A stretch of DNA of 64,000 nucleotides. Source: a virus. The notes beneath the pieces were generated by a model, which searched no databases, was not told the DNA's origin, and worked only from the letters and a program-made list of their open reading frames with translations. The stretch lies in the IMG/VR virus record IMGVR_UViG_3300035670_000033, positions 32,001 through 96,000 of that record; one strand, given 5' to 3'. Both the position numbers and the translations under genes were made by a program. Below are positions 1-64,000 of this stretch, one piece after another (the first letter of the stretch is position 1; every line of letters starts with the position of its first letter).

Positions 1-171
1 TCTGTTTAGTTTAACTAAGACGGGTTCTAGTTGGTCGTATGGGCAGTCCTGTAGTACGAGATGCCAAGCCCTGTACACAAGTTTCCTCTGATCAGGATCA
101 TTAGGCAACTCCTTGTTCCACAGCGTGTAAGCAAGATCTACTAGTTTCGTCGTATCGGCTTTACTGCTCAT
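1..171 (-). CDS. Partial (runs off window) helicase loader/inhibitor-like (G39P-like) protein
   Basis: Hand-translated MSSKADTTKLVDLAYTLWNKELPNDPDQRKLVYRAWHLVLQDCPYDQLEPV; the AW-x-L-D-x-PY pattern resembles the G39P-like family; ATG overlaps the stop of the upstream gene. Confidence 0.45.
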   Translation of the reverse strand, partial: MSSKADTTKLVDLAYTLWNKELPNDPDQRKLVYRAWHLVLQDCPYDQLEPVLVKLNR

Positions 172-574
172 CTAGGAACTCCTGTCGTGCGTCACGCTTC
201 TCTGTCCGTTGTATGAAGCCTTCTATTTTGTCGGCGTCACGGAATATAAGATCTATACCGTTATATTTTTTTTGTTGCGGGTTGTCGCCCATATGGAATG
301 GGGAGGATGCACAGCCGTCTATGGCGCGACAGGATGCTTCTATGCCGTAGTCGTGGATGGATGCGGCGATCTTGACTTTGCGGTCGTGATCTAGGACGGC
401 ACGGGTGGAACCCATTGTCTTAACCCAATAGTCCCATACGATCTGTACCGCATCGTCGGAGATCCCTTTGGCTTTGGCGTTGCGTTGTTTGGTGGAGATC
501 CGAGGTCGTTCCTGTTTAGGTTTATATGACTTGTTTACGCCACCGTTCGGATTGGGAAACATCTCTTCAACCAT
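161..574 (-). CDS. Protein resembling the C-terminal domain of phage replication initiators
   Basis: W...L...RK..I..........AIDGC..SPFH.G.N....KY..I.LIFRD..KIE.F pattern; next to a G39P-like gene. Confidence 0.55.
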   Translation of the reverse strand: MVEEMFPNPNGGVNKSYKPKQERPRISTKQRNAKAKGISDDAVQIVWDYWVKTMGSTRAVLDHDRKVKIAASIHDYGIEASCRAIDGCASSPFHMGDNPQQKKYNGIDLIFRDADKIEGFIQRTEKRDARQEFLDEQ

Positions 575-1007
575 CAGACGAACTCTACACCCTTTTACTT
601 AAAAGGTCAACACACGTTGCCAAAATCAATAACTATCTTTTCCCGGCCGGACCAGTTAGAGGAAGTTATATCAGTGGTATCAACGTTGATGAAAAACAAA
701 AGGAACAAACACCAGTTAGTTAATAACTTTGGAGGGTTCGGGAACCTTTACCAAATCTTTTTTGGGGCGCGTGCAGCCGAAACAGGATCCGCGATTTTTG
801 ACAATCGCAGATTAAGATTTGATTATTGATCGCGCGCGAAAGGTTGTATACGCCACCGTGCATCTTAGATGCTTATCTGCGCTTACTATTTTTTTCGTCG
901 CAGTCCCGTGTGTGTGGTTGTAAAAGATAGCAGACCAACAGCCCCGCCGCACGCACGTTTCAAAAATAAACCACTAGTAACGTAATATTGTGTTCGCAAG
1001 TCCCGTC

Positions 1008-1173
1008 TACCCGCGGGTAACCACAACATGTTGTGGGTGCGGGATCGCGAAGCGGGGCTATCCCTAGAAATGTGCAGGCATGCAGGCGGGGCTATCAGGT
1101 GTTGATAGGGTGATAGTTATCGGCGGGGCTATGAAGACCCCCATCTGAAGGACTCGTCGTGGTAGCGGGGCTG
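1008..1173. repeat. Palindromes TACCCGCGGGTA (1008-1019) and CCACAACATGTTGTGG (1021-1036) plus iteron-like GCGGGGCT(AT) at 1052, 1086, 1123, 1165
   Basis: Read directly in a non-coding stretch. Confidence 0.8.
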
Positions 1174-1327
1174 GGCTGTGAACTTAACGTCGGGTTTAGT
1201 TGCACAGCCCGCCCGTTACTTATCTAGCAATCTTAGTTCAGGCTTTTTATAAGTTGGATGGTTACGCATTGAATGTGTGAGGTCGTTGTTTCCGCCACCG
1301 TTCAATTTGGATAACTTCTTTTTAGTT

Positions 1328-1720
1328 TTAGAACTCTTCTTCGGTGCCATCTTGATCCTCTTCTTTGATTGATTGTTCTAACGCCATCAGAATGGTGAAT
1401 GCTTCTGATCTTCGGATGATCGCGTTACTGGTCATGATCGGCCAGTCTTTGATTGGTGTTGCGAAACCTTCAAAGTGTTCTTGCATTCCTTCTTCTGTTC
1501 CACAGTCTGAACAGATCTCTACGGGTTTGTGTGCGTCTTGTCCTCGTGTGAGTCGTGAGATCGCCCCTATGTACTGTCCGTGATGCGCGTTTGATGGGAT
1601 TAGCCCCTCGCAACGCGGGCAGATGCCCATGTCTATTTGTTTTGAGTGGATTCTGTTCCAAGGTTTCATTTTGTTCTCGTTTCTTCTAGTGGTATATGTG
1701 GTTCTTTTTTGTTTTGCCAT
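1328..1720 (-). CDS. Hypothetical protein with CxxC...CxxC zinc-binding motif
   Basis: CPRC and CSDC motifs; phage-like composition. Confidence 0.7.
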   Translation of the reverse strand: MAKQKRTTYTTRRNENKMKPWNRIHSKQIDMGICPRCEGLIPSNAHHGQYIGAISRLTRGQDAHKPVEICSDCGTEEGMQEHFEGFATPIKDWPIMTSNAIIRRSEAFTILMALEQSIKEEDQDGTEEEF

Positions 1721-1833
1721 CCGCAGATTTCTTCAAACCATTTGTCCATCCACGATGTCCGTGATGAATAGTTTACTTCTGTTATTTCCCATCCACAGTA
1801 TTTGCAGGTTCTCATGTTTGTATCCGCCACCGT

Positions 1834-2052
1834 TCAGTTTGGAATAGGGGTTTGTTCGTAAACCATGTATTCACCGTCGTTGTTGACTGCGATTCCTGTC
1901 ACCCAACTGTTGCGATGCTCTGATCCTGTCACACTGTACGGGTCGTCGCCGATCATGATGCGCGTTTTGTATACCGCGTTAGACATCGCCTCGTTCTCGT
2001 TTGGTGCTTCTACATCTGTTGTGACCATTGTTGTGACACGGTACTTTGCCAT
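1834..2052 (-). CDS. Hypothetical protein
   Basis: Coupled ORF with upstream AGGA RBS. Confidence 0.65.
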   Translation of the reverse strand: MAKYRVTTMVTTDVEAPNENEAMSNAVYKTRIMIGDDPYSVTGSEHRNSWVTGIAVNNDGEYMVYEQTPIPN

Positions 2053-2372
2053 TACTTGTCCTCCATATATTTTTCTACTGCTTTGAGACCCGTGCTGATG
2101 AGAAGAGAGATCGGTAGGAACGCTGATGCCTGCTTACCGTAGGTGTCACCGTTCTTTTCCACTGACTCTGCGATCAGTCGTTCTATGACATCGCTGTTGA
2201 ATGCCACATAAACATCTTTGTCGCTGATCCCATACACCAACGGTTCTAGTTCGTCTTTCTCTGTGAACACTTCTGATGGTGCTGTAAGGAATGTGACAGT
2301 GGTTCCGTCTTCATGTTGCATTCGCATCATCACATCGTCGCTGTCTTCATCTAAAAATTCAAAATCGCTCAT
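2052..2372 (-). CDS. Hypothetical acidic protein
   Basis: ORF track 2052..2402; ATG at 2372 preferred. Confidence 0.65.
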   Translation of the reverse strand: MSDFEFLDEDSDDVMMRMQHEDGTTVTFLTAPSEVFTEKDELEPLVYGISDKDVYVAFNSDVIERLIAESVEKNGDTYGKQASAFLPISLLISTGLKAVEKYMEDK

Positions 2373-2429
2373 TTGTTTTCTTTCTGATGGCGTATACGCC
2401 ACCGTTCGGTTTGGATAAAGCCACTTCGT

Positions 2430-2957
2430 TTAGAAGTGGTAGTCCACGATCACGATCCACTGTGAGTCAGGGTCTTTTTCTAGTCGCTTGTTCAACCACT
2501 CAGGGTTGGGTGTGTATTCCACTGTGTCATAGAACATGGTGTCTGCTGAGTACTCTCTGTTGAGAACCTTGAATGCTCTTGTGACTCTGAAGACCGCGAG
2601 ACTTTCTTTCATGCGGTTATCTTTTTCTTCGTCTGTCATTTCTGCATACGGTTTCCCGTCGTAGTCTGCGAAGTCGTATTTACGGTTGGTGAGAATGTCT
2701 TTTAGAGACACATCTCCGTACTCGCTGACAACTTTGTCTATGGTTTCTTGTGTCCATCCGCACGCAACTTCTACGAGTTTCTTGAAACCCTCAGGGTCTT
2801 GTGTGTAGTTCGTTGCGACTTTCATGTCTTGGACACGATCGTCGTCCACGATTGAACACCAATCTGACCACTCTTGTGACTCTGCGAACTGTAGTGCTCT
2901 GCCTTTCGCGTCCACTTCGTCAAATGCTTCTACTGCTAAACGGTGATATGTGTGCAT
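2430..2957 (-). CDS. Hypothetical protein
   Basis: 175-aa ORF with AGGAG RBS. Confidence 0.75.
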   Translation of the reverse strand: MHTYHRLAVEAFDEVDAKGRALQFAESQEWSDWCSIVDDDRVQDMKVATNYTQDPEGFKKLVEVACGWTQETIDKVVSEYGDVSLKDILTNRKYDFADYDGKPYAEMTDEEKDNRMKESLAVFRVTRAFKVLNREYSADTMFYDTVEYTPNPEWLNKRLEKDPDSQWIVIVDYHF

Positions 2958-2967
2958 TTTGTTCTCC

Positions 2968-3189
2968 TTAGAATTGTCGTGAGTTCACAGGATCGCCCTG
3001 TGAGAATGTGAGTGCTGTGTAACCATCTTCGGACGGTGTATGAAACCCGTCTATGTTGTAATACCAACCGTCTAGGTCGCCTATGACGATCTGAGTGCTT
3101 TCGTCAAGACCTTCTAACGCCTTGATTAGTTGCCCGACGGTAAGAATGCCACCCGATGTTTCATTGAAGTCGTATGTTCCTAATCGCAT
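2968..3189 (-). CDS. Hypothetical protein
   Basis: Coupled ORF. Confidence 0.65.
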   Translation of the reverse strand: MRLGTYDFNETSGGILTVGQLIKALEGLDESTQIVIGDLDGWYYNIDGFHTPSEDGYTALTFSQGDPVNSRQF

Positions 3190-3386
3190 TATGCAACCGC
3201 CTGTTCGGTGTCTATTTTTGTGCCGTACTGTTTTCCTAGTTTTATTGCGTCGCTGTCGTTACCGCCCTCTGCCCACTCTTGGTAGAGTGCGAGACCTGCT
3301 TCGTCAAGTGTTGAGACATCAACGATCACGCTGTGCCAAGTATTCGTAATTGTTCCGTCAAGGGTGTTGATTATCAACTTATCCAT
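3189..3386 (-). CDS. Hypothetical protein
   Basis: GGAG RBS, coupled ORF. Confidence 0.65.
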   Translation of the reverse strand: MDKLIINTLDGTITNTWHSVIVDVSTLDEAGLALYQEWAEGGNDSDAIKLGKQYGTKIDTEQAVA

Positions 3387-3465
3387 TTTTAGTACTCCAA
3401 TTTCTAGTAGTTGTATTTATTGTAGCGGTTACAAAAATATTTTGCAACCTTCAGCGGTTGGGTTT

Positions 3466-3819
3466 TTACACCCGAACCGCCCTACTAAGGATCTCTGCCT
3501 CAATCTCTTTCACAGGACGAGGACTCCAATAACAATCACGCTCTACCGCAGGGACACCGCCAAAGACGCTGACCGCTTCTAGTTCGCTGTACGAGAAGTA
3601 CCCGTACTCCATCTCAAACCCGTCTACAAGACCCCAAAAGGTGTCTTCGCCGTCAAACTCAATCGCATACCAAGTCCACTGTGAATACGGTGAGAAGAAC
3701 TTGACCATTGCGATCGCTTCCTTTTCAGGGTGCTTCTCGCTGTTGTAGAGAGGAGGGAGAGTGTCCCTGATCTCTTGGGTCAAGAGTAAATGCTTCCGTT
3801 TTGCTCTCTGAGTTTCCAT
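3466..3819 (-). CDS. DUF2958 family protein
   Basis: LPPLY...VKFFSP...WTWY..E.DGED.FWGLVDG.E.E.GYF...EL pattern. Confidence 0.8.
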   Translation of the reverse strand: METQRAKRKHLLLTQEIRDTLPPLYNSEKHPEKEAIAMVKFFSPYSQWTWYAIEFDGEDTFWGLVDGFEMEYGYFSYSELEAVSVFGGVPAVERDCYWSPRPVKEIEAEILSRAVRV

Positions 3820-3965
3820 TACTTGATCTCCTTGTAGTTTCCGTTTTTGGTTTCTTTTAGGTTTGTATAAATGATTACTTGCCCCTCGTTATCAACATCC
3901 ATGTCGCAACTAGGGATAAGTTTTTCTAACGCTTTACGCAACTTGTCACCGTCAATAGTTTTCAT
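3819..3965 (-). CDS. Small hypothetical protein (48 aa)
   Basis: Hand-translated MKTIDGDKLRKALEKLIPSCDMDVDNEGQVIIYTNL...; coupled on both sides. Confidence 0.55.
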   Translation of the reverse strand: MKTIDGDKLRKALEKLIPSCDMDVDNEGQVIIYTNLKETKNGNYKEIK

Positions 3966-4063
3966 TATTGCTCCTCGCAATCGTGTCCGTACCAATAATC
4001 ATTCGCTTGATCTTCGTCGCGCATATCAAACACGCGATCGCATTCCGCACATTTCGCTTTCAT
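3965..4063 (-). CDS. Small CxxC protein (32 aa)
   Basis: MKAKCAECDRVFDMRDEDQANDYWYGHDCEEQ; RBS present, coupled. Confidence 0.5.
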   Translation of the reverse strand: MKAKCAECDRVFDMRDEDQANDYWYGHDCEEQ

Positions 4064-4074
4064 GATTTTGCTCC

Positions 4075-4416
4075 TTAGTTTTCTAGTGTGACTGTTGTGT
4101 CTTTTACGAATGTTGTCCACGCTGAAGTGAACTCTTCTCCGTGCTTTGCAAACCCAATGATCTCGCCATGTGGGTCACGCTCAACAATGTGAATGAGTTG
4201 TGCCATGCGTGCTGTCGCTTGTGAGAGAAGATCGTATTCTTCTTCCCAAACATTTGCCACATAGTCGCCCCAAATCAAAACGAACTTGTTGAACATTTCG
4301 CTTTCAGGTTCGGTTTCAACAATGAACATCTCTGAGATGTCTGTACGCAACTCAAACAAAACATTTGAGTTCTTGTACTTCTCGTCTTCTACGATCCCTT
4401 GTTTTAGTAATGACAT
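4075..4416 (-). CDS. Hypothetical protein
   Basis: AAGGAG RBS and own promoter. Confidence 0.7.
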   Translation of the reverse strand: MSLLKQGIVEDEKYKNSNVLFELRTDISEMFIVETEPESEMFNKFVLIWGDYVANVWEEEYDLLSQATARMAQLIHIVERDPHGEIIGFAKHGEEFTSAWTTFVKDTTVTLEN

Positions 4417-4495
4417 TTTTTGCTCCTTGTTTAGTAGGTTTAGTTTCGGGTTTCCCCTTACCCATAATTATAGGTAAGGGGTGTAACACGGTTGT

Positions 4496-5113
4496 TTAGA
4501 CCGAAACGACGCTCAGTGCCTCTTTGCATTGGACTTCAATCGCTTCAAGTGTTTCTGTGACTTGCTCGTACATTGCGTCGTAGTCTTCGTCGTCTACGCC
4601 ACTCATGCTCGGGTATTCGCCCTCAATGTCTGCAACGATCTCGCCGTTGCGGAATGCGTAACCGCCACAGAACGCCATACCGCCCTCCTCGTAAGAGAGA
4701 ACGAAGTCAAGTGTTGGGAATTGCTTAGACACCCTGCGAATGCCCTCGCCGATCGGAGACCACGCTGACATGAAAGTCATGTTCAGTTCTGTTGGTGTGA
4801 TCGTTCCGAACACGCCATCAAAATCTGACCACTTAGAACCGTAGTTCGCACAATTCCAATCGTACCAATCTGCGTATCCGTACTTTGCTTTATTTGCTTT
4901 CTGCATTTCTTCCATCTGCTTTTGCTTTTCGGTTTCACCGAAAGAACCTTTTGGTGTTGCCGAAAGATCGGATGGTGTTGGTAACAGATTGTCAAGAATG
5001 CTGAACTCGTTATATGACTCACGATCGTCACCTTGAATGATCGCTTCATGGAAACGCTTGATTTCTTTTTCGTCACCTGAAACGGTGAGGTTGTTAGTGC
5101 AATAGTTTGGCAT
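4496..5113 (-). CDS. DUF1281/YubB-like ferredoxin-like domain protein
   Basis: MPNYCTNNL..G and WYDWNCANYGSKWSD ... F.SAWSP motifs; ATG at 5113 with AAGGAG RBS. Confidence 0.75.
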   Translation of the reverse strand: MPNYCTNNLTVSGDEKEIKRFHEAIIQGDDRESYNEFSILDNLLPTPSDLSATPKGSFGETEKQKQMEEMQKANKAKYGYADWYDWNCANYGSKWSDFDGVFGTITPTELNMTFMSAWSPIGEGIRRVSKQFPTLDFVLSYEEGGMAFCGGYAFRNGEIVADIEGEYPSMSGVDDEDYDAMYEQVTETLEAIEVQCKEALSVVSV

Positions 5114-5512
5114 TACTTCTCCTTGTTTAGTTAGGTTTATTTGCTTGCCCAATCAGTATGCCTCATGGGTGTAACACAGTTATTTTTAGTAGGGATTTTT
5201 TATTACTCTAACATTATATATAAGACAAAAACAAAAAGCAAGTATCGGATCAAAAAACTTGGAGCGATATTTAGAGCGATATTTAGTGCTAACCCGAGAT
5301 CAGATCACACACCCCAAAGCCCCCGATCGCTGTTGAGGTTTATATACGCCACCGTTCGGTTTAGATACAAGCAAACAACTCATGCTAAATAACAATCGTT
5401 GCAAACTAGACAGCCCCGCATCCCAACAGCCCACCCCGACAGCCCCGCCACTCGCGCGGAAGCGCGGGACTAATGCTCGCGAACAGTTGTTCGCTCAACT
5501 ACTATCGGGACT

Positions 5513-5899
5513 ATGACAATCTCCCGAACAGACAGATGGCAATATCGTTTCAATGCGCTCGTGCAATTCACCAACAGGACAGGTTCGTCGCTTGTTCCCG
5601 CAACACAAGTTGAGGTTTATGAGGGCAAGAATGTTGCGCTTGGTGCGTGGGTCGCATACAACCGTCAGCAATATCGTGCAGGAGAACTACCGATCGTGCG
5701 ACAACAAGCGTTAGAGCAACTTGCAGGTTGGCATTGGGAGAAGCAGAAACCTGGCAGACGCTACGACACGAAGCGAGACGCAGAGATCGCACAGCGTTAC
5801 AAGAGTGGCGAGCGTGTCGGACTGATCGCTGTTAGTTTCAATCTTTCACGGCAACGAGTTCATCAAATACTCAAGAAGGTTTCAACACCCAATGTCTGA
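5513..5899 (+). CDS. Helicase-associated (HA) domain plus C-terminal HTH protein, putative regulator
   Basis: W..RF..L..F....G...VP.......LG.WV...R..Y....L...R...LE.L.GW.W, followed by RDAEIAQRYKSGERVGLIAVSFNLSRQRVHQIL. Confidence 0.75.
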   Translation: MTISRTDRWQYRFNALVQFTNRTGSSLVPATQVEVYEGKNVALGAWVAYNRQQYRAGELPIVRQQALEQLAGWHWEKQKPGRRYDTKRDAEIAQRYKSGERVGLIAVSFNLSRQRVHQILKKVSTPNV

Positions 5900-6242
5900 T
5901 TTCAGTAACCATGACAAGCGTGATGCTTGGAAAAAGATGAGTGAGTGGTCTCACAGCATTCCTGATGATGAACTTGACAGTCTGTTTGTTGATGAAGATT
6001 GGGAAGACGAGTGGGCTAATCTTCCGCCCGTGTTGCGTGAAACACGCAGACAGGTATTCGGAAAGTTTATATTCGCTCTGTTTGGTTTATCTGTCGGCGT
6101 TGCTTTTGTGTCGTTCTTGTTGTATCAACTTGTTCAAGCGTTGGGTGTCACCGATCTAACTTTTCGTGAGTCTGTGATCGTCACATTGTGTGTTGCGTTC
6201 ATTCGTTACATTGACGCAGGAGTAATGAAACAGATCCGATAA
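5892..6242 (+). CDS. Hypothetical membrane protein
   Basis: Acidic N-terminus and two hydrophobic segments. Confidence 0.65.
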   Translation: MSDFSNHDKRDAWKKMSEWSHSIPDDELDSLFVDEDWEDEWANLPPVLRETRRQVFGKFIFALFGLSVGVAFVSFLLYQLVQALGVTDLTFRESVIVTLCVAFIRYIDAGVMKQIR

Positions 6243-6371
6243 ACACATCAGGACGCACTCTTGCGAGTGCGCCCTGAGCGGAGAAGCGAAAGGTGAAAGG
6301 AGAAGTCCTTTCGTTCCTCTAGCGGTAAAGAATAACATATGAGTTATATGTCATTCTGAAGCGATCAGGTT

Positions 6372-7868
6372 TTACCCCAATCGCTTTCCGTTTAGTCGTG
6401 TATATGTTTCCTGCCACTTTCTTGGATACCAACGGTTCGGTTTCTTTCCGACCGAAAGTTGCTTCAACAGTGCAAGTCCGTCATTCACATTGTGTGCCAT
6501 AAACACTTTGTGCTTCAAGACTTCTTTTATGCAGTCCATTGCCAAGATGTCGTGGTATCCACCGTATTGACCGCCTGTGCCAAGACCGTGAACCTGACCG
6601 TCTGTAATCCACACGATCGGAGTTGATGAACGCTTGCGTTGTTTGATCGCCCAACGAATTGCTTCGCCGTCTACGCCGTTGCCACCATTCCGTTCAGGAA
6701 GTTTGTCTACCATTTTCCCATCTTTTGCAAGAATGAGAAGGTTCGGTTTCACATTGTTTCGGTCTGCTGAATAAACCGCAACAGTGCAACCTGGACTTGC
6801 TTCCGTGATGTCAAGAATGTTTTTGTTGTTGAGAGACATTGAACCTGAACCGTCAATCAAGACGATACCGCCGTTGCCTTTCTTGTATCGGTCAAACACT
6901 CGCTTCTCGGGGTCTGCAAGTGCGTTACCAATTCTGCGAGGGTTACGACCCATGTTGCTTGCAACACGCTTGCGACCGAGACCGCCATGCGCTTTGCGAG
7001 TGAGTGGGAGATTACCAACAATAAGTTTTCCCCAAGTCGGTACTGCACCGCTACCTCGTTGTGAAGGTTCAGTCGGTTTTACTTTCTTTGGGTCTGCTTT
7101 CGGTTTCTGTGGTTTATCTGTTGCACCGTTGCCGTTCTTGGTTTCTTTTTCTGCGTTGCCTTCTTGCTTCGCTTCGTTCTCTTGCTTCGCTTCGGTTTCG
7201 CCGTCCTCGTTTTCGTTCTCATCAACAGGTGGGTTTGCCAAACGATCAATCCACTCTGCAATTCGCTCTGTGTGTGCGAACCCCATTGGTGCGAGACCTG
7301 TGCGCTCATCTATTTCTGTTGAACCGAGTGTGCCTGTCTTGTGTGCTTTGACGAACTCTTTCTCCACTGCTTTCACAATGTCTCGGAGTGTTGTTCCCCA
7401 TGCACGATTTACTCTGCGTACACCTGTGAGGAAGTCTTTGCCACCACCACAAACCGAGTAACCGACTGCTGTATAAACCGCACTCGCCCAATCGCCTTGC
7501 TCTGCGACACGCATTCCTGTAGTGAGTTCGCTTCCGTCTGCCAACAGATCAACATCAAACCCTGCTTTCTTGATAAGAAAGTTCACACGAACTTCCTCAA
7601 CAACGATCAGTGCATTCTCTGTTGCGATCTTGCGTTCAATCCACTTCGGGAAGTCGTCCGCAGGTGAGAACCGTGCGTGTGCCATTTCATGCGCACGGAT
7701 TACACGATCAACTTGTTCGTCACCAACAGGAACGACCATGTGCTTTGTAACAACATTGGTCATTGGTTTGCCACGAACAGGTGCGCAAGTATCTACTTGC
7801 CATGCGCCCGAGTCTTTATCTTTGCGCCCCAACATTTCGGGGAGTGGTCTGATTTCTACTTTTTGCAT
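6372..7868 (-). CDS. vWA-domain protein with N-terminal HExxH metallopeptidase-like motif (CobT-like)
   Basis: RAHEMAHAR; MIDAS motif LIDGSGSM; WITDG. Confidence 0.85.
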   Translation of the reverse strand: MQKVEIRPLPEMLGRKDKDSGAWQVDTCAPVRGKPMTNVVTKHMVVPVGDEQVDRVIRAHEMAHARFSPADDFPKWIERKIATENALIVVEEVRVNFLIKKAGFDVDLLADGSELTTGMRVAEQGDWASAVYTAVGYSVCGGGKDFLTGVRRVNRAWGTTLRDIVKAVEKEFVKAHKTGTLGSTEIDERTGLAPMGFAHTERIAEWIDRLANPPVDENENEDGETEAKQENEAKQEGNAEKETKNGNGATDKPQKPKADPKKVKPTEPSQRGSGAVPTWGKLIVGNLPLTRKAHGGLGRKRVASNMGRNPRRIGNALADPEKRVFDRYKKGNGGIVLIDGSGSMSLNNKNILDITEASPGCTVAVYSADRNNVKPNLLILAKDGKMVDKLPERNGGNGVDGEAIRWAIKQRKRSSTPIVWITDGQVHGLGTGGQYGGYHDILAMDCIKEVLKHKVFMAHNVNDGLALLKQLSVGKKPNRWYPRKWQETYTRLNGKRLG

Positions 7869-7956
7869 ATTTCCAACTTTCGTTTCTAGGTTTATGTCTC
7901 TTGCTTAGGGAGGCTTGCTTACACCCCCACCTTACGGCAGGGGTGTAACGAGGTTA

Positions 7957-8700
7957 TTAGACCGCAACCTTGTTGATTGCGATTGCGTCTAGGACGCTTT
8001 CTGCCTGCTTGCCGAACACCATTCGTGCGCTGTCTGCGTCACCGAGTGTCTTTCGCAGTTGGTCAAACGCATAGAAGGTGCGGAGTGAGATCCTGCGCTC
8101 GCCTGCGTCTGCCATACGAACCGCATACTCACGGAGATCTGCCGACAACTTCTTGAGTGCGTCAGGGTGAGGTTGGTTGATACGGATTGCGACAGGGAAA
8201 CGATCTTTCAACGCTTCAGGAAGTTCCTCCATTGTTTCAATGTTGGTGGTCATGACAACGCTGAACCCGTCCTTTGGTGTGATCGTCCGATTGTTTTCAG
8301 GACTTTCCCACTTCGCACTTTCAGGTGAGTCAGTGAATGCGAGGAGTGTTGCGAACACATCTGCGCCTGCTTTGTCAATCTCGTCAATTACGAGACGACC
8401 GCCACGCAAACCGTCACCTTTCCACGCTGACACTGCTTTACCGTCTACCCAAGACCAACCGCCTTCGCCGTTCATCTTGTAGTGACCTTCAACTTGCGCA
8501 TTGGACATATCCTCTGTGCAGATAAGTCGGAATGCACCTGCTGTGACATCACCGTAGTTGAGACCTGCGAAAGTCTTTCCTGTTCCTGGGGGACCGAATA
8601 AGATCAAACGGTCTACGCCTGCTTTGAGTGCGTTCTCAACATCTTTCCAACACTGTGGGAGATCGTTGCGCACCTTTCCTTCTAGTACTTGCTGTTCCAT
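7957..8700 (-). CDS. MoxR/CobS-like AAA+ ATPase
   Basis: GPPGTGKT Walker A, LVIDEIDK Walker B, TTN, ALKDRF. Confidence 0.9.
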   Translation of the reverse strand: MEQQVLEGKVRNDLPQCWKDVENALKAGVDRLILFGPPGTGKTFAGLNYGDVTAGAFRLICTEDMSNAQVEGHYKMNGEGGWSWVDGKAVSAWKGDGLRGGRLVIDEIDKAGADVFATLLAFTDSPESAKWESPENNRTITPKDGFSVVMTTNIETMEELPEALKDRFPVAIRINQPHPDALKKLSADLREYAVRMADAGERRISLRTFYAFDQLRKTLGDADSARMVFGKQAESVLDAIAINKVAV

Positions 8701-8802
8701 TACTTTCCTTCTTTCTCCGAAGTTCGTTCGGACTAGTTTGCTTATTTCTAGGTTTATTTCCTTACACCCCCAACATTACATTGGGGGTGTAACAGGGTTT
8801 AG

Positions 8803-9210
8803 TTACGCTACTTGCGCTTCTGCTGTTGCCTTGCTGTCGGACTTTGCGCCCTTGAGTTCGGTAACACGGATTTGCTCGTATGCCGTGATCGTGGTTACTG
8901 CGTCTGCGACATCTGCTTTGATTACGCCGACTTCCACTGCTGACTTGAACTTCTTACCGTCCACTGCGGACTTGGTAACAGTCTTGAACACCTTGTCGGA
9001 AACGAGATCCTTCAAGATTTCAACGCTGTATGAAGGACGCTCGCCTTTTACGACTGCAACCTTTACACCGTCTACGACTGCGTAGTCCACGCCTTCTTTT
9101 GCGAGTTCCAACTTGAAACTTGCTTCTGCTTGTGCAAGTTCTTGCTGTGCGATCTCTAATGCTTCACGCTTCGCAAGTACTGCCTTTGCTGTTGATGTGG
9201 TTAGTGCCAT
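8803..9210 (-). CDS. Hypothetical protein (coiled-coil N-terminus)
   Basis: 135-aa ORF with RBS and promoters. Confidence 0.75.
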   Translation of the reverse strand: MALTTSTAKAVLAKREALEIAQQELAQAEASFKLELAKEGVDYAVVDGVKVAVVKGERPSYSVEILKDLVSDKVFKTVTKSAVDGKKFKSAVEVGVIKADVADAVTTITAYEQIRVTELKGAKSDSKATAEAQVA

Positions 9211-9310
9211 TTGATTTTCTCCTTATGTCTAGGTTTATTTGCTTCTTGCCACCACTGTATATCAGGGGTGTAACACGGTTATTCGTACTGACTTTCTATC
9301 TATGATAGAT

Positions 9311-9339
9311 AGTCTAGTACCTGTTTTTGGACTTGTCAA
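9311..9339 (-). promoter_or_regulatory. SigA-type promoter TTGACA-17-TAGACT
   Basis: Consensus match. Confidence 0.75.
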
Positions 9340-9342
9340 GTC

Positions 9343-9594
9343 TTATGCGAGAAACCTCGCAATCCCTGCGTCCGTAAGGTCGTCCCCGATCTGACGCTTT
9401 GCGTCTAAGTCATTCAGGTACTCGCTGACGATCTCGCAGATTTCATCACATTGGTTCTGAATCGCTTCGTGACGCTCACGCTCGTCTGCGTCCTCTAAAG
9501 GGTTCATCACGACTGCGTACGATCTGAACGCCTGTGCGATCAACGCTTGCTCAATGCGCTCTAGTTGTGCTTCTGTGAATGTTGTGATTTTCAT
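9343..9594 (-). CDS. Hypothetical protein
   Basis: AAGGAG RBS. Confidence 0.7.
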   Translation of the reverse strand: MKITTFTEAQLERIEQALIAQAFRSYAVVMNPLEDADERERHEAIQNQCDEICEIVSEYLNDLDAKRQIGDDLTDAGIARFLA

Positions 9595-9844
9595 TTCTTA
9601 CTCCTTGTTTGTTGGTGTACCTGTAATACGCACGGTGACACGGAATGTGTGACAATCTTTTTTTGGACAGAGTCCAAAAGAGGTTGTGAATAACTCGTTG
9701 AGGTTTATATACGCCACCGTTCAGGTTGGGAGATGACAGTTCGGATCGCCGATCTCCGTGCGCCTGCGCCTGAGAGCCCCGCGTTGTTTACATCTTCCCG
9801 CAAGCCCCGCACCGCATCTTCGGGCGCGGGACTAGGCAAAAATA

Positions 9845-9870
9845 AAGGGGAGGCTTTCGCCCCCCCCCTT
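9845..9870 (-). terminator. Intrinsic terminator
   Basis: GC hairpin followed by a T-run on the minus strand. Confidence 0.6.
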
Positions 9871-9872
9871 GG

Positions 9873-10013
9873 TTAGTCCCAAGTGATCAACCCGTTTTCT
9901 GCGATGTAGGTTGGGAGTCCCATACTTTTCAGTTCCTCGTATGTGAAAGGAACTTCTTGGTTCTTGTTGATGTGATCAACATATCCCCTGTTTCTGAGGG
10001 CTTCGTCTGTCAT
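9873..10013 (-). CDS. Small hypothetical protein
   Basis: MTDEALRNRGY...; AGGAG RBS and own promoter. Confidence 0.6.
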   Translation of the reverse strand: MTDEALRNRGYVDHINKNQEVPFTYEELKSMGLPTYIAENGLITWD

Positions 10014-10182
10014 TGCTTCTCCTATGTGTCTAGTAGTTGTATCTCTTATACGCAATATTAGAGCAAGGGTGTGACACAGATAAATAGAAAACTTTCACGG
10101 CCGTGTGACATCACGCTTTATGTGACCGTGTGCGTTATATGTATGTAGGCAAAACCGCCTACCAAAGCGTTAGGAGAAGTAG

Positions 10183-10326
10183 TTGGAAATCAACTATGAA
10201 GCAATAAAAGAAATGACCCGTGCGTTGAAGCAAGAAATTGCAAGAAACGGGATCAACGAAAACAATTCGCAGTGGGTTCACGAAATGCGAGTTGCGATTG
10301 AACTTCGTGAAAGCGGTGTCTACTAG
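10183..10326 (+). CDS. Small hypothetical protein (47 aa, TTG start)
   Basis: TAGGAG RBS; MEINYEAIKEMTRALKQEIARNG...; followed by a terminator. Confidence 0.6.
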   Translation: MEINYEAIKEMTRALKQEIARNGINENNSQWVHEMRVAIELRESGVY

Positions 10327-10336
10327 AACCGCCAAC

Positions 10337-10373
10337 AAGACCCCAACTCGGAAACGGGTTGGGGTTCTTTTTT
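10337..10373 (+). terminator. Intrinsic terminator
   Basis: AAGACCCCAACTCG-GAAA-CGGGTTGGGGTTC then T-run. Confidence 0.8.
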
Positions 10374-10489
10374 GCCATAGCCCCGCGATCTGATGCGGTT
10401 GCCGCACAGCCCCGACATCCGATGCGCGACGCGGGACTGAGACAAAAGAAAACCCGCAGAAGATGGTTGGTCTCCTGCGGGTTCTTGAT

Positions 10490-10699
10490 TTAGTTGGTTG
10501 TTTCGCGGACTATCTGAAAACGATCGCCTTCTTCGGTAATCATTCCGAGAGTGCTTCCGTTGTCCCATTTGATGTGAACCGTGCCAAGTCCGTCAATGTG
10601 GGTTACGAGACCTTCGTCGCCCCACTTCAACCTCGTGTACGGGTCGCCTGACCGCATAAACATTACTCGCTTACCGACATAACTTTCTTTGTCTGACAT
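10490..10699 (-). CDS. DUF4314 family protein
   Basis: G.RV.....GDPY..L..G.EG.V..ID.LGTVH..WDNGSTLG...D.F. Confidence 0.8.
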   Translation of the reverse strand: MSDKESYVGKRVMFMRSGDPYTRLKWGDEGLVTHIDGLGTVHIKWDNGSTLGMITEEGDRFQIVRETTN

Positions 10700-10938
10700 T
10701 AGTAGACCCCGAAAGATATTCCGTCTGATGTCATTCCGAACAACGCACCTGCGTCGTTCCCTTCTGTATCCATTGACGGGTAGAGGATTGTTCCGCTAGA
10801 GAGAACGAGAACCATAGGGATTTCTCGTTTGCGCCAACCTTCTTTGTTCATTTCCGCTTTTGTCATTGGACGAATGTCAATGATTGTTGATCCGATCATT
10901 GAGTCGTCTACGGTTTCTGCTTCGTATGTACTGCTCAT
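10699..10938 (-). CDS. Hypothetical protein
   Basis: Coupled ORF with RBS. Confidence 0.7.
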   Translation of the reverse strand: MSSTYEAETVDDSMIGSTIIDIRPMTKAEMNKEGWRKREIPMVLVLSSGTILYPSMDTEGNDAGALFGMTSDGISFGVY

Positions 10939-10980
10939 GTGCTTTCTCCTTTGTTTAGGTTTATATGAAGCGTCTCGCTG

Positions 10981-11232
10981 TTACACGGACGCTTTTAGTG
11001 GTGACTTGATGTCTGCTAGTTCACGCTCTAACTCTGCACCTTCGCAGTTGTTCATAAGGTCAATCAAATTATCTAACCATGTTGCAACGGACGCAGGAAG
11101 TGGTGTCGTGCTGAGATAGTTGGTGTACTTGTTGAGTACGATGTCAATCTCGGTAACGAGTCCTGCTCCTTCAACATTGTTTGTGATGTCAAGGATTTCT
11201 GTGATTAGGTTGATGTAACTTTGCTTTTCCAT
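10981..11232 (-). CDS. Hypothetical protein
   Basis: ATG at 11232 with GAGG RBS. Confidence 0.6.
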   Translation of the reverse strand: MEKQSYINLITEILDITNNVEGAGLVTEIDIVLNKYTNYLSTTPLPASVATWLDNLIDLMNNCEGAELERELADIKSPLKASV

Positions 11233-11234
11233 TT

Positions 11235-11465
11235 TTATTTCCTCTCGTTTTGTTTTACAAATCTGACACACTCTTTTTTCGTGGACGCATTGAACGCCTG
11301 ATTGCCTGTTGCGATCTCAATAACAACCCACCAATCGGTTTTGGTTTCGTGAAACCAAACATCATTGAACCCTCTTTGCATAAACCGTTGGTGAAACCTT
11401 TCGCATTCAGGGTGTTCGCACGGTGACTCTTGGATCTCTTTTTCTATCCTGTAAGTGCTGTTCAT
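11235..11465 (-). CDS. Hypothetical protein
   Basis: AAGGAG RBS and own promoter. Confidence 0.65.
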   Translation of the reverse strand: MNSTYRIEKEIQESPCEHPECERFHQRFMQRGFNDVWFHETKTDWWVVIEIATGNQAFNASTKKECVRFVKQNERK

Positions 11466-11520
11466 TTCTATCTCCTTGTCTAGGTCTATATAGATATGTT
11501 ACCCAAGCGGTGTAGCAGGG

Positions 11521-11655
11521 TTATTCGCCCTGCCACCTGAACCCACGACACTCTCGCTTACTGCGCTTCTTGCGCTTGTCTGCGACACGCTGTGCCTTCA
11601 GGATATTGCGATCTGCAAACGCCTGACGATCTGCCTCACTCCATTGCTTGCTCAT
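11521..11655 (-). CDS. Small basic protein (44 aa)
   Basis: Hand-translated MSKQWSEADRQAFADRNILKAQRVADKRKKR...; coupled. Confidence 0.55.
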   Translation of the reverse strand: MSKQWSEADRQAFADRNILKAQRVADKRKKRSKRECRGFRWQGE

Positions 11656-12137
11656 TAGAACCTTCTCCTATTCTTTGTCCATTCGTGACAACTATGTTTT
11701 GCTTGCTCATCTACTTGCTCTTGTGACATTCCTGCCTTGATCAACGGACGGTATCCGCATGAGTTGCACGAAACGCCGAGGTACTCGGTGACACCTTGTG
11801 CGATCTGATATGCGTGAACGGTCGTGTTGCCGTGTGTGCGCTCATTCAGATAAACCGTGATGAACACTTCGCAATTCGCACAACCGATGATCTTGACATC
11901 TTTGCCGTCTGTTGGTGCTTGCTTTGGAAAGAAATCAAACTTGAAGTGTTTGCAGGTTTCGCACTTGTCATCAAGTTTGCGAACCTTTGCCACTTCTACT
12001 GCACCTTCGGTTACTGCTTTCCAATGTGCAGGAAGTATCCCTTTCTTTTGTGCTTGCTCAACGAGGTGGTTGCGAACCGCCCATTGTGCGTAAGGCTTGG
12101 CTACTTTTGTTGCCTTTGCCTTTTTGATCTTTGCCAT
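11655..12137 (-). CDS. Hypothetical multi-CxxC zinc-binding protein
   Basis: CETC, CANC and CNSC motifs; ATG at 12137 with AGGAG RBS. Confidence 0.7.
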   Translation of the reverse strand: MAKIKKAKATKVAKPYAQWAVRNHLVEQAQKKGILPAHWKAVTEGAVEVAKVRKLDDKCETCKHFKFDFFPKQAPTDGKDVKIIGCANCEVFITVYLNERTHGNTTVHAYQIAQGVTEYLGVSCNSCGYRPLIKAGMSQEQVDEQAKHSCHEWTKNRRRF

Positions 12138-12272
12138 TTCTAGTACTCCTTGTTTAGGTTTATCTAACTCGCTAATTACACTATATACGCAGGGTGTCAC
12201 ATAGTGTGTGATCTTTTTAGATCTAAATAATAAATATACTTCTAATATATCAGGGGCATAATATCCCCAACC

Positions 12273-12293
12273 TTGTCCACAGCCTGTGGATAA
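12273..12293. promoter_or_regulatory. Inverted pair of DnaA boxes (TTGTCCACA-GCC-TGTGGATAA)
   Basis: Both match DnaA-box consensus; AT-rich tract at about 12205-12262 is adjacent. Confidence 0.7.
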
Positions 12294-12690
12294 CTAGATC
12301 ACGCAACTCCATTTAGCACTAAGTCAAACGATCAGCAGGCTATATACGCCACCGTTCAAGTTGGGTGATGTCTTGATGTCTTGATGTCGGATCGCCCGAT
12401 CCCATAGCCCCGCGCCATCCGTCGCACGGCGGGGCTAACAAGTCTCGCATCCGTTCGCGGGGCTGTCGCCGTCGGATCTTCGGTTTGTTGGGATAGTGTT
12501 GGGATATGGCTATGCCCTTCAGTCCCAAGCATTCCACTAACTTGCAGATCGGCGAAGTTATTGACGCGCTCGCGCAAACTGAGCCCGATCTATTTGGTGA
12601 AGGTAACGCGACACTAATGCCCGTGCAATACTCTGATCGTCTCGCGTTAGTGATATGCGATCGTTCGCTAGGGGAGTCCATAAACGCTAA

Positions 12691-12720
12691 TAGCCCGCCT
12701 GCCTAACGGCGGACGGGCTA
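12691..12720 (-). terminator. Hairpin, probable terminator
   Basis: TAGCCCGCCTGCC-TAAC-GGCGGACGGGCTA downstream of a gene. Confidence 0.65.
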
Positions 12721-12736
12721 CGACACTGCGGACTAT

Positions 12737-12979
12737 TTACTTATTGCGTTGCGACTCTGCCCATAGGTGACGGAATACGAACGCAGGTATCGCGTTGCCG
12801 TCATCCGTGAAGTAGTAACCATTGTCAAGTGTTGAATGATCGGGGATAGTGACGATCCGTCTATTGCTAACGCGACCACGATACCAATATCCAATGATAA
12901 AGATATTGTGATCGCTTGTCGTCTCCCATTGCCAACGCGAAGTGCCGACATATCCCTTATAGGTGAGTTGCGTTGTCAT
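12737..12979 (-). CDS. Hypothetical protein
   Basis: Coupled ORF. Confidence 0.65.
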   Translation of the reverse strand: MTTQLTYKGYVGTSRWQWETTSDHNIFIIGYWYRGRVSNRRIVTIPDHSTLDNGYYFTDDGNAIPAFVFRHLWAESQRNK

Positions 12980-13191
12980 TACTCAACCGCCTGAATCATC
13001 GCGAAGATAGACGGAGACGCCGTAGTGATTCCGTGCGCGTAATCCGTGACTAGGTGCAACATATAATTGTCGCGTTCGTCCTGATCCCATGTCTCTGCCC
13101 AAGTGGTGCGATCGTTGTCGTCCCAATTCATTGTTGAGTTAATGAATATCTCTGCCTTCGTTGGTGGAGTTGAGTTGAGTGTGTATCTCAT
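12979..13191 (-). CDS. Hypothetical protein
   Basis: ORF with RBS. Confidence 0.65.
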   Translation of the reverse strand: MRYTLNSTPPTKAEIFINSTMNWDDNDRTTWAETWDQDERDNYMLHLVTDYAHGITTASPSIFAMIQAVE

Positions 13192-13299
13192 AATTTGCCC
13201 TTCGTGTAGTAGTTGTGTTGGTAATCGGCTTGCGCCTTGTGCCTAGTTGGAATTGAATCCCACGCCGAACGCGCTAGGCGACTCACCTAAGTGAGTGTG

Positions 13300-13749
13300 T
13301 TAGATCGCGACCGCTTCGCTGTAACGAAGTGTGCCATCGCCACCCATTGCGATCTCGGTCGCGCGTAACCATAGGTCGCGCACGACTTCATTACCGCGTG
13401 CCCACGAAGTTAAACATCCGAGAACTTCAGTCTCAAACTCCGCGAGTGCTTTATCCGAGTATCGCTTAACCGACTTACGGATAAGAGTTGCGAACGGATA
13501 ATTTACGCGATCGTAAACACCAACCAATTCACTTGTCTGATCGTAGTGTCGCAACGCGATGGACGACATGAGTTGCTTATTATCCGCATCGTGCCAAATT
13601 GTGATACGCACTAAAGTGCCCATTGGTCTGCCATCCACTTCAACCGAGTCACAAGTCGGACTCTTAAGTGTGTAGGTGATCTCGCGATCTTTAACCTTGC
13701 GTGTCGCTTGCGCTAACACTGTATTGTGACTAACAATTAAATTACTCAT
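13300..13749 (-). CDS. Hypothetical protein
   Basis: GGGAG RBS and own promoter. Confidence 0.7.
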   Translation of the reverse strand: MSNLIVSHNTVLAQATRKVKDREITYTLKSPTCDSVEVDGRPMGTLVRITIWHDADNKQLMSSIALRHYDQTSELVGVYDRVNYPFATLIRKSVKRYSDKALAEFETEVLGCLTSWARGNEVVRDLWLRATEIAMGGDGTLRYSEAVAI

Positions 13750-13836
13750 TATTTATCTCCCGTGTCTAGTTGGTTTATGTTTATTACTTACTATCTATAT
13801 TACGCAACGGGTGTTGCATAGTGTGACATTGCCTGA

Positions 13837-14112
13837 TTAGTCATGATCTGCGAGTTTGACCCAATGCATACCGACCCAACCATCAGGTGTGCGCATTGAG
13901 TTCAGGTGTCCGCCTTCAATGATTGAACGGATAAGACTGAACAATTCCCGCGACAAGTCGTCTCGCGTAATATCCATTGCGTCTACCCATTCATTGTCGT
14001 AACGATTCTGCGTAAGATCGTCAATTACTGATCCAACGATCTCCATGCCGATCGCGCCGATACCGAGATAATTCTCTGCCAATACTTCGCTTAGTGATTC
14101 ATCTAGTGCCAT
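13837..14112 (-). CDS. Hypothetical protein
   Basis: RBS and own promoter. Confidence 0.7.
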   Translation of the reverse strand: MALDESLSEVLAENYLGIGAIGMEIVGSVIDDLTQNRYDNEWVDAMDITRDDLSRELFSLIRSIIEGGHLNSMRTPDGWVGMHWVKLADHD

Positions 14113-14700
14113 GTCTATTCCTTGTCTAGTAAGTGTAAGCGTTATTGCTTACTCCCCAATAATACGCAATGGGTGTTGCAGAGTGTGACATTGCCATTCT
14201 GCAATATCGCGTATCCGCTATATCCGTGATCCGATATCTACGATCCGATATACGGTTTATATGCGCTACCGTTCAGGTTGGGGACTTGGATCGGCGATCC
14301 GCCCGCCCGCGTGCGCCCGCGAGCCCCGCGCGCTAAATGGGGGCGCGGGACTGTCAAGTTTTTTGGGGCAAACAGTAGCGTTTGCAGTGTCGCCTTACCC
14401 TCCTGTGACGCATATGAGCCCCGCGTGTTTACACGGGATGCGGGGCTGTGGGCAGGGGAGCCAGAGCCGCGGGTTGGGGAAGCCGCTGAGCGGCTTCGCC
14501 GTCGGTATCTGTATCTGAACTGAGACAATTACGAGAACCTGCCGCGCACTCAAACAATCGTTGAACACTATTCTGAACGCGTTACCGACATTGCAGTGGT
14601 TAGAACTCGCGTGAGAAGTAGCGTCCATGATGTGTGAGTGGCACGGTGCGCTCAACCTAGATAGCCGTGAGACGCACTACAAGCCCCCTAGAAACGCAAA

Positions 14701-14726
14701 AGCCCCCACCCCGAAGGGTGAGGGCT
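14701..14726 (-). terminator. Intrinsic terminator
   Basis: AGCCCCCACCC-CGAA-GGGTGAGGGCT with a T-run on the minus strand. Confidence 0.7.
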
Positions 14727-14747
14727 CGCGCCTGCGTTAGGAACTAA

Positions 14748-15236
14748 CTAGATGTTCCTTGCGCACACGGGTCCGATACCCCGTGCTACCGAGTTTGGGT
14801 CGGAAAGTTCCGCACCACACACGCAACAGATACCGAACTCATGCCCTGCCTCCTGCGCCTGTGCGAGGGTCATGCGATCCTCTGCGGAGAGACGGAACAA
14901 CCCGCCACGCTCGTAGGTGAAACGCTCTGCCTTGACAGGTGCGAGAGGGTTGTAACGCATTGCGTACAGGTTGCCTGACTGCCGTGAACGCTTTACACGG
15001 AACACAACGCCGTCCTTGCGGTACATACCGATCTCGGTAACAGGGTTTGCCTGTACGACCCGTGCAGGACGATTCATGTTGCGCTCAACCGCCTGCAACT
15101 GCTTGTCGGATAGACGACCGAAACGATCGTAACCATTGAGGACGCTCGTAAAGAATGCATTGCCAAGTGCGTTGTCACGCAGGAACTGAACTACACGCTC
15201 CTCACGGGTGAGTGGTGGAAGTGTCTGAACTGACAT
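14748..15236 (-). CDS. DUF6011 domain protein
   Basis: C-terminal CCVCGAELSDPNSVARGIGPVCA. Confidence 0.75.
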   Translation of the reverse strand: MSVQTLPPLTREERVVQFLRDNALGNAFFTSVLNGYDRFGRLSDKQLQAVERNMNRPARVVQANPVTEIGMYRKDGVVFRVKRSRQSGNLYAMRYNPLAPVKAERFTYERGGLFRLSAEDRMTLAQAQEAGHEFGICCVCGAELSDPNSVARGIGPVCARNI

Positions 15237-15804
15237 AGGTAACTCGCTTTCGTTAGTAGGTTTATTTGCTTACCCTGAATATACGCACAGGGTGTAACAG
15301 AGTGTGCGATACCCGATCGGGGGCGCAGATCGCAGGCACGGCGTTCACCGCAACCTGACAAACCGATTCCGTTGCATGGCTGAGACTTATATCCGCCACC
15401 GTTCAAGTTGGGGACTCAGATCCGCGATCCGCCTCCGCGCTACGCGCCCGCCCGCCCCCACAGCCCCGCGAACTACGCGGTCACGCGGGACTATCAGCAT
15501 CAGCAGAAAGAAGAAGACAAGCCCAGTTGGGAACGTTCCGGCTGACGTCCCGGCGAACGTCATCAAAAACGTTACTTTTTACGCGTTTTGAAAAACATCA
15601 ACTTTTGCTAATTTTTCTGGTTTTTTGAAAGCCTTATACCATAAGGGTTTTACGGGGTGACTTATTGAGGTTTGTAGAAGAAACGAATAAACTGTCAGAA
15701 AGAACAACTTTTTGGGACTCCGGCTGCCGGGCTGGTCTTCAGCCAGTTCCGAAGATGGGCTGATAGCCCCGCGTTATTGTCTGCGCGGAAGTTTGACGCG
15801 GGAC

Positions 15805-16005
15805 TTAGAAGAGAGTTGGCGCATCGTCAAATGCGTTGCGGGTTTCGGTGCAGATTTTGTGTGCGTAACCGAGTGGTGCTGAAGGGTTCCGAGGCGTCCC
15901 TAAGTATCTGCCGTCTTTGTGTTCTAACCAAGCGACAACCTTGACGCAGTATGCCGTGTTCAGGGTGTCTAGCCCTGTGTTGCAGATGGAGCAGGTGACT
16001 TTCAT
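15805..16005 (-). CDS. Small zinc-finger-like hypothetical protein
   Basis: CSIC...HKIC. Confidence 0.6.
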   Translation of the reverse strand: MKVTCSICNTGLDTLNTAYCVKVVAWLEHKDGRYLGTPRNPSAPLGYAHKICTETRNAFDDAPTLF

Positions 16006-16230
16006 TTATGCGGTTGCTTCTGCCTTTAGTGGTGCGACGATCACGGAAAGTAGATCTTCTACAGGGAACTGTAGGTCACTATGCGACCTGATGTCAAGGA
16101 GTAGATCAACCATTTCCGATGATGATACGAGTTCACGACCCGAGATCTGTTTGATCGCGCTGTCAATGAGTTCGGTGATGGTGCTAATTTTTTGTTCTGT
16201 TTCCAAGAGACTTCTTCTTTCTAGGTGCAA
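16006..16230 (-). CDS. Hypothetical protein
   Basis: ORF in operon (start uncertain). Confidence 0.55.
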   Translation of the reverse strand: MHLERRSLLETEQKISTITELIDSAIKQISGRELVSSSEMVDLLLDIRSHSDLQFPVEDLLSVIVAPLKAEATA

Positions 16231-16384
16231 TAGTTGGTAGATAGTTTATCGCATAATCGTAAGTATGACGCAGACAAACGATGTGGTCGTTGTACACCGA
16301 GAGTGCTGTAGAGCACCCTTCTAGTGCACAACGACGAACGCCGTTGCCATCTGTTTTGGGTTTGAGAACGGTGTTACTCTCCAA
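16184..16384 (-). CDS. Small zinc-binding hypothetical protein
   Basis: RRCALEGCSTALSVYN....C..H. Confidence 0.6.
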   Translation of the reverse strand: MESNTVLKPKTDGNGVRRCALEGCSTALSVYNDHIVCLRHTYDYAINYLPTIAPRKKKSLGNRTKN

Positions 16385-16823
16385 GTTTCGCCCACTCTTC
16401 GTCGCCGATGAGTTCTGATGCTTGCAGTATTGCTTCCTCTATATCAAAGTGCACGCAGTTCAACCAACCCGCTTCACCAACTGTGTCGTCGTCTGCGTAC
16501 AGATCAAACCATGCGTTGTTGTCAAACTCAATGCGTTCTTCGTCTATTGCTTTCTGCAACTGCTCATCTGTTTCAATGCCTACTTCTGCGAGACGGTCGG
16601 AGTATCTGATCACCTGATAGTTCGCATTGTCAATGCGCGCTTCTTTGCTGTCCCAAACATGGAGACGCATTTCGCCATCGCAGTAAACGCTGATGGTGCG
16701 GTCTTTGTAGGTAACCCGTGCCACGAGTTGGTGTGCATTTGCGTCCCAAACATAGAACGCAGGGTCTTTGCAGAACTCTCGCTCATGCGGTGACTGTTCT
16801 CGGGTGATAATTAGGTCTTGCAT
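16374..16823 (-). CDS. Hypothetical protein
   Basis: AAGGAG RBS and own promoter. Confidence 0.7.
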   Translation of the reverse strand: MQDLIITREQSPHEREFCKDPAFYVWDANAHQLVARVTYKDRTISVYCDGEMRLHVWDSKEARIDNANYQVIRYSDRLAEVGIETDEQLQKAIDEERIEFDNNAWFDLYADDDTVGEAGWLNCVHFDIEEAILQASELIGDEEWAKLGE

Positions 16824-16878
16824 TACTTCTCCTTGTTTCTAGTAGTTGTACCAAGAGTAATACGAGGGTGTTGTACGG

Positions 16879-17082
16879 TTACGCCTTTCCTAACAACGCC
16901 AATGCTTCATCTATTTCTATGGTGGTCTTGATGGAGTGATCGCCGTCGTATGCAACGGTGACATAGTTTGCGCCAACGGACGGGTTCTCTGCGAGATCGC
17001 AAATAGACCCGTACGCTTGCGCAACTGCGTCTAAATGGTTGTCTGCTTCATAGACCATTGACCAAGTGACGATGTACTGCAT
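16879..17082 (-). CDS. Hypothetical protein
   Basis: ATG at 17082 coupled to the upstream stop. Confidence 0.6.
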   Translation of the reverse strand: MQYIVTWSMVYEADNHLDAVAQAYGSICDLAENPSVGANYVTVAYDGDHSIKTTIEIDEALALLGKA

Positions 17083-17294
17083 TAGACGGACAGACTTTCC
17101 TGCCATGAAAACATTGGTGAAACACCGAACTCGTCTTTTACGGAACGGGTGCTGACTTCAACATCAACTTTGTATTGCTCTAACGATGCGAGGATATCTG
17201 CAAGTTCCGCCTTGTCGGTTGCGATGCGGTAACGCAACTCGTGCATACGGGTATTTAGGGTCTCAAATGTTTGCTTTTTGTTACGGAGTTTCAT
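17082..17294 (-). CDS. Hypothetical coiled-coil protein
   Basis: Coupled ORF. Confidence 0.6.
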   Translation of the reverse strand: MKLRNKKQTFETLNTRMHELRYRIATDKAELADILASLEQYKVDVEVSTRSVKDEFGVSPMFSWQESLSV

Positions 17295-17680
17295 TACTTA
17301 TCTGCCTTTCGGTCTGCTTGTGGGTCTCTTATTTCATACTGACGACCTTCTCGTTTTACGAAGATGTCAGGACGATCTTGAACGATCTTGCGGACGGTTG
17401 CTTCTGATATGTCGCCAATTTCCGCAAGTTCTTTTACTGTCACCAAGTCAAAGACATGGTTTTTGCACCAAGACAAGATGTCTTGCTTGCCGTCTTGTGC
17501 CGTGCGCCAACCTTCACTTGGTTGTGCCTGTGCCAAGAGTTCTGCCTTGATGTTGTTTGGTACGAGATCACGGACACGCTTAGGTACTTGCGCAACCCAA
17601 ACAGGTTTCCCATAGGTGTTGATCGCTTCAGTAACTTCGCGTATCGCGTCGTCTAGTTGTGTGTCTACTTCGTTGCTCAT
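17294..17680 (-). CDS. Hypothetical protein with C-terminal HTH
   Basis: VTVKELAEIGDISEATVRKIV; leaderless start just after a -10. Confidence 0.65.
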   Translation of the reverse strand: MSNEVDTQLDDAIREVTEAINTYGKPVWVAQVPKRVRDLVPNNIKAELLAQAQPSEGWRTAQDGKQDILSWCKNHVFDLVTVKELAEIGDISEATVRKIVQDRPDIFVKREGRQYEIRDPQADRKADK

Positions 17681-17724
17681 AGTGTCTACTATACGCAACG
17701 GGTGTGACAAAGTGTGTGATCCCA

Positions 17725-18006
17725 TTAGAACGGTTCTGCTGTTCGCATGGACTCAGGTACTACAAGTGCGCTTTGTGCTTCGTTCAGTACCGTCATTGTC
17801 TGAGAAATGATGTTGCTGGTTTTTAGTACTGCGCCCTTGAACACCGCTGACTGTTCTTGTGTGCCAACTCGTGATAGTTCTTGTTCAAGAACTTCGTAAA
17901 TGCTGTGTATCGCTTTCTCAATGCGACTCAAACTTGCTGAGTCCGCATCAAAGATCTGTGCGAGTGTTTGTGTTCTTTCCATCTGCTTTTTATATACCCC
18001 TTTCAA
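17725..18006 (-). CDS. Hypothetical protein
   Basis: ORF; start may be ATG 17982; TTGACA at 18047-18052 upstream. Confidence 0.6.
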   Translation of the reverse strand: MKGVYKKQMERTQTLAQIFDADSASLSRIEKAIHSIYEVLEQELSRVGTQEQSAVFKGAVLKTSNIISQTMTVLNEAQSALVVPESMRTAEPF

Positions 18007-18217
18007 GGTCTAGGTTTATCTAACAGTATCATTATATACACGGACTTGTCAAATAGCAACCTCGCCACAAACAAATGTTCGCCCACCCCTCCCAAAACTT
18101 TTATATAAGCCACCGTTCGGTTTGGGGTAATTCTTCCCCCTCCTGCTGTTGGGGCAGATCTCGCCCGCCTCCCTAGTCCCGTCGCGGATTTCTTCCGCGG
18201 GGCTGTAAAACTTTGAC

Positions 18218-18246
18218 TTGCAAATCTCAGATGACTCGGATAAACT
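18218..18246 (+). promoter_or_regulatory. SigA-type promoter TTGCAA-17-TAAACT
   Basis: Consensus match upstream of 18272. Confidence 0.65.
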
Positions 18247-18271
18247 AAACAGGTACTAGAAATGGGGTGAA

Positions 18272-18871
18272 ATGATTCAAGAAGAACTAAAAGTTTTAGA
18301 AGAAGTCACTAAACAATGGGTTTTGTGGCGCAAAAATAACAACATTCAGAAGAACTCGTGCATTTTGGCGTGCAACTTTGCGCATCAACTGCTGATCCGT
18401 TTGGGTTTGGAACACGAGGTTATTCCCGTCGGGACTACAGTCTTCAACCGCAAAGGGTGGGAGATGTTTGGGATCCCTGCCAACCGACTTCCTGATGATG
18501 CGTGGACAGTCCATTGTTCAAGCCAAACAACAGGTTCAGGTTTTGGTGGACACACCGTAATACATACGGAGAACTACTTTCTAGATTTGACGGCATTGCA
18601 GTTTTCTCGTCCTGAGCACGAAATCTTCGTCGGAGAAACCTTGATAGTCCCGTTAGAAAAGATGGAAGTCTTTGAGCGGGGCTCACAACCTCACGCAATT
18701 CACCTTGCGTTCCGTACCGACAAGTTTTGGACTTTCCCGATCGGTTCAGGTTTGTATTCGTACTACCTAGAGAAGTGGAACACGATCTACCGTAAGTCAC
18801 CCGATTGGAACATCTCGGCAAAGGAGTTAGGTATCCCGAGCATTATTGAGGAAATGCGGAAGGGTTCTTGA
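18272..18871 (+). CDS. Hypothetical protein, possible papain/transglutaminase-like Cys-His-Asp fold
   Basis: NSCILA ... GGHTVI ... LDLTALQF. Confidence 0.55.
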   Translation: MIQEELKVLEEVTKQWVLWRKNNNIQKNSCILACNFAHQLLIRLGLEHEVIPVGTTVFNRKGWEMFGIPANRLPDDAWTVHCSSQTTGSGFGGHTVIHTENYFLDLTALQFSRPEHEIFVGETLIVPLEKMEVFERGSQPHAIHLAFRTDKFWTFPIGSGLYSYYLEKWNTIYRKSPDWNISAKELGIPSIIEEMRKGS

Positions 18872-18896
18872 CTTTGAGACACCCCACCCATATAAT
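18868..18896 (+). promoter_or_regulatory. Promoter TTGACT-17-TATAAT that also carries the GAGACACCCC-class element
   Basis: GAGACA-N9-TATAAT, same register as the 13 minus-strand copies. Confidence 0.8.
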
Positions 18897-18934
18897 GGTA
18901 CTTGTAAGATAAACCTACTAAATAAGGAGACGAA

Positions 18935-19267
18935 ATGAACGAGAACACTTACCGAACAGCAAAGACCGTGCTTATCACGGCGAGCGTAACTATTGCGTCA
19001 GTATTCGCATTTAGTTTCTTGAGCAAGCAGAACACCAAAGACAACGAGTTTTTCTGCAACGGAGCACCAATAAGCGTCAAAAATGGCGACACCTTGTATT
19101 GGATTGCACGCACAAACTGTGAAGGCAACACCATGAATGTTGTAGACGAACTAGTACGAGTTTACGGAACTGATCTAACCGTTGGTGACACAATCTACCT
19201 ACCCACTCACCCGAATTGCGAACTACGCATGACAGACGGCGGACAAGTAATGGAAGAGTGCAAGTAA
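18935..19267 (+). CDS. Membrane-anchored LysM-like domain protein
   Basis: N-terminal TM segment; VKNGDTLYWIAR...L.VGDTIYLP. Confidence 0.7.
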   Translation: MNENTYRTAKTVLITASVTIASVFAFSFLSKQNTKDNEFFCNGAPISVKNGDTLYWIARTNCEGNTMNVVDELVRVYGTDLTVGDTIYLPTHPNCELRMTDGGQVMEECK

Positions 19268-19437
19268 TGGGCATAGAGAAACTAGATAACCCATACACAA
19301 CGGAGTGTCTTGACTGCGGAATAAACCTGTGGTCACAATACCTGCACTATTTAGGTATGGACAACGACACTGCACAATGTGCGAACTGTCTAACAGCGAA
19401 CCCTACTAAATATGAAAGAGAGATAGAAATAGCATGA
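19267..19437 (+). CDS. Small CxxC protein
   Basis: CLDC...CANC; coupled. Confidence 0.55.
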   Translation: MGIEKLDNPYTTECLDCGINLWSQYLHYLGMDNDTAQCANCLTANPTKYEREIEIA

Positions 19438-19559
19438 GCGAACAAAACGGACAACTACCAACCTTCGGCGAATGGTGCGATCTGCACTCTTTCAACCCCG
19501 ACAACGACGACAACTTTAGTCTCTACCTGAATTGGTTACAGAGAGAAACGAGCAAGTAA
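19434..19559 (+). CDS. Small hypothetical protein (41 aa)
   Basis: Hand-translated, coupled on both sides. Confidence 0.5.
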   Translation: MSEQNGQLPTFGEWCDLHSFNPDNDDNFSLYLNWLQRETSK

Positions 19560-19690
19560 TGAGCGACACCGAAGTCACCCTAGAAGACCTAGACGAAACA
19601 GTTAGCGAACTAGACCGTCTAATGGCGTTACTAGCAGAGCGTCTAGGCGCACGACCCGTAACCGAAGCACCTCACTATCAAGACAAATAA
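19559..19690 (+). CDS. Small hypothetical protein (43 aa)
   Basis: Hand-translated MSDTEVTLEDLDETVSELDRL...; coupled. Confidence 0.5.
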   Translation: MSDTEVTLEDLDETVSELDRLMALLAERLGARPVTEAPHYQDK

Positions 19691-19715
19691 CCCCCAACAG
19701 GGATAAACTTACCTA

Positions 19716-21650
19716 GTGTCAGAGAAATACCTCTTCCTAGCCGACGACCATTTAGTCTCAACCTCGCCATACGACCGAGAAGAAGTTGAACAAATCAAAG
19801 CCATCAACGGCGCAAAGTGGGACAAAGTAGCCAAAGCGTGGCGTATCCCAATGTCTTCAGTTGTTGAAGCGCGGGACTTCGGAATGCGCAACGGGTTCAC
19901 CATAGACCCTCAGGTTCTGACATTTGATCTTCCTGAGAAACTCAACCCAATCTTCGGTGTCACCCTAGAAAAAGACTTTATTTATATGTCCTTTGCTTAC
20001 GACCCTGTGAAAGTCAAAGCAGTCAAGGAGATTCCGAGCGTAACTTGGCACGCAAAAACCAAAGCGTGGCGTGCACCCGTAGCAAGTATCGCCGAATGCA
20101 TCAGTTGGGCAGAGAAGTTCAACCAACAAGTCCCAAACAACCTGAGTGATTTGGCTTCCAAACTCAAAGAAACACACGACGCTTCCGTGCAACAGTCCCG
20201 ATCCGTAGATGCGGATCTAGAAGTCGCGGGACTCCCACTTCTTCCATACCAGCGAGCCGGAGTGAAATACGCGTCAGCAGCCAAAAGATGCTTTATTGCT
20301 GATGACATGGGACTCGGGAAAACCTTGCAGGCGATTGCAACTTTGGAATATGTTTGGGATTCCTACCCTGCGATTGTTGTTTGCCCACCCAACTTGGTGT
20401 TGAATTGGCAGAAAGAATACGCCAAATGGCTACCTGAAAAGAAAGTCGTAACGGTTATAGACCGCAAAACCTTCCCCGAACATAAAGACTTTGATGTTCT
20501 TGTTATTGGATACTCTAACATTTCTCATTGGCAAAAGCAAATCACCAACTTCAGGTCACTCGTGCTTGATGAGTCACATTACGTTAAATCTCCAACGTCT
20601 CAGAGAACCAAAGCCGCCATCAAGATCGCCAGAACAGTCCCGAGTGACGGAATCGTGTTGTGTCTCACCGGAACACCTGTGACAAACAGACCAGCAGAGT
20701 ACGCATCTCAGTTAGACGTTCTGGGGAAACTAAACACGTTTGGTGGACTTTGGGGTTTTTACCGAAGATATTGCGGTGCTTTCAGAGACAGGTTTGGTCA
20801 ATGGAACATCAACGGCAACTCAAACTTAGATGAACTCAACGAAAGATTACGCGGAAACTGTTATATACGAAGAACCAAAGAGCAGGTCCTCAAAGATCTT
20901 CCTCCCGTGCGGCACGCAAACATCGTCGTGTCTGGTAGCCCCGCGCAGATGGCGGAGTACCGTAAAGCAGAGCGGGACATCGTGGAATATTTGGTTGAAC
21001 GCGCCAAGCAGATCGCGTTGGAAATCGGTAAATCGCCTGGGTCCGCAGCCGTCGTCGCACGCATAAAAGCCGAATCTAATGAACATTTAGTTCGTATTTC
21101 TGTGCTCAGGAAGTTGGCGGCAAGGGCAAAGATGGAATCAGTTATTGAGTTTATTGAATCTCACAGAGATGCTGGTTTGAAAGTGGTTGTTGCGGCTCAC
21201 CACCGAGAGATTGTTGATGAATTGGCAAACAAGTTTGGGGGGCTGAAGATCCAAGGAGGGATGCTGGTCTCAGATGTGGAAGATGCGAAGTCCCGTTTCC
21301 AAGAACAGCCGACGGAAGACGCACCCGTAATTGTTTTGTCCATCCAAGCCGCCAAAACCGGGCACACCCTGACGGCTGCCCAAGATGTTCTTTTTGTTGA
21401 ACTTCCTTGGACACCCGCAGATGTTGACCAAACCTATAGTCGTTGCCATCGTTTGGGACAGCAGGGTTCTGTGACCGCAACCTATTTGTTGTGTGAAGGA
21501 ACTGTTGATGAGGAGATTTACAACCTGATCAGCCGCAAACGTGGAGTCGTTGATGCGGCGACTGATGGCGGGGCTGTGGAGCGAAAGCAGGAGTCGGTTG
21601 GTCAGATGATTGTTGGGATGTTTGCGAAGAGGGGACTTGATGGCATATAG
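19716..21650 (+). CDS. SNF2-family (HARP/SMARCAL1-like) ATP-dependent helicase
   Basis: ADDMGLGKT, DESH, LTGTP, AAKTGHTLT, Q.YSRCHRLGQ; N-terminal HARP-like repeats. Confidence 0.92.
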   Translation: MSEKYLFLADDHLVSTSPYDREEVEQIKAINGAKWDKVAKAWRIPMSSVVEARDFGMRNGFTIDPQVLTFDLPEKLNPIFGVTLEKDFIYMSFAYDPVKVKAVKEIPSVTWHAKTKAWRAPVASIAECISWAEKFNQQVPNNLSDLASKLKETHDASVQQSRSVDADLEVAGLPLLPYQRAGVKYASAAKRCFIADDMGLGKTLQAIATLEYVWDSYPAIVVCPPNLVLNWQKEYAKWLPEKKVVTVIDRKTFPEHKDFDVLVIGYSNISHWQKQITNFRSLVLDESHYVKSPTSQRTKAAIKIARTVPSDGIVLCLTGTPVTNRPAEYASQLDVLGKLNTFGGLWGFYRRYCGAFRDRFGQWNINGNSNLDELNERLRGNCYIRRTKEQVLKDLPPVRHANIVVSGSPAQMAEYRKAERDIVEYLVERAKQIALEIGKSPGSAAVVARIKAESNEHLVRISVLRKLAARAKMESVIEFIESHRDAGLKVVVAAHHREIVDELANKFGGLKIQGGMLVSDVEDAKSRFQEQPTEDAPVIVLSIQAAKTGHTLTAAQDVLFVELPWTPADVDQTYSRCHRLGQQGSVTATYLLCEGTVDEEIYNLISRKRGVVDAATDGGAVERKQESVGQMIVGMFAKRGLDGI

Positions 21651-21660
21651 TTCGGATCCC

Positions 21661-21736
21661 GCCCTCGTATCGGCTCACTCTTATAAGGTGTAGAAACCGT
21701 AGCGGTGACACGGTGGTTCAAGTCCACCCGAGGGCA
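21661..21736 (+). ncRNA. tRNA-like element lacking a D-arm, TAT anticodon, long variable arm
   Basis: Acceptor GCCCTCG/CGAGGGC; T-arm GGTGG-TTCAAGT-CCACC; loop CTTATAA; variable hairpin ACCG-TAG-CGGT; no encoded CCA. Confidence 0.6.
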
Positions 21737-21876
21737 CGAAACCCTTACGCAGTATGGAGTTCACCTAATGTTTGCGGTTTGGTTACGCAATTTGCTATAC
21801 TGGAGATACAAGATTACTTGACATAGACGGGCACAAAAGAGACCCGAGACCTATCCCCAAACCGAAGGAAAATCTT

Positions 21877-22434
21877 TTGATACGCAAAGCAACTTTACTC
21901 GTAATTGCTATATATACCCTGACCTTCTGTGCCTCCGTCGCAAAAGCCTCAGCACCCGATGATGCACCCGGCAGGGGATTCATCGCGTTAGCCCCGCTAT
22001 CAATAAAAACAGCGGATCGCATCAAAACCCCTGATAAGACAGTGGTTTTTAGACACGGAGATGTCAGTTGGCTACCCGAACTCGCACTCGCTGCTGGTTG
22101 GAAGCCAGCACAGTTCAAAAAGTTGTCGCACATCATTCTTCGTGAATCAGGCGGATGCCCGAACCGCATCGGAAGTTCAATCGTTGATAAGAACTGCAAC
22201 ATCACGGGCTACACCAAGGCGACCAACAAGTCCGACTCAGGGCTGTTGCAAATCAACGGTGTGAATTGGGACTTGAAGCGCAACAAGAACGCAATTGCTT
22301 GCGTCAAACTTGGTTTCTGCACCCAACAAGACCTGCTTGACCCAATAAATAACCTGAGGGCGGGAAGACTCTTGTTTGAAGCCGCGGGATGGCAACCGTG
22401 GAATGCATGCAACTGGGATCCAACACGCTGTTAG
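21877..22434 (+). CDS. Lytic transglycosylase (SLT-like) with signal peptide
   Basis: IILRESGG, SDSGLLQIN, DP..NL.AG..LF, GWQPW; TTG start at 21877 proposed (track start 21772). Confidence 0.85.
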   Translation: MIRKATLLVIAIYTLTFCASVAKASAPDDAPGRGFIALAPLSIKTADRIKTPDKTVVFRHGDVSWLPELALAAGWKPAQFKKLSHIILRESGGCPNRIGSSIVDKNCNITGYTKATNKSDSGLLQINGVNWDLKRNKNAIACVKLGFCTQQDLLDPINNLRAGRLLFEAAGWQPWNACNWDPTRC

Positions 22435-22531
22435 TCCCGTAGCGTTTCCTGCTGTTGGGAGGGGAGAAGCCTGACAGCAGGGGACCGCTCTCTGCTGGTC
22501 AAATAATCTTGTAAAAAAGTCTTTGGATAGG

Positions 22532-22560
22532 TTGACATTCAACCACATTCCATATAAACT
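22532..22560 (+). promoter_or_regulatory. SigA-type promoter TTGACA-17-TAAACT
   Basis: Consensus match. Confidence 0.8.
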
Positions 22561-22598
22561 ATTGCATATAAACTAAACAGGAACCGAGGAGGTATCCG

Positions 22599-23624
22599 AT
22601 GACAGCAAACATAGAAGTAAACAAAGACGGAACAGCGAGATTTGCGTACGCAGGTGCACAAACACCGTGGCACCGACTAGGCAAATCAATGAATGGTCTC
22701 CAAACCATTGACGCAATGTTGGAAGCATCCCAAGCGGACTACCAAGTACTACTCACCAAAATCGCAGTAGTAGACGACGACGGCAACCTAATCAGAAACC
22801 CTGACGGTTCACCCGTGATCGTTGAAGACAACAAAGCAACAGTCCGAATGAACGACGACGGATCATTCTCACCATTCGCAACAGTGGGCAATCGTTACGA
22901 TGTCCGACAGAACCGAGAAGTTCTTGAGCGAGCAATGGCAGTCGTAGGCGCATCAAAGGGCGACGCAGTAATTGACACTTGCGGTGTCCTCAAGGGCGGT
23001 GCACGATTCTTCGCAGGCATTGACCTCGGAACACTCGTCATTGACCCAACGGGCGTAAACGACAGGATCGCACGGTACTTGGTTGTCTCCCACGGACATG
23101 ACGGTTACTGGCCGATTCGGTACGCAAATACCGATGTTCGGGCAGTATGTCAAAACACTGTGATCATGGGCATCAAGAACGCAGAGCGTCTATTCACCGC
23201 ACGACACACCCGTAACGCAGACGAATATCTGAACACCGCACAAGAGGCGTTGCAGATCTCCACTGAATGGGCGAAGAACTTCAAGATTATGGCAGAGCAA
23301 ATGTTGGCGATCCCCGTCCCACAAGCATCACAGCGGGTGGACAAAGTTCTCAACACAGTCTTCCCAATCAAACCAACGGAAACAGATTCTCAGCGACGCA
23401 ATCGTGAAGAAATCACGGGAACAATCCGTGCACTGTACGGTTCACAAAAAAACGCAGGCGGTTACGGTTTCAACGGTTGGAGTATCTACAACTCAGTAGT
23501 TGAATATCTTGACCACCACCGAAAAGGTGATGCAAGTGACCGAGCATTGGCAACCATTGAAGAATATTCGTGGGTGAACAAAGCGAAGATCACAGCACAA
23601 CACGCGGTTTTAGAACTCGCATAA
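22599..23624 (+). CDS. DUF932 (phage/plasmid-like TIGR03299) family protein
   Basis: PWHRLG, VG.RY...QN, SHGHDG......T.VR.VCQNT, HT motif. Confidence 0.88.
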   Translation: MTANIEVNKDGTARFAYAGAQTPWHRLGKSMNGLQTIDAMLEASQADYQVLLTKIAVVDDDGNLIRNPDGSPVIVEDNKATVRMNDDGSFSPFATVGNRYDVRQNREVLERAMAVVGASKGDAVIDTCGVLKGGARFFAGIDLGTLVIDPTGVNDRIARYLVVSHGHDGYWPIRYANTDVRAVCQNTVIMGIKNAERLFTARHTRNADEYLNTAQEALQISTEWAKNFKIMAEQMLAIPVPQASQRVDKVLNTVFPIKPTETDSQRRNREEITGTIRALYGSQKNAGGYGFNGWSIYNSVVEYLDHHRKGDASDRALATIEEYSWVNKAKITAQHAVLELA

Positions 23625-23650
23625 ATCTCACATCTCCTTGTTGAGGCTTG

Positions 23651-23679
23651 GATGCCACCCTTTAATCGGGGTGGTATTC
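23651..23679 (+). terminator. Intrinsic terminator
   Basis: GATGCCACCC...GGGGTGGTATTC then T-rich. Confidence 0.65.
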
Positions 23680-23686
23680 TTGTTTT

Positions 23687-24133
23687 ATGGACGATGCAGA
23701 GTGGGACGAGTTCAAAGGAGAGAAGATAGAACTCCCACCCGTAGCAATACCCAAAGACCTATTAAACGAATTAGCAGAGTTTGTGCAGAACGCACTAGCA
23801 AAGGAAAACAAACTTATGAGCCTCACAACCGAAGTATTAGACGAACTGTACCGAGAGATCAACGACGAAGACGCCGCCGCCTCACACATCATTTCCTACA
23901 TACAACGACGACACCATTGGGATGTAGAACTACTCGCCGAACGCCAAGATGTAGACAACATGCTGATGCAAAGGTTCAACATTTTTGACGAGCACATGTG
24001 GGACAAAGTTATGAACACATCAGCGATCTCTGACCTACACCACGAAACCTACAAACTGTCCCAAAAATATATTGCGTTAGCGATCAGGGAAGTTTTGGAT
24101 AAAGACGGGACTGCTGAAGAACCAGCGTTCTAA
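23687..24133 (+). CDS. Hypothetical protein
   Basis: 148-aa helical acidic ORF. Confidence 0.7.
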   Translation: MDDAEWDEFKGEKIELPPVAIPKDLLNELAEFVQNALAKENKLMSLTTEVLDELYREINDEDAAASHIISYIQRRHHWDVELLAERQDVDNMLMQRFNIFDEHMWDKVMNTSAISDLHHETYKLSQKYIALAIREVLDKDGTAEEPAF

Positions 24134-24384
24134 TCTAGATCCGAGTCATCAAGCGGGTCGCCTTCAATCATCTCAAAAGTGGCGGTAAAGCGAGTCCCCT
24201 CTTCGTTATCAACAGATACGACCTTGAACCCAAGCGAATCAAGCATCAAATCAGCCACACCACCCATATCGTCTTCAAATGTTGCGACTTCTTCGTCGGT
24301 TGTTTCATCATCAACCGCAAGGGACACAAGTATCTCCATCAGCAGGTCACGGACTTTTAGGCGGGTTTCTTCAGGTGTATTCAT
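24130..24384 (-). CDS. Hypothetical acidic protein
   Basis: ATG at 24384. Confidence 0.6.
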   Translation of the reverse strand: MNTPEETRLKVRDLLMEILVSLAVDDETTDEEVATFEDDMGGVADLMLDSLGFKVVSVDNEEGTRFTATFEMIEGDPLDDSDLD

Positions 24385-24468
24385 GGTTGCAATACTAGTC
24401 CCGCGTCGGCTATAGTTCTTGTAACTACCCAACCAAAAGGGTTGGGATTTACACTAGGAGGATCCGAA

Positions 24469-24945
24469 GTGAGTGCATCACCCGTAACGCTGGTTGGGAA
24501 TCTAACCGCAGAACCAGAACTGAAGTTTCTACCAACAGGAGTTGGTAAGTTGTCTTTCAGTATTGCAGTAAACCATTATTGGACTGACCAAGATGGTGAA
24601 AAGCAGGAGAAAACCTCCTTTTTCAATATTGTTGCTTGGCGCAACCTCGCCGAAGATGCAGCGAATGTGCTCGCTAAGGGCGTTCGTGTTGTTGTAACGG
24701 GACGGTTGGAACAACGCTCGTGGGACGACAAGGAAACAGGAGCGAAGCGTTCAACAGTTGAAGTTCTTGCTGACAACATTGGTTTGTCGGTTGGGAACAT
24801 TGACTCGTTCGTACGAAAGCAGAAGGCTGAAGGTCAAAGCGGTTCATTCGCACCGAAGGCAAAGACCGCAACCGCATCTGCGCCTGCACGCAACAAGCCA
24901 CAGCCGATGGCTCAGGTTCAACTTGAAGAAGAAGAGGCTTGGTAG
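24469..24945 (+). CDS. ssb: Single-stranded DNA-binding protein
   Basis: TLVGNLTAEPELKF, W...AE, KG.RV.V.GRL.QRSW, acidic tail; GTG at 24469 with AGGAGG RBS. Confidence 0.95.
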   Translation: MSASPVTLVGNLTAEPELKFLPTGVGKLSFSIAVNHYWTDQDGEKQEKTSFFNIVAWRNLAEDAANVLAKGVRVVVTGRLEQRSWDDKETGAKRSTVEVLADNIGLSVGNIDSFVRKQKAEGQSGSFAPKAKTATASAPARNKPQPMAQVQLEEEEAW

Positions 24946-25042
24946 AAGCGGATAGCCCCGCTATCGGATAACTTCCTCACCAATAAGTGTCACCCGTGAG
25001 TGCACTTGGTGAGGTTATTCCGTTGTTATTTCCCAAGTCGTG

Positions 25043-25408
25043 TCAACATTGCCTGCGAAGTCGTTCAATCTTTTTTTTGCTTTCTTCGTCGGTGTTGCAT
25101 TTTTTGTAGAGTTCCATTGTTTCTTCGTCTATTGCGAAGTCGGTTTCATCTCCGTTTGCTGTTGAACGACTGAGTACGACATCTCCGACGAGTAGTTGCC
25201 CGAACAGGTAGGACATTGCGACATTCGCTTCCTGTTTGAGTAGTAGTCCTTCGTCGTGTACATATGCGTGCAAATCTTTACGTAGAGGGTGACGCACGAT
25301 ATCAAACCATCCGCCAACCATGTGGTGAACCATGATGTGTGCGTCTGTTGCGGGTAGGTCTATGTGTCGTACCTCGCCGTTTGCTCTTACAAGTACTGCT
25401 GATGTCAT
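25043..25408 (-). CDS. DUF3846 family protein
   Basis: VGGWFDIV...YVHDEGLL...N..A......LVGDVVL. Confidence 0.75.
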   Translation of the reverse strand: MTSAVLVRANGEVRHIDLPATDAHIMVHHMVGGWFDIVRHPLRKDLHAYVHDEGLLLKQEANVAMSYLFGQLLVGDVVLSRSTANGDETDFAIDEETMELYKKCNTDEESKKKIERLRRQC

Positions 25409-25728
25409 TTGTCGCCCATGAATTCTGTTCCGTCTGCAAGTATGCGGACAATACGGGTGTGGTCGTATTCACGGTCTTGGTTTTCAAGACGGATTGGTAG
25501 ATAGAAGTCATTTGTTGTGCGCTTGATGTATGGGTTGCGCAGACCCGACCAAGAGACATGAACACCGCTAGGTACATAGGTCGTGAACCATGCAAACGCT
25601 TCTGCGCTGTTCGCAAATGGTCCGTAAAACTTTTGTGTTCTATCAAACGAGATTACTGCGATAAGTGGTGAGTTGAGATAGTAGGTATCTAGATACTCTT
25701 GCATCTCGTCTAGTGTTTCAATGTTCAT
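25405..25728 (-). CDS. Hypothetical protein
   Basis: Coupled ORF. Confidence 0.65.
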   Translation of the reverse strand: MNIETLDEMQEYLDTYYLNSPLIAVISFDRTQKFYGPFANSAEAFAWFTTYVPSGVHVSWSGLRNPYIKRTTNDFYLPIRLENQDREYDHTRIVRILADGTEFMGDK

Positions 25729-25970
25729 TGTTGCTCTTTCGTTGGTACTGCTATTTGGATAGTTCCCGTTTTTGTGTTGTGGGCAATCACTTTGTCGTCT
25801 TGCACCAGCAGAGTGATATCACCCGAGTATTCATAGAAATAGTCGCCGAGGTCTACCGCTCCGCATTTTGTATCTGCTACATATTGTGCGTATGCGAGTA
25901 GACGATCGGCTTCTGTTTCGTAATCGTCTTGTGGACGATCGGGGGGCATTTGCTCTTTTGGTTTGCGCAT
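25725..25970 (-). CDS. Hypothetical protein
   Basis: Coupled ORF. Confidence 0.6.
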   Translation of the reverse strand: MRKPKEQMPPDRPQDDYETEADRLLAYAQYVADTKCGAVDLGDYFYEYSGDITLLVQDDKVIAHNTKTGTIQIAVPTKEQQ

Positions 25971-26803
25971 TAGTAGGTGTACTTTCCTTCTAACAAACGG
26001 TTGAACTCCTCGCCGTAATACTTGAACGAGTGTGATGAACTGTCCTCTAGTTCTAGATCGTTGTTGTCAACGCCTAGTTCAAGAATCAGGACGCTGTCCG
26101 AATCCATTCCGTCACGACCGAGGACGCTTACTTCTGTCTCGCCGTCCATCCAATCCACCCGTGTGTGGTGGTGTCCACAGATGTGAAACTGTGGTGTCAC
26201 TTTGTCAAGGATTTCCTTGACGAGATGTCGTTGTGCGATAGATACTTGGATGTCGTCCTTGTATGTGATCTTGTTCCCATTGTCGTACGGTGCTTCGTGT
26301 GTCATCAGGATGTCAACGGGTTCGTTGCTAAGTAGATCAACATCAAACGGGTTGATGAGTTCACCTCTCCACCATGAGTCACCTTCTACACGGTCTAACC
26401 AATCCACCGAGTACGCACCGCCATAACCCATGAAGGTTGTTTCTCCGATTTGGAAACGACATCCACGAGGAATGTATTGCAACCATTCGCTAGGTGTTGG
26501 GATTGGGTTGTTCTTTCCGTACTTGTCGGTGAGGTCACGAAGTAGATCATGATTTTCGTGGTTGCCGTCAATCCAAAGGAACTTGATTTGTGCTTCCTCT
26601 GCGAGTTTTGCTACACGATTCACGAACTGCTTGCCAAATGGACGGTGTACCCAATATCCGAAGTCTCCGACTGAGATGATGTGTGTGACATCGTTCTTTT
26701 TTGCGTGCGAGATTACCCACTCTGCGTGCCCGATGTTTCCGTGGATGTCGCCTGCGAACATGACGATCTGTTTAGTTTGTTTAGTGTTTTCTAGTTGTTT
26801 CAT
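25970..26803 (-). CDS. Calcineurin-like metallophosphoesterase
   Basis: GDIHG, VGDFG, GNHE, THE, GHHH. Confidence 0.92.
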   Translation of the reverse strand: MKQLENTKQTKQIVMFAGDIHGNIGHAEWVISHAKKNDVTHIISVGDFGYWVHRPFGKQFVNRVAKLAEEAQIKFLWIDGNHENHDLLRDLTDKYGKNNPIPTPSEWLQYIPRGCRFQIGETTFMGYGGAYSVDWLDRVEGDSWWRGELINPFDVDLLSNEPVDILMTHEAPYDNGNKITYKDDIQVSIAQRHLVKEILDKVTPQFHICGHHHTRVDWMDGETEVSVLGRDGMDSDSVLILELGVDNNDLELEDSSSHSFKYYGEEFNRLLEGKYTY

Positions 26804-26810
26804 ATATATA

Positions 26811-26839
26811 AGTATATACCCGTAAGGTTATATTGTCAA
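26811..26839 (-). promoter_or_regulatory. SigA-type promoter TTGACA-17-TATACT (near-leaderless)
   Basis: Consensus match. Confidence 0.8.
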
Positions 26840-26904
26840 CCCCACAAATGCCCTATTTTTAGCGGTTTTCAGTGATATATCCCGAAGTAAGGTAGTGTAT
26901 TCAT

Positions 26905-27333
26905 ATGGCTGAAACCCCCACCCCACAAGAACTAATCTCCCGAATGCCCGAGGATTTCGTTGACTTGGTAGGTCGCTTTATCTCCGACCCCGATATAAAC
27001 ACCGACCACCTTGATGTCCAAGAACTAATGCCTGCACCACCGTGTGTAGCGTTGATTGCCAACCATTTGGGTCTAGAAAAGGAGCCACTCGGGACTGCTG
27101 AGTTGGATCAGGCTAAAGCGTGGCTAGACGAACAAGCATCTTGGCAGGACAGGTCTTTTGCGGTTCAAAAGAAACTCGCAGAAACAGCCCCCTTCGGCGA
27201 ACAAGAAGCACTAAAAGGCGAAATCCCTTTGTGGATGAACGCAAAATGGGCTCCGATGCTGTTATTTCAGTGGTCAGACGGATTGCGTGACGCAGTTCTA
27301 CAAGCAGAAGAATATGTGGAAGAGGTTCTATGA
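26905..27333 (+). CDS. Hypothetical protein
   Basis: 142-aa ORF, leaderless -10 TAGTGT. Confidence 0.7.
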   Translation: MAETPTPQELISRMPEDFVDLVGRFISDPDINTDHLDVQELMPAPPCVALIANHLGLEKEPLGTAELDQAKAWLDEQASWQDRSFAVQKKLAETAPFGEQEALKGEIPLWMNAKWAPMLLFQWSDGLRDAVLQAEEYVEEVL

Positions 27334-27704
27334 GCGACATCAACGACAACTTGGAAGTAGCGATGAACAAAGTCGCAGAAGACTTGACTCCCACCCGATC
27401 GCGTGCGGTTGGGAAAAAGAAAAAAAGCGAAGACGGGACTGAACTTTCTTCAACAGCACAAGAACAGGTTTTGTTCCGTGCAACAACTGAAGACAAACAA
27501 AAGTGGGAGGAATGCGCCAAACATTTGGGTATTTCTATGGCTGAGTTCCTTCGTGTTTCCGCAAACGAAAAGGTTGATAACACGATGAAAGGGTGCGAGC
27601 ATCCGCTTTCTTTCCGTCGTTCATTTCCGTGGATGGAAGAATGCTTGAAGTGTGGTGTTCGCCTCCGCAACGAAGATCAAACAAATCATCAAAACCGTCG
27701 CTAA
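27330..27704 (+). CDS. Ribbon-helix-helix-like DNA-binding protein with C-terminal zinc motif
   Basis: QVLFRAT.EDKQKWEECAKHLGISMAEFLR; CEH...CLKCG. Confidence 0.6.
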   Translation: MSDINDNLEVAMNKVAEDLTPTRSRAVGKKKKSEDGTELSSTAQEQVLFRATTEDKQKWEECAKHLGISMAEFLRVSANEKVDNTMKGCEHPLSFRRSFPWMEECLKCGVRLRNEDQTNHQNRR

Positions 27705-27707
27705 GCA

Positions 27708-28061
27708 ATGAAGCCCCGCAAACCACTAAAACGAACTCCTCTCAAACGATCAACTAAGCCGATCAAACAGAAGTCGGATAAACGGTTGGTTGCTGATGTG
27801 GATAGGCGCATCTTTGTTGCGATGATGCTGAACAAACATCCGTATTGTGTTGCGTGTCCTGTGTTCGCTGAACATGATGGTCTTGTTGCTTATGTGCGTC
27901 GCCCGTCTCAGGATATTCATGAACTTATCCGTCGTTCTCAGGGTGGGTCTACTGTTAGTGAAACTAACTGTATTGCTGTGTGCCGTCCGTGTCATACCCG
28001 TATCGGCAATTTCCCTCAGTTGGCTTTTGATTTGGGGCTTGCTAAACACTCTTGGGAATAG
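27708..28061 (+). CDS. HNH endonuclease-like protein
   Basis: CVAC ... DIHELIRRSQGGS....NC..VCRPCH. Confidence 0.75.
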   Translation: MKPRKPLKRTPLKRSTKPIKQKSDKRLVADVDRRIFVAMMLNKHPYCVACPVFAEHDGLVAYVRRPSQDIHELIRRSQGGSTVSETNCIAVCRPCHTRIGNFPQLAFDLGLAKHSWE

Positions 28062-28167
28062 CACCCGTAACACTATTTGCGTTTACGCCCGTGTCTGCGT
28101 TCGTGTTCAATGCCTAAACGATAAACCCATATTGCTAAAGCGATCAACGCTAAACCTGTAACGATGT

Positions 28168-28701
28168 TCATTGTGCTTTGCCTTTCTTGCAGAAGTCAAT
28201 GTATTTGGTCATCACGAAGTCTACGAACTCTGATCGTATGGTCGCTTCACCATCGTCAATCATGGTGAACTCAGGTAAACCACGGTCGTTGTAAACATAT
28301 TTGACACACTTACCTGCACTGCCCCCGTGATACCCGTAGGTCGCTACGGTCAATGCCTCTGAAACGGGTGTATCAGGGTTGTTCTTGTACTCTTTCTCTA
28401 GGTCGCCTCTCTGATAACCCGTGAGACTGTCTAACTTTTTGAGACGAACATAACTATCTACAACGATACTTACAGTGTCAAACTCATCTAAACCGTCATT
28501 GTATGCGTCACTCAACACTGTAGGTAGTGACTCAAATGGGTGACCATTGAGACCACTCTGACGACACTCAAATAGGTCGCCCTTTTGGAATACAACGAAT
28601 GACTGCATATCGGTTATGCCGTTGTCCTCTGTGCATATCTCTGTCTTGCGAAGTTGTGCGATCTTTGCGATCTTCTCTGCCTCTATGTCTATGTCCATCA
28701 C
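28168..28701 (-). CDS. Hypothetical protein
   Basis: 177-aa ORF; weak similarity to 37403..38035. Confidence 0.7.
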   Translation of the reverse strand: MMDIDIEAEKIAKIAQLRKTEICTEDNGITDMQSFVVFQKGDLFECRQSGLNGHPFESLPTVLSDAYNDGLDEFDTVSIVVDSYVRLKKLDSLTGYQRGDLEKEYKNNPDTPVSEALTVATYGYHGGSAGKCVKYVYNDRGLPEFTMIDDGEATIRSEFVDFVMTKYIDFCKKGKAQ

Positions 28702-28994
28702 TTTACCCGTGTGCTCCTTTTTCGTTCAACGCTTAGACACGCCTTGTATGCCTCTTGCCTTGTGTCATGTGTAGACAACGGCATGTTGCCACACTGTGTG
28801 TCTATAACCAACCATTTAGTGGAAGGGTATCTGTCAGGTGATATGTCGTATCTGTAGTTCATAATGTTCCTACGAAAAGAATGATTAGTGCTATTGCCAT
28901 TGTTGCTATGCCTAGTAATGCATCAGTACTCATGTGTAAAACTATATAACACTTACGAGTATATGTCAAGTATCACCCGAAACCACCCGTAGCA

Positions 28995-29213
28995 CTATTT
29001 CTCAACACACCACCTCAAACCCAAACCCCTACGCCTCGCATTAGCCTCCAACCTACGAGACCTCTCAGGCTCAGGCAACAACTCATACAAAGCAACACGC
29101 CTAGCATTCTTACGCTCACGCTCATACTCCCTACGCCTATCACGCTTAGCCTTCGTATCCTCACGATGACACCTTTGCCACTCCCTATGATCTTCAACAT
29201 TCTTATAAGGCAC
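28995..29213 (-). CDS. Small Arg-rich hypothetical protein
   Basis: MPYKN.ED.REWQR pattern. Confidence 0.55.
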   Translation of the reverse strand: MPYKNVEDHREWQRCHREDTKAKRDRRREYERERKNARRVALYELLPEPERSRRLEANARRRGLGLRWCVEK

Positions 29214-29513
29214 AACTAACGACCTTTAGCAAACAATTTGTACACAGAAAACACAACAAAAGTAATCACAACAGACGCAACAACCTCTTGAAAATGCACA
29301 ACAAACACAAACCACAACAACTGCAACACCCAATACACGCCAACCATCACAAACAACAAAGGCACCAAAAACCTCACAACAAACAACCCCCCTCCAACAA
29401 CAGTAGGTTGCTAAGCGGGGCTGTCAACCTTTTGCACTCTCTCAGTAGCAGGGGGCGGTCATATGACATATTTTTTGGTTCCGTTTTGTTTTTTAGGTTT
29501 ATCTGACACGGGT

Positions 29514-29834
29514 CTATTGGGGTGGGGTTTGGTTGTGGTGGTGGATCATGTTTAGGCAGGTGAGGTATCCGATTGTGTCTAGGAGTGTGTCGTGGTGTAG
29601 TTGTCCTTGGTCTAGGTTGGTGCGTAGTCTTGCGAGTTTGACGGAGGTCATGAAGAGGATTGCTTGGTTGAGGGTGAGTTGGATTCCTGTGAGTGTTTCA
29701 AATATTTTGGTGACTTTTGTGTAGTCGTCTTTTGGGTGTCCGTATGTGTTTTGTCGGTCTTGGTTGACGATTTTGTAGGCTTCTTGGAGGATTTCGGTTC
29801 CGGGTGTGGGCGTATTTTTTTGTGTGTTGGTCAT
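29514..29834 (-). CDS. DUF6378-like protein
   Basis: IL.EA..IV..DRQ..YG.P..........M..VK.AR......H.D...D..GY. Confidence 0.75.
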   Translation of the reverse strand: MTNTQKNTPTPGTEILQEAYKIVNQDRQNTYGHPKDDYTKVTKIFETLTGIQLTLNQAILFMTSVKLARLRTNLDQGQLHHDTLLDTIGYLTCLNMIHHHNQTPPQ

Positions 29835-29846
29835 GGTCGTTTAGGT

Positions 29847-30164
29847 TTATTTGGTCTGGGACTGTTGGGGTGCTGTTTTTGAATTTTTGCGCGGCGGTTT
29901 TGCCTTTTTTAGGGTTGCGCGTTTTTCTTTGATTTGTTTTTTGTTTTCTTCATAGAATTTGTCGTGGAAGTAGATTGATGTTTCTAATGCTTTTTCTATT
30001 CCTTTGAGTTGAGTCAATTTTTGAAATATGCGTTCGGTGTCTGGTGCGTCGCCTTTTTCTTGTAGGGTTTTTGCTAGTTGTTTTCGTTGTTCTGCTACTA
30101 GTGCGAGGAGCCCTTTCATTTGTGGTTCGTTGACATTGAGGGCATATATTTGTCGTTGTCTCAT
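29847..30164 (-). CDS. Hypothetical basic coiled-coil protein
   Basis: ATG at 30164 (track extends to 30374, overlapping the next gene). Confidence 0.55.
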   Translation of the reverse strand: MRQRQIYALNVNEPQMKGLLALVAEQRKQLAKTLQEKGDAPDTERIFQKLTQLKGIEKALETSIYFHDKFYEENKKQIKEKRATLKKAKPPRKNSKTAPQQSQTK

Positions 30165-30175
30165 TTTTTGTCTTC

Positions 30176-30709
30176 CTATAGGTGTTTGAGTTGTTGTTCT
30201 TTTAGGGTGAGTCTTGGTCCGTAACCGTAGTCGGTTTTTTGGGCGTTTGCAAAAAAATGTTCGCGGGTTGTTCCGCCGATTATTTGGAATTGGGTGTTTG
30301 TGCCGATGTTTTCCCATTGGTTTTTGGGTTGGTTGCACCATACAACTATGCATTGTTCGGTGTCTGGTTTCCATAAACCGTATTTGCAGTGTTGGGGGTC
30401 GTTGATGATCAGGTCTTTTTGGGATGATGTTTTGATCTCTGTTTTTTTGTTGTTTATGGTGGTGTCAAAGCCGTTGTCTGCGCCTATATAGATTTCCCAA
30501 TCTATTTCGGTGTTGTAGTAGCGGGAGATGATTACTTCTCCTGCTTTTCCGAGCATGATGATGCCTTTTTCGGTGGCTCCTGCCGTGTATTTTCGGTCGG
30601 TTATTTGGTGTTCGTTTTTGTTTGCTTTGCAGAGGTCGGTGAATCTGCGTAGTTGTAGTACTTCTCGGGCGGTGAGGTGCATCAACGGATATTTAGTAGC
30701 GGTTTCCAT
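30176..30709 (-). CDS. PD-(D/E)xK-like nuclease
   Basis: GKAGE......Y ... D.GFD......EIKTS. Confidence 0.6.
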   Translation of the reverse strand: METATKYPLMHLTAREVLQLRRFTDLCKANKNEHQITDRKYTAGATEKGIIMLGKAGEVIISRYYNTEIDWEIYIGADNGFDTTINNKKTEIKTSSQKDLIINDPQHCKYGLWKPDTEQCIVVWCNQPKNQWENIGTNTQFQIIGGTTREHFFANAQKTDYGYGPRLTLKEQQLKHL

Positions 30710-30720
30710 CGCGTTGTAGT

Positions 30721-31440
30721 TTATCTAGCGGGGGACTGTTTTGCTATCTCCACATATTTTTCGTCTAGGTCGTATCCGATATATTTTCTGCCTAGTTTTT
30801 GGGCTGTTGTTGTGGTTGTCCCTATCCCATTGAAGGGGTCTAGGACGATGTCGTCGGGTTGTGTGGTGAGGAGGATGCAGTTTTCTACTAGTTGTGTTGG
30901 GAATGGTGCGGGGTGGATTGTTTGCCGTTGTGGTGATATGTCCCATATTTCGCCAAGATATTTGGGGTCTATGTTGTCACGGAATGTTTTCGGCTTGTCT
31001 TTGGATAGCCAGTAGATGTGTTCGGTGTTTGGGAGCAGGTGGTCTTTGCGTATGTTCGGACTGTTTTTGCGGTTCCATATGATCAGTTGATAGATGTGTG
31101 CGTTTGTTTTGTGAATAAATTCGGTGGGTAGCCGTGCTTGGTTGTTGTGTCGGCGTGGTTTGTGGTTAAAAAAGATGGATCCGTCGGGGGTGATCACTCG
31201 GTGTAGTTCGTTGATTATTTCTATAATCCACTCTTGATACATTTTTTCTGGCATGTTGTCGTGGTATTCGTTGTAGTCAATATTGTGTTTTTGCCAGATT
31301 TGGTTGCTGTTTTGTGTTTTGCCGTTTTGGATACCTTTTTTGTTGTATGGCGGGGATGTGACAACGGTGTTTATTGTGTTGTCTGAAAGTTTTTTGAGTT
31401 CTTGTAGGGCGTCACCACATTTTATGATGTCTGTTTCCAC
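30721..31440 (-). CDS. Site-specific DNA methyltransferase (N4C/N6A type)
   Basis: VVTSPPY, HPAPFP, VLDPFNGIGTT, GYDLDEKY. Confidence 0.92.
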   Translation of the reverse strand: METDIIKCGDALQELKKLSDNTINTVVTSPPYNKKGIQNGKTQNSNQIWQKHNIDYNEYHDNMPEKMYQEWIIEIINELHRVITPDGSIFFNHKPRRHNNQARLPTEFIHKTNAHIYQLIIWNRKNSPNIRKDHLLPNTEHIYWLSKDKPKTFRDNIDPKYLGEIWDISPQRQTIHPAPFPTQLVENCILLTTQPDDIVLDPFNGIGTTTTTAQKLGRKYIGYDLDEKYVEIAKQSPAR

Positions 31441-31450
31441 GCTGTTTAGT

Positions 31451-31957
31451 TTATCCAGCCTTGGACTGTTTTGCCTTACTTCCTAGCAACCCATTTATTC
31501 GTGCTAGTCGGCGTTGTTCTTTTTCTTGTTGTTCGCGTTTGGCTCTTCCAACATACATGAGTGCGTGTTCACCGCTTAACGTTATTTTGTACATGTTTTT
31601 GACATTAAAGTTCTGTGGGTCGTATGGTGCTTCTAGTTTTGTGATGTACCCAACTTTTGTTAAATGTTGTAGTGATGCATCTATTCGTGTTGGGTTCATT
31701 GCGTTTAAACAGAATTTGCGATAGTCGGGAACGGTGAATGGTTTTTTTCCTCTGAATTTTGCGTATGACAAAATTTTGTATGGGCTTTCCCCGTATTTCA
31801 GGAAGTTGGTTGGTTTTGTTAACGGTGTTTGTTTTATTCCCGATTTTTGTGATCTTTTTGAGTTGCGTCGTGCTTTTTGCGGTTCAGTTTTTTCGGGTTG
31901 TGTGTTCATCGCTGTTAATATATCTTCACCGATTGGAGGGCGCTTATGAAAAGGCAA
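31451..31957 (-). CDS. Putative winged-HTH DNA-binding protein
   Basis: RIDASLQHLTKVGYI...YKITLSGE. Confidence 0.55.
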   Translation of the reverse strand: MPFHKRPPIGEDILTAMNTQPEKTEPQKARRNSKRSQKSGIKQTPLTKPTNFLKYGESPYKILSYAKFRGKKPFTVPDYRKFCLNAMNPTRIDASLQHLTKVGYITKLEAPYDPQNFNVKNMYKITLSGEHALMYVGRAKREQQEKEQRRLARINGLLGSKAKQSKAG

Positions 31958-32206
31958 AAAAATCCCAAAAAACGTTCAGTGAACAAAAGTGATGTTTCGG
32001 TGAATCGTCTCGGGTCTAGTATAAAAGTTTCTCGCGATTTCAGACCGTGGATGATCAAGCGTGGTTTATCTGAGGCTGAGGTTATTGATTTTTTGTGTGA
32101 TGCGCGTGACGCGATGGATCCTGACGCAAACTACATTATGATGATGCTTGACAGTCATTCTCTTGAAGAGTTGATTGTTGAGGGTTTGATTAGAATTGAA
32201 GACTAA
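31946..32206 (+). CDS. Hypothetical protein
   Basis: 86-aa ORF between divergent and convergent genes. Confidence 0.5.
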   Translation: MKRQKNPKKRSVNKSDVSVNRLGSSIKVSRDFRPWMIKRGLSEAEVIDFLCDARDAMDPDANYIMMMLDSHSLEELIVEGLIRIED

Positions 32207-32976
32207 TAGTTGGCGTGTGCGTCAACAAAATTTAGTACTCGTTCTGCTGTTGTCTCACCGTCTGTACCGGGATCGCTTTTTAGCCAGCGAATAAAGTCAT
32301 ACCATTTGCGCTGTTGGTCAGGGCTGTCAAATACGAGCGTGTATTGAACGATCGTTTTGGATCCGTTCGCTACTACTGATGGCGCACCTTGAGTTACTGC
32401 TTGGTGTGTGTCGGTTCCTTGTGGTGCGTTGAGAACTGTTTCTCCGCTTTCAAGTTGGACGCTCACGGCTTGTGGAGCCCTATTTTCCTCTTGTGTTAAT
32501 GGTGTTATTGGCTGTATTACGGGAGCCTCATACGGTGCGTCGTCTTCTTGGTAGTAGTCGCCTTCCATGGCGGCTAAATCAAATTCATCCCAACCGAGGG
32601 CATCAATAAGGTTGTCGTATTGTTCGCCTACTTCTCCTAGAAGTTCAAAAAGCATGTTGCTGTCTGTGGTGCCAAGTTCGTTTGTACGGTTGTCTGCTAA
32701 CGCATAGGCGATTGCGCTTTCGGTGTCACCTTGGAATTTTACGCATGCGATTGTTTCCCAGCCAAGTTTTTTTGCTGCTTCGTATTGGTGGTTTCCCGCA
32801 ATGATTGTTGATGTTCCGTCAGGGTTGTCTTTAATTACGATCGGTTTTACTTGCCCGAATTCTCGGTATGACGCAACGATCGCGTCAATGTTTCCTTTGC
32901 GTGGGTTGTTTTCTAGGTGCACAAGTTTTTCTAGCGGTGTTGCTAGGTGTTCTATGCTTTTATGGATACCAGACAT
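32203..32976 (-). CDS. ParB/Srx N-terminal domain protein
   Basis: NPRKGN...I..S..EFGQ.KPIV....IIAGNH...AAKKLGW...ALADNRT. Confidence 0.88.
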   Translation of the reverse strand: MSGIHKSIEHLATPLEKLVHLENNPRKGNIDAIVASYREFGQVKPIVIKDNPDGTSTIIAGNHQYEAAKKLGWETIACVKFQGDTESAIAYALADNRTNELGTTDSNMLFELLGEVGEQYDNLIDALGWDEFDLAAMEGDYYQEDDAPYEAPVIQPITPLTQEENRAPQAVSVQLESGETVLNAPQGTDTHQAVTQGAPSVVANGSKTIVQYTLVFDSPDQQRKWYDFIRWLKSDPGTDGETTAERVLNFVDAHANY

Positions 32977-33321
32977 TTATGCTCCTGTTTGTATGCGAAC
33001 ATTGGCGTTCAGTGTCCTCAGTGCGTCTAAGGATGTTCGCACGGTCAAAAGTTTTTCTCGTTTAGATTTAACTAACGCTTCGCTAATCTTATACGAGTAC
33101 GCCTCGTCCGAAAGTTTGTAGTCCGCCCATGCTTCGCGTTCTTTGATGCTTCCTTTGGCGGCTAGATACTCTTTAGCCCAATTGCCTTTCATGAGCGCAT
33201 CTTTTTTCGCTGCGTCCACAGCAAGAACTTCAAAGGCTTCTGTTTCGTCTTCAAGTATGCCTAGTAATCGCATGATTTCTGATTCAATTTCCACTTGGGA
33301 TATTGGTTGTGACCTAGCCAT
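32977..33321 (-). CDS. Hypothetical coiled-coil protein
   Basis: Between ParB-like and RuvC-like genes. Confidence 0.7.
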   Translation of the reverse strand: MARSQPISQVEIESEIMRLLGILEDETEAFEVLAVDAAKKDALMKGNWAKEYLAAKGSIKEREAWADYKLSDEAYSYKISEALVKSKREKLLTVRTSLDALRTLNANVRIQTGA

Positions 33322-33841
33322 TTTGTTCTCCTGTTATCGCAGTAAAGTCGCATTTTTTGAGCGCTGAAACCTGATCTTCGTTCCAATCGTATTGCGATAA
33401 TCCCAAATAAGTAAGTGTCATTTGTTCAAGAATCCAAGCATCACATCTGTCATTGCCATCACCGCCAGACCAGATTATCCCCGTTTTCGCAGAGATTGCT
33501 GACATCACTTCTGATTTACCTGAGTTTCCTTTTCCCGTAGCGAATTTGGCTCTACACGTTGGTGGTATGACAACTACAGGGATCCCTGTTTCTCGTAAAG
33601 CAACCCTGACAACACCGCCTAGTTCACCGATGGAATGTGCTTGAGAGTGCCTTGAGGCGTATGAGTAACCTTCTATGGCAACAATTTTTACTTCAGCCTC
33701 TTGGGCGAGTTTCATGATTTCGTTTCGTATTTCTAAAAGTCTCTCAGATCCTCTGTTTTTGGATTTTATGCTCGTTGTCAACCCTCCGATACTCACCCCC
33801 GTACTAGTGAGGGAGAGATCTAAACCCATGATATTCGCCAT
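33314..33841 (-). CDS. ruvC: RuvC-like Holliday junction resolvase
   Basis: MGLDLSLTSTG, AIEGY, KFATGKGN..K, DAW. Confidence 0.85.
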   Translation of the reverse strand: MANIMGLDLSLTSTGVSIGGLTTSIKSKNRGSERLLEIRNEIMKLAQEAEVKIVAIEGYSYASRHSQAHSIGELGGVVRVALRETGIPVVVIPPTCRAKFATGKGNSGKSEVMSAISAKTGIIWSGGDGNDRCDAWILEQMTLTYLGLSQYDWNEDQVSALKKCDFTAITGEQNG

Positions 33842-33882
33842 ATTTTTTAGGTTACTACAGTTTTTTGCACTAATATCTATAT

Positions 33883-34317
33883 GTGGTTAACAAAAAATCT
33901 GCACCTCAAAAACTTGTTGTTTCTATTGAACGGCAAGGAGCGTGGGGAGATGTTTCCTATTATCACAAACTTGAATGCGGTCATATTGAGGTTCGTAAGA
34001 GGGCTTCAACAGCACCACAAATCGCGTGTACATGGTGTGTGATCGGTGAGGAAAAAGGCAGGGAACTCAAGGCGTTAACGATAGTTCAGCCACCAACTCT
34101 TGAGGAGGTGTGGGATTTTTATGATGATTCAATTAACGAAGAAGTAAATGTTGCTCAACTTCGGGCTGGTATTGCAAGTTCTATAGGTTGTCCACAGGAC
34201 AGTGTTGAGGTTGTGTCCGAGGTCGGTGAGGACAATATTCTCCGTGTGAACTATGTGACAGTTTTTTTGGATATTGAACTCGCAAAGAAAATTGGAAAAT
34301 ACGAGAAAAACATTTGA
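33883..34317 (+). CDS. Hypothetical protein
   Basis: 144-aa ORF upstream of whiB. Confidence 0.65.
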   Translation: MVNKKSAPQKLVVSIERQGAWGDVSYYHKLECGHIEVRKRASTAPQIACTWCVIGEEKGRELKALTIVQPPTLEEVWDFYDDSINEEVNVAQLRAGIASSIGCPQDSVEVVSEVGEDNILRVNYVTVFLDIELAKKIGKYEKNI

Positions 34318-34738
34318 ACTGCGAGACAGCGGTTGTAGTGTTTGGCAAACAATAAACGACTTAAAAGTCAACTCGGGGGGGATTTTGGACACTCAAGATA
34401 TAAGCGACTTTTTTGATACAAGCAAAGCCGCGTGCAAGGGCAAGGACATTACTTTGTTCTACCCAAATCTTCCAGCAGGTCAGCATCGTAAAGATGTTGA
34501 AACGGCGAAACAGATGTGCAGTGAATGCGAGGTTATTGAAGGTTGTTTGGATTATTCTCTTCGTTACGAACCACTTGGGGTTTGGGGTGGTAAAAGTGAA
34601 ACCGAAAGAGAAATTTTGAGACGACAAAGGAAAATAACTTTGCCACTTGACCGAAGAGCATCACCTGCTGTAAGAAGATCGGTGAATGCTGGAAGAGTGC
34701 AGAGAATTATTAATAGATTAGACTCAGCGAATGAGTAA
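34274..34738 (+). CDS. whiB: WhiB-family Fe-S transcription factor
   Basis: AACKG...FYP...AK..C..C.V...CL......GVWGG.SE.ER (start may be further downstream). Confidence 0.92.
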   Translation: MNSQRKLENTRKTFELRDSGCSVWQTINDLKVNSGGILDTQDISDFFDTSKAACKGKDITLFYPNLPAGQHRKDVETAKQMCSECEVIEGCLDYSLRYEPLGVWGGKSETEREILRRQRKITLPLDRRASPAVRRSVNAGRVQRIINRLDSANE

Positions 34739-36485
34739 TGTTTCTGTCCCACAGCATGTTGACAGGTTTCTTTCAAGGCTGAACGGTGTTCGCCCAACTA
34801 GTAACGGTTGGGAGGCTCGTTGCCCATGCCGCAACGATGACAATAACCCATCGCTTTCTGTCGGATTGGGTAACGAAGACAAAATTTTACTTACATGCCA
34901 TCGCGGTCAGGGTTGCTCTGTTGATCAGGTGTGTCAGTCGGTTGGTTTGAAATTGGCTGATCTTTATCCCGAGAAAAAAGAAGAACGAAAACTTTCACTA
35001 GTTGCTACATACGATTATCGCGACGAAAACGGAAAACTACTTTTTCAAAAACAGCGGTTCGTTGATCAGTGGGGGAAGAAAACTTTCCGACAGAGACGAC
35101 CCGACCCTGCAAATAAGGGTAAATACATTTTTTCCTTGGATGACACACCAAAAGTTTTGTATCGCTTGCCTGATGTTCTTCACGCCAAAAACAATGGGGA
35201 AGTAATTTGGCTCGTTGAAGGTGAAAAAGATGCAGACAATATGGTCGCCTTGGGCTTTTGTGCCACCACACCACCTAATGGTGCGGGTAAATGGCTTGAC
35301 ATACATACGCGCGCCTTGGAGGGCGCACAGGTATGGATTATTGCGGATAACGACAGTGTTGGCAGAGACCACGCCAAAATGGTCACCAAGACTTTGGAAC
35401 AAAATGGTTGCACAGTCGTTAGTTGGGTTCCACCGAATAACTTTAAGGATGTATCTGAACTTTTGGGTGCTGGTGGAACAATTGATGATCTAGTTGAAAT
35501 GAAAGACGCTGAGCCTTTGGCTGACATAGTTCAGCATGAGGAAGAGGAACAGCAAACAGATGCGATTGTTGAAGCGACAACGCCGTTGGTTGCGCTTGCA
35601 GAGAGACTTAATTCTTTGTTGATCAGGGAGGACATTTCCGAGAATGTTCGTCTAACGAAAGCATCAATGCTCATCGGTTCCTTTGGTCGTGAAGATGAAA
35701 TTGACAGGGGACGACTCGTCAACTGGTCTGAATTTTTGTTGGAGTCAGAGAACGAAGAATATGATTGGATCATCCCCAATGTTCTTGAACGAGGAGAGCG
35801 TGTAATCGTTGTAGCCGCTGAAGGTGTTGGCAAAACAATGCTTGCAAGACAGGTCGCGATTTGTAGTTCATTTGGCATCAACCCTTTCACTATGTCGCGC
35901 ATGAAGCCGATAAGAACTTTAACTATTGACCTTGAAAACCCTGAGCGAATTATTAGAAGAACATCTGCAAATATTATGGGCGCAGCACGCCATCTCGGAT
36001 ATTTGGATGGTGAACCTGAATGCCATATTTTGATCAAACCGTCAGGTGTTGATTTGATGCGTCCGTCGGATAGGTCAATTATTGAGGAAGCGGTTGAGAC
36101 CATCAAGCCTGATTTAATTTTGTTGGGTCCTATTTACAAATCTTTTGTTGATCCGGGTGGCAGGACTTCGGAATCAATCACTGTTGAAGTAGCGAAATAT
36201 TTTGACATGTTGCGTGATTATTACAACTGTTCGCTTTGGCTTGAACACCATGCCCCTTTGGGTACATCTTCCTCCACTAGGGATTTGCGACCGTTTGGTT
36301 CTGCCGTGTGGTCGCGCTGGCCGGAGTTTGGTCTGTCTTTGACTCCTGATCCAACGGCTGTGGGGGATTATGTTTATGATGTGCGACATTTCCGTGGCGC
36401 GCGAGATATACGGGAGTTCCCGACTAAAATGAGAAGAGGGAAAATCTTCCCATTTGAAGTTATTGAATTTATGAAAGCATCCTGA
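34731..36485 (+). CDS. Bifunctional primase (Zn-ribbon plus TOPRIM)/RecA-like AAA helicase
   Basis: RCPC..D..PSLS, LVEGEKDAD, IADND..G, AAEGVGKT. Confidence 0.9.
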   Translation: MSNVSVPQHVDRFLSRLNGVRPTSNGWEARCPCRNDDNNPSLSVGLGNEDKILLTCHRGQGCSVDQVCQSVGLKLADLYPEKKEERKLSLVATYDYRDENGKLLFQKQRFVDQWGKKTFRQRRPDPANKGKYIFSLDDTPKVLYRLPDVLHAKNNGEVIWLVEGEKDADNMVALGFCATTPPNGAGKWLDIHTRALEGAQVWIIADNDSVGRDHAKMVTKTLEQNGCTVVSWVPPNNFKDVSELLGAGGTIDDLVEMKDAEPLADIVQHEEEEQQTDAIVEATTPLVALAERLNSLLIREDISENVRLTKASMLIGSFGREDEIDRGRLVNWSEFLLESENEEYDWIIPNVLERGERVIVVAAEGVGKTMLARQVAICSSFGINPFTMSRMKPIRTLTIDLENPERIIRRTSANIMGAARHLGYLDGEPECHILIKPSGVDLMRPSDRSIIEEAVETIKPDLILLGPIYKSFVDPGGRTSESITVEVAKYFDMLRDYYNCSLWLEHHAPLGTSSSTRDLRPFGSAVWSRWPEFGLSLTPDPTAVGDYVYDVRHFRGARDIREFPTKMRRGKIFPFEVIEFMKAS

Positions 36486-36486
36486 C

Positions 36487-37137
36487 ATGGCTGAAAAAGG
36501 TTTAACTAGAGAATTCCTTGCCGAGCGTGACTTGCGTATTTTCAAGATGCGTCAGGCTGGTGTGCCAATCGCTGAGATTGCACGAAGGTTCGGGGTTGGC
36601 ACTTCTAATGTTTCTAACTCTATTCGCAGGCAACTTGGCAAGTTGAATCAAGAGGCTCTGCTTGCTTATCCTGAGGTTCTACAGATGGAACTTGAGCGGT
36701 TGGATGCGTTGCAGTCTGCGATCTGGCCGTTAACTCAGCACCGTAAACAGAAAATGGATGACGGCACAGAAGTTTCTATTGAGCCAGATATTAAGGCTGT
36801 TTCTACTGTGCTTTCCATTATTGATCGTCGCGCAAAGTTGCTTGGTATGGAACAAACAAATGTGAATGTTCAAATGGATGTTCGTGACACATCCCCGTTG
36901 CGTGCGGTGCTGGCTGGTGCGCCGGGTGTTGTTCAGGCTGAAAAGTTTGATTCCGAGGCTGAGGCGAAAAAACTTTTGATGTTGATGAGCGATGCGGGGA
37001 TTATGCCTCGTGAAACGATTAAAGAGTTGCTTGGTGATTTGTCTGCGTTGGGTGATGGCGAAGATGATATTCAGGACGCCGAAATAGTTGATGCCGACGA
37101 AACTGCTCTATCACAAAAAGAGATTGACACCATCTAA
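36487..37137 (+). CDS. HTH protein (sigma70-r4-like), possible terminase small subunit
   Basis: N-terminal HTH; ELERLDALQ..IWP...AV..VL.II.RRAKLLG. Confidence 0.6.
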   Translation: MAEKGLTREFLAERDLRIFKMRQAGVPIAEIARRFGVGTSNVSNSIRRQLGKLNQEALLAYPEVLQMELERLDALQSAIWPLTQHRKQKMDDGTEVSIEPDIKAVSTVLSIIDRRAKLLGMEQTNVNVQMDVRDTSPLRAVLAGAPGVVQAEKFDSEAEAKKLLMLMSDAGIMPRETIKELLGDLSALGDGEDDIQDAEIVDADETALSQKEIDTI

Positions 37138-37197
37138 TTTCATAAAACGATAGTTTCTTGCAGTTGATCGCTTGTAGAGATGGCATCATATATCTCT

Positions 37198-37353
37198 ATG
37201 ATTATCGCACTAATACTCACATTTACAGTTATTGTCTCCACTCATTTGTTCGTCATGGATTCCGTAGACAAGTTCAATGGCTACGGCGACGGTGGAGGAA
37301 GTTACCGCGAATGGATTGAGTTTGAAAAAGAGAAGAATTCAGTAGGTTTCTGA
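37198..37353 (+). CDS. Small membrane protein (51 aa)
   Basis: Hand-translated MIIALILTFTVIVSTHLFV... Confidence 0.45.
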   Translation: MIIALILTFTVIVSTHLFVMDSVDKFNGYGDGGGSYREWIEFEKEKNSVGF

Positions 37354-37402
37354 TTTTGGTTTTATAAATCACACCAAAAATCAGGTTTTAGGTTTTCTCC
37401 GA

Positions 37403-38035
37403 CTAGATATCGTCTCGGTAGAATATTTCAAAACCACAGTGCATTACTGCCGAAGCAAGTGTTCCAAAATATGTTTCTCTGTCTAGTGAATTGTCAATTG
37501 GCTCTTGATCTAGCCTCAGGGATGCTTTAAGTGCTGCTGGATACTCAATGTCTCTCATTGCTTTTCCGCCGTTAAACCAAAGAACATCACCGAAGTTCAC
37601 TTTTCTTCCCAGTTTCACCTTGTATGGCATTGCTACAAATATGTGTTGATCAACCGTGAGGTGTGTGAACGATATGCATTCTGTTACTGGTGAGTCTTTT
37701 GACGCAAACAGTTGTGCAAGGTTTTCTCCTTGTGTTTCTGCTGGGGACATAGAGCAGTAACCCTCGGCTGCAATCGTGAATTCGGTTATTCCCCAACCAC
37801 GGCGCATGATCACGGATGCCTCTATGAGTGATTCAATGCGCTCATCTTTTGGTGTAGAAAAAGTATTTTTGAGTTGAATTATTGTTGCCAACTCATTATT
37901 TTTCCACCCAAATATATTAATATTTAAATCTGAACCAATTCCTTCTTCTTCAATCAAAGAAGTTTTCGCGGTTTTTATTGACTCAGCGCACAACGCTATT
38001 TTGTCAAATTCCGTCTCATAGAAGCCTGTATACAT
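37403..38035 (-). CDS. Hypothetical protein
   Basis: 210-aa ORF. Confidence 0.75.
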   Translation of the reverse strand: MYTGFYETEFDKIALCAESIKTAKTSLIEEEGIGSDLNINIFGWKNNELATIIQLKNTFSTPKDERIESLIEASVIMRRGWGITEFTIAAEGYCSMSPAETQGENLAQLFASKDSPVTECISFTHLTVDQHIFVAMPYKVKLGRKVNFGDVLWFNGGKAMRDIEYPAALKASLRLDQEPIDNSLDRETYFGTLASAVMHCGFEIFYRDDI

Positions 38036-38117
38036 GTTAGGAAACCCTACTGCATATGCCCTCTTAAAAAATATAGGGGTTGCAGTTGATCGTAGTTTTT
38101 TGTACTAGGGTTTTTTT

Positions 38118-38435
38118 ATGTCATCAAAACAATCAAAGAAAACCAACAAGAAGAAGGCTCCTGTGTCCAACAAGAAGAAGGCTCCTGTCAAGAAGGCTGT
38201 AGCGAAGAAGGCTCCTGCAAAGAAGAAGACTTCCGCACCGAAAGCATCGGTCAGCGCAACATCCAAGAACTCTGATCTCCTTTTGACGAAAACGAGTGAA
38301 CCGAAGCCTCAGTTCGCCAGCGCAGATAAGTTAATGAAAACATTGGCTGAGCAGTCTTCTGTCGTTCGTGTAAATGATGTGAAATCTTTGCCTCTTCGCA
38401 AAAGAATGCTTGCGTGGTTTAAGATTTACAAGTAG
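38118..38435 (+). CDS. Lys/Ala-rich histone-H1-like basic protein
   Basis: KKAPVSNKKKAPVKKAVAKKAPAKKK; internal DNA tandem duplication. Confidence 0.65.
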   Translation: MSSKQSKKTNKKKAPVSNKKKAPVKKAVAKKAPAKKKTSAPKASVSATSKNSDLLLTKTSEPKPQFASADKLMKTLAEQSSVVRVNDVKSLPLRKRMLAWFKIYK

Positions 38436-38469
38436 TCTTATCCCCTGATGAGGGGTTCACGAAAGGACA

Positions 38470-39852
38470 ATGATGAGTGAGGCAAATAGCGGGCTGCCCT
38501 TGAATATTGACAAAAATATTCTTCTTGGTGATGTTCGCGAAACATTGGCTTCACTGGCGGACGGGAGTATTCACTGTGTTGTGACATCGCCTCCGTATTG
38601 GGGTTTGCGAGATTACGGAACAGCGACTTGGATTGGTGGCGATCCAAACTGCTCACACAAACGAGACAGCAAGTTCAGTGAGAGTTGCACAACTGGTCAA
38701 AAGTTGTTGGAAGGTGCTATCGGTGACGGCATCTACAAAGTTCAATGCCCTCGTTGTGGTGCAATGCGAGAAGACAGCCAACTCGGTTTAGAGCCGACAG
38801 TGGATGAATATGTTGAACACATGGTTCAAGTTTTTCGCGAGGTACGCAGGGTACTGAGAGATGATGGAACTCTCTGGTTGAATCTTGGTGATTCCTATGC
38901 TGGTAGTAATGGAAATGGATGGAAGCAAAGCATTGCTTCCACCAATGCTTCCAACGCTGGTGGAGAAAACGAAGATTTCAGAGCAAAAATAGGTCGCGAC
39001 GATGGTGATCTTAAACCAAAAGATTTGGTTGGTGTACCTTGGCGCGTAGCATTCGCGCTACAGGCGGATGGTTGGTATTTGCGTCAAGATATTATTTGGG
39101 CTAAACCAAACCCGATGCCCGAATCTGTTCGTGATAGATGCACCAAGGCACACGAATACATGTTTTTGTTGACAAAAAAGTCACATTATTTCTTTGATAG
39201 CGAAGCCATTAAAGAACCAGCAAAATATGCTTACGATGACAGGGGGTCTCGTGCGGATAGTCGTAAAGATGCAGGTATTTCAAACGCAATGCACGGGTCA
39301 ACTGGAGCCTTCAGGAACAAGAGGTCAGTATGGACTGTAACGACGAAACCATTCAAGGGAGCGCACTTCGCAACATTCCCACAGGATCTGATAGAGCCTT
39401 GTATCTCCGCTGGTACGAGCGAAATGGGATGCTGTGCTCAATGTGGGTCACCGTTGGTTCGGCAAGTGAACCGCAGGCGAATAGCCAGAAACGAACTATC
39501 AGTGGACGACCCTCGCTATCGTCCAAACAACTACGAAGGCGCGTATGGGGAAATAAATGGCAAGGGAGACGCAGGTTATTCTCAAACCGACACAATCGGG
39601 TGGGAAAAGGCTTGCAAATGCGAAACCGTTGAAACCGTTCCATGCACAGTTTTAGATGTGTTTTTTGGTGCTGGCACAACAGGTGTTGTAGCGCAAAAAT
39701 TGGGCAGATCGTATATGGGGTGCGAGTTAAACCCTGAGTATGCGAAAATTGCTACGGAAAGATTGGCTCATGAGAAAGAGAAAAATAGGCTTTTAGTTCT
39801 TGCGAGAGACAGCCAACAGTCTTTATTTGAGGTTACTTCTGACGCAGTTTAA
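38470..39852 (+). CDS. Site-specific DNA methyltransferase (N4C/N6A type) with two CxxC insertions
   Basis: VTSPPYWGLRDY, WLNLGDSY, IIWAKPNPMPES, HFATFP, VLDVFFGAGTTG. Confidence 0.93.
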   Translation: MMSEANSGLPLNIDKNILLGDVRETLASLADGSIHCVVTSPPYWGLRDYGTATWIGGDPNCSHKRDSKFSESCTTGQKLLEGAIGDGIYKVQCPRCGAMREDSQLGLEPTVDEYVEHMVQVFREVRRVLRDDGTLWLNLGDSYAGSNGNGWKQSIASTNASNAGGENEDFRAKIGRDDGDLKPKDLVGVPWRVAFALQADGWYLRQDIIWAKPNPMPESVRDRCTKAHEYMFLLTKKSHYFFDSEAIKEPAKYAYDDRGSRADSRKDAGISNAMHGSTGAFRNKRSVWTVTTKPFKGAHFATFPQDLIEPCISAGTSEMGCCAQCGSPLVRQVNRRRIARNELSVDDPRYRPNNYEGAYGEINGKGDAGYSQTDTIGWEKACKCETVETVPCTVLDVFFGAGTTGVVAQKLGRSYMGCELNPEYAKIATERLAHEKEKNRLLVLARDSQQSLFEVTSDAV

Positions 39853-39903
39853 ATGTTGTATCATTTATTCACATAGCAATTTCTTTGACTTGGAGGTCAA
39901 TCA

Positions 39904-40335
39904 ATGTCAGCATCAGCACCACTTCTTCTCCCAATGACCGTTAACGGCACTGTTGCAACAACTTCAACCGTTGTTGTTCGCACGCCAGTTGCAGGTCGTG
40001 TCCGAGCAATCACGGTTGCCGCAGGCACCGCACCTGTTGGTTCGGTTTTGAGTGGAACAGTTCGCAAAGCAACAGCAGCGGGAACAGTAATCGGAACTTG
40101 GTCAATCGCAGCATCTGCAACTTCGGCAGTAGCGACAATGTCCTCAACTGATGGTGCAGATGAACTTGCAGAAGACGATCTCGTTCACTTGGTTGTTGGC
40201 GCAGTTGGTTCGGGAACCGCTGGTGCAAACTTGACAGCATTGTTGCAAATTGACCAGTCGGCAGATCAAGACGGTTCGGATGTTGTTTCAGTAGCAACAC
40301 TTCGTGGCAGTCACCCAGGTGGCGTTGTAGCCTGA
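39904..40335 (+). CDS. Ala/Thr/Val-rich beta-strand protein, possible capsid decoration protein
   Basis: Composition and GGAGG RBS; function inferred. Confidence 0.55.
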   Translation: MSASAPLLLPMTVNGTVATTSTVVVRTPVAGRVRAITVAAGTAPVGSVLSGTVRKATAAGTVIGTWSIAASATSAVATMSSTDGADELAEDDLVHLVVGAVGSGTAGANLTALLQIDQSADQDGSDVVSVATLRGSHPGGVVA

Positions 40336-40368
40336 TAATTCAGTCAGTAAAAATTTAAACCCGACAAG

Positions 40369-40412
40369 TAGTTGATCCCCCACATCCGTGCAGGTCTGTG
40401 GGGGATCAACTA
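40369..40412. terminator. Bidirectional terminator hairpin
   Basis: 16-bp perfect arms TAGTTGATCCCCCACA between convergent genes. Confidence 0.85.
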
Positions 40413-40413
40413 T

Positions 40414-40779
40414 TTACGGGCGTAGAACTGTTATAGCAACTCTGTTGCTTGCTTGTTGAAGCAAAGAAATGGCATCTTGCTTGGTGTGAGATATACACCA
40501 TTCTGCTGTTTCTTTTCCTATTACCATTTCTAGATATTCACAGAAGAACCGTGCCCTTCCACACATGAAGGGTGCTACACCGCTTTCTTCTGCGTCTGTT
40601 ACCCCTTCGGCAAGAAGTTTTTCTTTAGCCCCACAGGCAAGAAGTATTGCCCCCCATAGGTCTACTTCTTTCGTGTATGGGTCGTATGTTGTGTGGTTTG
40701 AGAATCCGTGTTTCTCTATTGTTTCCGCAGCCCGTTCGTACACATCGTGAGCACCTAGTTCTTTTAAGGTTGGGAACAT
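40414..40779 (-). CDS. Hypothetical protein (DUF6197-like)
   Basis: DVYERAAETIEKHG...VDLWGAI pattern. Confidence 0.55.
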   Translation of the reverse strand: MFPTLKELGAHDVYERAAETIEKHGFSNHTTYDPYTKEVDLWGAILLACGAKEKLLAEGVTDAEESGVAPFMCGRARFFCEYLEMVIGKETAEWCISHTKQDAISLLQQASNRVAITVLRP

Positions 40780-41036
40780 TATTTTTTTGAGATACCTTTT
40801 TTATGACAAAGGTCAGCATATGCGTGATTCGGGCTTTCCCCTATACCGATTGACTGCTTGTACTCTTCGGTGAATAGATCAACGGCATCGCAGTCGTCAC
40901 CGTAAAAGTAATCAAGCATGGGTTCAGTGAATTCTTCGCATTCGGCGAATGCAAGCCACTTTCCACCCTCATATATCCCCCCATACCTCGCCTCCCTTAT
41001 GACGACGGGGTAGAGGGTGATAGGTTTTTGAGTCAT
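40779..41036 (-). CDS. Hypothetical protein
   Basis: ATG at 41036. Confidence 0.65.
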   Translation of the reverse strand: MTQKPITLYPVVIREARYGGIYEGGKWLAFAECEEFTEPMLDYFYGDDCDAVDLFTEEYKQSIGIGESPNHAYADLCHKKGISKK

Positions 41037-41037
41037 T

Positions 41038-42966
41038 TCACTTGATTGGGCATGCACCTGTAGCGCAGTTGTCAAGGTCAAGATCAAGACCTGTTGCCTG
41101 ACTTAAAGGAACTGATGTGTCCACTTTCTTTACGAGCGCATCGTATTCACTTTGTGTGATTTGCTCATATGGTGGCAACGGGAAGTTGTGGTCGGCATGC
41201 AGAAGGAACGAAACCGACTTGACGCCTGTGTCGTAGTTCTTGGACAACCATTCTTTGATTGATTCAAGTTCTTCCTTGCGGTAGTACACGGTCACCGAAA
41301 CGGCGTTGTCTGCCCATTCGGTTTGCATCTTTTTCACCCATTCAAGTTGCTCTACGGCAGTCATGTTTTCGGCGAGCACAGCGTTTTCTGGTGACTTGCA
41401 TGGGAACTCAACAACATAGCGTGTGTGGTCTTCCCGTCCGTCAATACCAATGTCCCAAACAACCTTATGTCCTCGTGCTCGCAAGCCCGCTACAAGGGCG
41501 TCAGACGCGCCAAAACGCACCCTACGGATGTAGAAAGGAGCAAATGCGGGATGAATGCCCGGAGTGATTCCGGGGAGCAAGGAGAGCGTCCCTGAAGGCT
41601 GAACGGTGGTCAACCTTACAGAACGAGGGAAACCTTTTTCCTTTGAATAGTTGACATCAAATTCGTCAAGGTTGCGATATGCCTCATCCAACCAAGAAAC
41701 CTGTTCCTCTGAAGCCTGTAGAACCCCAGAGACACTTTGTCCTAGGCGCGCATTTTTTGCAACAATCGTGTTTGTTTTTGCGTAAGGATAAGTGAGGCGT
41801 GTTATCTGTTTTTGAACCATGTAAAGCAGTTCCGAAAGTTCTTTGAACTGTTCAATACTGCAAATATTCGGCAAAAATATTGTTGAAAGATTGCATGACT
41901 CTCCGTCACCCAAACCAATTTCTGCGCAAGGATTAAATCCTTCAATAGTCTTGTCGGCGCGCTCTTCTTTGAGGCGTCCAAACTTCCTTGCGAGACGACG
42001 ATTCACCAAACCGTATGGTTCACCGCCACCCGTGTAACCCTTCCAGAGTTCTGGCATGATGTGGTCGTAGTAGTCGGCGTAGATGCTGTTGTTTGAGTTT
42101 GCTCGGTAACCCGGGATATCGCCCGATGCCCAGTTCTTTGCTCGCAAAAAGAGAACATCATCAGGGTCTCCAATTGCGATCTGTGCTGAGCGTCGTGATG
42201 AACCAGAAACCACTACACGACCAATGATGTTGCAAATGTCAAGAACATCAATTGAGCGGAGTTTCTTTCCTTCGCGTGCTTCCATGACTTTGCAAATGTC
42301 TGCGATTCCGTCAACTAGTGCACCGGGTCCGCTTGCTGTGCCACCAAATGTCTTGAGTGGTGCACCGAATTCGCGAATAAGGATCGTTGAATAGGAAAAA
42401 GATTTGCCTGTATCAAAATACGATTTCAGAACACTGTGCAGGAGTCGTCGCCAACCCTGACGGGAGTCAGGAACAATGATGTCTGCATCGTTTGAACGGT
42501 CATGCGTGATTTTCACATTAGGCAAAACTTTTGGCAGATCATGGATTTTTGCCCGCTCAACGGAGAACCCAACACCACCTCCAAGCATGAGGTGGTCAAA
42601 TAGGAATTCAAAATCCTCTACTTTTTCTATGTTTACGAAATAGCAGTTATTCAGTGAAGCGGCATTGAACTGTTTGATTAACGGTGTTCCAAGTTGCCAT
42701 AGGGCGCGTCCAGAGAATGATCCACGCAGGTGAAAAACATGGTCAAATAGTTTTTCTGCTTGTTCTTTTGTTAGTGGTGTTCCGATTTCAATTGCGCCAT
42801 TAACGCATCGTTGTACTGTTTCTAGCCATGTTTCGTTTCGGTTCAATTCTTCAATCCGACGCGAGTATGTGCGCAGGTAGACAACCTCCCCAAGACCGCT
42901 GAATCCCCAAGGTGGGGTTTGTGTTTTGTATTGGTCTACGAACTCTTGGGATAACAGCGAAGTCAT
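41038..42966 (-). CDS. nrdJ: Class II (adenosylcobalamin-dependent) monomeric ribonucleotide reductase
   Basis: VYLRTYSR, SLNNC, LMLGGGVG, RRSAQIA.G, NPCAEI, TTVQPSGTLS; ATG at 42966 preferred. Confidence 0.93.
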   Translation of the reverse strand: MTSLLSQEFVDQYKTQTPPWGFSGLGEVVYLRTYSRRIEELNRNETWLETVQRCVNGAIEIGTPLTKEQAEKLFDHVFHLRGSFSGRALWQLGTPLIKQFNAASLNNCYFVNIEKVEDFEFLFDHLMLGGGVGFSVERAKIHDLPKVLPNVKITHDRSNDADIIVPDSRQGWRRLLHSVLKSYFDTGKSFSYSTILIREFGAPLKTFGGTASGPGALVDGIADICKVMEAREGKKLRSIDVLDICNIIGRVVVSGSSRRSAQIAIGDPDDVLFLRAKNWASGDIPGYRANSNNSIYADYYDHIMPELWKGYTGGGEPYGLVNRRLARKFGRLKEERADKTIEGFNPCAEIGLGDGESCNLSTIFLPNICSIEQFKELSELLYMVQKQITRLTYPYAKTNTIVAKNARLGQSVSGVLQASEEQVSWLDEAYRNLDEFDVNYSKEKGFPRSVRLTTVQPSGTLSLLPGITPGIHPAFAPFYIRRVRFGASDALVAGLRARGHKVVWDIGIDGREDHTRYVVEFPCKSPENAVLAENMTAVEQLEWVKKMQTEWADNAVSVTVYYRKEELESIKEWLSKNYDTGVKSVSFLLHADHNFPLPPYEQITQSEYDALVKKVDTSVPLSQATGLDLDLDNCATGACPIK

Positions 42967-43040
42967 TAAATCCTCTTTCGGCGCACTAGGCAATATGGGT
43001 GGAGAACAATAGTACAGCACCAAGGATTTTCAGTAAAACC

Positions 43041-43340
43041 CTAATTACGGGTAAGGTTATATTTTCTTGCCTCAGATAACGGTATCACTTGACCGACAGC
43101 GAATTTGCGAACTTTGGCAAAAACGCCAGCAGAAATTTCTTCATCAACGAAAAAATCTTCTTCTATTCGGAATGTTTGCTTGTCATCAATTGATTTGAAT
43201 ATACCCAACCCAAACAGTCGTTCAGGAGGTTTGTGTCCTTCGGGCACACAGTTCCCGTTGGGGTCGCCACAGACTATGCAAGGCTCGGAAGTTGCTCGCA
43301 GAATTTCTATATCACCAAAAATATACTCAGGCATATGCAA
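43041..43340 (-). CDS. Hypothetical protein with CxxC motif
   Basis: CIVCGDPNGNC. Confidence 0.65.
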   Translation of the reverse strand: MHMPEYIFGDIEILRATSEPCIVCGDPNGNCVPEGHKPPERLFGLGIFKSIDDKQTFRIEEDFFVDEEISAGVFAKVRKFAVGQVIPLSEARKYNLTRN

Positions 43341-43365
43341 TTATACCTCTCCCCATCAAAGGAAA

Positions 43366-43389
43366 AAGGAGCGCCTTTCGGCGCTCCTT
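43366..43389 (-). terminator. Intrinsic terminator
   Basis: AAGGAGCGCC-TTTC-GGCGCTCCTT. Confidence 0.8.
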
Positions 43390-43429
43390 CCCTTCTATGC
43401 GAGGGGGCATAGACTGATTGCCCCAAAAG

Positions 43430-43672
43430 TTAGTTTTTGGGTGCGAACTTGTTTTCCAACTTCATTGCCTTCATTTCTTCTGCAAACAGTTCATCAAACT
43501 CTTCGCTATATCGGGTTTGTAGAACAAAAGATGCACGACGCTTTGCTTCATTGCGACGCTTTGCTTCAACTTTGCGCAGTTCGGCGCGACGAGCGCGCTC
43601 CTCTGCGGGTAGTGGCTTGCGTCCACGGCTAACCCCAAGTTTCTTTTTCAGTTGCTGATATGTTGTAGCCAT
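43430..43672 (-). CDS. Small basic hypothetical protein
   Basis: RGRKP motif, AGGAG RBS. Confidence 0.7.
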   Translation of the reverse strand: MATTYQQLKKKLGVSRGRKPLPAEERARRAELRKVEAKRRNEAKRRASFVLQTRYSEEFDELFAEEMKAMKLENKFAPKN

Positions 43673-43805
43673 ATTGGGCTCCTATTTCTGTCTAGTGGTT
43701 TATGTCTTCTTGAAAAGAGAGACTAACTAACATGTCGGAGAAAAACAACTTTTTATATAAAAAAACTTAAATATTTATCCCCCGTATTCTCGGGGTTTTG
43801 GCAGG

Positions 43806-43834
43806 TTGCCGAACACCATACATGGGGCTACACT
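43806..43834 (+). promoter_or_regulatory. Promoter TTGCCG-17-TACACT, leaderless
   Basis: -10 ends 6 nt before ATG 43841. Confidence 0.7.
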
Positions 43835-43840
43835 TACGGT

Positions 43841-44368
43841 ATGAGTAATATACCTACAAATACTAAAGAAAGCGAACATATGGAAACATCACTAATAGCC
43901 ATACCAACCGTCAGGAACCTACAAGAGGCACGAATCCAATGCCTTGAATATGACGCCGTGATCACCGCAGGACCGTTCAAGGACGAAGTGCGTGACTTCA
44001 ACCACCCCGTACATAAAGTGGTTGAATTCAGGGACACCATATTTGAAAGTAACGGCGGACCGACATTTGACGATGTTGTTGAACTAGTTGAATTCGGCGC
44101 TGGCGTCCCAAAACTGTTGGTTCACTGTCATGCAGGAATTTCACGCTCTACGGCTACAGCATGGGGCGTTGCAATAGCAAACGGCTTTGATCCACTTGAA
44201 GCATTTTTGACTTTACAAAAAAATCATCCCATTGAAAAAAGTTTCTACCGTGGTGCCCGACGCACTTTTGCGCCAAACACACTGATGGTTAAACATTTGG
44301 ATAAGTACTTCAATCTTGGTACAACCCTGTCAGAAATACGCGGCAACCATGTAGAAATGGGCTGGTAA
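43841..44368 (+). CDS. Protein tyrosine/dual-specificity phosphatase
   Basis: CX5R P-loop LLVHCHAGISRSTATA; FAPN. Confidence 0.88.
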   Translation: MSNIPTNTKESEHMETSLIAIPTVRNLQEARIQCLEYDAVITAGPFKDEVRDFNHPVHKVVEFRDTIFESNGGPTFDDVVELVEFGAGVPKLLVHCHAGISRSTATAWGVAIANGFDPLEAFLTLQKNHPIEKSFYRGARRTFAPNTLMVKHLDKYFNLGTTLSEIRGNHVEMGW

Positions 44369-44371
44369 TTC

Positions 44372-45319
44372 ATGAAAGTTTTTTGGAACGAAACATACAC
44401 ATGTATTCAGCATGATTTTGACACATCACGAAAGTCAAACAATATTGTCAATCTAATCACTTCGGATAATGAAATTGCCGAAAGGGTTCGTTTGCTTAAA
44501 GACATACCTGAAATCACAATTGTTGACCCTGAACAAATCACGGACATCTCTGTAACAGATCGTCTTATCAGTAAATGGCTTACCCCGAAATATGTTGAAG
44601 CATTAAAGACAAACAACAACCCACACCTAGCGCAAAGCCAAGGTTTCGGGTGGTGCAAAAATACCTACAAGTTTGCCCGCGCGCACACGCACGGGTTAGT
44701 GGCATCAGTGGACGAGATAAAGGCAGGATCCAGTAGAAGTGGGAGCCTTTCTTCAGGGCTACACCATGCCTCAAGAGGTAGCGGTGCAGGTTTCTGCACG
44801 ATCAACGGAATCGCACTGTCAGCAATCTACGCATATCAGCAAGGGTTTGAACCTATCGTCCTTGATTTTGATGCTCACTGTGGTGGTGGAACAATGGACT
44901 TTTTGAAAGAATTCAACAAGAACTTTCAAACATCAGTTAAACCCATCAGACACATTGACCTATCAACCAACCATTTTGACGACTACGACATTGCCGAAAG
45001 CGAGACATGGGCATCCCTTCATGTTCTCTGCCGTGAAGAAAACTATTTAGATGAAATCCGTAACGCCATGAATTTGGCTGAACCATTCATTACAGATAAG
45101 ACATTGTTCATATACAACGCAGGCATTGACCCAATAGGATCTCATGGTATTGACGAAAGTGTTATAGCGGAACGAGAGAAAATGGTTTCTAATTTCATTG
45201 GTTCAAGTAAGGCTATTTTTGCTTTGGCAGGCGGATATTCGGGCGGTAAAACAACACGAGATGATGTAGCAAAAACACATCTCCGAACTATTTATGGTTG
45301 GTCATGGCAGACGAAATAA
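44372..45319 (+). CDS. Histone deacetylase (Zn-dependent HDAC)-family protein
   Basis: GLHHA....GAGFCTINGIA, LDFDAHCGGGT, YNAGIDP, LAGGY. Confidence 0.9.
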   Translation: MKVFWNETYTCIQHDFDTSRKSNNIVNLITSDNEIAERVRLLKDIPEITIVDPEQITDISVTDRLISKWLTPKYVEALKTNNNPHLAQSQGFGWCKNTYKFARAHTHGLVASVDEIKAGSSRSGSLSSGLHHASRGSGAGFCTINGIALSAIYAYQQGFEPIVLDFDAHCGGGTMDFLKEFNKNFQTSVKPIRHIDLSTNHFDDYDIAESETWASLHVLCREENYLDEIRNAMNLAEPFITDKTLFIYNAGIDPIGSHGIDESVIAEREKMVSNFIGSSKAIFALAGGYSGGKTTRDDVAKTHLRTIYGWSWQTK

Positions 45320-45570
45320 TTCACGGGCTTTACGCCACATATACGAACCTAAAATGCAGGTGCAACCTCTGCAAAAAGGCAGCGGCAGAGTACATGCGTG
45401 GGTACAGGAAAACTTCCGTCGGGAAGTCTCAGGCACGATTTCACCAAGTTGTTGCCAATAAGCGCTCACAGATTGCCATCAAATGGATTAAAGATAACCA
45501 TCCAGAACAATGGGATAAGATATGTTCACGAGCGCTAAAAATCGTTGAAAAACAAGAGAACGGAGAATGA
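45298..45570 (+). CDS. Zinc-binding HG...CRCxxC protein
   Basis: IHGLYATYTNLKCRCNLCKKA. Confidence 0.7.
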   Translation: MVMADEIIHGLYATYTNLKCRCNLCKKAAAEYMRGYRKTSVGKSQARFHQVVANKRSQIAIKWIKDNHPEQWDKICSRALKIVEKQENGE

Positions 45571-45796
45571 CATGCCTTACGGTGGAGACAATATTGAAAG
45601 CCGATTTGAAGATTTTGTTGAAGAAACAAACCAAAAAATTAAAGAACTTGAAACAATGATTCGCTTGCTTCAGGATGAATTAAATACAGCAAAAAGGGAA
45701 ACAGCAAAGGTCAATATCACCAATCAGGACATAAAAAATTCACTTGGTTCCACAATCAAAACCGTAAGCGATATTGTCGGCAAAAGGTTTAAGTGA
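45545..45796 (+). CDS. Coiled-coil hypothetical protein
   Basis: ORF (start may be downstream). Confidence 0.6.
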   Translation: MKNKRTENDMPYGGDNIESRFEDFVEETNQKIKELETMIRLLQDELNTAKRETAKVNITNQDIKNSLGSTIKTVSDIVGKRFK

Positions 45797-45836
45797 GTTG
45801 TGGTGCTTTCCACTCAAAATAAACTAACATATGTAA

Positions 45837-45995
45837 ATGCTTGAGAAAACGAATTTAGCGGAGCAAGAGTTCAATCATCTCGTTGACGACGAGTTGGAAA
45901 GATTGCGCCGAGAGTTGGAAAAGTTGAAAAAGCAAATTGAATATCTTCAAAGCGATTTGAGATACCTAGAACTTCAAAACACAAAAAATCTTTAA
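45837..45995 (+). CDS. Small coiled-coil protein (52 aa)
   Basis: Hand-translated MLEKTNLAEQEFNHLVDDELERLRRELEKLKK... Confidence 0.5.
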   Translation: MLEKTNLAEQEFNHLVDDELERLRRELEKLKKQIEYLQSDLRYLELQNTKNL

Positions 45996-46145
45996 TTACT
46001 TTTTCTTATTTCTGATTTCGTCGTTTGGACTGAATCCCTCAAGCATGCCTTTCATGTAAGCATATTGCTCCTGTGGAGTCATATCCCAATAGGTTTTTTC
46101 AACCTTTTTAAACTTGCGAATCATTTTGTCTGTTAGTTTAGCCAT
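45996..46145 (-). CDS. Small hypothetical protein (49 aa)
   Basis: Hand-translated MAKLTDKMIRKFKKVEKTYWDMTPQEQYAY...; directly downstream of 46147..46965. Confidence 0.55.
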   Translation of the reverse strand: MAKLTDKMIRKFKKVEKTYWDMTPQEQYAYMKGMLEGFSPNDEIRNKKK

Positions 46146-46146
46146 T

Positions 46147-46965
46147 TTAATTTCCCTCTTTTCTTCCTGTAACAATTATACGGAACGACTTTAAAGAAGT
46201 CAACTGTTCTGATAAAGATTTTTCGTTTGCCTTGTAGGTTTTGCTTATCTGCGGAGGCTCAATTGAGTCATATATCTTGGCAAGGTCGGCGAATACGGAG
46301 ACATCTATCGTTTCGGCTCCGTCCCCACCAGAGTCAATGGTTGTTCCAGTCCAGTCACCTGTAGCGAGTGCTATTTGAATTTGGTCTAGGTCTGCGACTG
46401 CTATCTGGTTTTCAGCCTTACCTCTTGCTGGCGCTTTAGCCATGTTTTCTGGTGTGTTGTCGTAGATATCAACAACATCAAGATAGAAGTCTTCTCCGTC
46501 AAGCCATCCGCCAATTCCGACTTCTCGTGCGCCTTCCTTCGGATTCAGAAATACTTCCTTACCATGAAATGCAAGCCAAGCCATTGTCGTTTTGATTGCC
46601 GAATCTTTGGGTTCGCCATTCTCATCAAAAACATCGGATTTTTTAAGTTTTACACCGTGTTTATTTCTTCCGATTGATATTCCAGTTCTAACATCGTCTG
46701 CAACAAGTTTGTCTACAGTGAATCCACCGTCACGACCTTTTTCAAGGATTGCTTTGATTCTTTTCTTTCTCTCTGGATCTGCTTTAACAAAAGACATTGT
46801 ACGCTTTTTTGTTGTTCTACGAACCATTTCGGCAGCCACTGGAAGAGGGACATTGTCTTCATCGCCGAGGGTAAACATTCCATCGCCATCTCCGTCTTTG
46901 GGCACTTTGTCGGAGGAGAAACCACCAATTGGTTGACCAAGTATTTTGTACAAAAGTTCGCTCAT
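46147..46965 (-). CDS. Head-module protein with DGDGDG...EDN tag and variable C-terminal domain
   Basis: LGQPIGG...DGDGDGMFTLGDEDNVP. Confidence 0.75.
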   Translation of the reverse strand: MSELLYKILGQPIGGFSSDKVPKDGDGDGMFTLGDEDNVPLPVAAEMVRRTTKKRTMSFVKADPERKKRIKAILEKGRDGGFTVDKLVADDVRTGISIGRNKHGVKLKKSDVFDENGEPKDSAIKTTMAWLAFHGKEVFLNPKEGAREVGIGGWLDGEDFYLDVVDIYDNTPENMAKAPARGKAENQIAVADLDQIQIALATGDWTGTTIDSGGDGAETIDVSVFADLAKIYDSIEPPQISKTYKANEKSLSEQLTSLKSFRIIVTGRKEGN

Positions 46966-46968
46966 TGG

Positions 46969-47316
46969 TTATTTTGCTTTTACGATTCCGTCGGGGATGA
47001 CAGCAAATCGGCATTTTCCTTCAGGGTTAACAGGTAACGAGATGATCTTGCATGAAGAACCACCTTCGTATAGAACACAATTGGAGCATTTTACGCCTAT
47101 CTGCGCGACTTCGTTTTGTGAAGGATCGTCGTATCCCGCCCAAACTCCTGTGTAATCTTGATTAAATTTTCCATATTTTTGAGTAATTTGAATGAGGGAA
47201 TCAGCCAGCGCTCGCTCTTCGGGGTGAAGGTTTGGCATTTTTGGTTTAGATATCGCAATCATTCTTACAGGGATTTGCGACATCAGCATTTCTATAATTG
47301 ATTTTTCTTTTTCCAT
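46969..47316 (-). CDS. Hypothetical Cys-containing head-module protein
   Basis: GVKCSNCVLYEG...C.I......PEG.CRF. Confidence 0.7.
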   Translation of the reverse strand: MEKEKSIIEMLMSQIPVRMIAISKPKMPNLHPEERALADSLIQITQKYGKFNQDYTGVWAGYDDPSQNEVAQIGVKCSNCVLYEGGSSCKIISLPVNPEGKCRFAVIPDGIVKAK

Positions 47317-47317
47317 G

Positions 47318-47725
47318 TTATTTTGTTTCCTTTTTGAACTCTGCCCAAGTTTTATCCCCAACGCCATAATACTCTCTGGCGTTTCCTGACTGGATCATGT
47401 CAATATTTAGGCACGCTGTTTGAGGGTCTTCAATTTTGTCTGATGAGTAAATTCTTGCCAGAACACGACCATATTTGTCGTTCTTGTCGGGAATCGTGTT
47501 AACGAAAACCCATTTGTGGTTAGTCATCCAATCTTCAACAAACTTTTTTGCTTTTAGACCTAACTCTTTTTCTTTAAGATCTTTTGTTCGTGATTCAGGT
47601 GTGTTGACTCCATATAAACGAACACGGATTTTGTGATGCACGCTGAAACCTAAATCAACCATCAGGTCTACCGTGTCACCGTCAACTACTTTCAGGATTG
47701 TTGCACCATACCAAAATCTTTCCAC
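47318..47725 (-). CDS. Thermonuclease (SNase-like)
   Basis: KVVDGDTVD, RVRLYGVNTPES, DKYGRVLA. Confidence 0.9.
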   Translation of the reverse strand: MERFWYGATILKVVDGDTVDLMVDLGFSVHHKIRVRLYGVNTPESRTKDLKEKELGLKAKKFVEDWMTNHKWVFVNTIPDKNDKYGRVLARIYSSDKIEDPQTACLNIDMIQSGNAREYYGVGDKTWAEFKKETK

Positions 47726-47727
47726 GG

Positions 47728-48489
47728 CTAATCCTTGTCCTTAGAGTTCTTATATCGTTCAAGCATTCGTTTGCCTTTAGCGGCTAATTCCCTAGCATCA
47801 TCCGCATTCTGTGGAACTGGTTCACCCCAAGCCGCCGCTGAAAGAGCAAGCCGAGTTGGGCGACCCTTTTCATCTTTCATAGGACCAGAAGGATTGGTGA
47901 AGAACCGTGTAAGAAATGATCCCTTACGACGCATCTTTTCTGGTGTGTCAGCAGGACCCTTGACACCCGGCTTCAAATTGGATCCATCTGTTCTGTTGAA
48001 ATGCGCACGACCCGCTGCGGTTAAACCACCTTTAGGGTCTCTCAGTGGTTTGGCAGATTTCTCTTTGACGATCGGACCACCAGCAACCCACGCACGGCAA
48101 GTCCTTTTTGATGCACATTTGAAATCAAATGCTTCGCAATATCCAAGTTCGCCAGCGCTATCAATTGCTTCCCACTCATCCTGACGATCCCCGCCAGTTA
48201 CACCTTTATTGATGCAGTCTTTCATTGAGGGTGTTTGAATGAAAAGTGAACAGTTACCGCACAATTGTTTTTTAGCGGAAGCATTATCAACGTCCCACTC
48301 TTTTGCTAACTTCCCCCAATACTCTGTGTTTGGTTCAGAAGGGTTGAGCGGACCATACATTGCTGTCTTTATCGCTTTTCCTCTGTTGGCAAGGTTTACG
48401 GCAATGTCCTGTGTGGCTTTAGGGCAAGATTCTTCTGCCTTGACACGGATAGAAATCGGTTGACCGTTGATTAAATCGGTAAATTTCAT
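47728..48489 (-). CDS. Modular head-region protein with DUF6321-like C-terminal domain
   Basis: KSAKPLRDPKGGLTAAGRAHFNRTDGSNLKPGV...RRKGSFL.RF. Confidence 0.7.
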   Translation of the reverse strand: MKFTDLINGQPISIRVKAEESCPKATQDIAVNLANRGKAIKTAMYGPLNPSEPNTEYWGKLAKEWDVDNASAKKQLCGNCSLFIQTPSMKDCINKGVTGGDRQDEWEAIDSAGELGYCEAFDFKCASKRTCRAWVAGGPIVKEKSAKPLRDPKGGLTAAGRAHFNRTDGSNLKPGVKGPADTPEKMRRKGSFLTRFFTNPSGPMKDEKGRPTRLALSAAAWGEPVPQNADDARELAAKGKRMLERYKNSKDKD

Positions 48490-48513
48490 AGTTCCTTATT
48501 ATCCCACAAAAAG

Positions 48514-48555
48514 CAAAAACCCCGCCCCAACCTTTCGGCTAGAGCGGGGTTTTTG
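48514..48555 (-). terminator. Intrinsic terminator after the capsid gene
   Basis: CAAAAACCCCGC...GCGGGGTTTTTG. Confidence 0.85.
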
Positions 48556-48570
48556 TTAATTACTTAATGA

Positions 48571-49884
48571 TTAGGCTGATGGAGCCGCATCAAAACTTAC
48601 CTTCACGAACGACTCTGGTCGCTTCACAGCGAGAGCGAGGCGTTGCTCGGCAAGGATCACAATTGCGTTACGCACGAAGAAGTCTGCGTGCTGTTCGCTA
48701 ATGCGGATGCTTGGTGATTCACGGTCGTAGATTTGTGCTCCCGTACCGAATGCACCGATAAGTGCTGTACCTTCAGCAATTGCAGGGGTGTCCACAACTG
48801 GGATCCTCCACAACTTCTGCTCGCCACCCATTGCAACAGAGACTGCTACGACATAAGCGCCGTTGCCGTCCTTGCTGAGTTCAATGTCTTCCCAATCGTT
48901 CGGGTTAAGAACGATACCCGATGGCTCGTAGTAAGCCAAGAAGGAAAGGGTTGCGGCACGACGGATTGCGTCAGCCTTGGTGTCGCTCATACCAGCAGTT
49001 GCTGAGTACACGCCATCCGACCAGTTGTAGGTCTGTACGCCTGAGGTATTCAAGATACCTGTCAGGTTTTCGCCAGTTCCCGAACCGTTAAGGATTTGTG
49101 CATCTTCCTGCAAGCGGAGACCGTACATCAACTCGTTGTCAATGATTGAGCGCAGTTGTGGCTCATCAGCAAGAACATTGCGGTGTGCGGCTTCCCAGTG
49201 AGCCAAGGTGCGAACAGGAGCCTGCTCACCAACGAAGGTGAAAGACGACTGTGGCTTGGCACCGAATGCGGAACCCGAACGCTCAGCAACTGCTGCTGCG
49301 TTGTTGGTGAATCCCGTCATGCGGAAGTATTCAATGATCGCAGCAGTTGTGGTGCGACTTGGGAACAAGTCACGAACACGCTTGGTGCGCATTGGAGGGA
49401 TGACGATTGCATCGCGTTGAATGGTTCCAAACGAGCCAGGTGTACCAGTTGGGAGTGCCGAGTACAAGTCCTTCTGACTGTACACTTCGCTACCCGACTT
49501 GTATGGTGCTGGCATGTTTGCTGAACCGCTAGCCAAAAGGGACTTGAACTCTGCTGAAGCAAGGAATGCTTCACCGATGCTCTTGCGACCCATTGACTGA
49601 ACTACTTGCTGGATTTCCTGTGAAGCGTAAGCAGAAGCCTGTGCTACTGAATCCTGTGGCTCTGAAGCCCACTTGTCAGCATCACGCATTGACTCAAGGC
49701 TCTCAACGAGCGACTTGATCTCGCGGATATCTGCCATGTTCTTGTCAAACGCGGTCTTTTGTTCTGCGGATACGACTACGGTGCCGTCTTCAATTTTGAA
49801 GTTGTCGGCGATTGTCTTGTTTTCTGCCATCTTGGCGCGCATTGCACCTTGAAGTTCAGTTAAACGGCTGTTGTCAAATGACAT
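48571..49884 (-). CDS. Major capsid protein, HK97 fold
   Basis: Coiled-coil delta domain; E...KPQS, L.G.GTG..L.GIL, A...RPESF; ATG at 49884 with AGGAG RBS. Confidence 0.93.
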   Translation of the reverse strand: MSFDNSRLTELQGAMRAKMAENKTIADNFKIEDGTVVVSAEQKTAFDKNMADIREIKSLVESLESMRDADKWASEPQDSVAQASAYASQEIQQVVQSMGRKSIGEAFLASAEFKSLLASGSANMPAPYKSGSEVYSQKDLYSALPTGTPGSFGTIQRDAIVIPPMRTKRVRDLFPSRTTTAAIIEYFRMTGFTNNAAAVAERSGSAFGAKPQSSFTFVGEQAPVRTLAHWEAAHRNVLADEPQLRSIIDNELMYGLRLQEDAQILNGSGTGENLTGILNTSGVQTYNWSDGVYSATAGMSDTKADAIRRAATLSFLAYYEPSGIVLNPNDWEDIELSKDGNGAYVVAVSVAMGGEQKLWRIPVVDTPAIAEGTALIGAFGTGAQIYDRESPSIRISEQHADFFVRNAIVILAEQRLALAVKRPESFVKVSFDAAPSA

Positions 49885-50036
49885 GTTTTTCACTCCTAGT
49901 GAATTGGATTTGGTTGGTGATTACTTATGTTTCTTTATTGCAGACTTCGGTAAGCACCTAGTCCAGTTACTATTACTGTAATACGAGAATAACATCAAAG
50001 TAGTATTAGAAATGCAACCCCATATTTAACACTTGG

Positions 50037-51443
50037 CTATTTTGAACGGTATCTTTTAACCGCCTGTGGACAGCATCCGCCAGCGTATTTAATACCGTAT
50101 TCCCCTTCATCAAAACCAGCCCATTTTTTGGCTGTTTTACGGTTTTTCCATGGGTGGTCAATAGGCAAAAGATCATTATCTTCCGAATATTTTACATCTT
50201 TGGGTTTTTCCGAGTTCAGCAAAGACAGGAACTTTGAGACCCGCTTATTCGCTTCTTCCCGACCGCCGTCAGCAAAACCTCTAACGAACACAACCTTAAG
50301 GTCGCGAAGGTTGGTTTTGGCAGAAGTTTTTGCTTTAGCATTATTTTTGCGCACCATAACAGCGAGATTATTGATGTCTGTGCTTGTCACGGTTGGAGGC
50401 TTTTTCTTTGGCTTGGGTACACCTTTGTAAAAAAATATTCCGTCGTCCAGTACATCTTTTTGCGATCTTTTAGCCCCACGCGCAAGCATCACATCTCTCA
50501 CATTTAGTTCCTCTGGAGTAACTACGTAAGGAAGTTTCTCTGCGCGACCTACTTCGTTAATGTGTTGTTGTACTTCCTTGGGTGAAAGTTTATATTTGCG
50601 CGATGCGCGAAGGTATGCGAATTTTTGAATTCTGCGCATTTTTTTGGCGTATTCCTTGTCATCTTTGCTGAGACCTGAAGTTTTTACGATCTCATCAATT
50701 GATGATTTCCAATAATTCTTGACATCTTTTGCCTTGTCGTAATCTATTCGTGTTACAGAACGAGGTGCATTCGCTTCACGAGATGGGCTCTTGGGTGCAT
50801 TTTGCCTTCTTCTCCGAACCATTTCTGCTTGATGTTCAGCAAAACTAAGGCGCTGTTTCTTCGGCTTGTTTGCTTTTGGTTTTGGCACTTTTGCTACAGG
50901 AATATTATCTTCGCCATCTGCACCCGTAGCGAAACCATCTCCGTCTCCGTCTTCAAGAGCACCCATCCCACCGATCGGTTTGAACATTCTTCTATAACCA
51001 CTGATTGAACGACCAAGCGCTTTTTCGTCCATTTCTGACTTCTTCTTAAACCCTGAACCTTGGCGTCGCGGATTATTTATCGGACTGTTATCCCCGCGGA
51101 TACCTGTGACACGGTTGTAATCAGAAACATTTGTACAAGGAAGCCAAACAAGTTTTCCATCGCGTGCCGTGTAACGGCGAATACCTATACATCCAAGGTT
51201 GCGTGCACGAATACGGGCAGACTCGGGGTCACTGAAAGTATCAGGATCTGTGGAACGGCTAACAAAGTTAACGAAACCCTTTTCTTCTACAGGTTTCTCT
51301 AAAGTCTGCTTTTTATTCATGCCTTTGATGTACTCAGCAGGATTTTGATTTTTCACTATTGTAAAGTAATAAAAATCAGCCTTCTCATCAGGCGACAAGG
51401 TTTGTACGAGAATGGCTAATTCTCTTGATTCGGTAGGTGTCAT
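50037..51443 (-). CDS. Modular head-region protein (DUF3721-like, DGDGDG tag, DUF5824-like C-terminus)
   Basis: ARNLGC.G...WLPC; DGDGDGFATGADGEDNIP; LKVVFVRG...RV..FL...DNDLLP.DHP. Confidence 0.75.
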   Translation of the reverse strand: MTPTESRELAILVQTLSPDEKADFYYFTIVKNQNPAEYIKGMNKKQTLEKPVEEKGFVNFVSRSTDPDTFSDPESARIRARNLGCIGIRRYTARDGKLVWLPCTNVSDYNRVTGIRGDNSPINNPRRQGSGFKKKSEMDEKALGRSISGYRRMFKPIGGMGALEDGDGDGFATGADGEDNIPVAKVPKPKANKPKKQRLSFAEHQAEMVRRRRQNAPKSPSREANAPRSVTRIDYDKAKDVKNYWKSSIDEIVKTSGLSKDDKEYAKKMRRIQKFAYLRASRKYKLSPKEVQQHINEVGRAEKLPYVVTPEELNVRDVMLARGAKRSQKDVLDDGIFFYKGVPKPKKKPPTVTSTDINNLAVMVRKNNAKAKTSAKTNLRDLKVVFVRGFADGGREEANKRVSKFLSLLNSEKPKDVKYSEDNDLLPIDHPWKNRKTAKKWAGFDEGEYGIKYAGGCCPQAVKRYRSK

Positions 51444-52678
51444 ATGGTTTCCACAAATCCTTCTTCAACGGCGAGCATTGACCTATCCCATACAACAAAA
51501 AAATTGTCTTTAGTTAGAGCAGCCCTATGACCCTTAGCCGCGAAGAGACGACCAATATCGTCGTCTCCACCGAACTCACTTTTTCTACCGCTGTATCTCG
51601 CCTCAATCATTTCATCAAATTCTGATCTCTCTGTAACGGTGTTCGGGGGAATTGCCACCCTCATCACCGTTCCTTGCATCGCATTATTAATATAGGCGTA
51701 TTGTCTAGCGGTTCTAAGGTCATCCGTAAAATAGATTCCATTAGCCTGATGACCCATACCCGCCCAGTAGTCACCTTCCATAAACTGTTTTGCCAACTGT
51801 TCAGATGTTGACAATCTATTATCAGGGGTGCCAGGTAAATCGGCGTTAAAAACATCCTTAATGCCTCGGTAAGCAATCGTCCAACCCTCTTGTTCCAACT
51901 GTTTCATTTTTTCAGACGAGACAACTTTTGGCTTGCCCGTAAAACCCTGTTTTTCCGCAATTATTTCAAGTTGGACATCTCCATATTGCTTTCCAGCAAG
52001 TTTGTATTCATTCGTTCGCTTTTTTATTTCTTTGTCGCCCTCTGATCTAACTTCAATAAAACCCCTATAGTTTCCAAAGTAAACTTTCAAATCGTCCGTA
52101 ATGTCCTTGGCTCGCTTAAGTATTTTTTTAGTAGGGGCAGGAATATTGTCTTCTCCGTCAGGACCAGTAGTGAACCCGTCGCTATCGCCGTCAAACTCTG
52201 CTACACCACCAATAGGGCGACCTAAAGACTTGCCAGAAAACGAGCCAGTTACAAGCCCACCACCCGGCAAGGTTGCGATGCCAGTAATAGGTTTCTCGTC
52301 AAGGTTCTCCCAACCCCGTTTAGGTGCCTTGTGGTTGCAAACCGCATAATACTTTTTCCCTGCAAGCAGAACAGTTCGTACACCACCACAACCACGAGCC
52401 TTAGAAATAGCAACAGCATCAGCACGATTCTCATAATATGCATCAGACTTTGTTTCTAAACGCTTGGTGCGTTGAACCATTTTCGGCAAAGGTTTTTTAT
52501 TATTTGAAGCACGAACTTTTAAATACTCTTCTTTACCCTTTTTGATTCCCTCATATTCTTCGTGTGAGGCGCAAGGCATCCAACCAGCATCGGTCTCATG
52601 GGCTCCCTGACATCCAAGCATGCGGGCAACACGAAGCGCCTGATCCCTAGTGGTTTTATTCTTTTCGTCTTCAGACAT
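51440..52678 (-). CDS. Modular protein with two DUF3721-like repeats, DGDSDG tag and C-terminal ADP-ribosyltransferase-like domain
   Basis: ARMLGCQGAH...WMPC; AYRG ... G.GHQANGIYFT..L.TA.QYA...G.VMR. Confidence 0.7.
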   Translation of the reverse strand: MSEDEKNKTTRDQALRVARMLGCQGAHETDAGWMPCASHEEYEGIKKGKEEYLKVRASNNKKPLPKMVQRTKRLETKSDAYYENRADAVAISKARGCGGVRTVLLAGKKYYAVCNHKAPKRGWENLDEKPITGIATLPGGGLVTGSFSGKSLGRPIGGVAEFDGDSDGFTTGPDGEDNIPAPTKKILKRAKDITDDLKVYFGNYRGFIEVRSEGDKEIKKRTNEYKLAGKQYGDVQLEIIAEKQGFTGKPKVVSSEKMKQLEQEGWTIAYRGIKDVFNADLPGTPDNRLSTSEQLAKQFMEGDYWAGMGHQANGIYFTDDLRTARQYAYINNAMQGTVMRVAIPPNTVTERSEFDEMIEARYSGRKSEFGGDDDIGRLFAAKGHRAALTKDNFFVVWDRSMLAVEEGFVETI

Positions 52679-52941
52679 TATTGTTTTTCTTTTTTAGATA
52701 CTTTTTCAACCTCTGAAGCATATTCCATAGACATCGCGTACTGATCAAATAGTTCATCTATTTTGTCTGCATTCTCTTTGTTCATCAGATACGAGACCAT
52801 TGACTCAAGGTCACCATCTTTGCCATTTTCATTTGCATACCCGTAGGCAATGGCAATAATTTTAGAACGTGTCTCAGGGTTCTTTACTGTCGTTAGCAGT
52901 TGATTTTTGATTGAGTTTTTTTGTTCTGTTGTAAGTTTCAT
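52678..52941 (-). CDS. Small protein coupled downstream of the 1048-aa gene (putative immunity/partner)
   Basis: Translationally coupled. Confidence 0.7.
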   Translation of the reverse strand: MKLTTEQKNSIKNQLLTTVKNPETRSKIIAIAYGYANENGKDGDLESMVSYLMNKENADKIDELFDQYAMSMEYASEVEKVSKKEKQ

Positions 52942-55900
52942 TACGCCAACCTCGGTGGTTCCACCCGTATTCTAGGGCGAGCAATTTTTGGTTTCTTAGG
53001 GAGTTTCTGACCAATTTTTTGTTCAGCAAAAGATAGCGTTCCACCACCAAATCCAAGATTTGCTTTAAACCATTGTTTCACATATTCCATTTTTTCCCTG
53101 TCGCCAGTAGGATCATCCAAAGCAAAGATTATGTCTTGATGCTGATACTGCTTACCACCTCGCGCCTGTGCGAGAATTGATTTAATTCTCGCATATTCTG
53201 CGTCATTGTTTATCAATCCGCCAGCACCAAAATCCTCATAAAATTTGAGAGGTGACTGAAGCACCTGTAGGTCTCTGTCTGCCAAGCCATAGTTTCTTTT
53301 GAATCCAACACGAGCCCAAACATATTGTCCATCATCGGCTGCGTTCACCATCGCCTTTGTGACACCTATTTGCTTCAGGTAAAGAAACGCGTGCTGGTTA
53401 TAAATTGTTTGAATATCAGCGCCTCTATCTATTTTGCTTGTCACAAACATTGAATTTTGGCTTACCGTACCCTGCGATACGCTTACACTCCGAGACGATT
53501 TAGCGATTGCTGCTCTTATAACTTCACCGTTTGCGTTGATCTCGTCAAACGTAACCGAAATCTGAAACCCATTTTGAGGAGACACTGTTGCGGTAGCACG
53601 GTAAAGTTTCCCGTTCTTGCCTTCAATTCTTTGGTGGGAATAAGCCTGTTTCAAGTACTCTGCCTTTTGCGGAGCAGTGAGTCTTCCCCATTTTACGGGT
53701 GTCATGTCTTCATATGGTGCACCACCGTTTGGGTGCCGTTGCTTAAGATACTTAGCAAGTTTCCCTTGACGACGTTCAATCGCCTCGTTCACCTGATCAT
53801 TGATCTTCTTCGCTACATCTTCTGGAAGCGGTCTAGGAATATTTGTTGCATCTGGATTGAAAACAAAACCTTGTTTCCTTCTTTCTGATGCTTTCCGTAT
53901 TTCTGGTCCTAATGCTTCTATCAACTGAAGATGACCTTCATATTTGCCAATATCAGACTGTAATTGAGCAATTTTTTTCATTGTCTCAACACGGTTGAAT
54001 TCTTTTGCTTCTGGAGTATTTCCAATAGGTGAACGCATAAGTCTGAATTCTGCGCTTAGTTGTGTTTCTAATTCGGTAAGTTTGGTTCGCACACCCGCGA
54101 CACCACCTTGTGGTCTTACGTATCCGATATATTTTCTTTTTGCCTCGGTGACTAAAGCCGATACATCGGCATCGGGGTTTGCTCGGAGCAAATCAGCAAC
54201 TCTTGAAAGTTCTTTTTGAAAGTTCCGCACCGCTAGTTGGCGACCTTCATTTTGGTTGAACAATGCTTGATCGGCTAGTAATCCAAGTTGTCCCAAAAGT
54301 TTTGGATCTTGCATTTGAAGCAATACTTCTTCAATCAGATCTTCATTTTCTTTTTTGAATTTGGCTGCTTCCATCTTTGGTGGAACATGCTTCAGTTCGT
54401 CTGGAACATCTCGGATATCGCGTGGCGATGGGGTGTCAACACTATTAGCGATCGGAGCGTCAACTGGAGGTTCTCCAGTACGGTTGGCGTCATAGATTTC
54501 CTGCCATGCGTCCCTGTAGTCTTTAATATATGTTTTAATGCGGGCAATATTTATTTCCTCGTCTTGCCTTCGTTCAATGAAGTCATTGTCAGAAAGTTCA
54601 CCTCTAGCAATCGCTTGCTCTATACGCGCTATCCTTGCATCCGCTGCAACTATTTTTTGTGCGGCTTCAACCAATTTCTGTCCGCGTCCAGCGCCAATGG
54701 GTGGGAAGTTGGCGGGGTCATTGATGATCATTATCCTGTCATTTGGCATGACATCATTTAAAACATAACCTTCAAAGTCTCTATCGTTAAGAACTTCATT
54801 CAGGTTAACCCTTTGTCCTGCACCACGCGCTCTATCCGCTCTGGCTTGGCGCATTCTTTCCGAGTTGGCAGCGTTGTCACTGTTGCCGGGTTGTGGGCGA
54901 GCGGGAGATGCCTCTGGTTTTGGTTTTCTGCGTTTAGGTCCTGCTACGGCACGACGCTCTTCCGATTCGGCATCAAGTAGTGCACCAATATCGTTCCTGT
55001 CGGGGTTTGCCCTAGGGCGACGAGGTTTAACTACTTTTGGCTCAACAACTGAGCGTGGAGGCTGAAGACGCCTTACCTCTTCTTCCAACTTAACTATTTT
55101 TTCTCGTTGACGCCTGATTGCTTGTGGCGCCGCACTATTCTGTCGCATCATCTGCAACATGTCTCGTGCTTCGTTAAGATCACGCTCTGCTACTGCGAGC
55201 GGATCGGTCTCATTTGCTCGGCGTGTTGGTGCTTTAGGTTTCTTTGTTGCTTCAACTACGGCACGACGGCGACGGCGAGCAGGCGCTTCACCAGTTCTTG
55301 GTGCACCCGGCTGTTCAATTTCGCGTTGCATTCTTCTTTGTTCTGATTCACGAAGATTTCCTTCACCTCGTGGTCTTGCAGGTTGACGTCTGCGAGCAGG
55401 GCGTGCAGGAGCATTGCGTCGTCTTAGTTCCGCCATTACTCGTTTGTAATCGTCGCTGTCTCTTCCGCCAGTAGCGTTCTCTAATTCGTCGCGCATTTCC
55501 TCTAAAACCTCTAGAGGTTCTGCGGCGAGAAGATTTGCTTCGTCACGGGCAGGGCGAGCGGGTGCTTGTCGTCTGCGTTGCGGACGAGGTGCAGGTGTTA
55601 ACTCTCTAGGTGCTTCAGGTGTGTCAACCGACGGTGGTCGTGCAACAACAGTTCGCCTACGAGCGCCACGAGGACTAGGGGCATTCCCGCCATCCAGTCG
55701 CTCAGCAATACCACGTAAACCTTGCTCAAGACGACCAGCACCACCGCCTTGGGGGTTAAGTCTTGCAAGTATTCGGCGTTCACGACGAGCAATACGACGA
55801 CCACGGCGAGCATCATCAACATTTTCCAACCGTTGACCAATATCTGATATTTGATTAGCGATGCGTCGTGCGACCCCCCAACCGCAAGACCGACCAAAAC

Positions 55901-56087
55901 GATCTGTTATCTGTCCACCATACCGTGTCCCCGTTGGACAGCGCCAGCCTCCACGACGGTTAGTGCCGGGGATAGAAAGACTCGGATCCCACATGGCGCG
56001 AACAGCCTTGACTTCATAAGCAATAGTTGACGTGTTCCGTTCGCTAAGAAAAGATTTTGCCTTAAAGTCGGCGATATTCTGAAGCAT
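52941..56087 (-). CDS. Large modular protein: conserved Cys N-domain, Arg/Pro linker, C-terminal GNAT-like domain
   Basis: WDPSLSIPGTNRRGGWRCP.GTRYGGQITDRFGRSCGWG; C-terminal IGV....VNAADDGQYVWARVGF. Confidence 0.75.
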   Translation of the reverse strand: MLQNIADFKAKSFLSERNTSTIAYEVKAVRAMWDPSLSIPGTNRRGGWRCPTGTRYGGQITDRFGRSCGWGVARRIANQISDIGQRLENVDDARRGRRIARRERRILARLNPQGGGAGRLEQGLRGIAERLDGGNAPSPRGARRRTVVARPPSVDTPEAPRELTPAPRPQRRRQAPARPARDEANLLAAEPLEVLEEMRDELENATGGRDSDDYKRVMAELRRRNAPARPARRRQPARPRGEGNLRESEQRRMQREIEQPGAPRTGEAPARRRRRAVVEATKKPKAPTRRANETDPLAVAERDLNEARDMLQMMRQNSAAPQAIRRQREKIVKLEEEVRRLQPPRSVVEPKVVKPRRPRANPDRNDIGALLDAESEERRAVAGPKRRKPKPEASPARPQPGNSDNAANSERMRQARADRARGAGQRVNLNEVLNDRDFEGYVLNDVMPNDRIMIINDPANFPPIGAGRGQKLVEAAQKIVAADARIARIEQAIARGELSDNDFIERRQDEEINIARIKTYIKDYRDAWQEIYDANRTGEPPVDAPIANSVDTPSPRDIRDVPDELKHVPPKMEAAKFKKENEDLIEEVLLQMQDPKLLGQLGLLADQALFNQNEGRQLAVRNFQKELSRVADLLRANPDADVSALVTEAKRKYIGYVRPQGGVAGVRTKLTELETQLSAEFRLMRSPIGNTPEAKEFNRVETMKKIAQLQSDIGKYEGHLQLIEALGPEIRKASERRKQGFVFNPDATNIPRPLPEDVAKKINDQVNEAIERRQGKLAKYLKQRHPNGGAPYEDMTPVKWGRLTAPQKAEYLKQAYSHQRIEGKNGKLYRATATVSPQNGFQISVTFDEINANGEVIRAAIAKSSRSVSVSQGTVSQNSMFVTSKIDRGADIQTIYNQHAFLYLKQIGVTKAMVNAADDGQYVWARVGFKRNYGLADRDLQVLQSPLKFYEDFGAGGLINNDAEYARIKSILAQARGGKQYQHQDIIFALDDPTGDREKMEYVKQWFKANLGFGGGTLSFAEQKIGQKLPKKPKIARPRIRVEPPRLA

Positions 56088-56090
56088 GGT

Positions 56091-56408
56091 TTAAGCCTTA
56101 AAACTTTTTTTATTTGGAAGAGACTTAATTTGATTTTTATACATTTCTTCAGTTACTTGCCCATCAGAACTGTATTGTGCGGACATTGAATTAAGACGGT
56201 AAAGAATATATTCCATTCCGCTTCCCTCCAAAGGGATCTCGTTTCGTGCCGACGATTCTGAAAGAATTTCAATAAGTTGATCAACAAGTTCTTTATCGGA
56301 AGCGTGTATTTCTACAAGTCCATCAATATTTTTTCCAGCGCAAGACCCATTTACCTTGTTTGTAAATGGATCCATGAATTGACCTATAAAAAACTCTCTC
56401 ATGATCAC
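56091..56408 (-). CDS. Small protein coupled downstream of the 959-aa kinase-like gene (putative immunity/partner)
   Basis: Overlaps the upstream stop. Confidence 0.7.
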   Translation of the reverse strand: MIMREFFIGQFMDPFTNKVNGSCAGKNIDGLVEIHASDKELVDQLIEILSESSARNEIPLEGSGMEYILYRLNSMSAQYSSDGQVTEEMYKNQIKSLPNKKSFKA

Positions 56409-59284
56409 CTTTGGTTACTTGGAATTATGTTGACTATCTCATTTTCGGCGTTGCGAAGGTTTGCAAGACTTCGTACCATGCCATCATAAAGTGCTCCTGC
56501 TCGGGCTTTATTTGAGTCAGTCTTACTTACTTTTTGCAATGCGTCTGTTATGAATTGTTCACGACCGACAGCAAGTGTTTTTTCTGTTTGCACAACAACC
56601 TGTCTGTACACTTCTTGAATTCGCGCATAAGTTTCACGCCTTTGCGCGGCTGACATAGCGGGTAGTGCGGTGCGCATAGTGGCAAGAATGTCCGTGTCCA
56701 TACGAAAACCCCGTTGGTAACGATCAAATAGTCCTCCGTGATCCCTTCCAGCCCAACCCAAGTCCATCGGAACGACATGCGCTAATTTCTTGCCGTCTGG
56801 TAATTCCACTACACGACCCATACCGTTGCCTCCGTGGCGGTCGCTAACACCAAGAATATAGTTGGCTAGAACATTAGACAATCTTTCAGGAAGACCTTTA
56901 TCTGGAAGGGCATTCAGGGCTCCTTTGTTGAAATCGTAGCCACCAGCAGCACCGCCGATTACTGCTCCTTCAGGCACGTCGTTGTGTGCCAGAGGGATCA
57001 TGATGTAGGGGGTTCCTTTTCGGACTGTTCCAAGAGGCTTTCGTACATCTGCTTCAAGTTTACCGTCTTGAATTGCTCCGTCTTCCAAGATCCCTACAGC
57101 AGCCAAGTAGTTCCATCCAATGAGTTCGCCGACATTGTCGGCAGGTTTTGCAGCCTTGAAAACCCATCCCTGATTAGTTGGATTTCCATTTTCATCACGC
57201 AAAAAGTAAATTTTAGTTACACCTACAGCGCCACCGTTGGGTTGTACTTTTTTGAAACGCTTATTCGTGTCTCGTGGATCTGATGAAGCGTTTGCTTCTA
57301 TGGCAATGTGCATGAATTTTGCTGGAACCTTTTGTATGTCTCCACCATTTTTTATATGGTCAATCGCTTTTTGTTCCGTGTTAATTGTTCGGTCTTCTTC
57401 TGAAACAAATTTTCCAATTGGAGAATTCCGTCTATCTATCTTTAATTTGCCATGCGCATTTTTGCTTCTAGCAAATTTTCGGAAAGGAGATTTTTTTTGC
57501 TGTTTTGCTTGTTGCGCTTGCGGTGATGGTGGTGTCCTTGGCGTTGGTGGTTCAGGTGGTTCGCTATTTCCGTTGCTTAGATCCAAAAACTGTTGACTAA
57601 AATCGCGTAAGTAACGATTCAGTGACGCTTGACCCTGTGGACCTCGGTACTCTTGTTCTAGCGCGTCACCATCAACGATATTTCTGGCTAGGAAACCACG
57701 AAATTTTCCGCTTTCTTGTGGGAGTAATTCAATTTCCCAGTTTCCTTTTTTCCATCTAGTTGAACCATCAGGTTGGTTAATAGCGTCCCAACCTTCTCCA
57801 CCAAAATCGGGCATTCTTACATTTGCCCGTGCCGGTGCGCCTCCGTCCCCAGGTGTGACAAAACCGCGACCATCTGGTGAGCGTCGCGGTTGGCGTGCAG
57901 GGCGTGCAGGGCGTGCAGGTGCTGGCTCGGGAATATCATTCGCTTGTGGTTTGCGTGATGCGCTACGACCAGCACCCTGTGCTGTTGCTTGCCGACGGCG
58001 ACGACGGCTATTTTGTGGGCGACGATTACGAGGCGCTGGTGGTTCAAAATCTATTGGTGCTGAACGACCGTGTGCATCTTTCCAAGCATCGCGAAGATTA
58101 TTTTTGTTGATCTCGTACCATTCACGGCGAGTCAACATTCCTGCGTTCCCGCCACCTTCGCGAATTTCTCGTACTCGTTTAGCGTATTCACCATATTTTC
58201 GTAATACATACGGTTTGAAATCTTCTGTTTCACCAGCGTCGGAAGCATCTCTTGCGGTGAGAACATCAACATTTGCTGGTTGTGGTGCAACGCGCGGGCG
58301 TGCCTGTGGTCGTGCCTGTGGGCGTCGTTGTCCTGCTGGTGCTGGTCGGCGTGCAGGACGAGGTGTTGGTGCGGGTGTAGGCGCTGTTTCTGGTATTGCG
58401 TCACGACGACGGTTTCTCGGCACTCGTGCTGGTGCCTCAACTTCAGGTGTTTCGTCGTTGCGTCGTCCACCTCTATTGACTCTTCGGTTAATAGCACCCG
58501 CTAAACCTTCATTGTTTACCCTGTCCAACAAATTCCCTCGCCGTGGGGACTCACCTCCCTCAAGGCGATCAGCGATATTCCGCAGACCGCCTTCAACCCG
58601 ACCAGTTTCCGCAACTCCGCCAAGCCTTCTCATCATTCGTGCGTTACGGCGATCAAGACGACGCTTCCGTTTGTCATCATCTCGTTGTTCTAAGCGTTCG
58701 CCAATGTCAGCAATTTGGTTTGCAATTCGTCGCGCAACTCCCCATCCGCACGAACGACCAAAACGATCTGTTATCTGTCCGCCGTATCTTGTGCCTACAG
58801 GGCATCGGAAACCGCCACGGCGGTTAGTGCCGGGGATGGAGAGGCTTGGATCCCAAACTGCACGAACACCTTTGATTTCAAAATGCGCTGACGAACGAGT
58901 TTGGTCAGAAATAAAAGAAGATGCTTTAAAAGTCAAAACATTTTTGAACTCTTCGTTAGAAAACTCAGAAAGCAAAACTTCAGAAATAGATAAAACTGGC
59001 AGGTTTTTGAATTCCATCGGCTCACTTTGAATATGTGCAAGTGAAGCAACTTTTTTCTGAACTGCTGTTCCTGATGGGCTCGGACCTTCAATTATTTTGG
59101 ATGCATCCATTGACTGAACTAGTTCAGGCTTAGTGATTGGGGTGTCGGCGTATTCTTCGCGGAGTATCCCAACAAGTTCCTTTGCATCTTCCGTCATCGG
59201 TTTGAATGTGGATCCCTTGGGGGTCGTTGAAACAACCATAAATGGTGTGTTGTCACGGTTCTTGATAATGAAAACTAGGTTCAT
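56405..59284 (-). CDS. Large modular protein: extra N-domain, conserved Cys domain, C-terminal PI3/4-kinase/HipA-like kinase
   Basis: GWVFK, GELIG, LGVSDRHGGN (56825-56842), VPMDLG. Confidence 0.8.
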   Translation of the reverse strand: MNLVFIIKNRDNTPFMVVSTTPKGSTFKPMTEDAKELVGILREEYADTPITKPELVQSMDASKIIEGPSPSGTAVQKKVASLAHIQSEPMEFKNLPVLSISEVLLSEFSNEEFKNVLTFKASSFISDQTRSSAHFEIKGVRAVWDPSLSIPGTNRRGGFRCPVGTRYGGQITDRFGRSCGWGVARRIANQIADIGERLEQRDDDKRKRRLDRRNARMMRRLGGVAETGRVEGGLRNIADRLEGGESPRRGNLLDRVNNEGLAGAINRRVNRGGRRNDETPEVEAPARVPRNRRRDAIPETAPTPAPTPRPARRPAPAGQRRPQARPQARPRVAPQPANVDVLTARDASDAGETEDFKPYVLRKYGEYAKRVREIREGGGNAGMLTRREWYEINKNNLRDAWKDAHGRSAPIDFEPPAPRNRRPQNSRRRRRQATAQGAGRSASRKPQANDIPEPAPARPARPARQPRRSPDGRGFVTPGDGGAPARANVRMPDFGGEGWDAINQPDGSTRWKKGNWEIELLPQESGKFRGFLARNIVDGDALEQEYRGPQGQASLNRYLRDFSQQFLDLSNGNSEPPEPPTPRTPPSPQAQQAKQQKKSPFRKFARSKNAHGKLKIDRRNSPIGKFVSEEDRTINTEQKAIDHIKNGGDIQKVPAKFMHIAIEANASSDPRDTNKRFKKVQPNGGAVGVTKIYFLRDENGNPTNQGWVFKAAKPADNVGELIGWNYLAAVGILEDGAIQDGKLEADVRKPLGTVRKGTPYIMIPLAHNDVPEGAVIGGAAGGYDFNKGALNALPDKGLPERLSNVLANYILGVSDRHGGNGMGRVVELPDGKKLAHVVPMDLGWAGRDHGGLFDRYQRGFRMDTDILATMRTALPAMSAAQRRETYARIQEVYRQVVVQTEKTLAVGREQFITDALQKVSKTDSNKARAGALYDGMVRSLANLRNAENEIVNIIPSNQR

Positions 59285-59408
59285 TGTTTACTTTCCACAT
59301 TTGTGAAGGCATTGAGCAAGCCCTGTAAGTCTTGCGTCGCAATATCGCTACTGTAAAATGGTATCACTAACGGCAGATATCAAAATTATGACACTGTAAA
59401 CATATTAT

Positions 59409-59702
59409 TTATTTGTCTAATTTTTTGTGCCCTAATTGAATAAGAAAATTATCAATTTTCTCTTTGCTTGAACCCTCGTATTTTAATATTTCTGCATTGA
59501 GGTAAGAGTACCCATGCAACATGTTTTCAAGAGTCGCCATCTTGGGGGAATTCTTCTTCATAGTTAGGAAATGCTCATTATCTCGTTTGTCGTTATCGCG
59601 ATTTTTTGAGTAATAAGTGATAATCCCCTTATCGTCTTCCACCAAAACAATTGGGGAAGCCTGAACCAGTGGATCCTTAGAGGTGATGATTGCCGCTCTC
59701 AT
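59409..59702 (-). CDS. Small protein downstream of the 954-aa kinase-like gene (putative immunity/partner)
   Basis: Starts 5 nt after the upstream stop. Confidence 0.7.
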   Translation of the reverse strand: MRAAIITSKDPLVQASPIVLVEDDKGIITYYSKNRDNDKRDNEHFLTMKKNSPKMATLENMLHGYSYLNAEILKYEGSSKEKIDNFLIQLGHKKLDK

Positions 59703-59707
59703 GATAT

Positions 59708-62572
59708 TTACAATCCTAATAGCAAGTCGGCGATCCTTGATGGATCAACATCGGTCAAATATTTCATTTTCTTTTGTGGTCTTTCGCCAATTCTGACAAC
59801 AGCCTGATCTCCAGCCCTTGGATTCGGTGTTCCATCTCCGCCTGTTTTTAGAACATCATTAACCATATTCAAATATGGGTTTTTTCTTTCGGCTTCGCGA
59901 ATAGATTTCTGCACATCGGCAACCGCGGCTATTACCTCACGCCTACTCAGTCTCCCCTGTCTAACCTGTTCGCGAAGAGTTGAAAGCATGTCGTTTCGTC
60001 CACCACCGTAACTATCTCGTAGCCACCCTACAAAACCAGCGTCGTCGCCATCAAATGCTTCAAATGCTCTACCTCCCCAGTTGACATCAAAACCAAGAGA
60101 TGGGTCAATTGGAACAAATCGGAGTTTCCCGTTCGCGTCTGGCGCAACAAAAAAGTTACCACCGTGACGATCTCTATTAACAATTACAAAGTCCATTAAT
60201 GTCGCACGAACACGATCAGACGGCTTTATGTCGCCCATATTCGCAACGTCTCTTCCCAATCGCAGTCTTCCTTCAACATAGTTTCCTGCGTGTTCGTAAA
60301 CTATTGCGCGACCACCGCTATGTGGTACACCATTCCCGCCTTTTTGTTTGCCGTCTAGTCGCAAACCACCAACGGGCATGCCGAAACGACCTGCGAGATT
60401 ATTGCCGACCATTTCGTGAATATCTTCGTTTTCCGCCTGTGCACCAGCCTGATATTTAAGGAAATACTGTTTCCCTGTTACGGAATCCGTAAACATGTGC
60501 ATGTTGTCAGGGATCATTCCGTTAACTCCACCACCAGCATCCTGTTTGCTGAATCTATTCGTCGCACCATGTAACGCTTCTCCCAAGAATTCGTCTGGTA
60601 CGTCGGCTAAATCTCCACCTTGTTCTAGGTGAGCGATTGCTTGTCCCTTGGTGTCAATTCCTTTATTTCCCACAGGAACGCTTTTCACGTCAGGGAGACC
60701 ATCTTCTCCTTTGGAATTTAGTTTCTCTGGTGCGTGATCTTGCTTCGCTGAAGGTGGAGAAACATCCCAACCTCCTTCGGGCTCTGGTATTTCCGCTGGT
60801 CTATCAGGTGGGCGGACTGGAGGTTGTACTCGTGGGGCATTAGGGGCTTCAACATTGTTGTTGGCAACAACAGGAGGTCTTTGCCTGAAGGCAATATCCG
60901 CCTCAATTTCAACAGCCCTTAATTCAGCAGCGGCAACATTCTCTTTAATTTTTTCTTTTTGCGCCCATGATCGCAATAAATTCTCTCGGGCTTCATCTCT
61001 TTCTCTTTGATTTCCGTTTTTCTTAGAACGCCAGTCGTCGTATGCTTTATCAAAACCAGTTTGTGCCTGTTTCAAAAGGTCTTGATATTCATTTTTTTTG
61101 CCTAAAACTTGTTCCCTTGACAGGTTGCGCAAATTGTTGTAGGCGTTTGGCTTGTATCTTGCAACTTCATCTTTGACTATTTTGACCAAATCTTTATCTC
61201 CCGGCTGGTCAAACTCTGCATCTGGGTTTATGTCTCTTGCAGGAATCGGTGGTGGACCTGCTGGTCGTGCGGGTGCTTTTGGTGCGGGCGCTGGCGGTGC
61301 AGGCTGTGGCGCTCCTGCCTGTTGTGCAAATATTTGTTGGTTAACAAAATTGCCACGAGCATTACGCTTATTGTTGTCACCGTAATAGCGACCGAACCTT
61401 CTTTCTAGTTCGGCTCTCTCTTCACCTTCAGGGAAATCTGGTTTACGCCAATACGCATCTTCGGGTAGCCCGCGAAGATCACCGAAACGGTTACGAACAT
61501 TGCGAATAGAAGCAGCGTCTGGAACGCTTCCACCCAACTCGTCTGCTGTTGGATTCCATGCGGGTGGATCAGGAATTGGTGTTGATGGTTTCTGTTGTTC
61601 TGGCGGTTTTGGTGCAGGTTTTCTGCGTGGCACCTTCGTCGGTTCGGGTTTAGCACTGTCAACAAAATCTGCTTCAGGCTTTCTTCTTGCTGTTCGTTTC
61701 GCGCCCTGTTGTGCTGCGGCTCGTCGTCGGCGTCGTGGAGCATTCGGTCTTGGTGGTTCACCTGTACGCGGTGCGCCGGGTTCAACTAATTCTCGTTCCA
61801 TTCTTCGTGCTTCAGATTCGCGAAGGTTCCCTTGTCGGCGAGGTGCTTTTTTACCTCTACGATTCAGTTCCGCGTTAACTTTGTCTAGACGTTGCCGTGC
61901 GGTAGATCTTTGAACACTGACAGGGAGCATACCGATTCTTCCGTCATCACGAGGTTTGTCCACTGCGTCTCGCAGAATGTCAACTGCTCGTTGTGCGTCT
62001 TGATACTGTTTTTCTAGATCTTCATCACTCATAGTGCGAAGGTTCTCTACATATGGATCTTTGTCATCTCGTCTCGGAAGTGCGGGAATATCGCGAGTTG
62101 GCATTACTGGACGGGCTGGAGGTTGCGCAGGGATTCTTGGGCGTGCTGTTGGTCGTGCCTGTTGCGGAGCCTGTCCACCCTCAAGTGCTTCTGCAATATT
62201 TCTTGCACCACGCTCAAGAAAACCTGGCTTGTTCTGACGAGCCAACATTCGTTGTACACGAGCATTGCGTCTTGCCAAACGGTCGTTTCGTTTGCGGTCA
62301 TCAATGTTTTCTAAACGCTCACCGATATCTGCGATTTGGTTTGCAATACGACGTGCAACACCCCATCCGCATGAGCGACCAAATCTGTCGGTTATCTGTC
62401 CACCGTAACGGGTGCCAACCGGGCATCGCCATCCTCCGCGACGATTCGTTCCGGGGATAGAAAGACTCGGATCCCAAATCGCTCTAACGCCTTTTACTTC
62501 ATAACTGAAAGTACTGGATGTTTGTTCAGAGAGGAAAGTAAGAGCCTTAAAATTTACTTCGTTTTTGAGCAT
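59708..62572 (-). CDS. Large modular protein: conserved Cys N-domain, Arg/Pro linker, C-terminal PI3/4-kinase/HipA-like kinase
   Basis: YFLK, HEMVG, DFVIVNRDRHGGNFF (DRHGGN 60155-60172), PIDPSLG. Confidence 0.8.
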   Translation of the reverse strand: MLKNEVNFKALTFLSEQTSSTFSYEVKGVRAIWDPSLSIPGTNRRGGWRCPVGTRYGGQITDRFGRSCGWGVARRIANQIADIGERLENIDDRKRNDRLARRNARVQRMLARQNKPGFLERGARNIAEALEGGQAPQQARPTARPRIPAQPPARPVMPTRDIPALPRRDDKDPYVENLRTMSDEDLEKQYQDAQRAVDILRDAVDKPRDDGRIGMLPVSVQRSTARQRLDKVNAELNRRGKKAPRRQGNLRESEARRMERELVEPGAPRTGEPPRPNAPRRRRRAAAQQGAKRTARRKPEADFVDSAKPEPTKVPRRKPAPKPPEQQKPSTPIPDPPAWNPTADELGGSVPDAASIRNVRNRFGDLRGLPEDAYWRKPDFPEGEERAELERRFGRYYGDNNKRNARGNFVNQQIFAQQAGAPQPAPPAPAPKAPARPAGPPPIPARDINPDAEFDQPGDKDLVKIVKDEVARYKPNAYNNLRNLSREQVLGKKNEYQDLLKQAQTGFDKAYDDWRSKKNGNQRERDEARENLLRSWAQKEKIKENVAAAELRAVEIEADIAFRQRPPVVANNNVEAPNAPRVQPPVRPPDRPAEIPEPEGGWDVSPPSAKQDHAPEKLNSKGEDGLPDVKSVPVGNKGIDTKGQAIAHLEQGGDLADVPDEFLGEALHGATNRFSKQDAGGGVNGMIPDNMHMFTDSVTGKQYFLKYQAGAQAENEDIHEMVGNNLAGRFGMPVGGLRLDGKQKGGNGVPHSGGRAIVYEHAGNYVEGRLRLGRDVANMGDIKPSDRVRATLMDFVIVNRDRHGGNFFVAPDANGKLRFVPIDPSLGFDVNWGGRAFEAFDGDDAGFVGWLRDSYGGGRNDMLSTLREQVRQGRLSRREVIAAVADVQKSIREAERKNPYLNMVNDVLKTGGDGTPNPRAGDQAVVRIGERPQKKMKYLTDVDPSRIADLLLGL

Positions 62573-64000
62573 TTACGATTTCTTTCGCTCTTTCGCGAGG
62601 TCGGGTTTGATGAATGTTTCGTAAAGCCAGCGCGGAGCCTTTCGCTTGACACCATCAGTACCAGTGTATTCAACAAGTTGAAGTGCATCTGGAATCTCAC
62701 CACTGTCAACATTGAATTTGAATGCGCCTTCTGACGCGTTAGCAAAATCTTCAATATTTTTTATGATGTTGTCTTTGTTGCTTGACTCGGCAAGAGAGTT
62801 AATCATTCGCGGAAACTTTCGCTTCTCACCGATAGTGAAAGGACGTGATCGTTCAATACTGATGCTCACACCGTTGGGCGCAACGAAAGCAATTTTACTC
62901 ATTGAAGGACCACCCAATAGCGCTAGGTCATCAGCACCTATGTCAGATGGAAGTTGAACTGCGCGAACCATTGCACCGTCAACCATGTCAGGGTTCTCAC
63001 TGAAGGAACGCAAAACCGATGATGGAACTACAGGGCGAAGAACCACTCCATCTCTGCGGATCATTCGTCCTTCGCCTCGTGGAGCACCCTTCAAAAGACT
63101 CACCGCATCCGACACAGACTTGCCGAACCTATCTTTTTGGAAAGCACCTGTTCTTGGTATTTGCGCCATGCGTTGAATCTGTATGGTGCGCGTATTGCTT
63201 GGATTTCCTTCTAATACTTCAGAAAGGTTTTCTGCTCGTGCTTGTGGAAGTCGTGTGGTTGCCCCTCGTACCGCGCGAGCGGCTAGTGCGAGTGGTCCTG
63301 GTATTTCAAACAGTTGCGCACCACAGGTTGAAAAACGGTTGTCCGTGAATCGTCCACCATATTCAAAACCAGCAGGGCATCGTGCTTGACGCTTGCGATT
63401 GGGCTTTAGTCTACTTAACGCTCCACCGCCCCCACCGGGTACGAGTGCACCATAAACTCGTGAACGGATAGGTGATGTAAGTGGTGAAATGTTCCCCGGC
63501 GTTAGTGCAGAACCAACGGCTTGTGCCGCTCTGCCTGCCGTGCTTCCAGAACCTATAAGTCCTGCTTTCGTTTCCATGTCCTCTGCATCGTCTTTGCCGA
63601 CACGGTATCCACCACCACGTTTTTTATATTCACGAACAAGCCAAGCATTAGCGTAAGCAGATGGGTATACATTGAATTTCTTTTTTGCTTCTGCTTTGAC
63701 CCGTGCATAAAGTTCAGGGTCTGTGGGGATATTTTCGCTCTTGAATTCTTCTCCATCGGACTTAAATGTGGAGACATTGATCGGCTTGTTTTCTTCCCGA
63801 TCTCCTGTTGTTTCTGCTCGTCGTTTTCTGCGTACCGCTGAATCAATTTCTTCCGCAGACATTTTCATGGCGGTAGATTTCTTTACACACTTAGGGTATT
63901 TACCTGAATCTGCGTCCCCGCGACCGCAAGGTTCAAAACCGCCACCTTTTTTAGGGCGTGAAATGTCAACCCATTCTTCTTCAAACCATTTGCCCAAACC
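62573..64000 (-). CDS. Partial (5' end outside window) modular head-region protein with DUF5872-like modules and a divergent RCP-G-YGG-TD-CG motif
   Basis: KWFEEEWVDI...CGR...YPKC; TDPELYARVK.EAK..F.VYPSAYANAWLVREYKKRGGGY; RCPAGFEYGGRFTDNRFSTCG. Confidence 0.75.
   Translation of the reverse strand, partial: GLGKWFEEEWVDISRPKKGGGFEPCGRGDADSGKYPKCVKKSTAMKMSAEEIDSAVRRKRRAETTGDREENKPINVSTFKSDGEEFKSENIPTDPELYARVKAEAKKKFNVYPSAYANAWLVREYKKRGGGYRVGKDDAEDMETKAGLIGSGSTAGRAAQAVGSALTPGNISPLTSPIRSRVYGALVPGGGGGALSRLKPNRKRQARCPAGFEYGGRFTDNRFSTCGAQLFEIPGPLALAARAVRGATTRLPQARAENLSEVLEGNPSNTRTIQIQRMAQIPRTGAFQKDRFGKSVSDAVSLLKGAPRGEGRMIRRDGVVLRPVVPSSVLRSFSENPDMVDGAMVRAVQLPSDIGADDLALLGGPSMSKIAFVAPNGVSISIERSRPFTIGEKRKFPRMINSLAESSNKDNIIKNIEDFANASEGAFKFNVDSGEIPDALQLVEYTGTDGVKRKAPRWLYETFIKPDLAKERKKS

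Follow-up and report, generated by a model that had tools for sequence, protein, structure and literature searches.

A 31-bp inverted repeat recurs with constant arm spacing in the early region of this phage, which raises the question of whether it acts as DNA or as RNA, and what it is for. The window, i.e., the whole 64,000-nt stretch that was analysed, contains 7 matches to the dyad AGYCCCGC-N15-GCGGGRCT, versus 0.00 expected in shuffled sequence, and all 7 have a spacer of exactly 15 nt. The seven fixed-spacing copies described in the first-pass annotation are thus all recovered, the one at 10408 with a single mismatch, and both off-register variants that it mentioned are real. The dyads are as follows; gene positions here and throughout are ORF heuristics, not gene calls.

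5441-5471, minus strand: dyad AGYCCCGC-N15-GCGGGRCT, in the divergent region that separates the HA-HTH gene from the minus-strand core at 5347
9803-9833, minus strand: dyad directly after the canonical intrinsic terminator 9869-9844 (minus strand)
10408-10438, minus strand: dyad with one arm mismatch, directly after the terminator 10485-10449 and without a core downstream
12406-12436, minus strand: dyad with both arms of the C type
14322-14352, minus strand: dyad, proximal member of a tandem pair
14417-14447, minus strand: dyad, distal member of the tandem pair
15462-15492, minus strand: dyad with invariant arms and a drifting spacer in five relatives
15765-15805, minus strand: long-spacer dyad (25-nt spacer), conserved in relatives G001, G003, and L099
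18175-18204, plus strand: 30-bp variant dyad with a 14-nt spacer and one mismatch
18646-18683, no strand assigned: 38-bp dyad variant with first arm AGTCCCGT, inside ORF 18272-18871 and also present in L008

Among the variants, the first arm of the dyad at 15765-15805 shares bases with the stop codon of the minus-strand ORF upstream of it, and the dyad at 18175-18204 lies in a divergent region between the genes at 17725-18006 (minus strand) and 18272 (plus strand). Apparent counterparts of the latter in G001 and G003, taken as orthologous because of their position and partly similar spacers, carry a 24-nt spacer.

Most early gene units in the phage and its relatives are preceded by dyads, which belong to a larger cassette with the following further parts.

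5347-5357, minus strand: core GAACGGTGGCG, read on the minus strand
538, 851 (one mismatch), 1293, 1825, 2397, and 9712: further GAACGGTGGCG cores
12347, 14264 (one mismatch), 15394, and 18108 (one mismatch): further GAACGGTGGCG cores
9744-9754, no strand assigned: GATC-N3-4-GATC palindrome between dyad and core, with others at 12390, 14289, and 15419
15278-15306, minus strand: proximal promoter-like block, CACACTnTGnnACACC followed by TGCGTAT(A/T)(A/T)(T/C), conserved in relatives
9623, 12193, 13810, and 14159-14187: full or partial promoter-like blocks

As for the core, CGCCACCGTTC is present 8 times exactly and 4 times with one mismatch, always on the same strand (0.84 expected), and the form ACGGTGG(C/T)G is confined to the early region, with 11 copies on one strand and 0 on the other. 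The core is a 27-bp motif that is not sigma-70-like, and a sigma-70 scan found no site at any core; the next start codon follows at 9-276 nt. Six dyads had been placed 48-84 bp to the right of a core, often with GATC-rich sequence between, and this arrangement holds for the pairs 5347/5441, 9712/9803, 12347/12406, 14264/14322, 15394/15462, and 18108/18175, with the GATC palindrome present in 4 of the 6 gaps. Since the early genes lie on the minus strand, the dyad stands upstream of the core in the transcriptional sense, not downstream. On the sense strand the order is the upstream gene or its canonical terminator, dyad, third half-site, GATC palindrome, core, and proximal promoter-like block. 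The minus-strand sense of the early genes was overlooked in the first pass. The distance from dyad centre to core varies between 86 and 122 bp with no clear helical phasing; in relative G008 the dyad is found at a fixed 40-41 nt upstream of a promoter-proximal box.

The arms of the dyad are also found as separate half-sites. According to a whole-genome scan, the 138,071-bp genome has 35 exact half-sites, all within 940-29415 of the window, where a second-order Markov model expects 1.07 (3.8 genome-wide), and there are none in the remaining 108 kb. The earlier remark that half-sites are missing from the right half of the window is therefore borne out, and the single half-sites that it reported are present. 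The 30-kb stretch that bears them is the early/replication region, and the same over-representation and confinement are seen in ten related genomes. Three arrangements occur besides the dyad.

5412-5419, no strand assigned: third half-site in direct orientation, 29 bp from the dyad arm, with equivalents at 9775, 10379, and 12457
940-1172, no strand assigned: non-coding half-site array with four direct copies (1052, 1086, 1123, and 1165) and one inverted copy (940)
19871-20233, plus strand: two single half-sites, at 19871 and 20226, inside the helicase gene

Neither the regular third half-site, 28-29 bp from the dyad, nor the direct array 1052-1172 had been noticed previously. The four-copy array is conserved in G001-G004, and the two half-sites in the helicase gene are kept in relatives at just 68% DNA identity. 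In six genomes, 114 of 172 exact half-sites lie outside dyads and show the same flank bias as the arms. Single half-sites occur equally in both orientations (14 forward and 13 reverse in G000, 25 and 25 in G005); in short-range pairs, forward followed by reverse is the only arrangement (~110 cases vs 7).

Throughout a clade of 118-172 kb IMG/VR phages the half-site core AGYCCCG is preserved, always confined to the same type of region. Between orthologous pairs, identity is 94-97% in the arms, 66% in the spacer, and 53-73% in the flanks, and spacer length drifts between 15 and 16 nt; the orthologues of dyad 5441 in G001-G003 likewise keep the arms while the spacer drifts. Contigs L135-L137 carry AGYCCCGT instead of AGYCCCGC at 14 of 14, 11 of 11, and 14 of 14 half-sites, respectively, with no AGYCCCGC at all. 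This switch covers single sites as well as both arms, at positions orthologous to those in the window, and the switched sites keep the +23, +28, +52 architecture. Such a concerted change argues for a trans-acting, sequence-specific reader. Dyad length also depends on lineage, being 31 bp here, 32 bp in 9 of 13 G008 dyads, and 33 bp in G007. Among 164 unique dyads the lengths are bimodal, with 118 at 30-34 bp, 32 at 38-41 bp, and few at 35-37 bp, so the second mode is about one helical turn longer; G006 and G010 have a broad range of 38-46 bp. G007 and G008 have exactly one dyad in almost every intergenic gap, and single sites there are rare. At positions 9-12, within the spacer, 22-26% of dyads pair, no more than at random.

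Taken together, the switch, the unpaired two-thirds of the half-sites, the lineage-specific length, and the unpaired spacers point to a sequence-specific reader of double-stranded DNA. The reading that we consider somewhat probable is that the 31-bp element is an operator-type site on duplex DNA for a sequence-specific protein controlling early and replication genes; anatomy, conservation, concerted switch, and spacing rules are directly observed, and the protein that would act on duplex DNA, its identity, and the transcriptional effect of its binding are what we infer from the sequence. This protein would recognise a 7-9-bp half-site, AGYCCCG(C), and the two inverted half-sites, whose centres are 23-25 bp apart (slightly more than two helical turns), would be occupied by a dimer or by two copies of the protein, with the spacer left unread. 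Extra occupancy or cooperative contacts may come from the third site at 28-29 bp, from the direct array, and from the single sites. Dyads appear to head each early regulatory cassette, past the previous terminator and 50-125 bp upstream of the core and promoter-like block, and this position at the upstream edge suggests that, most likely, the early and replication genes form one regulon of the protein, which would either activate the units from upstream or silence or insulate them. The breadth of dyad length in G006 and G010 speaks against the operator reading, as a rigid dimer would not tolerate it, and so does the variable, apparently unphased distance between dyad centre and core.

The clade-wide protein with an HA domain and a KorA/sigma-4-like HTH is the leading candidate for the reader, and its gene is accompanied by a palindrome.

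5513-5899, plus strand: gene of a 128-aa candidate half-site reader that combines an HA domain with a C-terminal HTH
5480-5493, no strand assigned: palindrome CGAAC-N4-GTTCG, 19 nt before the HA-HTH start codon and present nowhere else in the genome

Profile searches match HA at 6e-14 and HTH_28 and HTH_7 weakly, with no match to Mor; a possible tie to the Mor/C activators consists of a precomputed PF08765 match in two homologues, of the Mor family name that JGI gives to some, and, as regards the Mor fold, of 1rr7 in Foldseek at E 1.4 only. The best PDB sequence matches are KorA-type HTH proteins (E 0.04). The helix LSRQRVHQI is invariant across the clade, like the AGYCCCG core, and the gene has three to four half-sites of its own, at −101, −72, −49, and −8. 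Against the candidate, the recognition helix is unchanged in the lineage switched at position 8, linker length and dyad length do not change in step, and neither G007 nor G008 has a dyad near the gene. The first-pass annotation had named this protein as a possible binder, and it may be regarded as the best, reasonable but unproven, candidate; the accompanying palindrome is a LexA-type box, not a dyad. The consensus LexA box is tCGAAC-N4-GNNCGa (PMC9380542). Judged by sequence, the palindrome in the promoter region of the gene is an exact match to CGAAC-N4-GTTCG and has the form of a Gram-positive/actinobacterial LexA SOS box, and distant relatives retain it in front of the HA-HTH gene. With such a box at this gene, the regulon would come under host DNA-damage control.

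The main rival to the operator is an RNA hairpin, in which the arms would pair in minus-strand transcripts and serve between cistrons to terminate or attenuate transcription, to stabilise 3' ends, or to offer a processing site to a sequence-specific RNA-binding protein or nuclease, like the PeSL stem-loop. All dyads can fold into hairpins of −13 to −21 kcal/mol, and the sense strand mostly gives the more stable fold because U-G stands at position 3 where the opposite strand has C-A. In sense orientation, T in the upstream arm commonly faces G in the downstream arm; this wobble, which an RNA hairpin would allow, is seen in ~20 dyads, with one counter-example. The dyads also follow gene ends, even overlapping a stop codon at 15765, and the single dyad per intergenic gap of G007 and G008, with few lone sites, would be expected of intercistronic RNA signals as well. 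However, the loops are 15-17 nt long and of unrelated sequence, with a lineage-fixed length and no excess pairing; two-thirds of the half-sites, including those of the conserved direct array, have no partner, and they switched together with the paired arms; and in most of the G008 dyads read, position 8 is consistently mismatched (C opposite C). Furthermore, dyads 5441 and 18175 are placed in divergent promoter regions, where there is no upstream gene to terminate, no dyad has a Rfam match, and separate canonical terminators stand directly upstream of dyads 9803 and 10408. We regard the hairpin as unlikely. The first-pass annotation had preferred a protein site to a hairpin because of the constant spacing, and this preference now has support beyond the spacing in the concerted switch, the conserved single and direct half-sites, the lineage-specific length, and the lack of excess spacer pairing. 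As for an intrinsic (Rho-independent) terminator, this identity was rejected: no dyad is followed by a T-run (U-tract in RNA), the terminator scan reports none of them, and the loops are at least 15 nt.

Two further roles on DNA concern recombination and replication. Among 90 internal homology break points between relatives, 8 fall within 10 bp of a dyad edge versus 2.2 expected (P ~0.001), and this accumulation suggests that the dyads also mark cassette boundaries. In G003, window 9730-10400 is missing and a single chimeric element with three half-sites remains; the same genome also has a 1.3-kb insertion with a dyad on one side and a degenerate dyad on the other, and in G001 and G002 the gene 14748-15236 is replaced, with dyad 15462 as one boundary. 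The break clusters and the chimeric element lend some support to the link with recombination proposed earlier. Still, a conserved island beside fast-evolving filler would halt alignments at its edge with or without recombination, the search for a tyrosine recombinase found none, the region has no known serine-recombinase catalytic domain, the HA-HTH protein has just 128 aa, and the half-sites inside conserved genes and the direct array are left unexplained. It thus seems decidedly improbable that the dyads are primarily recombination sites, serving a phage or host recombinase or repeat-primed exchange of early ORFan cassettes in an integron- or PeSL-like manner, with regulation secondary. A combined reading, in which the protein-bound dyads would be both cis sites of a master regulator, gated by host LexA, that turns the whole early regulon on or off and defined junctions for ORFan-cassette exchange between phages, is quite improbable too; it would describe a clade of large uncultured, probably actinobacterial phages with a system comparable to integrons but without a known recombinase. 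Replication or partition, with the sites as initiator iterons or as dispersed centromeres of the ParB_N protein encoded at 32203-32976, as in plasmid prophages, would fit the direct-repeat array with inverted copies of the same half-site, the ParB_N gene in a genome without integrase, the location of every site within or near the replication module, and a GATC-rich region with one DnaA box. In contrast to this fit, the four direct repeats at 1052-1172 are irregularly spaced (34, 37, and 42 bp), no initiator gene and no AT-rich unwinding element were identified beside the array, one perfect DnaA box is about the chance expectation, the ParB_N protein has no tie to the motif, and the ~ten dispersed dyads each head a transcription unit. 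We hold this role to be very improbable, and the multi-copy origin suggested in the first pass is not supported because of the irregular repeats and the dyads at the upstream edge of transcription units.

Dispersed repeats such as ESAS/SAS, stoperators, and PeSLs are common in phage early regions. Three natural experiments are available in this clade: a one-base rewrite of every half-site, arm-to-arm distances reset by one or two bp or by one helical turn in other lineages, and a candidate regulator behind a LexA-type box. Through them the reader protein and its geometry can be tested directly, and they would reveal how coordination and reshuffling of early genes work in a large uncultured phage.

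The closest analogues appear to be ESAS/SAS, PeSLs, phi29 p4 sites, and KorA operators. In the dispersed operators of IncP KorA/KorB, P1 C1, and the Cluster A stoperators, one regulator acts on many copies of a short site; KorA operators are compact 12-bp palindromes, and stoperators are asymmetric 13-mers that share one orientation relative to transcription. The present sites resemble them in that one short site is repeated over early or maintenance genes, and the likeness to KorA extends to the candidate HTH, whose best PDB sequence match is a KorA-domain protein. Unlike stoperators (mentioned in PMC12266134), the half-sites here are equally frequent in both orientations.

PeSL (promoter-early stem-loop) cassettes are known from T4-like phages (PMC2839356, PMC4122927). 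They too recur between genes and combine a sequence able to form a stem-loop with a promoter-like motif, in a plastic early region full of small ORFans. Here as well, the repeats flank ORFan cassettes, and cassette deletion leaves a chimeric element, as in G003. However, the PeSL stem-loop is a terminator, whereas here canonical terminators are separate, the dyad has a 15-nt loop and no T-run, and many half-sites are unpaired. In addition, PeSLs contain a sigma-70 consensus early promoter, in contrast to the core described above and to the different promoter-like block further downstream.

SAS and ESAS are repeats of Cluster K mycobacteriophages whose function is unresolved in the literature: SAS is a 13-bp asymmetric repeat in one orientation, which directly precedes start codons in the non-structural half of the genome, and ESAS are imperfect inverted repeats of 17 bp, spaced by 4-13 bp, that immediately precede SAS (PMC3203893, PMC12699233). 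Both systems are composites with a one-orientation asymmetric short repeat limited to the non-structural half, about half of the asymmetric copies are preceded by a variable-spacer inverted repeat, and lineage-specific base changes are common to all inverted repeats of one genome. The differences are arms of 7-9 bp and a tightly fixed spacer of 15-17 bp, a dyad 48-84 bp away from the core rather than immediately upstream, a core at 9-276 nt from the next start codon where SAS abuts it, and unrelated sequences.

As for geometry, the phi29 p4 binding site, CTTTTT-N15-AAAATG (PMC3100819), also has short inverted arms with exactly 15 bp of unread sequence between them. p4 depends on A-tracts and bending, while arms and spacers here are GC-rich and lack A-tracts, and phi29 has 4 p4 sites compared with ~10 sites and many half-sites here. 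In both cases, slightly asymmetric pseudo-repeats are present in more than one copy and lie far upstream of a phage promoter, which here would correspond to the core and promoter-like blocks.

The seven 31-bp dyads of the form AGYCCCGC-N15-GCGGGRCT, in which two half-sites are inverted around a free spacer, have no counterpart in shuffled sequences, and both off-register variants described in the first-pass annotation are present. Exact half-sites, AGYCCCG(C) in either orientation, are confined as had been claimed: all 35 copies in the genome lie at 940-29,415 of the window, where a second-order Markov model gives 1.07, and 0 lie in the other 108 kb. Chance or artefact is ruled out as the source of the dyads by the shuffles and the Markov expectation. 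The core, a strand-specific repeat, is counted twelve times, always on the same strand (0.84 expected); ACGGTGG(C/T)G itself has 11 minus-strand copies at 538-18118 vs 0 on the other strand of the early region. The described association of the two also holds, as six dyads are located 48-84 bp from a core, with a GATC-N3-4-GATC palindrome in 4 of these 6 gaps (9744, 12390, 14289, and 15419). Distances from dyad centre to core (86, 87, 96, 119, and 122 bp) show no clear helical phase. GATC density is doubled in the early region, with 153 sites in 20 kb vs 166 in the remaining 44 kb.

Order of parts in the composite element, minus-strand sense
Position 1: end of the preceding gene, with a textbook terminator in two cases
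Position 2: dyad, usual form AGTCCCGCG ... CGCGGGGCT
Position 3: third half-site, 28-29 bp beyond the dyad
Position 4: G-rich stretch and GATC palindrome
Position 5: 27-bp motif CCCAAC-y-TGAACGGTGGCGTATATAA
Position 6, 60-110 nt further on: conserved block CACACTnTGnnACACC, then TGCGTAT(A/T)(A/T)(T/C)
Position 7: next gene

Full or partial copies of the proximal block (position 6)
9623-9632, minus strand
12193-12208, minus strand
13810-13825, minus strand
14159-14187, minus strand
15278-15306, minus strand

Dyads 5441 and 18175 each precede a plus-strand gene in a divergent region and so have no upstream gene end. Four more cores (538, 1293, 1825, and 2397) are found without a dyad, and the half-sites of the non-coding stretch 940-1172 form four direct copies and one inverted.

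As for the core, its candidate roles are promoter and 5' untranslated region signal. No sigma-70 promoter is found at the core, and the start codon is 9 to 276 nt away, which rules out a strict start-associated sequence. Sigma-70 region 2 and a T7-like RNA polymerase, sought in the phage genome as an explanation of the core as a promoter, were not found there. In distant relatives (contigs L121/L122, L212, and L213) the core has the form TGACGGTGG(C/T)GGAA, immediately followed in some cases by a Shine-Dalgarno-like GGAAAGGA. The proximal block precedes several early start codons by 25-45 nt, is kept in relatives, and is probably a proximal promoter with a TAnnnT-type -10 element. Downstream of core 12347 there is one perfect DnaA box, TTATCCACA (12285-12293, minus strand), followed by a partial inverted copy; one such box is about the chance expectation. 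The earlier proposal that the composite element is a multi-copy origin is judged unlikely.

The window was taken from a single virus record of 138,071 bp with 46% G+C. According to PHROG and Pfam scans, the phage encodes a helicase, primase, SSB, RNR, DNA methylases, and RuvC-like and ParB_N proteins. Megablast against GenBank phages returned no close cultured relatives, and the helicase has at most 36% identity to actinophage proteins. Between 1 and ~18,000 the minus strand carries the long ORFs and canonical terminators, in line with a negative AT skew, and rightward genes begin at 18,272 (gene positions are ORF heuristics, not gene calls). Two DNA methylase genes are located at 30721-31440 and 38470-39852. 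Just to the right of the half-site region, the minus strand encodes a 257-aa ParB_N-domain protein (32203-32976) and a RuvC-like protein (33314-33841); no integrase turned up in the genome, and the phage could conceivably persist in a plasmid-like carrier state. A cassette at 9873-10400, absent from the close relative G003, contains a plus-strand intrinsic terminator (10339-10366) within the minus-strand region, a hint of a small transcript running rightward. Between two dyads, ~260 bp of non-coding sequence (15500-15760) has blocks and small hairpins, such as CCCTTAT-GGTA-ATAAGG, that five relatives also conserve; a small RNA or other cis element is a possible explanation.

Relatives were recovered by an IMG/VR pattern scan followed by protein-guided scans, giving contigs of 118-172 kb. 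Three of them (G001-G003) share 70-88% DNA identity with the window phage, and for G004-G010 the identity of the HA-HTH protein, a product of the early region, is only 38-48%. In every relative AGYCCCG is clustered in one region of ~30-35 kb. Its apparent absence from distant contigs bearing the HA-HTH gene was overturned by whole-record scans, which located its clusters in other parts of the same genomes. Arm identity at orthologous dyads is 94-97%, compared with 66% for spacers and 53-73% for 20-bp flanks, and the spacer length shifts between 15 and 16 nt. The triple half-site arrangement and the direct array are kept as well. The dyads are a genuine, strongly non-random feature that is conserved throughout the clade. 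The contigs L213 (G008) and L212 (G007) additionally have a second lineage-specific repeat family, GGTAGATAAGT and GGTGTAGGTAAGT, respectively, present as inverted pairs after genes and also singly near promoters.

The arms could be read by a protein on duplex DNA or act as a hairpin in RNA. In contigs L135-L137 AGYCCCGT is the form of all half-sites (14, 11, and 14 copies), with AGYCCCGC absent; the reverse is true of the other lineages. The switch extends to both dyad arms, to third half-sites, and to members of the array, all at positions orthologous to those of the window, and the +23, +28, and +52 spacings of the window are kept. Such a concerted switch cannot come from independent drift of the sites or from gene conversion of units as short as 8 bp, but a trans-acting reader with changed specificity could account for it. 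Six genomes together have 172 exact half-sites, 114 of which stand outside dyads and show the same flank bias as the arms; the only short-range order is F-then-R. Dyad length depends on the lineage: it is 31 bp in the window, G001, G004, and G005, 32 bp in 9 of 13 G008 dyads, and 33 bp in G007. The 164 unique dyads are bimodal (118 at 30-34 bp, 32 at 38-41 bp, and few in between at 35-37 bp), and the modes are separated by about one helical turn. Spacer pairing past position 8 is at the shuffled level (22-26% Watson-Crick at positions 9-12), and position 8 is C opposite C in most G008 dyads read. In G008, moreover, the dyad is fixed 40-41 nt upstream of a promoter-proximal box, and downstream of every dyad, at a constant 40-41 nt, there is one copy of the second-family repeat. 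Because of the switch, the unpaired half-sites, their order, the lineage-specific length, the unpaired spacers, and the fixed G008 distance, the first-pass preference for a protein site over an RNA hairpin is retained, and we consider it somewhat probable that the dyad is a dispersed operator read as duplex DNA. A protein would recognize half-sites on the duplex, two copies per dyad, and the spacer would act only as a ruler. As for the hairpin, every dyad can fold (-13 to -21 kcal/mol), position 3 is mostly U opposite G on the sense strand vs C opposite A on the other (~20 dyads, one exception in G004), G006 and G010 dyads tolerate 38-46 bp, and in G007 and G008 each intergenic gap has about one dyad, singles being few. 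An RNA-level role is retained on these grounds as an improbable alternative; Rfam, however, gives no match at the dyads with E up to 1.

Recombination at the dyads, which is compatible with the operator reading, is suggested by module boundaries. Homology break points fall within 10 bp of dyad edges in 8 of 90 internal cases vs 2.2 expected (P about 0.001). G003 is without window 9730-10400 and has one hybrid element left, its left part corresponding to the 10408 copy and its right part to the 9803 copy; another change in G003 is a 1.3-kb insertion with a dyad on one side and a degenerate dyad on the other. In G001 and G002 the gene 14748-15236 is replaced, dyad 15462 being one boundary. However, a conserved island beside fast-evolving filler also stops an alignment at its edge, so recombination is ranked as a secondary reading.

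For a duplex-reading protein, a candidate binder named in the first-pass annotation is the HA-HTH protein (128 aa, 5513-5899, plus strand), which combines an HA domain (6e-14) with an HTH at the C-terminus and is present in 10 of 10 genomes examined. Its most conserved stretch is the helix LSRQRVHQI, which we liken to sigma-70 region 4.2, and some homologues have precomputed Sigma70_r4 or Mor Pfam hits. The best PDB sequence match is a KorA-domain protein (E 0.04), and the AlphaFold model is confident (pLDDT 86), with fold matches to generic HTH proteins (resolvase, Mor, and Mos1) at E above 0.1. In the subclade of the window, half-sites precede the gene at about -101, -72, -49, and -8. The invariant helix beside the invariant AGYCCCG is suggestive of this protein as the reader, and it remains a reasonable candidate. 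The link is weakened, however, because shared ancestry confounds the association, the switched lineage L135-L137 retains the same helix in a protein 80% identical to that of the window, and no dyad lies near the gene in G007 and G008. The HA-HTH protein may thus be called the leading candidate, albeit a doubtful one. Linker length does not correlate with dyad length across lineages. The sole lineage-specific change in L135-L137 is G24R in the HA domain (Gly in the other aligned homologues), a single case that may be coincidence. Other DNA-binding candidates are a weak HTH_17 match (ORF 17294-17725) and the ParB_N protein, neither tied to the motif.

At 5480-5493, 19 nt before the HA-HTH start codon, there is a perfect CGAAC-N4-GTTCG palindrome that occurs nowhere else in the 138 kb of the genome; it stays with the gene across the clade, distant relatives included. 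Its form matches that of LexA SOS boxes of the Gram-positive/actinobacterial type, the Streptomyces box being tCGAAC-N4-GNNCGa (PMC9380542); as a LexA-type box, it was dropped as the protein's own operator. Judged by sequence, it suggests an SOS-gated regulator gene. An actinobacterial host is likewise suggested by the palindrome, by the TAnnnT form of the proximal blocks, and by the helicase, which is actinophage-like. A G006 dyad (L214:7747-7792) has a 32-nt spacer enclosing a LexA-box-like palindrome, GCGAACATATGTTTGC.

With the lineage variants it can be tested whether regulation is positive or negative, what the core does, and what reads the half-sites. In architecture, the dyad-core element is closest to SAS/ESAS of Cluster K mycobacteriophages, a one-orientation short repeat, located in the non-structural half of the genome, plus variable-spacer inverted repeats, which have lineage-specific base changes common to all copies and no known function (PMC3203893, PMC12699233). 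The phi29 p4 site CTTTTT-N15-AAAATG is closest in site geometry (PMC3100819), and PeSLs are closest in cassette behaviour, which the turnover of dyad-flanked cassettes mirrors (PMC2839356). With respect to one regulator with many dispersed sites, the closest are the KorA, P1 C1, and stoperator regulons. Since the dyad element lacks defining features of each system, it belongs to none of them.

Follow-up and report, generated by a model that had tools for sequence, protein, structure and literature searches.

The head operon of an uncultured lake phage raises the question of why three large genes with different enzyme-like C-termini lie among the genes for capsid assembly, and what their products do. 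The window analyzed here is a stretch of 64,000 nucleotides (positions 32,001 to 96,000 of the IMG/VR record IMGVR_UViG_3300035670_000033). Its source genome of 138 kb is ~97% complete, contains two whiB genes and lacks an integrase (PF00589 and PF07508 absent). The host group is Actinobacteria, and the phage carrying the array is a virulent freshwater actinophage. A tRNA scan of the window detected no tRNA genes.

The original observation of three tandem large genes, each followed by a small one, was borne out by the minus-strand open reading frames:

59708..62572, minus strand: W954 (954 aa), with the N-domain at 62168-62572 and the Cys-loop at 62369-62428
59711-60655, minus strand: C-terminal PI3/PI4-kinase-like domain of W954, behind a basic Arg/Pro-rich linker
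59409..59702, minus strand: s97, partner ORF of 97 aa starting 5 nt past the W954 stop
56405..59284, minus strand: W959 (959 aa), with a conserved N-terminal extension of 105 aa, the N-domain at 58550-58972 and a linker
56408-57367, minus strand: C-terminal PI3/PI4-kinase-like domain of W959, of a subtype other than that of W954
56091..56408, minus strand: s105, partner ORF of 105 aa with a 4-nt overlap with the W959 stop
52941..56087, minus strand: W1048 (1048 aa), with the N-domain at 55683-56087, a linker and a helical middle part
52944-53801, minus strand: C-terminal GNAT-like domain of W1048
52678..52941, minus strand: s87, partner ORF of 87 aa overlapping the W1048 stop

The array is part of a single minus-strand unit with the order portal-MuF, S78 protease, 493-aa gene, 562-aa gene, 571-aa gene, array, 412-aa gene, 468-aa gene, capsid gene and terminator. 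The MuF domain (PF04233) matches the C-terminus of the portal protein, i.e. it is fused to the portal. The protease has a C-terminal extension. The neighbors of the array within the window are:

62573..64000, extending to 64288 past the window, minus strand: p571 (571 aa), with DUF5872 and phrog_23735 modules and a diverged Cys-loop at 63320-63382
51440..52678, minus strand: 412-aa gene with an N-terminal DUF3721 and a DGDSDG tag
50037..51443, minus strand: basic 468-aa gene with a DGDGDG..EDNIP tag, common to the 412-aa gene
48571..49893, minus strand: HK97-fold major capsid protein, last gene of the transcription unit
48514..48555, minus strand: strong intrinsic-terminator-like hairpin with a 19-bp stem, directly 3' of the capsid gene

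No comparable hairpin was found upstream within the array. The array had been placed just upstream of the capsid operon. Membership of one transcription unit stands, but the position is only approximate because the 412-aa and 468-aa genes lie between array and capsid. Sigma-70-like promoter sites were fewer than in shuffled sequence, so that the promoter scan was uninformative.

The three large proteins have an N-terminal region of ~135 aa in common, with 60+ invariant columns in a three-way alignment. This N-domain is built around a 20-aa, Cys-bracketed loop. The nearly identical block had been located correctly within one codon, its cores ending at 55824, 58688 and 62309. Over a 62-aa core the paralogs are 90-97% identical in protein and 76-78% in DNA, with ~40% identical synonymous codons. 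Since the protein core is this well preserved and yet only ~40% of the synonymous codons match, the sequences point to old paralogs maintained by purifying selection. The synonymous-site divergence rules out a recent duplication, or gene conversion, as the source of the block identity. The core is also near-invariant in 43 non-redundant N-domain copies from IMG/VR loci.

The diverged fourth copy reported at 63320-63382 is real and corresponds to residues 303-323 of the 571-aa gene (BLASTP 48% identity over 27 aa, E 7e-6; family HMM E 8e-4). No small ORF follows this gene. A fifth copy lies just outside the window, at residues 71-90 of the 562-aa DUF3626 gene, which has an ORF of 66 aa downstream. 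A six-frame translation of the 138-kb genome contains the motif RCPxG-x(5,6)-[IF]TD-x5-C five times and no more, in head genes that follow one another directly, and it did not occur in 200 shuffles. The five head-operon proteins bearing the Cys-loop are otherwise unrelated, and the loop is kept in 36/36 and 43/44 orthologues of the two outer genes among the five carriers.

To classify the N-domain we searched sequence and structure databases. Pfam (E <= 0.1), PHROGs (E <= 0.01) and NCBIfam (E <= 0.01) yielded no match, and phmmer found none among PDB sequences. Foldseek returned nothing below E 3.9 among PDB folds, the matches in BFVD were limited to three uncharacterised proteins, all of the N-domain's own family, and the best hit of a wide fold search with VIA (Z 5.0) involved long helices only. 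The ESM Atlas gave no usable match. The structure model itself is middling (pLDDT 73, pTM 0.35) and resembles no known capsid- or portal-binding fold. The view that this is neither MuF nor another known family agrees with all of these searches, and the comparison of predicted structures with Foldseek turned up no known structural family.

Two of the C-termini are predicted to be PI3/PI4-kinase-like with an intact catalytic set. All of 37 kinase domains compared retain the pattern K, E, DRHxxN, D unchanged, although their identity, close orthologues aside, is only 16-41%; the pattern comprises the ATP-binding K82, E96 of the N-lobe helix, D177, R178, H179 and N182 of the catalytic loop and the metal-binding D199. 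The corresponding residues are K706, E720, D801-R802-H803, N806 and D823 in W954 and K710, E720, D815-R816-H817, N820 and D841 in W959. With respect to PF00454, which has a gathering cut-off of 27.1 bits, the window kinases score 14.1 and 13.8 bits and the homologues P0021 and P0044 32.4 and 39.9 bits. In a PDB profile search Fam20, PI4KB, PI3K-alpha and mTOR match at the catalytic loop, the best match being a Fam20-type kinase; weak Pfam side matches were obtained for CotH and HipA. A literature search found no published phage example of a PI3/PI4-kinase-like kinase. Phosphatidylinositol is a membrane lipid of Actinobacteria, which makes a lipid a candidate substrate for these kinases.

The third C-terminus is predicted to adopt a GNAT-like fold. 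The domain gave no Pfam match and no PDB match in a profile search of sequences. Its model (pLDDT 85.7, pTM 0.81) retrieved GNATs for all top fold matches (Foldseek E 2.5e-4, probability 1.0). The VIA matches were middling (Z 7.7, rmsd 3.3-4.6 Å over 112-141 residues), and Atlas features gave a weak acetyltransferase lead only. The acetyl-CoA loop reads DRGADIQ at the Q/R-x-x-G-x-G/A site and is not canonical. The assignment of the three tips as kinase, kinase and GNAT-like is thus upheld by catalytic-residue conservation, PDB profile matches and GNAT fold matches. Pfam searches recognised no second enzymatic domain in any of the proteins.

Translational coupling links every enzyme gene to its own small cognate gene (87, 105 and 97 aa), with a spacing of -4 to +5 nt. 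The arrangement is family-wide: at related loci an ORF of 60-130 aa follows 74/79 complete family genes, and control counts with a criterion of <150 aa were 0/40 after the protease and 0/18 after the capsid gene. The small ORFs form at least six families that co-vary with the kinase subtype. Probabilities below 10% in hhalign comparisons lead us to treat these six as unrelated or diverged past recognition. s105 is a sequence family of its own, and the s87 family is present only after the GNAT-like type. In 38/40 cases a kinase and its closest relative among the kinases are followed by small ORFs of one family, versus 20/40 when relatedness is judged by the N-domains. Tight linkage would by itself be enough to make enzyme and small ORF co-vary.

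We modeled one pair, the W954 kinase with s97. The complex scored 0.80 versus 0.00 for the best control, the score being a model confidence obtained from our own shallow alignments; the benchmark mark is reached by 58/80 solved complexes and 2/110 mismatched pairs. The runs share >=82% of their contacts, and the pLDDT of s97 is >=85. In the model s97 is predicted to sit over the catalytic cleft of W954, where its interface comprises the Gly loop, K706, D801, H803-N806 and I822-D823.

A substrate would occupy the cleft of the model in the same way. The genes could accordingly encode late enzyme-regulator pairs that stay unpackaged and act in the cell that makes them, for instance through phosphorylation or acetylation of virion or host proteins at assembly, with the small proteins as regulators or substrates and the N-domain as a tether to an assembly intermediate. 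CotH and Fam20 kinases phosphorylate structural proteins, and it is a Fam20-type kinase that gives the best PDB profile match, next to the weak match to CotH. The genes also share the late head operon, a position that would suit any late protein. We nevertheless consider this explanation unlikely. An enzyme confined to assembly has no obvious need for three paralogs with basic linkers of 400-500 aa, nor for the exchange of cassettes among close relatives. Moreover, effector-type domains are found in the neighboring genes, namely an SNase, an ART-PolyVal match (weak and below threshold) in the C-terminal part of the 412-aa gene and DUF3626, which is SopF-like (PMC6682159).

The linkers between N-domain and enzyme were correctly described as Arg/Pro-rich (pI 9.8-11.2, R 12-17%, P 10-14%). 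From their composition they would be histone-like, basic segments, and they are probably extended in shape. Their length is highly variable in the family, with proteins of up to 4528 aa. No additional Pfam domains were found in the long members, and a reading of these as many-domain proteins was dropped. Such linkers would also suit structural internal head proteins, in which the Arg-rich segments neutralise or organise the packaged DNA or act as a scaffold and the enzyme tips are secondary. Their charge and variable length are in line with this, as are an HC2 (histone H1-like) match in the family member P0247 and a capsid protein that has its own delta domain, with no separate scaffold gene. 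What makes this reading improbable is the conservation pattern: the linker sequence is poorly conserved save one short motif, whereas the catalytic residues have stayed unchanged through deep divergence and a dedicated, predicted active-site binder stands beside each enzyme. The invariant residues and the predicted binder together argue for the enzyme as the selected function.

The family comprises 261 clusters at 50% identity. When 50,697 records of cultured phages were searched by tblastn for the N-domain and for the kinase and GNAT-like domains, nothing turned up, and no relative of the family was found in 185,579 prokaryote genomes. The family is so far limited to uncultured phages of freshwater Actinobacteria, a bacterial group that the literature places among the most abundant in fresh water (PMC6802176). 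The predicted linkage to head genes held: the head-operon order is kept in 53 IMG/VR loci, each having 1-3 genes of the family, and also in the distant member P0221, although the loci all come from one phage clade, so that the conserved synteny does not amount to many independent observations. In all cases the family genes are found in the interval from prohead protease to capsid gene. Among 153 representatives the C-termini are kinase in 82 cases and GNAT-like in 48, with few others, one of them DUF3626-like; an ADP-ribosyltransferase-like C-terminus is rare. The C-termini had been called interchangeable and enzymatic. They do vary, but over a narrower range than the tips of polymorphic toxins and not over many enzyme classes; the diversity resides in kinase subtypes and partners.

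Toxins followed by a small downstream ORF are the polymorphic-toxin architecture (PMC5576092), and the proteins could be aimed at targets outside the infected cell, either in MuF-like competition between bacteria or as a 'Trojan horse' against the phagosome of protist grazers. In the protist version the phosphoinositide-type kinases and the SopF-like ADP-ribosyltransferase would act on the predator phagosome. PI3/PI4-kinase-like and SopF-like domains are typical of effectors acting on eukaryotic cells, and protist-directed action has been proposed for ADP-ribosyltransferases of freshwater actinophages (PMC6802176). Without an integrase and with no prophage copy in the 185,579 genomes, however, there is no lysogen to benefit, which weakens the competition suggested earlier. 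Neither a secretion signal nor an export system was found nearby. A cognate active-site blocker suggests in addition that the enzyme is harmful or mistimed in the bacterium, unlike an enzyme directed purely at eukaryotes. We therefore give toxins of this kind little credence.

Known systems share individual features with the array. MuF toxins are likewise encoded in the head module, with a conserved N-terminal domain, a variable enzymatic or toxic C-terminus and a small downstream immunity ORF (PMC5576092), which is present after 89% of MuF toxin genes (PMC5576092) versus 94% of the family genes here. The array N-domain, in contrast, has no Pfam match at E <= 0.1, and MuF is on the portal. MuF toxin genes directly follow the portal gene, whereas here the protease, 493-aa, 562-aa and 571-aa genes intervene; they occur in temperate phages and prophages, whereas this phage has neither integrase nor prophage copies. 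Two main C-terminal types, up to three tandem paralogs and basic linkers of 400-500 aa are further differences.

In zeta-epsilon and HipA-HipB, too, a toxin with a kinase fold is accompanied by a small protein encoded next to it. Epsilon acts by blocking zeta at its nucleotide site, and HipA has a PI3/PI4-kinase-like fold. In a distant relative, the corresponding slot of the head module is taken by a Zeta_toxin gene. These pairs are, however, chromosomal or plasmid addiction modules with the antidote gene upstream; here the kinase tips a ~950-aa head-operon protein of a virulent phage and the antidote-like gene is downstream.

T4 Alt and IPI-III can be likened to the array proteins in their short shared N-terminal targeting sequence, prohead loading and injection with the DNA, steps that the array proteins would have in common with them. 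Alt, like the polyvalent proteins, is packaged and then injected, and it modifies proteins of the host as infection begins (PMC5512222). The T4 proteins have no sequence relation to the array proteins, and their tag of ~10 aa is a cleavage target of the prohead protease, whereas in the array a 20-aa Cys-loop lies inside a 135-aa domain. We know of no cognate inhibitors of Alt. Polyvalent proteins of phages and conjugative elements are large, belong to elements with portal-terminase packaging and were inferred to be packaged and injected, as is proposed here for the array proteins; they carry kinases, GNATs and ADP-ribosyltransferases, and cassette-like variability was noted for the kinase-bearing members (PMC5512222). 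They have 2-15 domains each, however, while here each protein has one recognisable enzyme and the valency is spread over a gene array. Their kinases form a truncated Ser/Thr/Tyr-kinase clade (PMC5512222), as opposed to the PI3/PI4-kinase type, and the array N-domain is not among the domains that we found described for them (PMC5512222).

We infer packaging into virions and delivery to the host and, from the gene order, the conservation and the modeled complex, propose the following mechanism. The N-domain or its Cys-loop would act as an address for recruitment into the procapsid, with portal-MuF, the protease or the capsid interior as the docking site. Inside the head, the basic linker would run along the packaged DNA. 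As the next infection starts, the proteins would be released together with the DNA to modify targets in the host. In the producing cell the small protein may serve as an active-site-blocking inhibitor, silencing the new enzyme late in infection. The enzyme would become active only after delivery into a fresh cell that contains no inhibitor. Enzyme domain and inhibitor would be swapped between related phages as a single cassette behind the constant N-domain. As a whole, this reading as head-module cargo, with tag-loaded, injected enzymes that are silenced by small inhibitors and exchanged as cassettes between related phages, has in our judgment about an even chance of being correct. Somewhat more doubtful is the stronger proposal that the Cys-loop N-domain is a new capsid-loading address for up to five enzymes, each plugged until injection, and distinct from MuF toxins, T4 Alt and polyvalent proteins. 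The five would be two kinase subtypes, the GNAT-like enzyme, the SopF-like ADP-ribosyltransferase and one unassigned.

The opening minutes of an infection are decided by proteins that the virion injects. To our knowledge few classes are known, namely T4 Alt and the internal proteins, P1 Dar, the N4 RNA polymerase and MuF toxins. The family described here is defined by sequence and offers a 20-aa tag, PI3/PI4-kinase-like kinases and cognate, predicted active-site plugs. Should the tag prove to direct loading, it would offer a new means of placing cargo in HK97-type capsids. The kinase-plug pairs, if real, would provide a set of kinase inhibitors that are new and specific. The array may be a new way to load switchable enzymes into a virus particle.

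The three tandem genes W954, W959 and W1048 (954, 959 and 1048 aa) share an N-terminal domain (N-domain) that defines the family described here. They lie on the minus strand between the portal and capsid genes, in the following order:

70294–72504 (L001:8294–10504), minus: portal protein with MuF at its C-terminus (PF04233, residues 640–729)
minus: S78 prohead protease, 709 aa, with a long extension
minus: acidic protein, 493 aa
64614–66302 (L001:2614–4302), beyond the window end, minus: 562-aa protein with a DUF3626 domain (SopF-family, ADP-ribosyltransferase-like)
64417–64617 (L001:2417–2617), beyond the window end, minus: 66-aa ORF after the 562-aa gene, 4-nt stop overlap
minus: 571-aa protein
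minus: W954, then a 97-aa ORF
minus: W959, then a 105-aa ORF
minus: W1048, then an 87-aa ORF
minus: 412-aa protein, then 468-aa protein
minus: HK97-fold capsid protein

MuF is thus fused to the portal and not encoded by a separate gene. Intergenic spacing inside the array ranges from a 4-nt overlap to 5 nt, with one 124-nt gap as the exception. A terminator with a 19-bp stem is located immediately 3' of the capsid gene, and nothing comparable was found upstream of it. The tight spacing and this sole strong terminator make the array part of the capsid transcription unit. That the family proteins are late enzymes which are not packaged appears unlikely to us.

Directly downstream of the capsid terminator are genes for a staphylococcal-nuclease homologue (135 aa) and a DUF6321 protein (253 aa; 47318–47725 and 47728–48489, both minus). 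A DUF6321 segment is also inserted in the protease gene of some relatives. An adjacent gene pair at 43841–45319 (plus) carries a CX5R phosphatase-like motif (HCHAGISRS) and a deacetylase-like sequence. The 272-, 468- and 412-aa genes flanking the capsid gene (46147–46965, 50037–51443 and 51440–52678, minus) are otherwise unrelated and share a short element, PIGG..DGD[GS]DG..T..[DE]DN[IV]P, which the rest of the genome lacks. In form it is like a Ca-binding DxDxDG loop, and it could be a second tag.

The window covers bases 32001–96000 of a single virus record of 138,071 bp, estimated by CheckV to be 97% complete, in which neither a tyrosine integrase nor a large serine recombinase was found. 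Two WhiB-family genes (PF02467; 54.7 and 56.7 bits) at genome positions 30857–31048 and 66421–66615 (window 34421–34615) point to an actinobacterial host. The closest capsid relatives belong to Gordonia myoviruses of the genus Bendigovirus (identity about 46%). Taken together, these observations indicate that the phage is most likely virulent and infects freshwater Actinobacteria. The lack of lysogeny weakens the idea that the family proteins are toxins aimed at competitors or grazers, which we consider improbable.

An alignment of the three copies bore out the common block of about 80 residues described in the original prediction. In its 62-aa core the proteins are 90–97% identical, and synonymous codons agree at only about 40%, so the three genes are old paralogs under purifying selection. 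A profile search with the 135-aa N-domain against 1.84 billion proteins yielded 261 clusters at 50% identity. The proteins span 87–4528 aa, and the domain is always close to the N-terminus. No known family matched it by sequence or fold (Pfam, PHROGs, NCBIfam, PDB, BFVD, ESM Atlas, VIA). A structure model of middling confidence (pLDDT 73, pTM 0.35) predicts a helix, a small hairpin, a Cys-bracketed loop and a long Arg-rich helix. A mainly structural role as DNA-binding internal proteins has, in our estimate, a slim chance of being correct.

The Cys-loop, a 20-aa stretch within the N-domain, is described by the motif RCPxG-x(5,6)-[IF]TD-x5-C. The genome contains five copies, one in each of five consecutive genes (none in 200 shuffles): W954, W959, W1048, the 571-aa gene, where a fourth copy had been predicted correctly, and the 562-aa DUF3626 gene, which adds a fifth, diverged copy (residues 71–90). 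Orthologues of the two outer genes retain it in 36/36 and 43/44 cases. Common to otherwise unrelated neighbours, the loop looks like an address tag or a docking site used by all of them. The linkers, otherwise variable, hold one short linear motif that is conserved, NLR[DE]SE.RRM.RE[IL]..PGAPR (around 55341–55280 in W1048 and around 61830–61770 in W954). Of the 153 family representatives, 27 have it, 100–310 aa from the Cys-loop; it could serve in docking or processing.

Interchangeable enzymatic C-termini had been proposed. Kinase, GNAT-like and rare other domains do occur; the family nevertheless has mainly two types, with the variety lying within subtypes. Among the 153 representatives, 82 end in a kinase, 48 in a GNAT-like domain, 12 are fragments and a few have another C-terminus, among them P0234 with DUF3626. 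No further recognisable domain was found in the very long members. Kinase groups share only 16–30% identity, and some close relatives with an N-domain 100% identical to that of W954 have a kinase so diverged that tblastn at 1e-5 does not detect it. Arrays vary between phages (1–3 genes, differing subtype order).

DRHGGN, with an Asp further downstream, is present in both window kinase domains. Lys, Glu, D-R-H, N and Asp are the only invariant columns when 37 domains, mostly 16–41% identical, are aligned. Pfam PI3_PI4_kinase scores below cut-off for the window's proteins and above it for two homologues; a PDB profile search matched Fam20, PI4KB, PI3K-alpha, mTOR and DNA-PKcs at the catalytic loop. 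W954 and W959 very likely carry active kinases of the PI3/PI4-kinase-like group. The final 286 aa of W1048 gave a confident model (pLDDT 85.7, pTM 0.81) that matches only GNAT acetyltransferases (Foldseek E 2.5e-4; VIA Z 7.7), the VIA matches being NatD, GCN5 and the AtaT and TacT toxins. Its acetyl-CoA loop is not canonical, and acetyltransferase activity is putative.

The small downstream genes, predicted from this window, turned out to be family-wide. Among the IMG/VR loci, 74 of the 79 complete family genes have an ORF of 60–130 aa after them, within -30 to +60 nt, compared with 0/40 for the protease, 0/18 for the capsid gene, 3/28 for the portal and 3/43 for the 571-aa gene. The DUF3626 gene is followed by one in 20 of 25 orthologues. 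These ORFs form at least six families without profile-level similarity between them, one of which occurs only with the GNAT-like type. The nearest relative has the same small-ORF family in 38/40 cases when chosen by kinase and in 20/40 by N-domain, a pattern that linkage alone could yield.

Complex prediction for the W954 kinase domain and the 97-aa protein, built from shallow, self-made alignments, resulted in a score of 0.80 (best control 0.00), a mark reached by 58/80 solved complexes and 2/110 mismatched pairs. Runs agreed in at least 82% of contacts, with a partner pLDDT of at least 85. The modelled interface comprises the Gly-rich loop, K706, D801, H803–N806 and I822–D823, i.e. the catalytic cleft. 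The model thus supports binding of the 97-aa protein in the cleft, a placement that would fit an inhibitor or pseudo-substrate.

The order protease ... 571-aa gene, 1–3 family genes, 412/468-aa genes, capsid is conserved in all 53 IMG/VR loci. The gene of the distant member P0221 (2370 aa, another C-terminus) likewise has a portal-MuF/S78 pair on one side and the capsid gene on the other. Two small ORFs and a Zeta_toxin-domain gene (kinase-fold toxin; 17854–18927 of its contig) come after it, the latter filling the slot between it and the capsid gene. A 108-aa ORF follows P0190 (4528 aa). The family was found neither in cultured phages (50,697 records) nor in prokaryote genomes (185,579 searched); one member is labelled as a hypothetical protein of an 'uncultured Caudovirales phage'. 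Cultured Bendigovirus relatives encode an RNA ligase, a VIP2-like ADP-ribosyltransferase and a 971-aa protein of unknown function between portal and capsid.

The array works like the MuF polymorphic toxins (PMC5576092) and differs from them in the features that define those toxins: a MuF domain, portal adjacency and a temperate carrier. In its repertoire and presumed mode of delivery it is similar to the polyvalent proteins (PMC5512222), but each of its proteins carries a single enzyme. We therefore file it as a variant of the head-associated effector-immunity systems. The most likely reading, to which we give about an even chance, is that of enzymes loaded into the capsid and injected, each with a cognate protein that blocks its active site. 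On this reading, encapsidation, ejection, the function of the tag, that of the basic linkers along the DNA and the enzymes' targets are all inferred. The blocker would silence the late-made enzyme in the producing cell, so that the enzyme would act only after delivery.

Follow-up and report, generated by a model that had tools for sequence, protein, structure and literature searches.

Why does a phage encode, flanked by its prohead protease gene on one side and its major capsid gene on the other, two large proteins that end in kinase-like domains? The pair occupies positions 56405-62572 of a stretch of 64,000 nucleotides (the window; positions 32,001 to 96,000 of IMG/VR record IMGVR_UViG_3300035670_000033), taken from the 138-kb genome of an uncultured lake myovirus. 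Judged from the two WhiB genes that this virus carries, its host is actinobacterial. The reading we favor, at somewhat better than even odds (about 0.55), is that these proteins are kinases loaded into the capsid and delivered to the host, each with its cognate inhibitor.

Two atypical kinase domains

P0002 (59708..62572, on the minus strand, as are all features located here; 954 aa) is defined by its open reading frame and translation and consists of an N-terminal module, a basic Pro-rich linker and a C-terminal kinase domain (residues 620-954, 59711..60715). P0001 (56405..59284; 959 aa) begins with a 112-aa extension, followed by the same module (58535-58948), a basic linker (57437-58534) and a kinase domain (56408-57436). 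As originally predicted, a beta3 Lys, an alphaC Glu, the catalytic loop DRHGGN and a DFG equivalent are found in both C-termini, in P0002 as YFLK (60455-60466), HEMVG (60404-60418), DRHGGN (60155-60172) and IDPSLG (60092-60109), next to a Gly-rich loop GGGVNG (60518-60535), and in P0001 as WVFK (57155-57166), GELIG (57116-57130), DRHGGN (56825-56842) and MDLGW (56753-56767). The corresponding catalytic residues are K706, E720, D801...N806 and D823 in P0002, and K710, E720, D815...N820 and D841 in P0001. The DFG position reads D-P-S-L-G or D-L-G, thus keeping the Asp and the following Gly but not the Phe, while DRHGGN is invariant. This likeness is not due to chance, since the two C-termini align over ~310 residues (24% identity, E 2e-10) and the catalytic residues are conserved. 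An alignment of 28 sequences shows no variation in the fixed positions of D-R-H-x-x-N, the DFG-equivalent Asp or the alphaC Glu, and hardly any in the beta3 Lys; in another, of four kinase subtypes, no change is seen in K, E, DRHxGN or D. We therefore rejected a reading of P0002 and P0001 as pseudokinases, all catalytic residues being invariant. A homologous segment had also been proposed to precede the kinase; it is present in both proteins (AIAHLEQGGDLADVP at 60596-60640 in P0002, AIDHIKNGGDIQKVP at 57323-57367 in P0001), but is no separate module, forming instead a helical part of the kinase domain that is modelled with pLDDT >90.

Modelled with AF2 (pLDDT 88, pTM 0.89), the C-terminus of P0002 adopts a bilobal atypical protein-kinase fold; both this bilobal fold and the catalytic residues of the PKL superfamily are thus found. 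In VIA-align, its top 42 matches are all kinases, from CotH (5jda; Z 15.5, rmsd 4.1, 253 residues aligned, 13% identity) down to Z ~7, and include PI4KIIalpha (4hnd; Z 13.9, second), CtkA (3akj; Z 12.4), MavQ (Z 10.2) and HipA and HipT (5k98, 7ab3; Z ~10). The Foldseek matches in the PDB are likewise all kinases, headed by PI4KIIalpha, and together with the model they bear out the kinase-like fold that had been anticipated. The top match in BFVD (TM 0.69, E 3.6e-12) stems from an uncultured phage and is named PI3/4-kinase catalytic domain protein in UniProt, and a structure search of the ESM Atlas returned HipA_2 clusters (TM 0.56-0.57) and PI3_PI4 neighbors.

Neither kinase protein is matched in Pfam or NCBIfam (E<=0.1 for both libraries) or in PHROGs. 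Specifically, the PI3/PI4-kinase profile PF00454 and the HipA profiles PF07804 (HipA_C) and PF20613 (HipA_2) do not match P0001 or P0002, nor does Pfam return the CotH profile PF08757, despite CotH being the best structural match. No HipA N-terminal domain or HipB-like HTH partner was found for either protein, phmmer against the PDB returned nothing for either, and PADLOC gave nothing above noise, its one noise-level match falling on the small protein s97. DRHxxN is the catalytic signature of the PI3/4-kinases, and the original prediction of PI3/4-kinase/HipA-like enzymes stands as far as the kinase-like fold and the intact catalytic residues are concerned; as no PI3/4K or HipA profile matches and the best structure is CotH, however, we do not assign membership in either family. 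The domains are an atypical protein-kinase-like clade that no profile library describes. With CotH, PI4KIIalpha, CtkA, HipA, HipT and Fam20 they have in common the bilobal architecture, the beta3 Lys, the alphaC Glu, D-x-H-x-x-N and the metal-binding Asp, and their DRH..N loop agrees with that of PI3/4K. When run against PDB sequences, a profile of the new family yields only weak alignments to Fam20 over the catalytic loop, with sub-threshold E values of 0.07-4. The domains differ from these kinases in an identity of only 7-13%, in their fusion to a head-operon carrier and in a conserved N-terminal helical segment of their own, AIxHxxxGGDLxxVP. The modelled fold alone cannot assign a substrate, its near neighbors including the lipid kinases PI4KIIalpha and MavQ.

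A common N-terminal module in the head block

The N-terminal module of P0002 (residues 1-137, 62162..62572) recurs in three tandem genes, P0002, P0001 and P0074, and is 70% identical among them (E 1e-56 for P0002 against P0001), as against 24% identity between the two kinase domains; the original view that the rest of the two proteins is highly diverged does not hold for these 137 residues. Its signature is RCPxGTRYGGQITDRFGRxCG, represented in P0002 by RCPVGTRYGGQITDRFGRSCG at 62366-62425, and its invariant residues are C50, P51, G53, G57, G58, T61 and D62, as well as R63, G65, R66, C68, G69, R74 and R75. The module is strongly basic (pI 11) and its AF2 model is poor (pLDDT 62, pTM 0.29). It is not MuF (PF04233 is unmatched on P0001 and P0002) nor any known head-targeting domain; the MuF domain of the source phage is fused to its portal protein. 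The adjoining Pro/Ala-rich linker of P0002 (residues 138-619, 60716..62161; net charge +19, 13.7% Pro, pI 9.9) is probably disordered and varies widely among homologs in both length and sequence; that of P0001 has a net charge of +29 and a pI of 11.2.

The module lies near the N-terminus of at least 257 viral protein clusters (50% identity) of 800-4528 aa, and 81 of the best 150 of these end in this kinase, some bearing two. Searches of 50,697 phage records yielded nothing by tblastn with the module, the kinase domain or P0002, for the first two even at E<=1, and no match to the region by megablast; a cultured relative was thus not among them. In 185,579 prokaryote genomes (one per species) the module is absent and the kinase has two weak matches, both in metagenome-assembled genomes. 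The C-terminal region of P0002 has 72 metagenomic homologs; a search for short stand-alone homologs of the kinase returned mostly contig-end fragments.

The original assignment of the kinase genes to a head module is borne out by their place between the genes for the prohead protease and the major capsid protein. The block runs on one strand in the order portal with MuF, S78 protease, o493, o562, o571, P0002, s97, P0001, s105, P0074, s87, o412, o468 and capsid protein. Next to P0002, the gene for o571 (571 aa; 62573..64000) runs beyond the window edge and encodes a DUF5872 segment together with a diverged version of the motif, CPxGxxYGGxxTD...CG (63320-63379). The third paralog, P0074 (52941..56087; 1048 aa), combines the same N-terminal module with a non-kinase C-terminus, for which a GNAT domain is a possible lead only; the 87-aa ORF coupled to it, s87 (52678..52941), follows a C-terminus of the P0074 type in the related loci that span this junction. 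The block ends with the major capsid protein of the HK97 fold (48571..49893; PF05065, E 5e-46; phrog_10), 3' of which stands a strong terminator-like hairpin (48514..48555) with a 19-bp stem and a T run. This is by far the longest stem on the coding strand at 48000-64000, other terminator-like sites there having 5-7 pairs. A promoter scan found fewer sigma-70-like sites than in shuffled sequence, and no tRNAs were found in the window. A position in the head operon indicates late co-expression, not incorporation into the head.

We compared 24 related IMG/VR contigs that span the block. Most of them keep its gene order, down to ~70% capsid identity, while sister phages swap kinase subtypes and vary in copy number; the C-terminus of o562, a DUF3626 domain in the source phage, is a kinase in sister phages. 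The C-terminal domains thus behave as exchangeable on a common N-terminal module, in keeping with their earlier description as payloads.

Small downstream partners

Each kinase gene is followed by a small one. The partner of the P0002 kinase, s97 (59409..59702; 97 aa), starts 5 nt past the P0002 stop codon, and that of the P0001-type kinase, s105 (56091..56408; 105 aa), overlaps the P0001 stop codon by 4 nt. These two ORFs, proposed earlier as rescue factors for kinase toxicity, are real, conserved and, by synteny and by tracking of kinase subtype, cognate. The two kinases are of different subtypes and have unrelated partners; whether or not this extends to their targets, they may, as originally suggested, differ in substrate. 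In the related loci a homolog of s97 follows every P0002-type kinase, and s105 occurs only behind P0001-type kinase genes (loci L010, L018, L023 and L026), with other small ORFs taking its place elsewhere. Altogether, 44 of 45 genes ending in the kinase have an ORF of 60-150 aa directly downstream; in the one exception, the contig end truncates the sequence. Grouped into eight families, the partners track kinase subtype, with a median kinase bit score of 186 within a partner family versus 44 between families. Homology of s97 to s105 or to the N-terminal extension of P0001 was rejected (hhalign probability 0.1% in either case), as was a resemblance to HipS or any solved chain, no similarity being detectable.

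How might such a partner act? A complex of s97 with the P0002 kinase is predicted with an ipSAE of 0.85, compared to 0.00 for the best control; of 80 solved complexes, 58 attain this mark, as do 2 of 110 mismatched pairs. Between runs, at least 91% of the contacts are in common and the partner has a pLDDT of at least 87. On the kinase side (domain numbering) the predicted interface comprises the Gly-rich loop, K87, the catalytic loop 182-189 and D204, and on the s97 side the nearly invariant G64, S66 and Y67, so that s97 would plug the catalytic cleft. The putative inhibitor role is drawn from one in silico complex, built with our own alignments, and much the same pose might be predicted for a packaging chaperone or a substrate of the kinase. 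For s105, partnership with P0001 is argued from synteny.

Proposed role and alternative explanations

We propose that P0002 and P0001 are modular head-operon proteins in which the basic 137-aa module and the Pro/Ala-rich linker would serve as carriers for an exchangeable C-terminal enzyme. Made late, alongside the head proteins, they would be brought into the procapsid by their common N-terminal module, and the basic linker would lie along the packaged DNA. Each kinase gene appears translationally coupled to its small cognate gene, and s97 would keep its kinase silent in the producing cell by placing a conserved G-Y-S-Y loop inside the catalytic cleft. Upon the next infection, the kinases would be ejected into the actinobacterial host together with the DNA and would phosphorylate host targets ahead of phage gene expression, in takeover or counter-defense. 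Both enzymes would be ATP-dependent, and may be toxic to the cell. More tentatively, and with the odds somewhat against so broad a claim, this lineage of lytic freshwater actinophages may have a head-loading system of its own, in which an N-terminal tag loads exchangeable host-modifying enzymes, most commonly kinases of the undescribed clade with private active-site plugs, to be fired into the next host with the DNA.

The kinases might instead act in the producing cell on phage proteins, such as the basic linkers, the scaffold or the small partners, and could thereby control head assembly or DNA condensation, with nothing delivered to the next host. The best structural match (Z 15.5) is CotH, a kinase whose substrates are basic, disordered proteins of the spore coat, and the domains described here are tethered to long basic, probably disordered segments and co-transcribed with head-assembly genes; in the predicted complex, s97 would moreover offer its conserved Ser/Tyr loop to the catalytic loop much like a substrate. 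We nevertheless consider such a role unlikely, as it would be expected to be conserved, whereas sister phages exchange kinase subtypes, interchange a kinase and a DUF3626 domain and differ in copy number. Eight unrelated partner families also suit cognate inhibitors better than one substrate, and the predicted interface buries the Gly-rich loop and beta3 Lys on the ATP side as well. Quite unlikely, in our estimate, is a PI4K- or MavQ-like activity on a host lipid or metabolite rather than on proteins. The DRHxxN signature, the rank of PI4KIIalpha (top in Foldseek, second in VIA-align with Z 13.9), the Z of 10.2 for MavQ and the UniProt name of the closest BFVD relative all speak for it, and with an actinobacterial host, as judged from the two WhiB genes, phosphatidylinositol, which is made by many Actinobacteria, would be a candidate substrate. 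However, PF00454 is unmatched, and the fit to protein kinases (CotH, CtkA, actin-fragmin kinase and HipA) is at least as good.

A further possibility is that these are HipA-style toxin-antitoxin or polymorphic toxin-immunity cassettes for competition or exclusion, which might for instance kill rival phages or cells without the immunity gene, their location in the head block being incidental to delivery. In HipBST, HipS blocks HipT by a residue inserted into the kinase active site, and the pairing of a kinase (Z ~10 to HipT and HipA) with a coupled protein of ~100 aa, placed by prediction in the active site of a HipA-like fold, recalls this arrangement. Swappable C-termini with matching downstream ORFs are, furthermore, a hallmark of polymorphic toxin systems (PMC5576092, PMC3482391). 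Yet s97 is dissimilar to HipS and is encoded downstream of its kinase, whereas HipS is encoded upstream; a HipA N-terminal domain, HipB or another HipB-like HTH protein, a Pfam HipA match and a PADLOC hit above noise are all missing from the locus. Toxin-antitoxin modules and toxins of temperate phages would be expected as prophage or chromosomal copies, but the N-terminal module occurs in 0 of 185,579 prokaryote genomes, and its strong conservation on every enzyme points to a trafficking step that all of them share. We regard this explanation as very unlikely.

Should the kinases indeed be loaded into heads and reach the host along with the DNA, no phage kinase delivered by the virion would precede them, and polymorphic effector-immunity logic would extend to strictly lytic phages. 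We found no literature report of a virion-packaged phage kinase and know of no experimental demonstration of one in a phage head. T4 carries its ADP-ribosyltransferase (ART) Alt inside the head and injects it together with the DNA. Like Alt and the T7 kinase gp0.7, the enzymes proposed here would modify many host proteins as infection begins; gp0.7, however, is an early gene product and no virion protein, is unrelated to them in sequence and needs transcription and translation first, whereas a capsid-borne kinase would be at work from the very first second. The T7 kinase disarms many bacterial defenses at once (PMC13645617). The array would offer a compact, testable kinase-inhibitor pair from families without prior description and, in the N-terminal module, a candidate capsid-loading tag that could bring foreign proteins into phage heads. 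It also shows phages of the very abundant freshwater Actinobacteria varying what may be their tools of host takeover by cassette exchange. Without confirmed packaging, a new atypical kinase clade with cognate small binding proteins would remain, which is useful but ordinary.

Related concepts of delivery have been put forward. For the polyvalent proteins of phages, which include ART, kinase and GNAT domains, packaging into the capsid has been predicted (PMC5512222); found in phages and conjugative elements, they bear 2-15 effector domains per chain (Iyer et al., 2017, PMC5512222). As here, they are large, have portal, terminase and head genes in their neighborhood, would be delivered with the DNA and take their protein-modifying domains from the same repertoire, for which the GNAT of P0074 is a lead only. 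Our proteins differ in carrying one enzyme each (rarely two kinases), in their tandem arrangement and in a full bilobal kinase of the DRHGGN type, whereas the polyvalent kinase, from prophages of Verrucomicrobia and Bacteroidetes, is a truncated Ser/Thr/Tyr kinase without a C-lobe (PMC5512222). Both the RCPxG module and the cognate small partners are absent from the description of polyvalent proteins.

MuF toxins, too, combine a conserved, head-associated N-terminal module with a C-terminal enzyme that varies, and are encoded in the head block; so it is with the MuF-VIP2 ART fusions, which are predicted virion components in lytic actinophages (PMC7302621), and MuF toxins likewise have a small ORF directly downstream, taken as immunity. 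They differ in the module itself, which here is not MuF, and in being reported in temperate phages and prophages only (Jamet et al., 2017, PMC5576092), while ours was found in none of the prokaryote genomes. A kinase is not among the described MuF toxin domains and appears on MuF proteins only as a structural neighbor in our searches: similar kinase folds turned up there on portal proteins, on MuF "head morphogenesis" proteins and on ADP-ribosyltransferase fusions from other phages, among them Mycobacterium phage Onyinye and the Gordonia phages GodonK and Sixama.

Fold and family of the kinase domains

Both P0002 (59708-62572, minus strand, 954 aa) and P0001 (56405-59284, minus strand, 959 aa) end in a kinase-like domain, at residues 620-954 and 617-959 respectively, and the original prediction had placed the two reading frames and all kinase motifs exactly. 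The two C-termini are homologous, with an alignment of some 310 residues at 24% identity (E 2e-10). The description of the rest as highly diverged proved wrong, as both proteins have a common 137-aa module with 70% identity. An alignment of 28 relatives shows no variation in D-R-H-x-x-N, in the subsequent metal-binding Asp or in the alphaC Glu, and almost none at the beta3 Lys; across four kinase subtypes from this and related phages, the Lys, the Glu, DRHxGN and the Asp are all invariant. The Lys is K706 in P0002 and K710 in P0001, and the Asp that opens the DRH motif is D801 and D815, respectively. Such invariance of catalytic residues rules out a chance occurrence. Very probably, the two domains are active kinases.

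The AlphaFold2 model of P0002 residues 620-954, computed from a 28-row alignment (pLDDT 88, pTM 0.89), has the secondary-structure order of the classical kinase core around the conserved residues. In an exhaustive structural comparison its top places are taken by kinases only, with Z-scores of 15.5 for CotH, 13.9 for PI4KIIalpha, 12.4 for CtkA and 12.3 for PI4KIIIbeta; further matches are ATM, actin-fragmin kinase, Vps34, MavQ and Fam20, with HipA and HipT at about Z 10, and Foldseek agrees in matching kinases. Fold prediction, which might have contradicted the proposed kinase-like fold, thus bears it out together with the structural matches. The segment formerly set apart as preceding the kinase is indeed common to both proteins, but the model places it within the domain, as a well-modelled helical part. 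Membership in the PI3/4-kinase or HipA families found no support at the level of sequence profiles, with no match in Pfam, PHROG or NCBIfam. With no sequence match for the kinase domains in these libraries or the PDB, and no more than Fam20 matches below the threshold, at the catalytic loop, when the family profile is compared with the PDB, we file the domain not as a HipA or PI3/4K member but within the protein-kinase-like superfamily, as a clade not described so far, with a PI3/4K-type DRHxxN loop. Elsewhere, the phage encodes a metallo-phosphoesterase (window 25970-26803, minus strand; phrog_1649, E 2e-39), a candidate counter-player to the kinases.

A common N-terminal module and the exchange of enzymes

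The module common to the two proteins, spanning residues 1-137 in P0002 and 113-250 in P0001, is also present in the next large gene, P0074 (52941-56087, minus strand), and a diverged version of its core motif, CPxGxxYGGxxTD...CG, is seen in o571, the gene of 571 aa lying upstream. Among 1.8 billion cluster representatives (E<=0.001), it is found in at least 257 proteins of 800 to 4,528 aa, always near the N-terminus, the longest being P0150 with 4,528 aa. The kinase-domain profile matches 81 of the 150 best module proteins, mostly C-terminally and several with two kinase domains; P0193, P0203, P0205, P0207 and P0213 carry the two in tandem in one polypeptide. As the module was not found in 185,579 prokaryote genomes or 50,697 phage records, the system seems confined to non-integrated viruses. 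The module has a pI of 11 and is modelled poorly (pLDDT 62), a result that would suit a piece folding solely inside an assembly, and the linkers between module and enzyme are Pro/Ala-rich, poorly conserved and of a net charge of +19 to +29. An antisense open frame of 391 aa over the P0001 linker (57855-59030, plus strand) is probably no gene and would reflect the bias towards Arg, Pro and Ala codons in this stretch.

P0001 starts with an extension of 112 aa (58949-59284, minus strand) that is a mobile module in its own right. In many relatives it stands ahead of the common module, which then occupies about residues 100-260, and at L023:11314-12651 it heads a gene resembling o412 (see below) that lacks the common module. 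In a set of 24 related IMG/VR loci, the gene order is constant among those spanning the region: protease, o493, o562 and o571 come first, followed by a module-kinase gene, an extension-module-kinase gene and a gene joining the module to another enzyme, each with a small ORF behind it, and then by o412/o468 and the capsid protein. In the two most distant loci, L030 and L031, matches are limited to the protease, o493 and the kinase domains. For the second gene of the array, at least three kinase subtypes are found at the C-terminus, differing between phages. The C-terminal 290 or so residues of P0074 form a non-kinase domain with a GQYVWARVGF-type segment and have no Pfam match; an ESM Atlas feature search returned unnamed clusters and one with GNAT in 20% of its members (score 0.91). 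This payload may be an acetyltransferase.

The gene o562, two genes upstream of P0002 (L005:614-2302, which is G000:C1:96614-98302 of the phage record, just past the right edge of the window), combines a conserved N-terminal part of about 206 aa with a DUF3626 of SopF type at the C-terminus (PF12294, E 6e-10). SopF is an ADP-ribosyltransferase. The domain takes its type from this Salmonella effector, in which it occurs (PMC6682159). In most sister phages the same N-terminus is followed by a kinase-like domain in the C-terminal position, so that cassettes are exchanged on a second, different carrier as well. Further along the head block, o412 (DUF3721; 51440-52678) and o468 (50037-51443) sit between array and capsid gene and o272 (46147-46965) downstream of the capsid gene, all on the minus strand and with short segments shared among them. 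In sister phages they are fused or otherwise rearranged, with variants of 379 to 877 aa in L014, L017 and L018, so that this stretch is modular too.

Small partner genes

Behind every large gene lies a small ORF, its start falling between 4 nt before and 5 nt after the stop codon of the large gene. Among related loci, an ORF of 60-150 aa lies directly downstream of 44 of the 45 kinase-ending genes, the one exception being truncated where its contig stops. Eight unrelated families can be told apart among these ORFs, and the family goes with the kinase subtype, the median kinase bit score being 186 inside a partner family and 44 across families; s97 (59409-59702, minus strand), following P0002, and s105 (56091-56408, minus strand), following P0001, are mutually unrelated. 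It is likely, if a little less so than kinase activity, that the small proteins are cognate binders. For the P0002 kinase domain with s97, complex prediction gave an ipSAE of 0.85, where the best of three controls scored 0.00. In the calibration, 58 of 80 solved complexes attained this mark, as did 2 of 110 mismatched pairs; it is only roughly valid here, as custom alignments were used. At least 91% of contacts are common to the runs, the partner pLDDT is at least 87, and the prediction supports binding, short of demonstrating it. The predicted interface comprises the Gly-rich loop, beta3 Lys, catalytic loop and metal-binding Asp of the kinase, and an N-terminal strand and the loop H-G-Y-S-Y of s97, in which G64, S66 and Y67 are nearly invariant. 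Residues 12-16 and 62-72 of s97 are those predicted to make the contacts, and on the kinase side the beta3 Lys is K706, the catalytic loop 801-808 and the metal-binding Asp D823. The predicted pose fits an active-site plug or pseudosubstrate, and would also be possible for a true substrate.

The phage and the role of the array

The source record, of which the window covers bases 32001-96000, has 138,071 bp and is judged 97% complete. The phage encodes a tail sheath, a tape measure protein, an HK97-type capsid protein, a portal fused to MuF (L005:6294-8504; PF04860 plus PF04233) and an S78 prohead protease of 709 aa (L005:4102-6231), whose roughly 450 extra C-terminal residues may have a scaffold role. 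The coding strand has a single long-stemmed terminator-like hairpin (19 pairs), directly after the capsid gene, a position consistent with one late transcription unit. Two WhiB-family genes (window 34421-34615, plus strand, and G000:C1:30857-31048, left of the window; PF02467, 57 and 55 bits) point to an actinobacterial host. With these and a PAPS reductase gene (L006:2732-3865), the phage fits the whiB- and cysH-encoding freshwater actinophages known from lake metagenomes (PMC10914622); GenBank holds no close phage, the best capsid match being to Gordonia phages, at about 46% identity over the full length.

What could such an array be for? The most economical reading, to which we assign a probability of roughly 0.55, is that the enzymes are packaged in the head as delivered effectors. 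They would be made late, carried into the procapsid by the common N-terminal module and delivered along with the DNA, and a small inhibitor of its own would keep each one silent in the producing cell. It has three rivals: the kinases could serve assembly, after the manner of CotH, their highest-scoring structural match; they could be lipid kinases, PI4KIIalpha ranking next; or kinase and small partner could form a toxin-immunity cassette serving competition.

For a packaged and delivered phage enzyme, T4 Alt is a precedent. Polyvalent proteins, predicted to be packaged in capsids, draw on the same repertoire of ART, kinase and GNAT domains (PMC5512222); their kinase is truncated and that found here belongs to a different clade. 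MuF polymorphic toxins are another precedent, with immunity ORFs lying downstream (PMC5576092). In lytic actinophages, MuF-VIP2 fusions are predicted virion components (PMC7302621). The present system differs from these precedents in its carrier module, which is not MuF, in having one enzyme per protein and in its seeming restriction to non-integrated viruses. A plausible purpose is offered by the anti-defence role of the T7 kinase, whose pervasive phosphorylation was recently demonstrated to disarm defences (PMC13645617). In other phages, structure searches find the same kinase fold on portal, 'head morphogenesis' and ADP-ribosyltransferase fusion proteins, for instance in Mycobacterium phage Onyinye and in GodonK and Sixama, which infect Gordonia; matches extend to proteins from HHTV-1 and HSTV-2, tailed viruses of haloarchaea.
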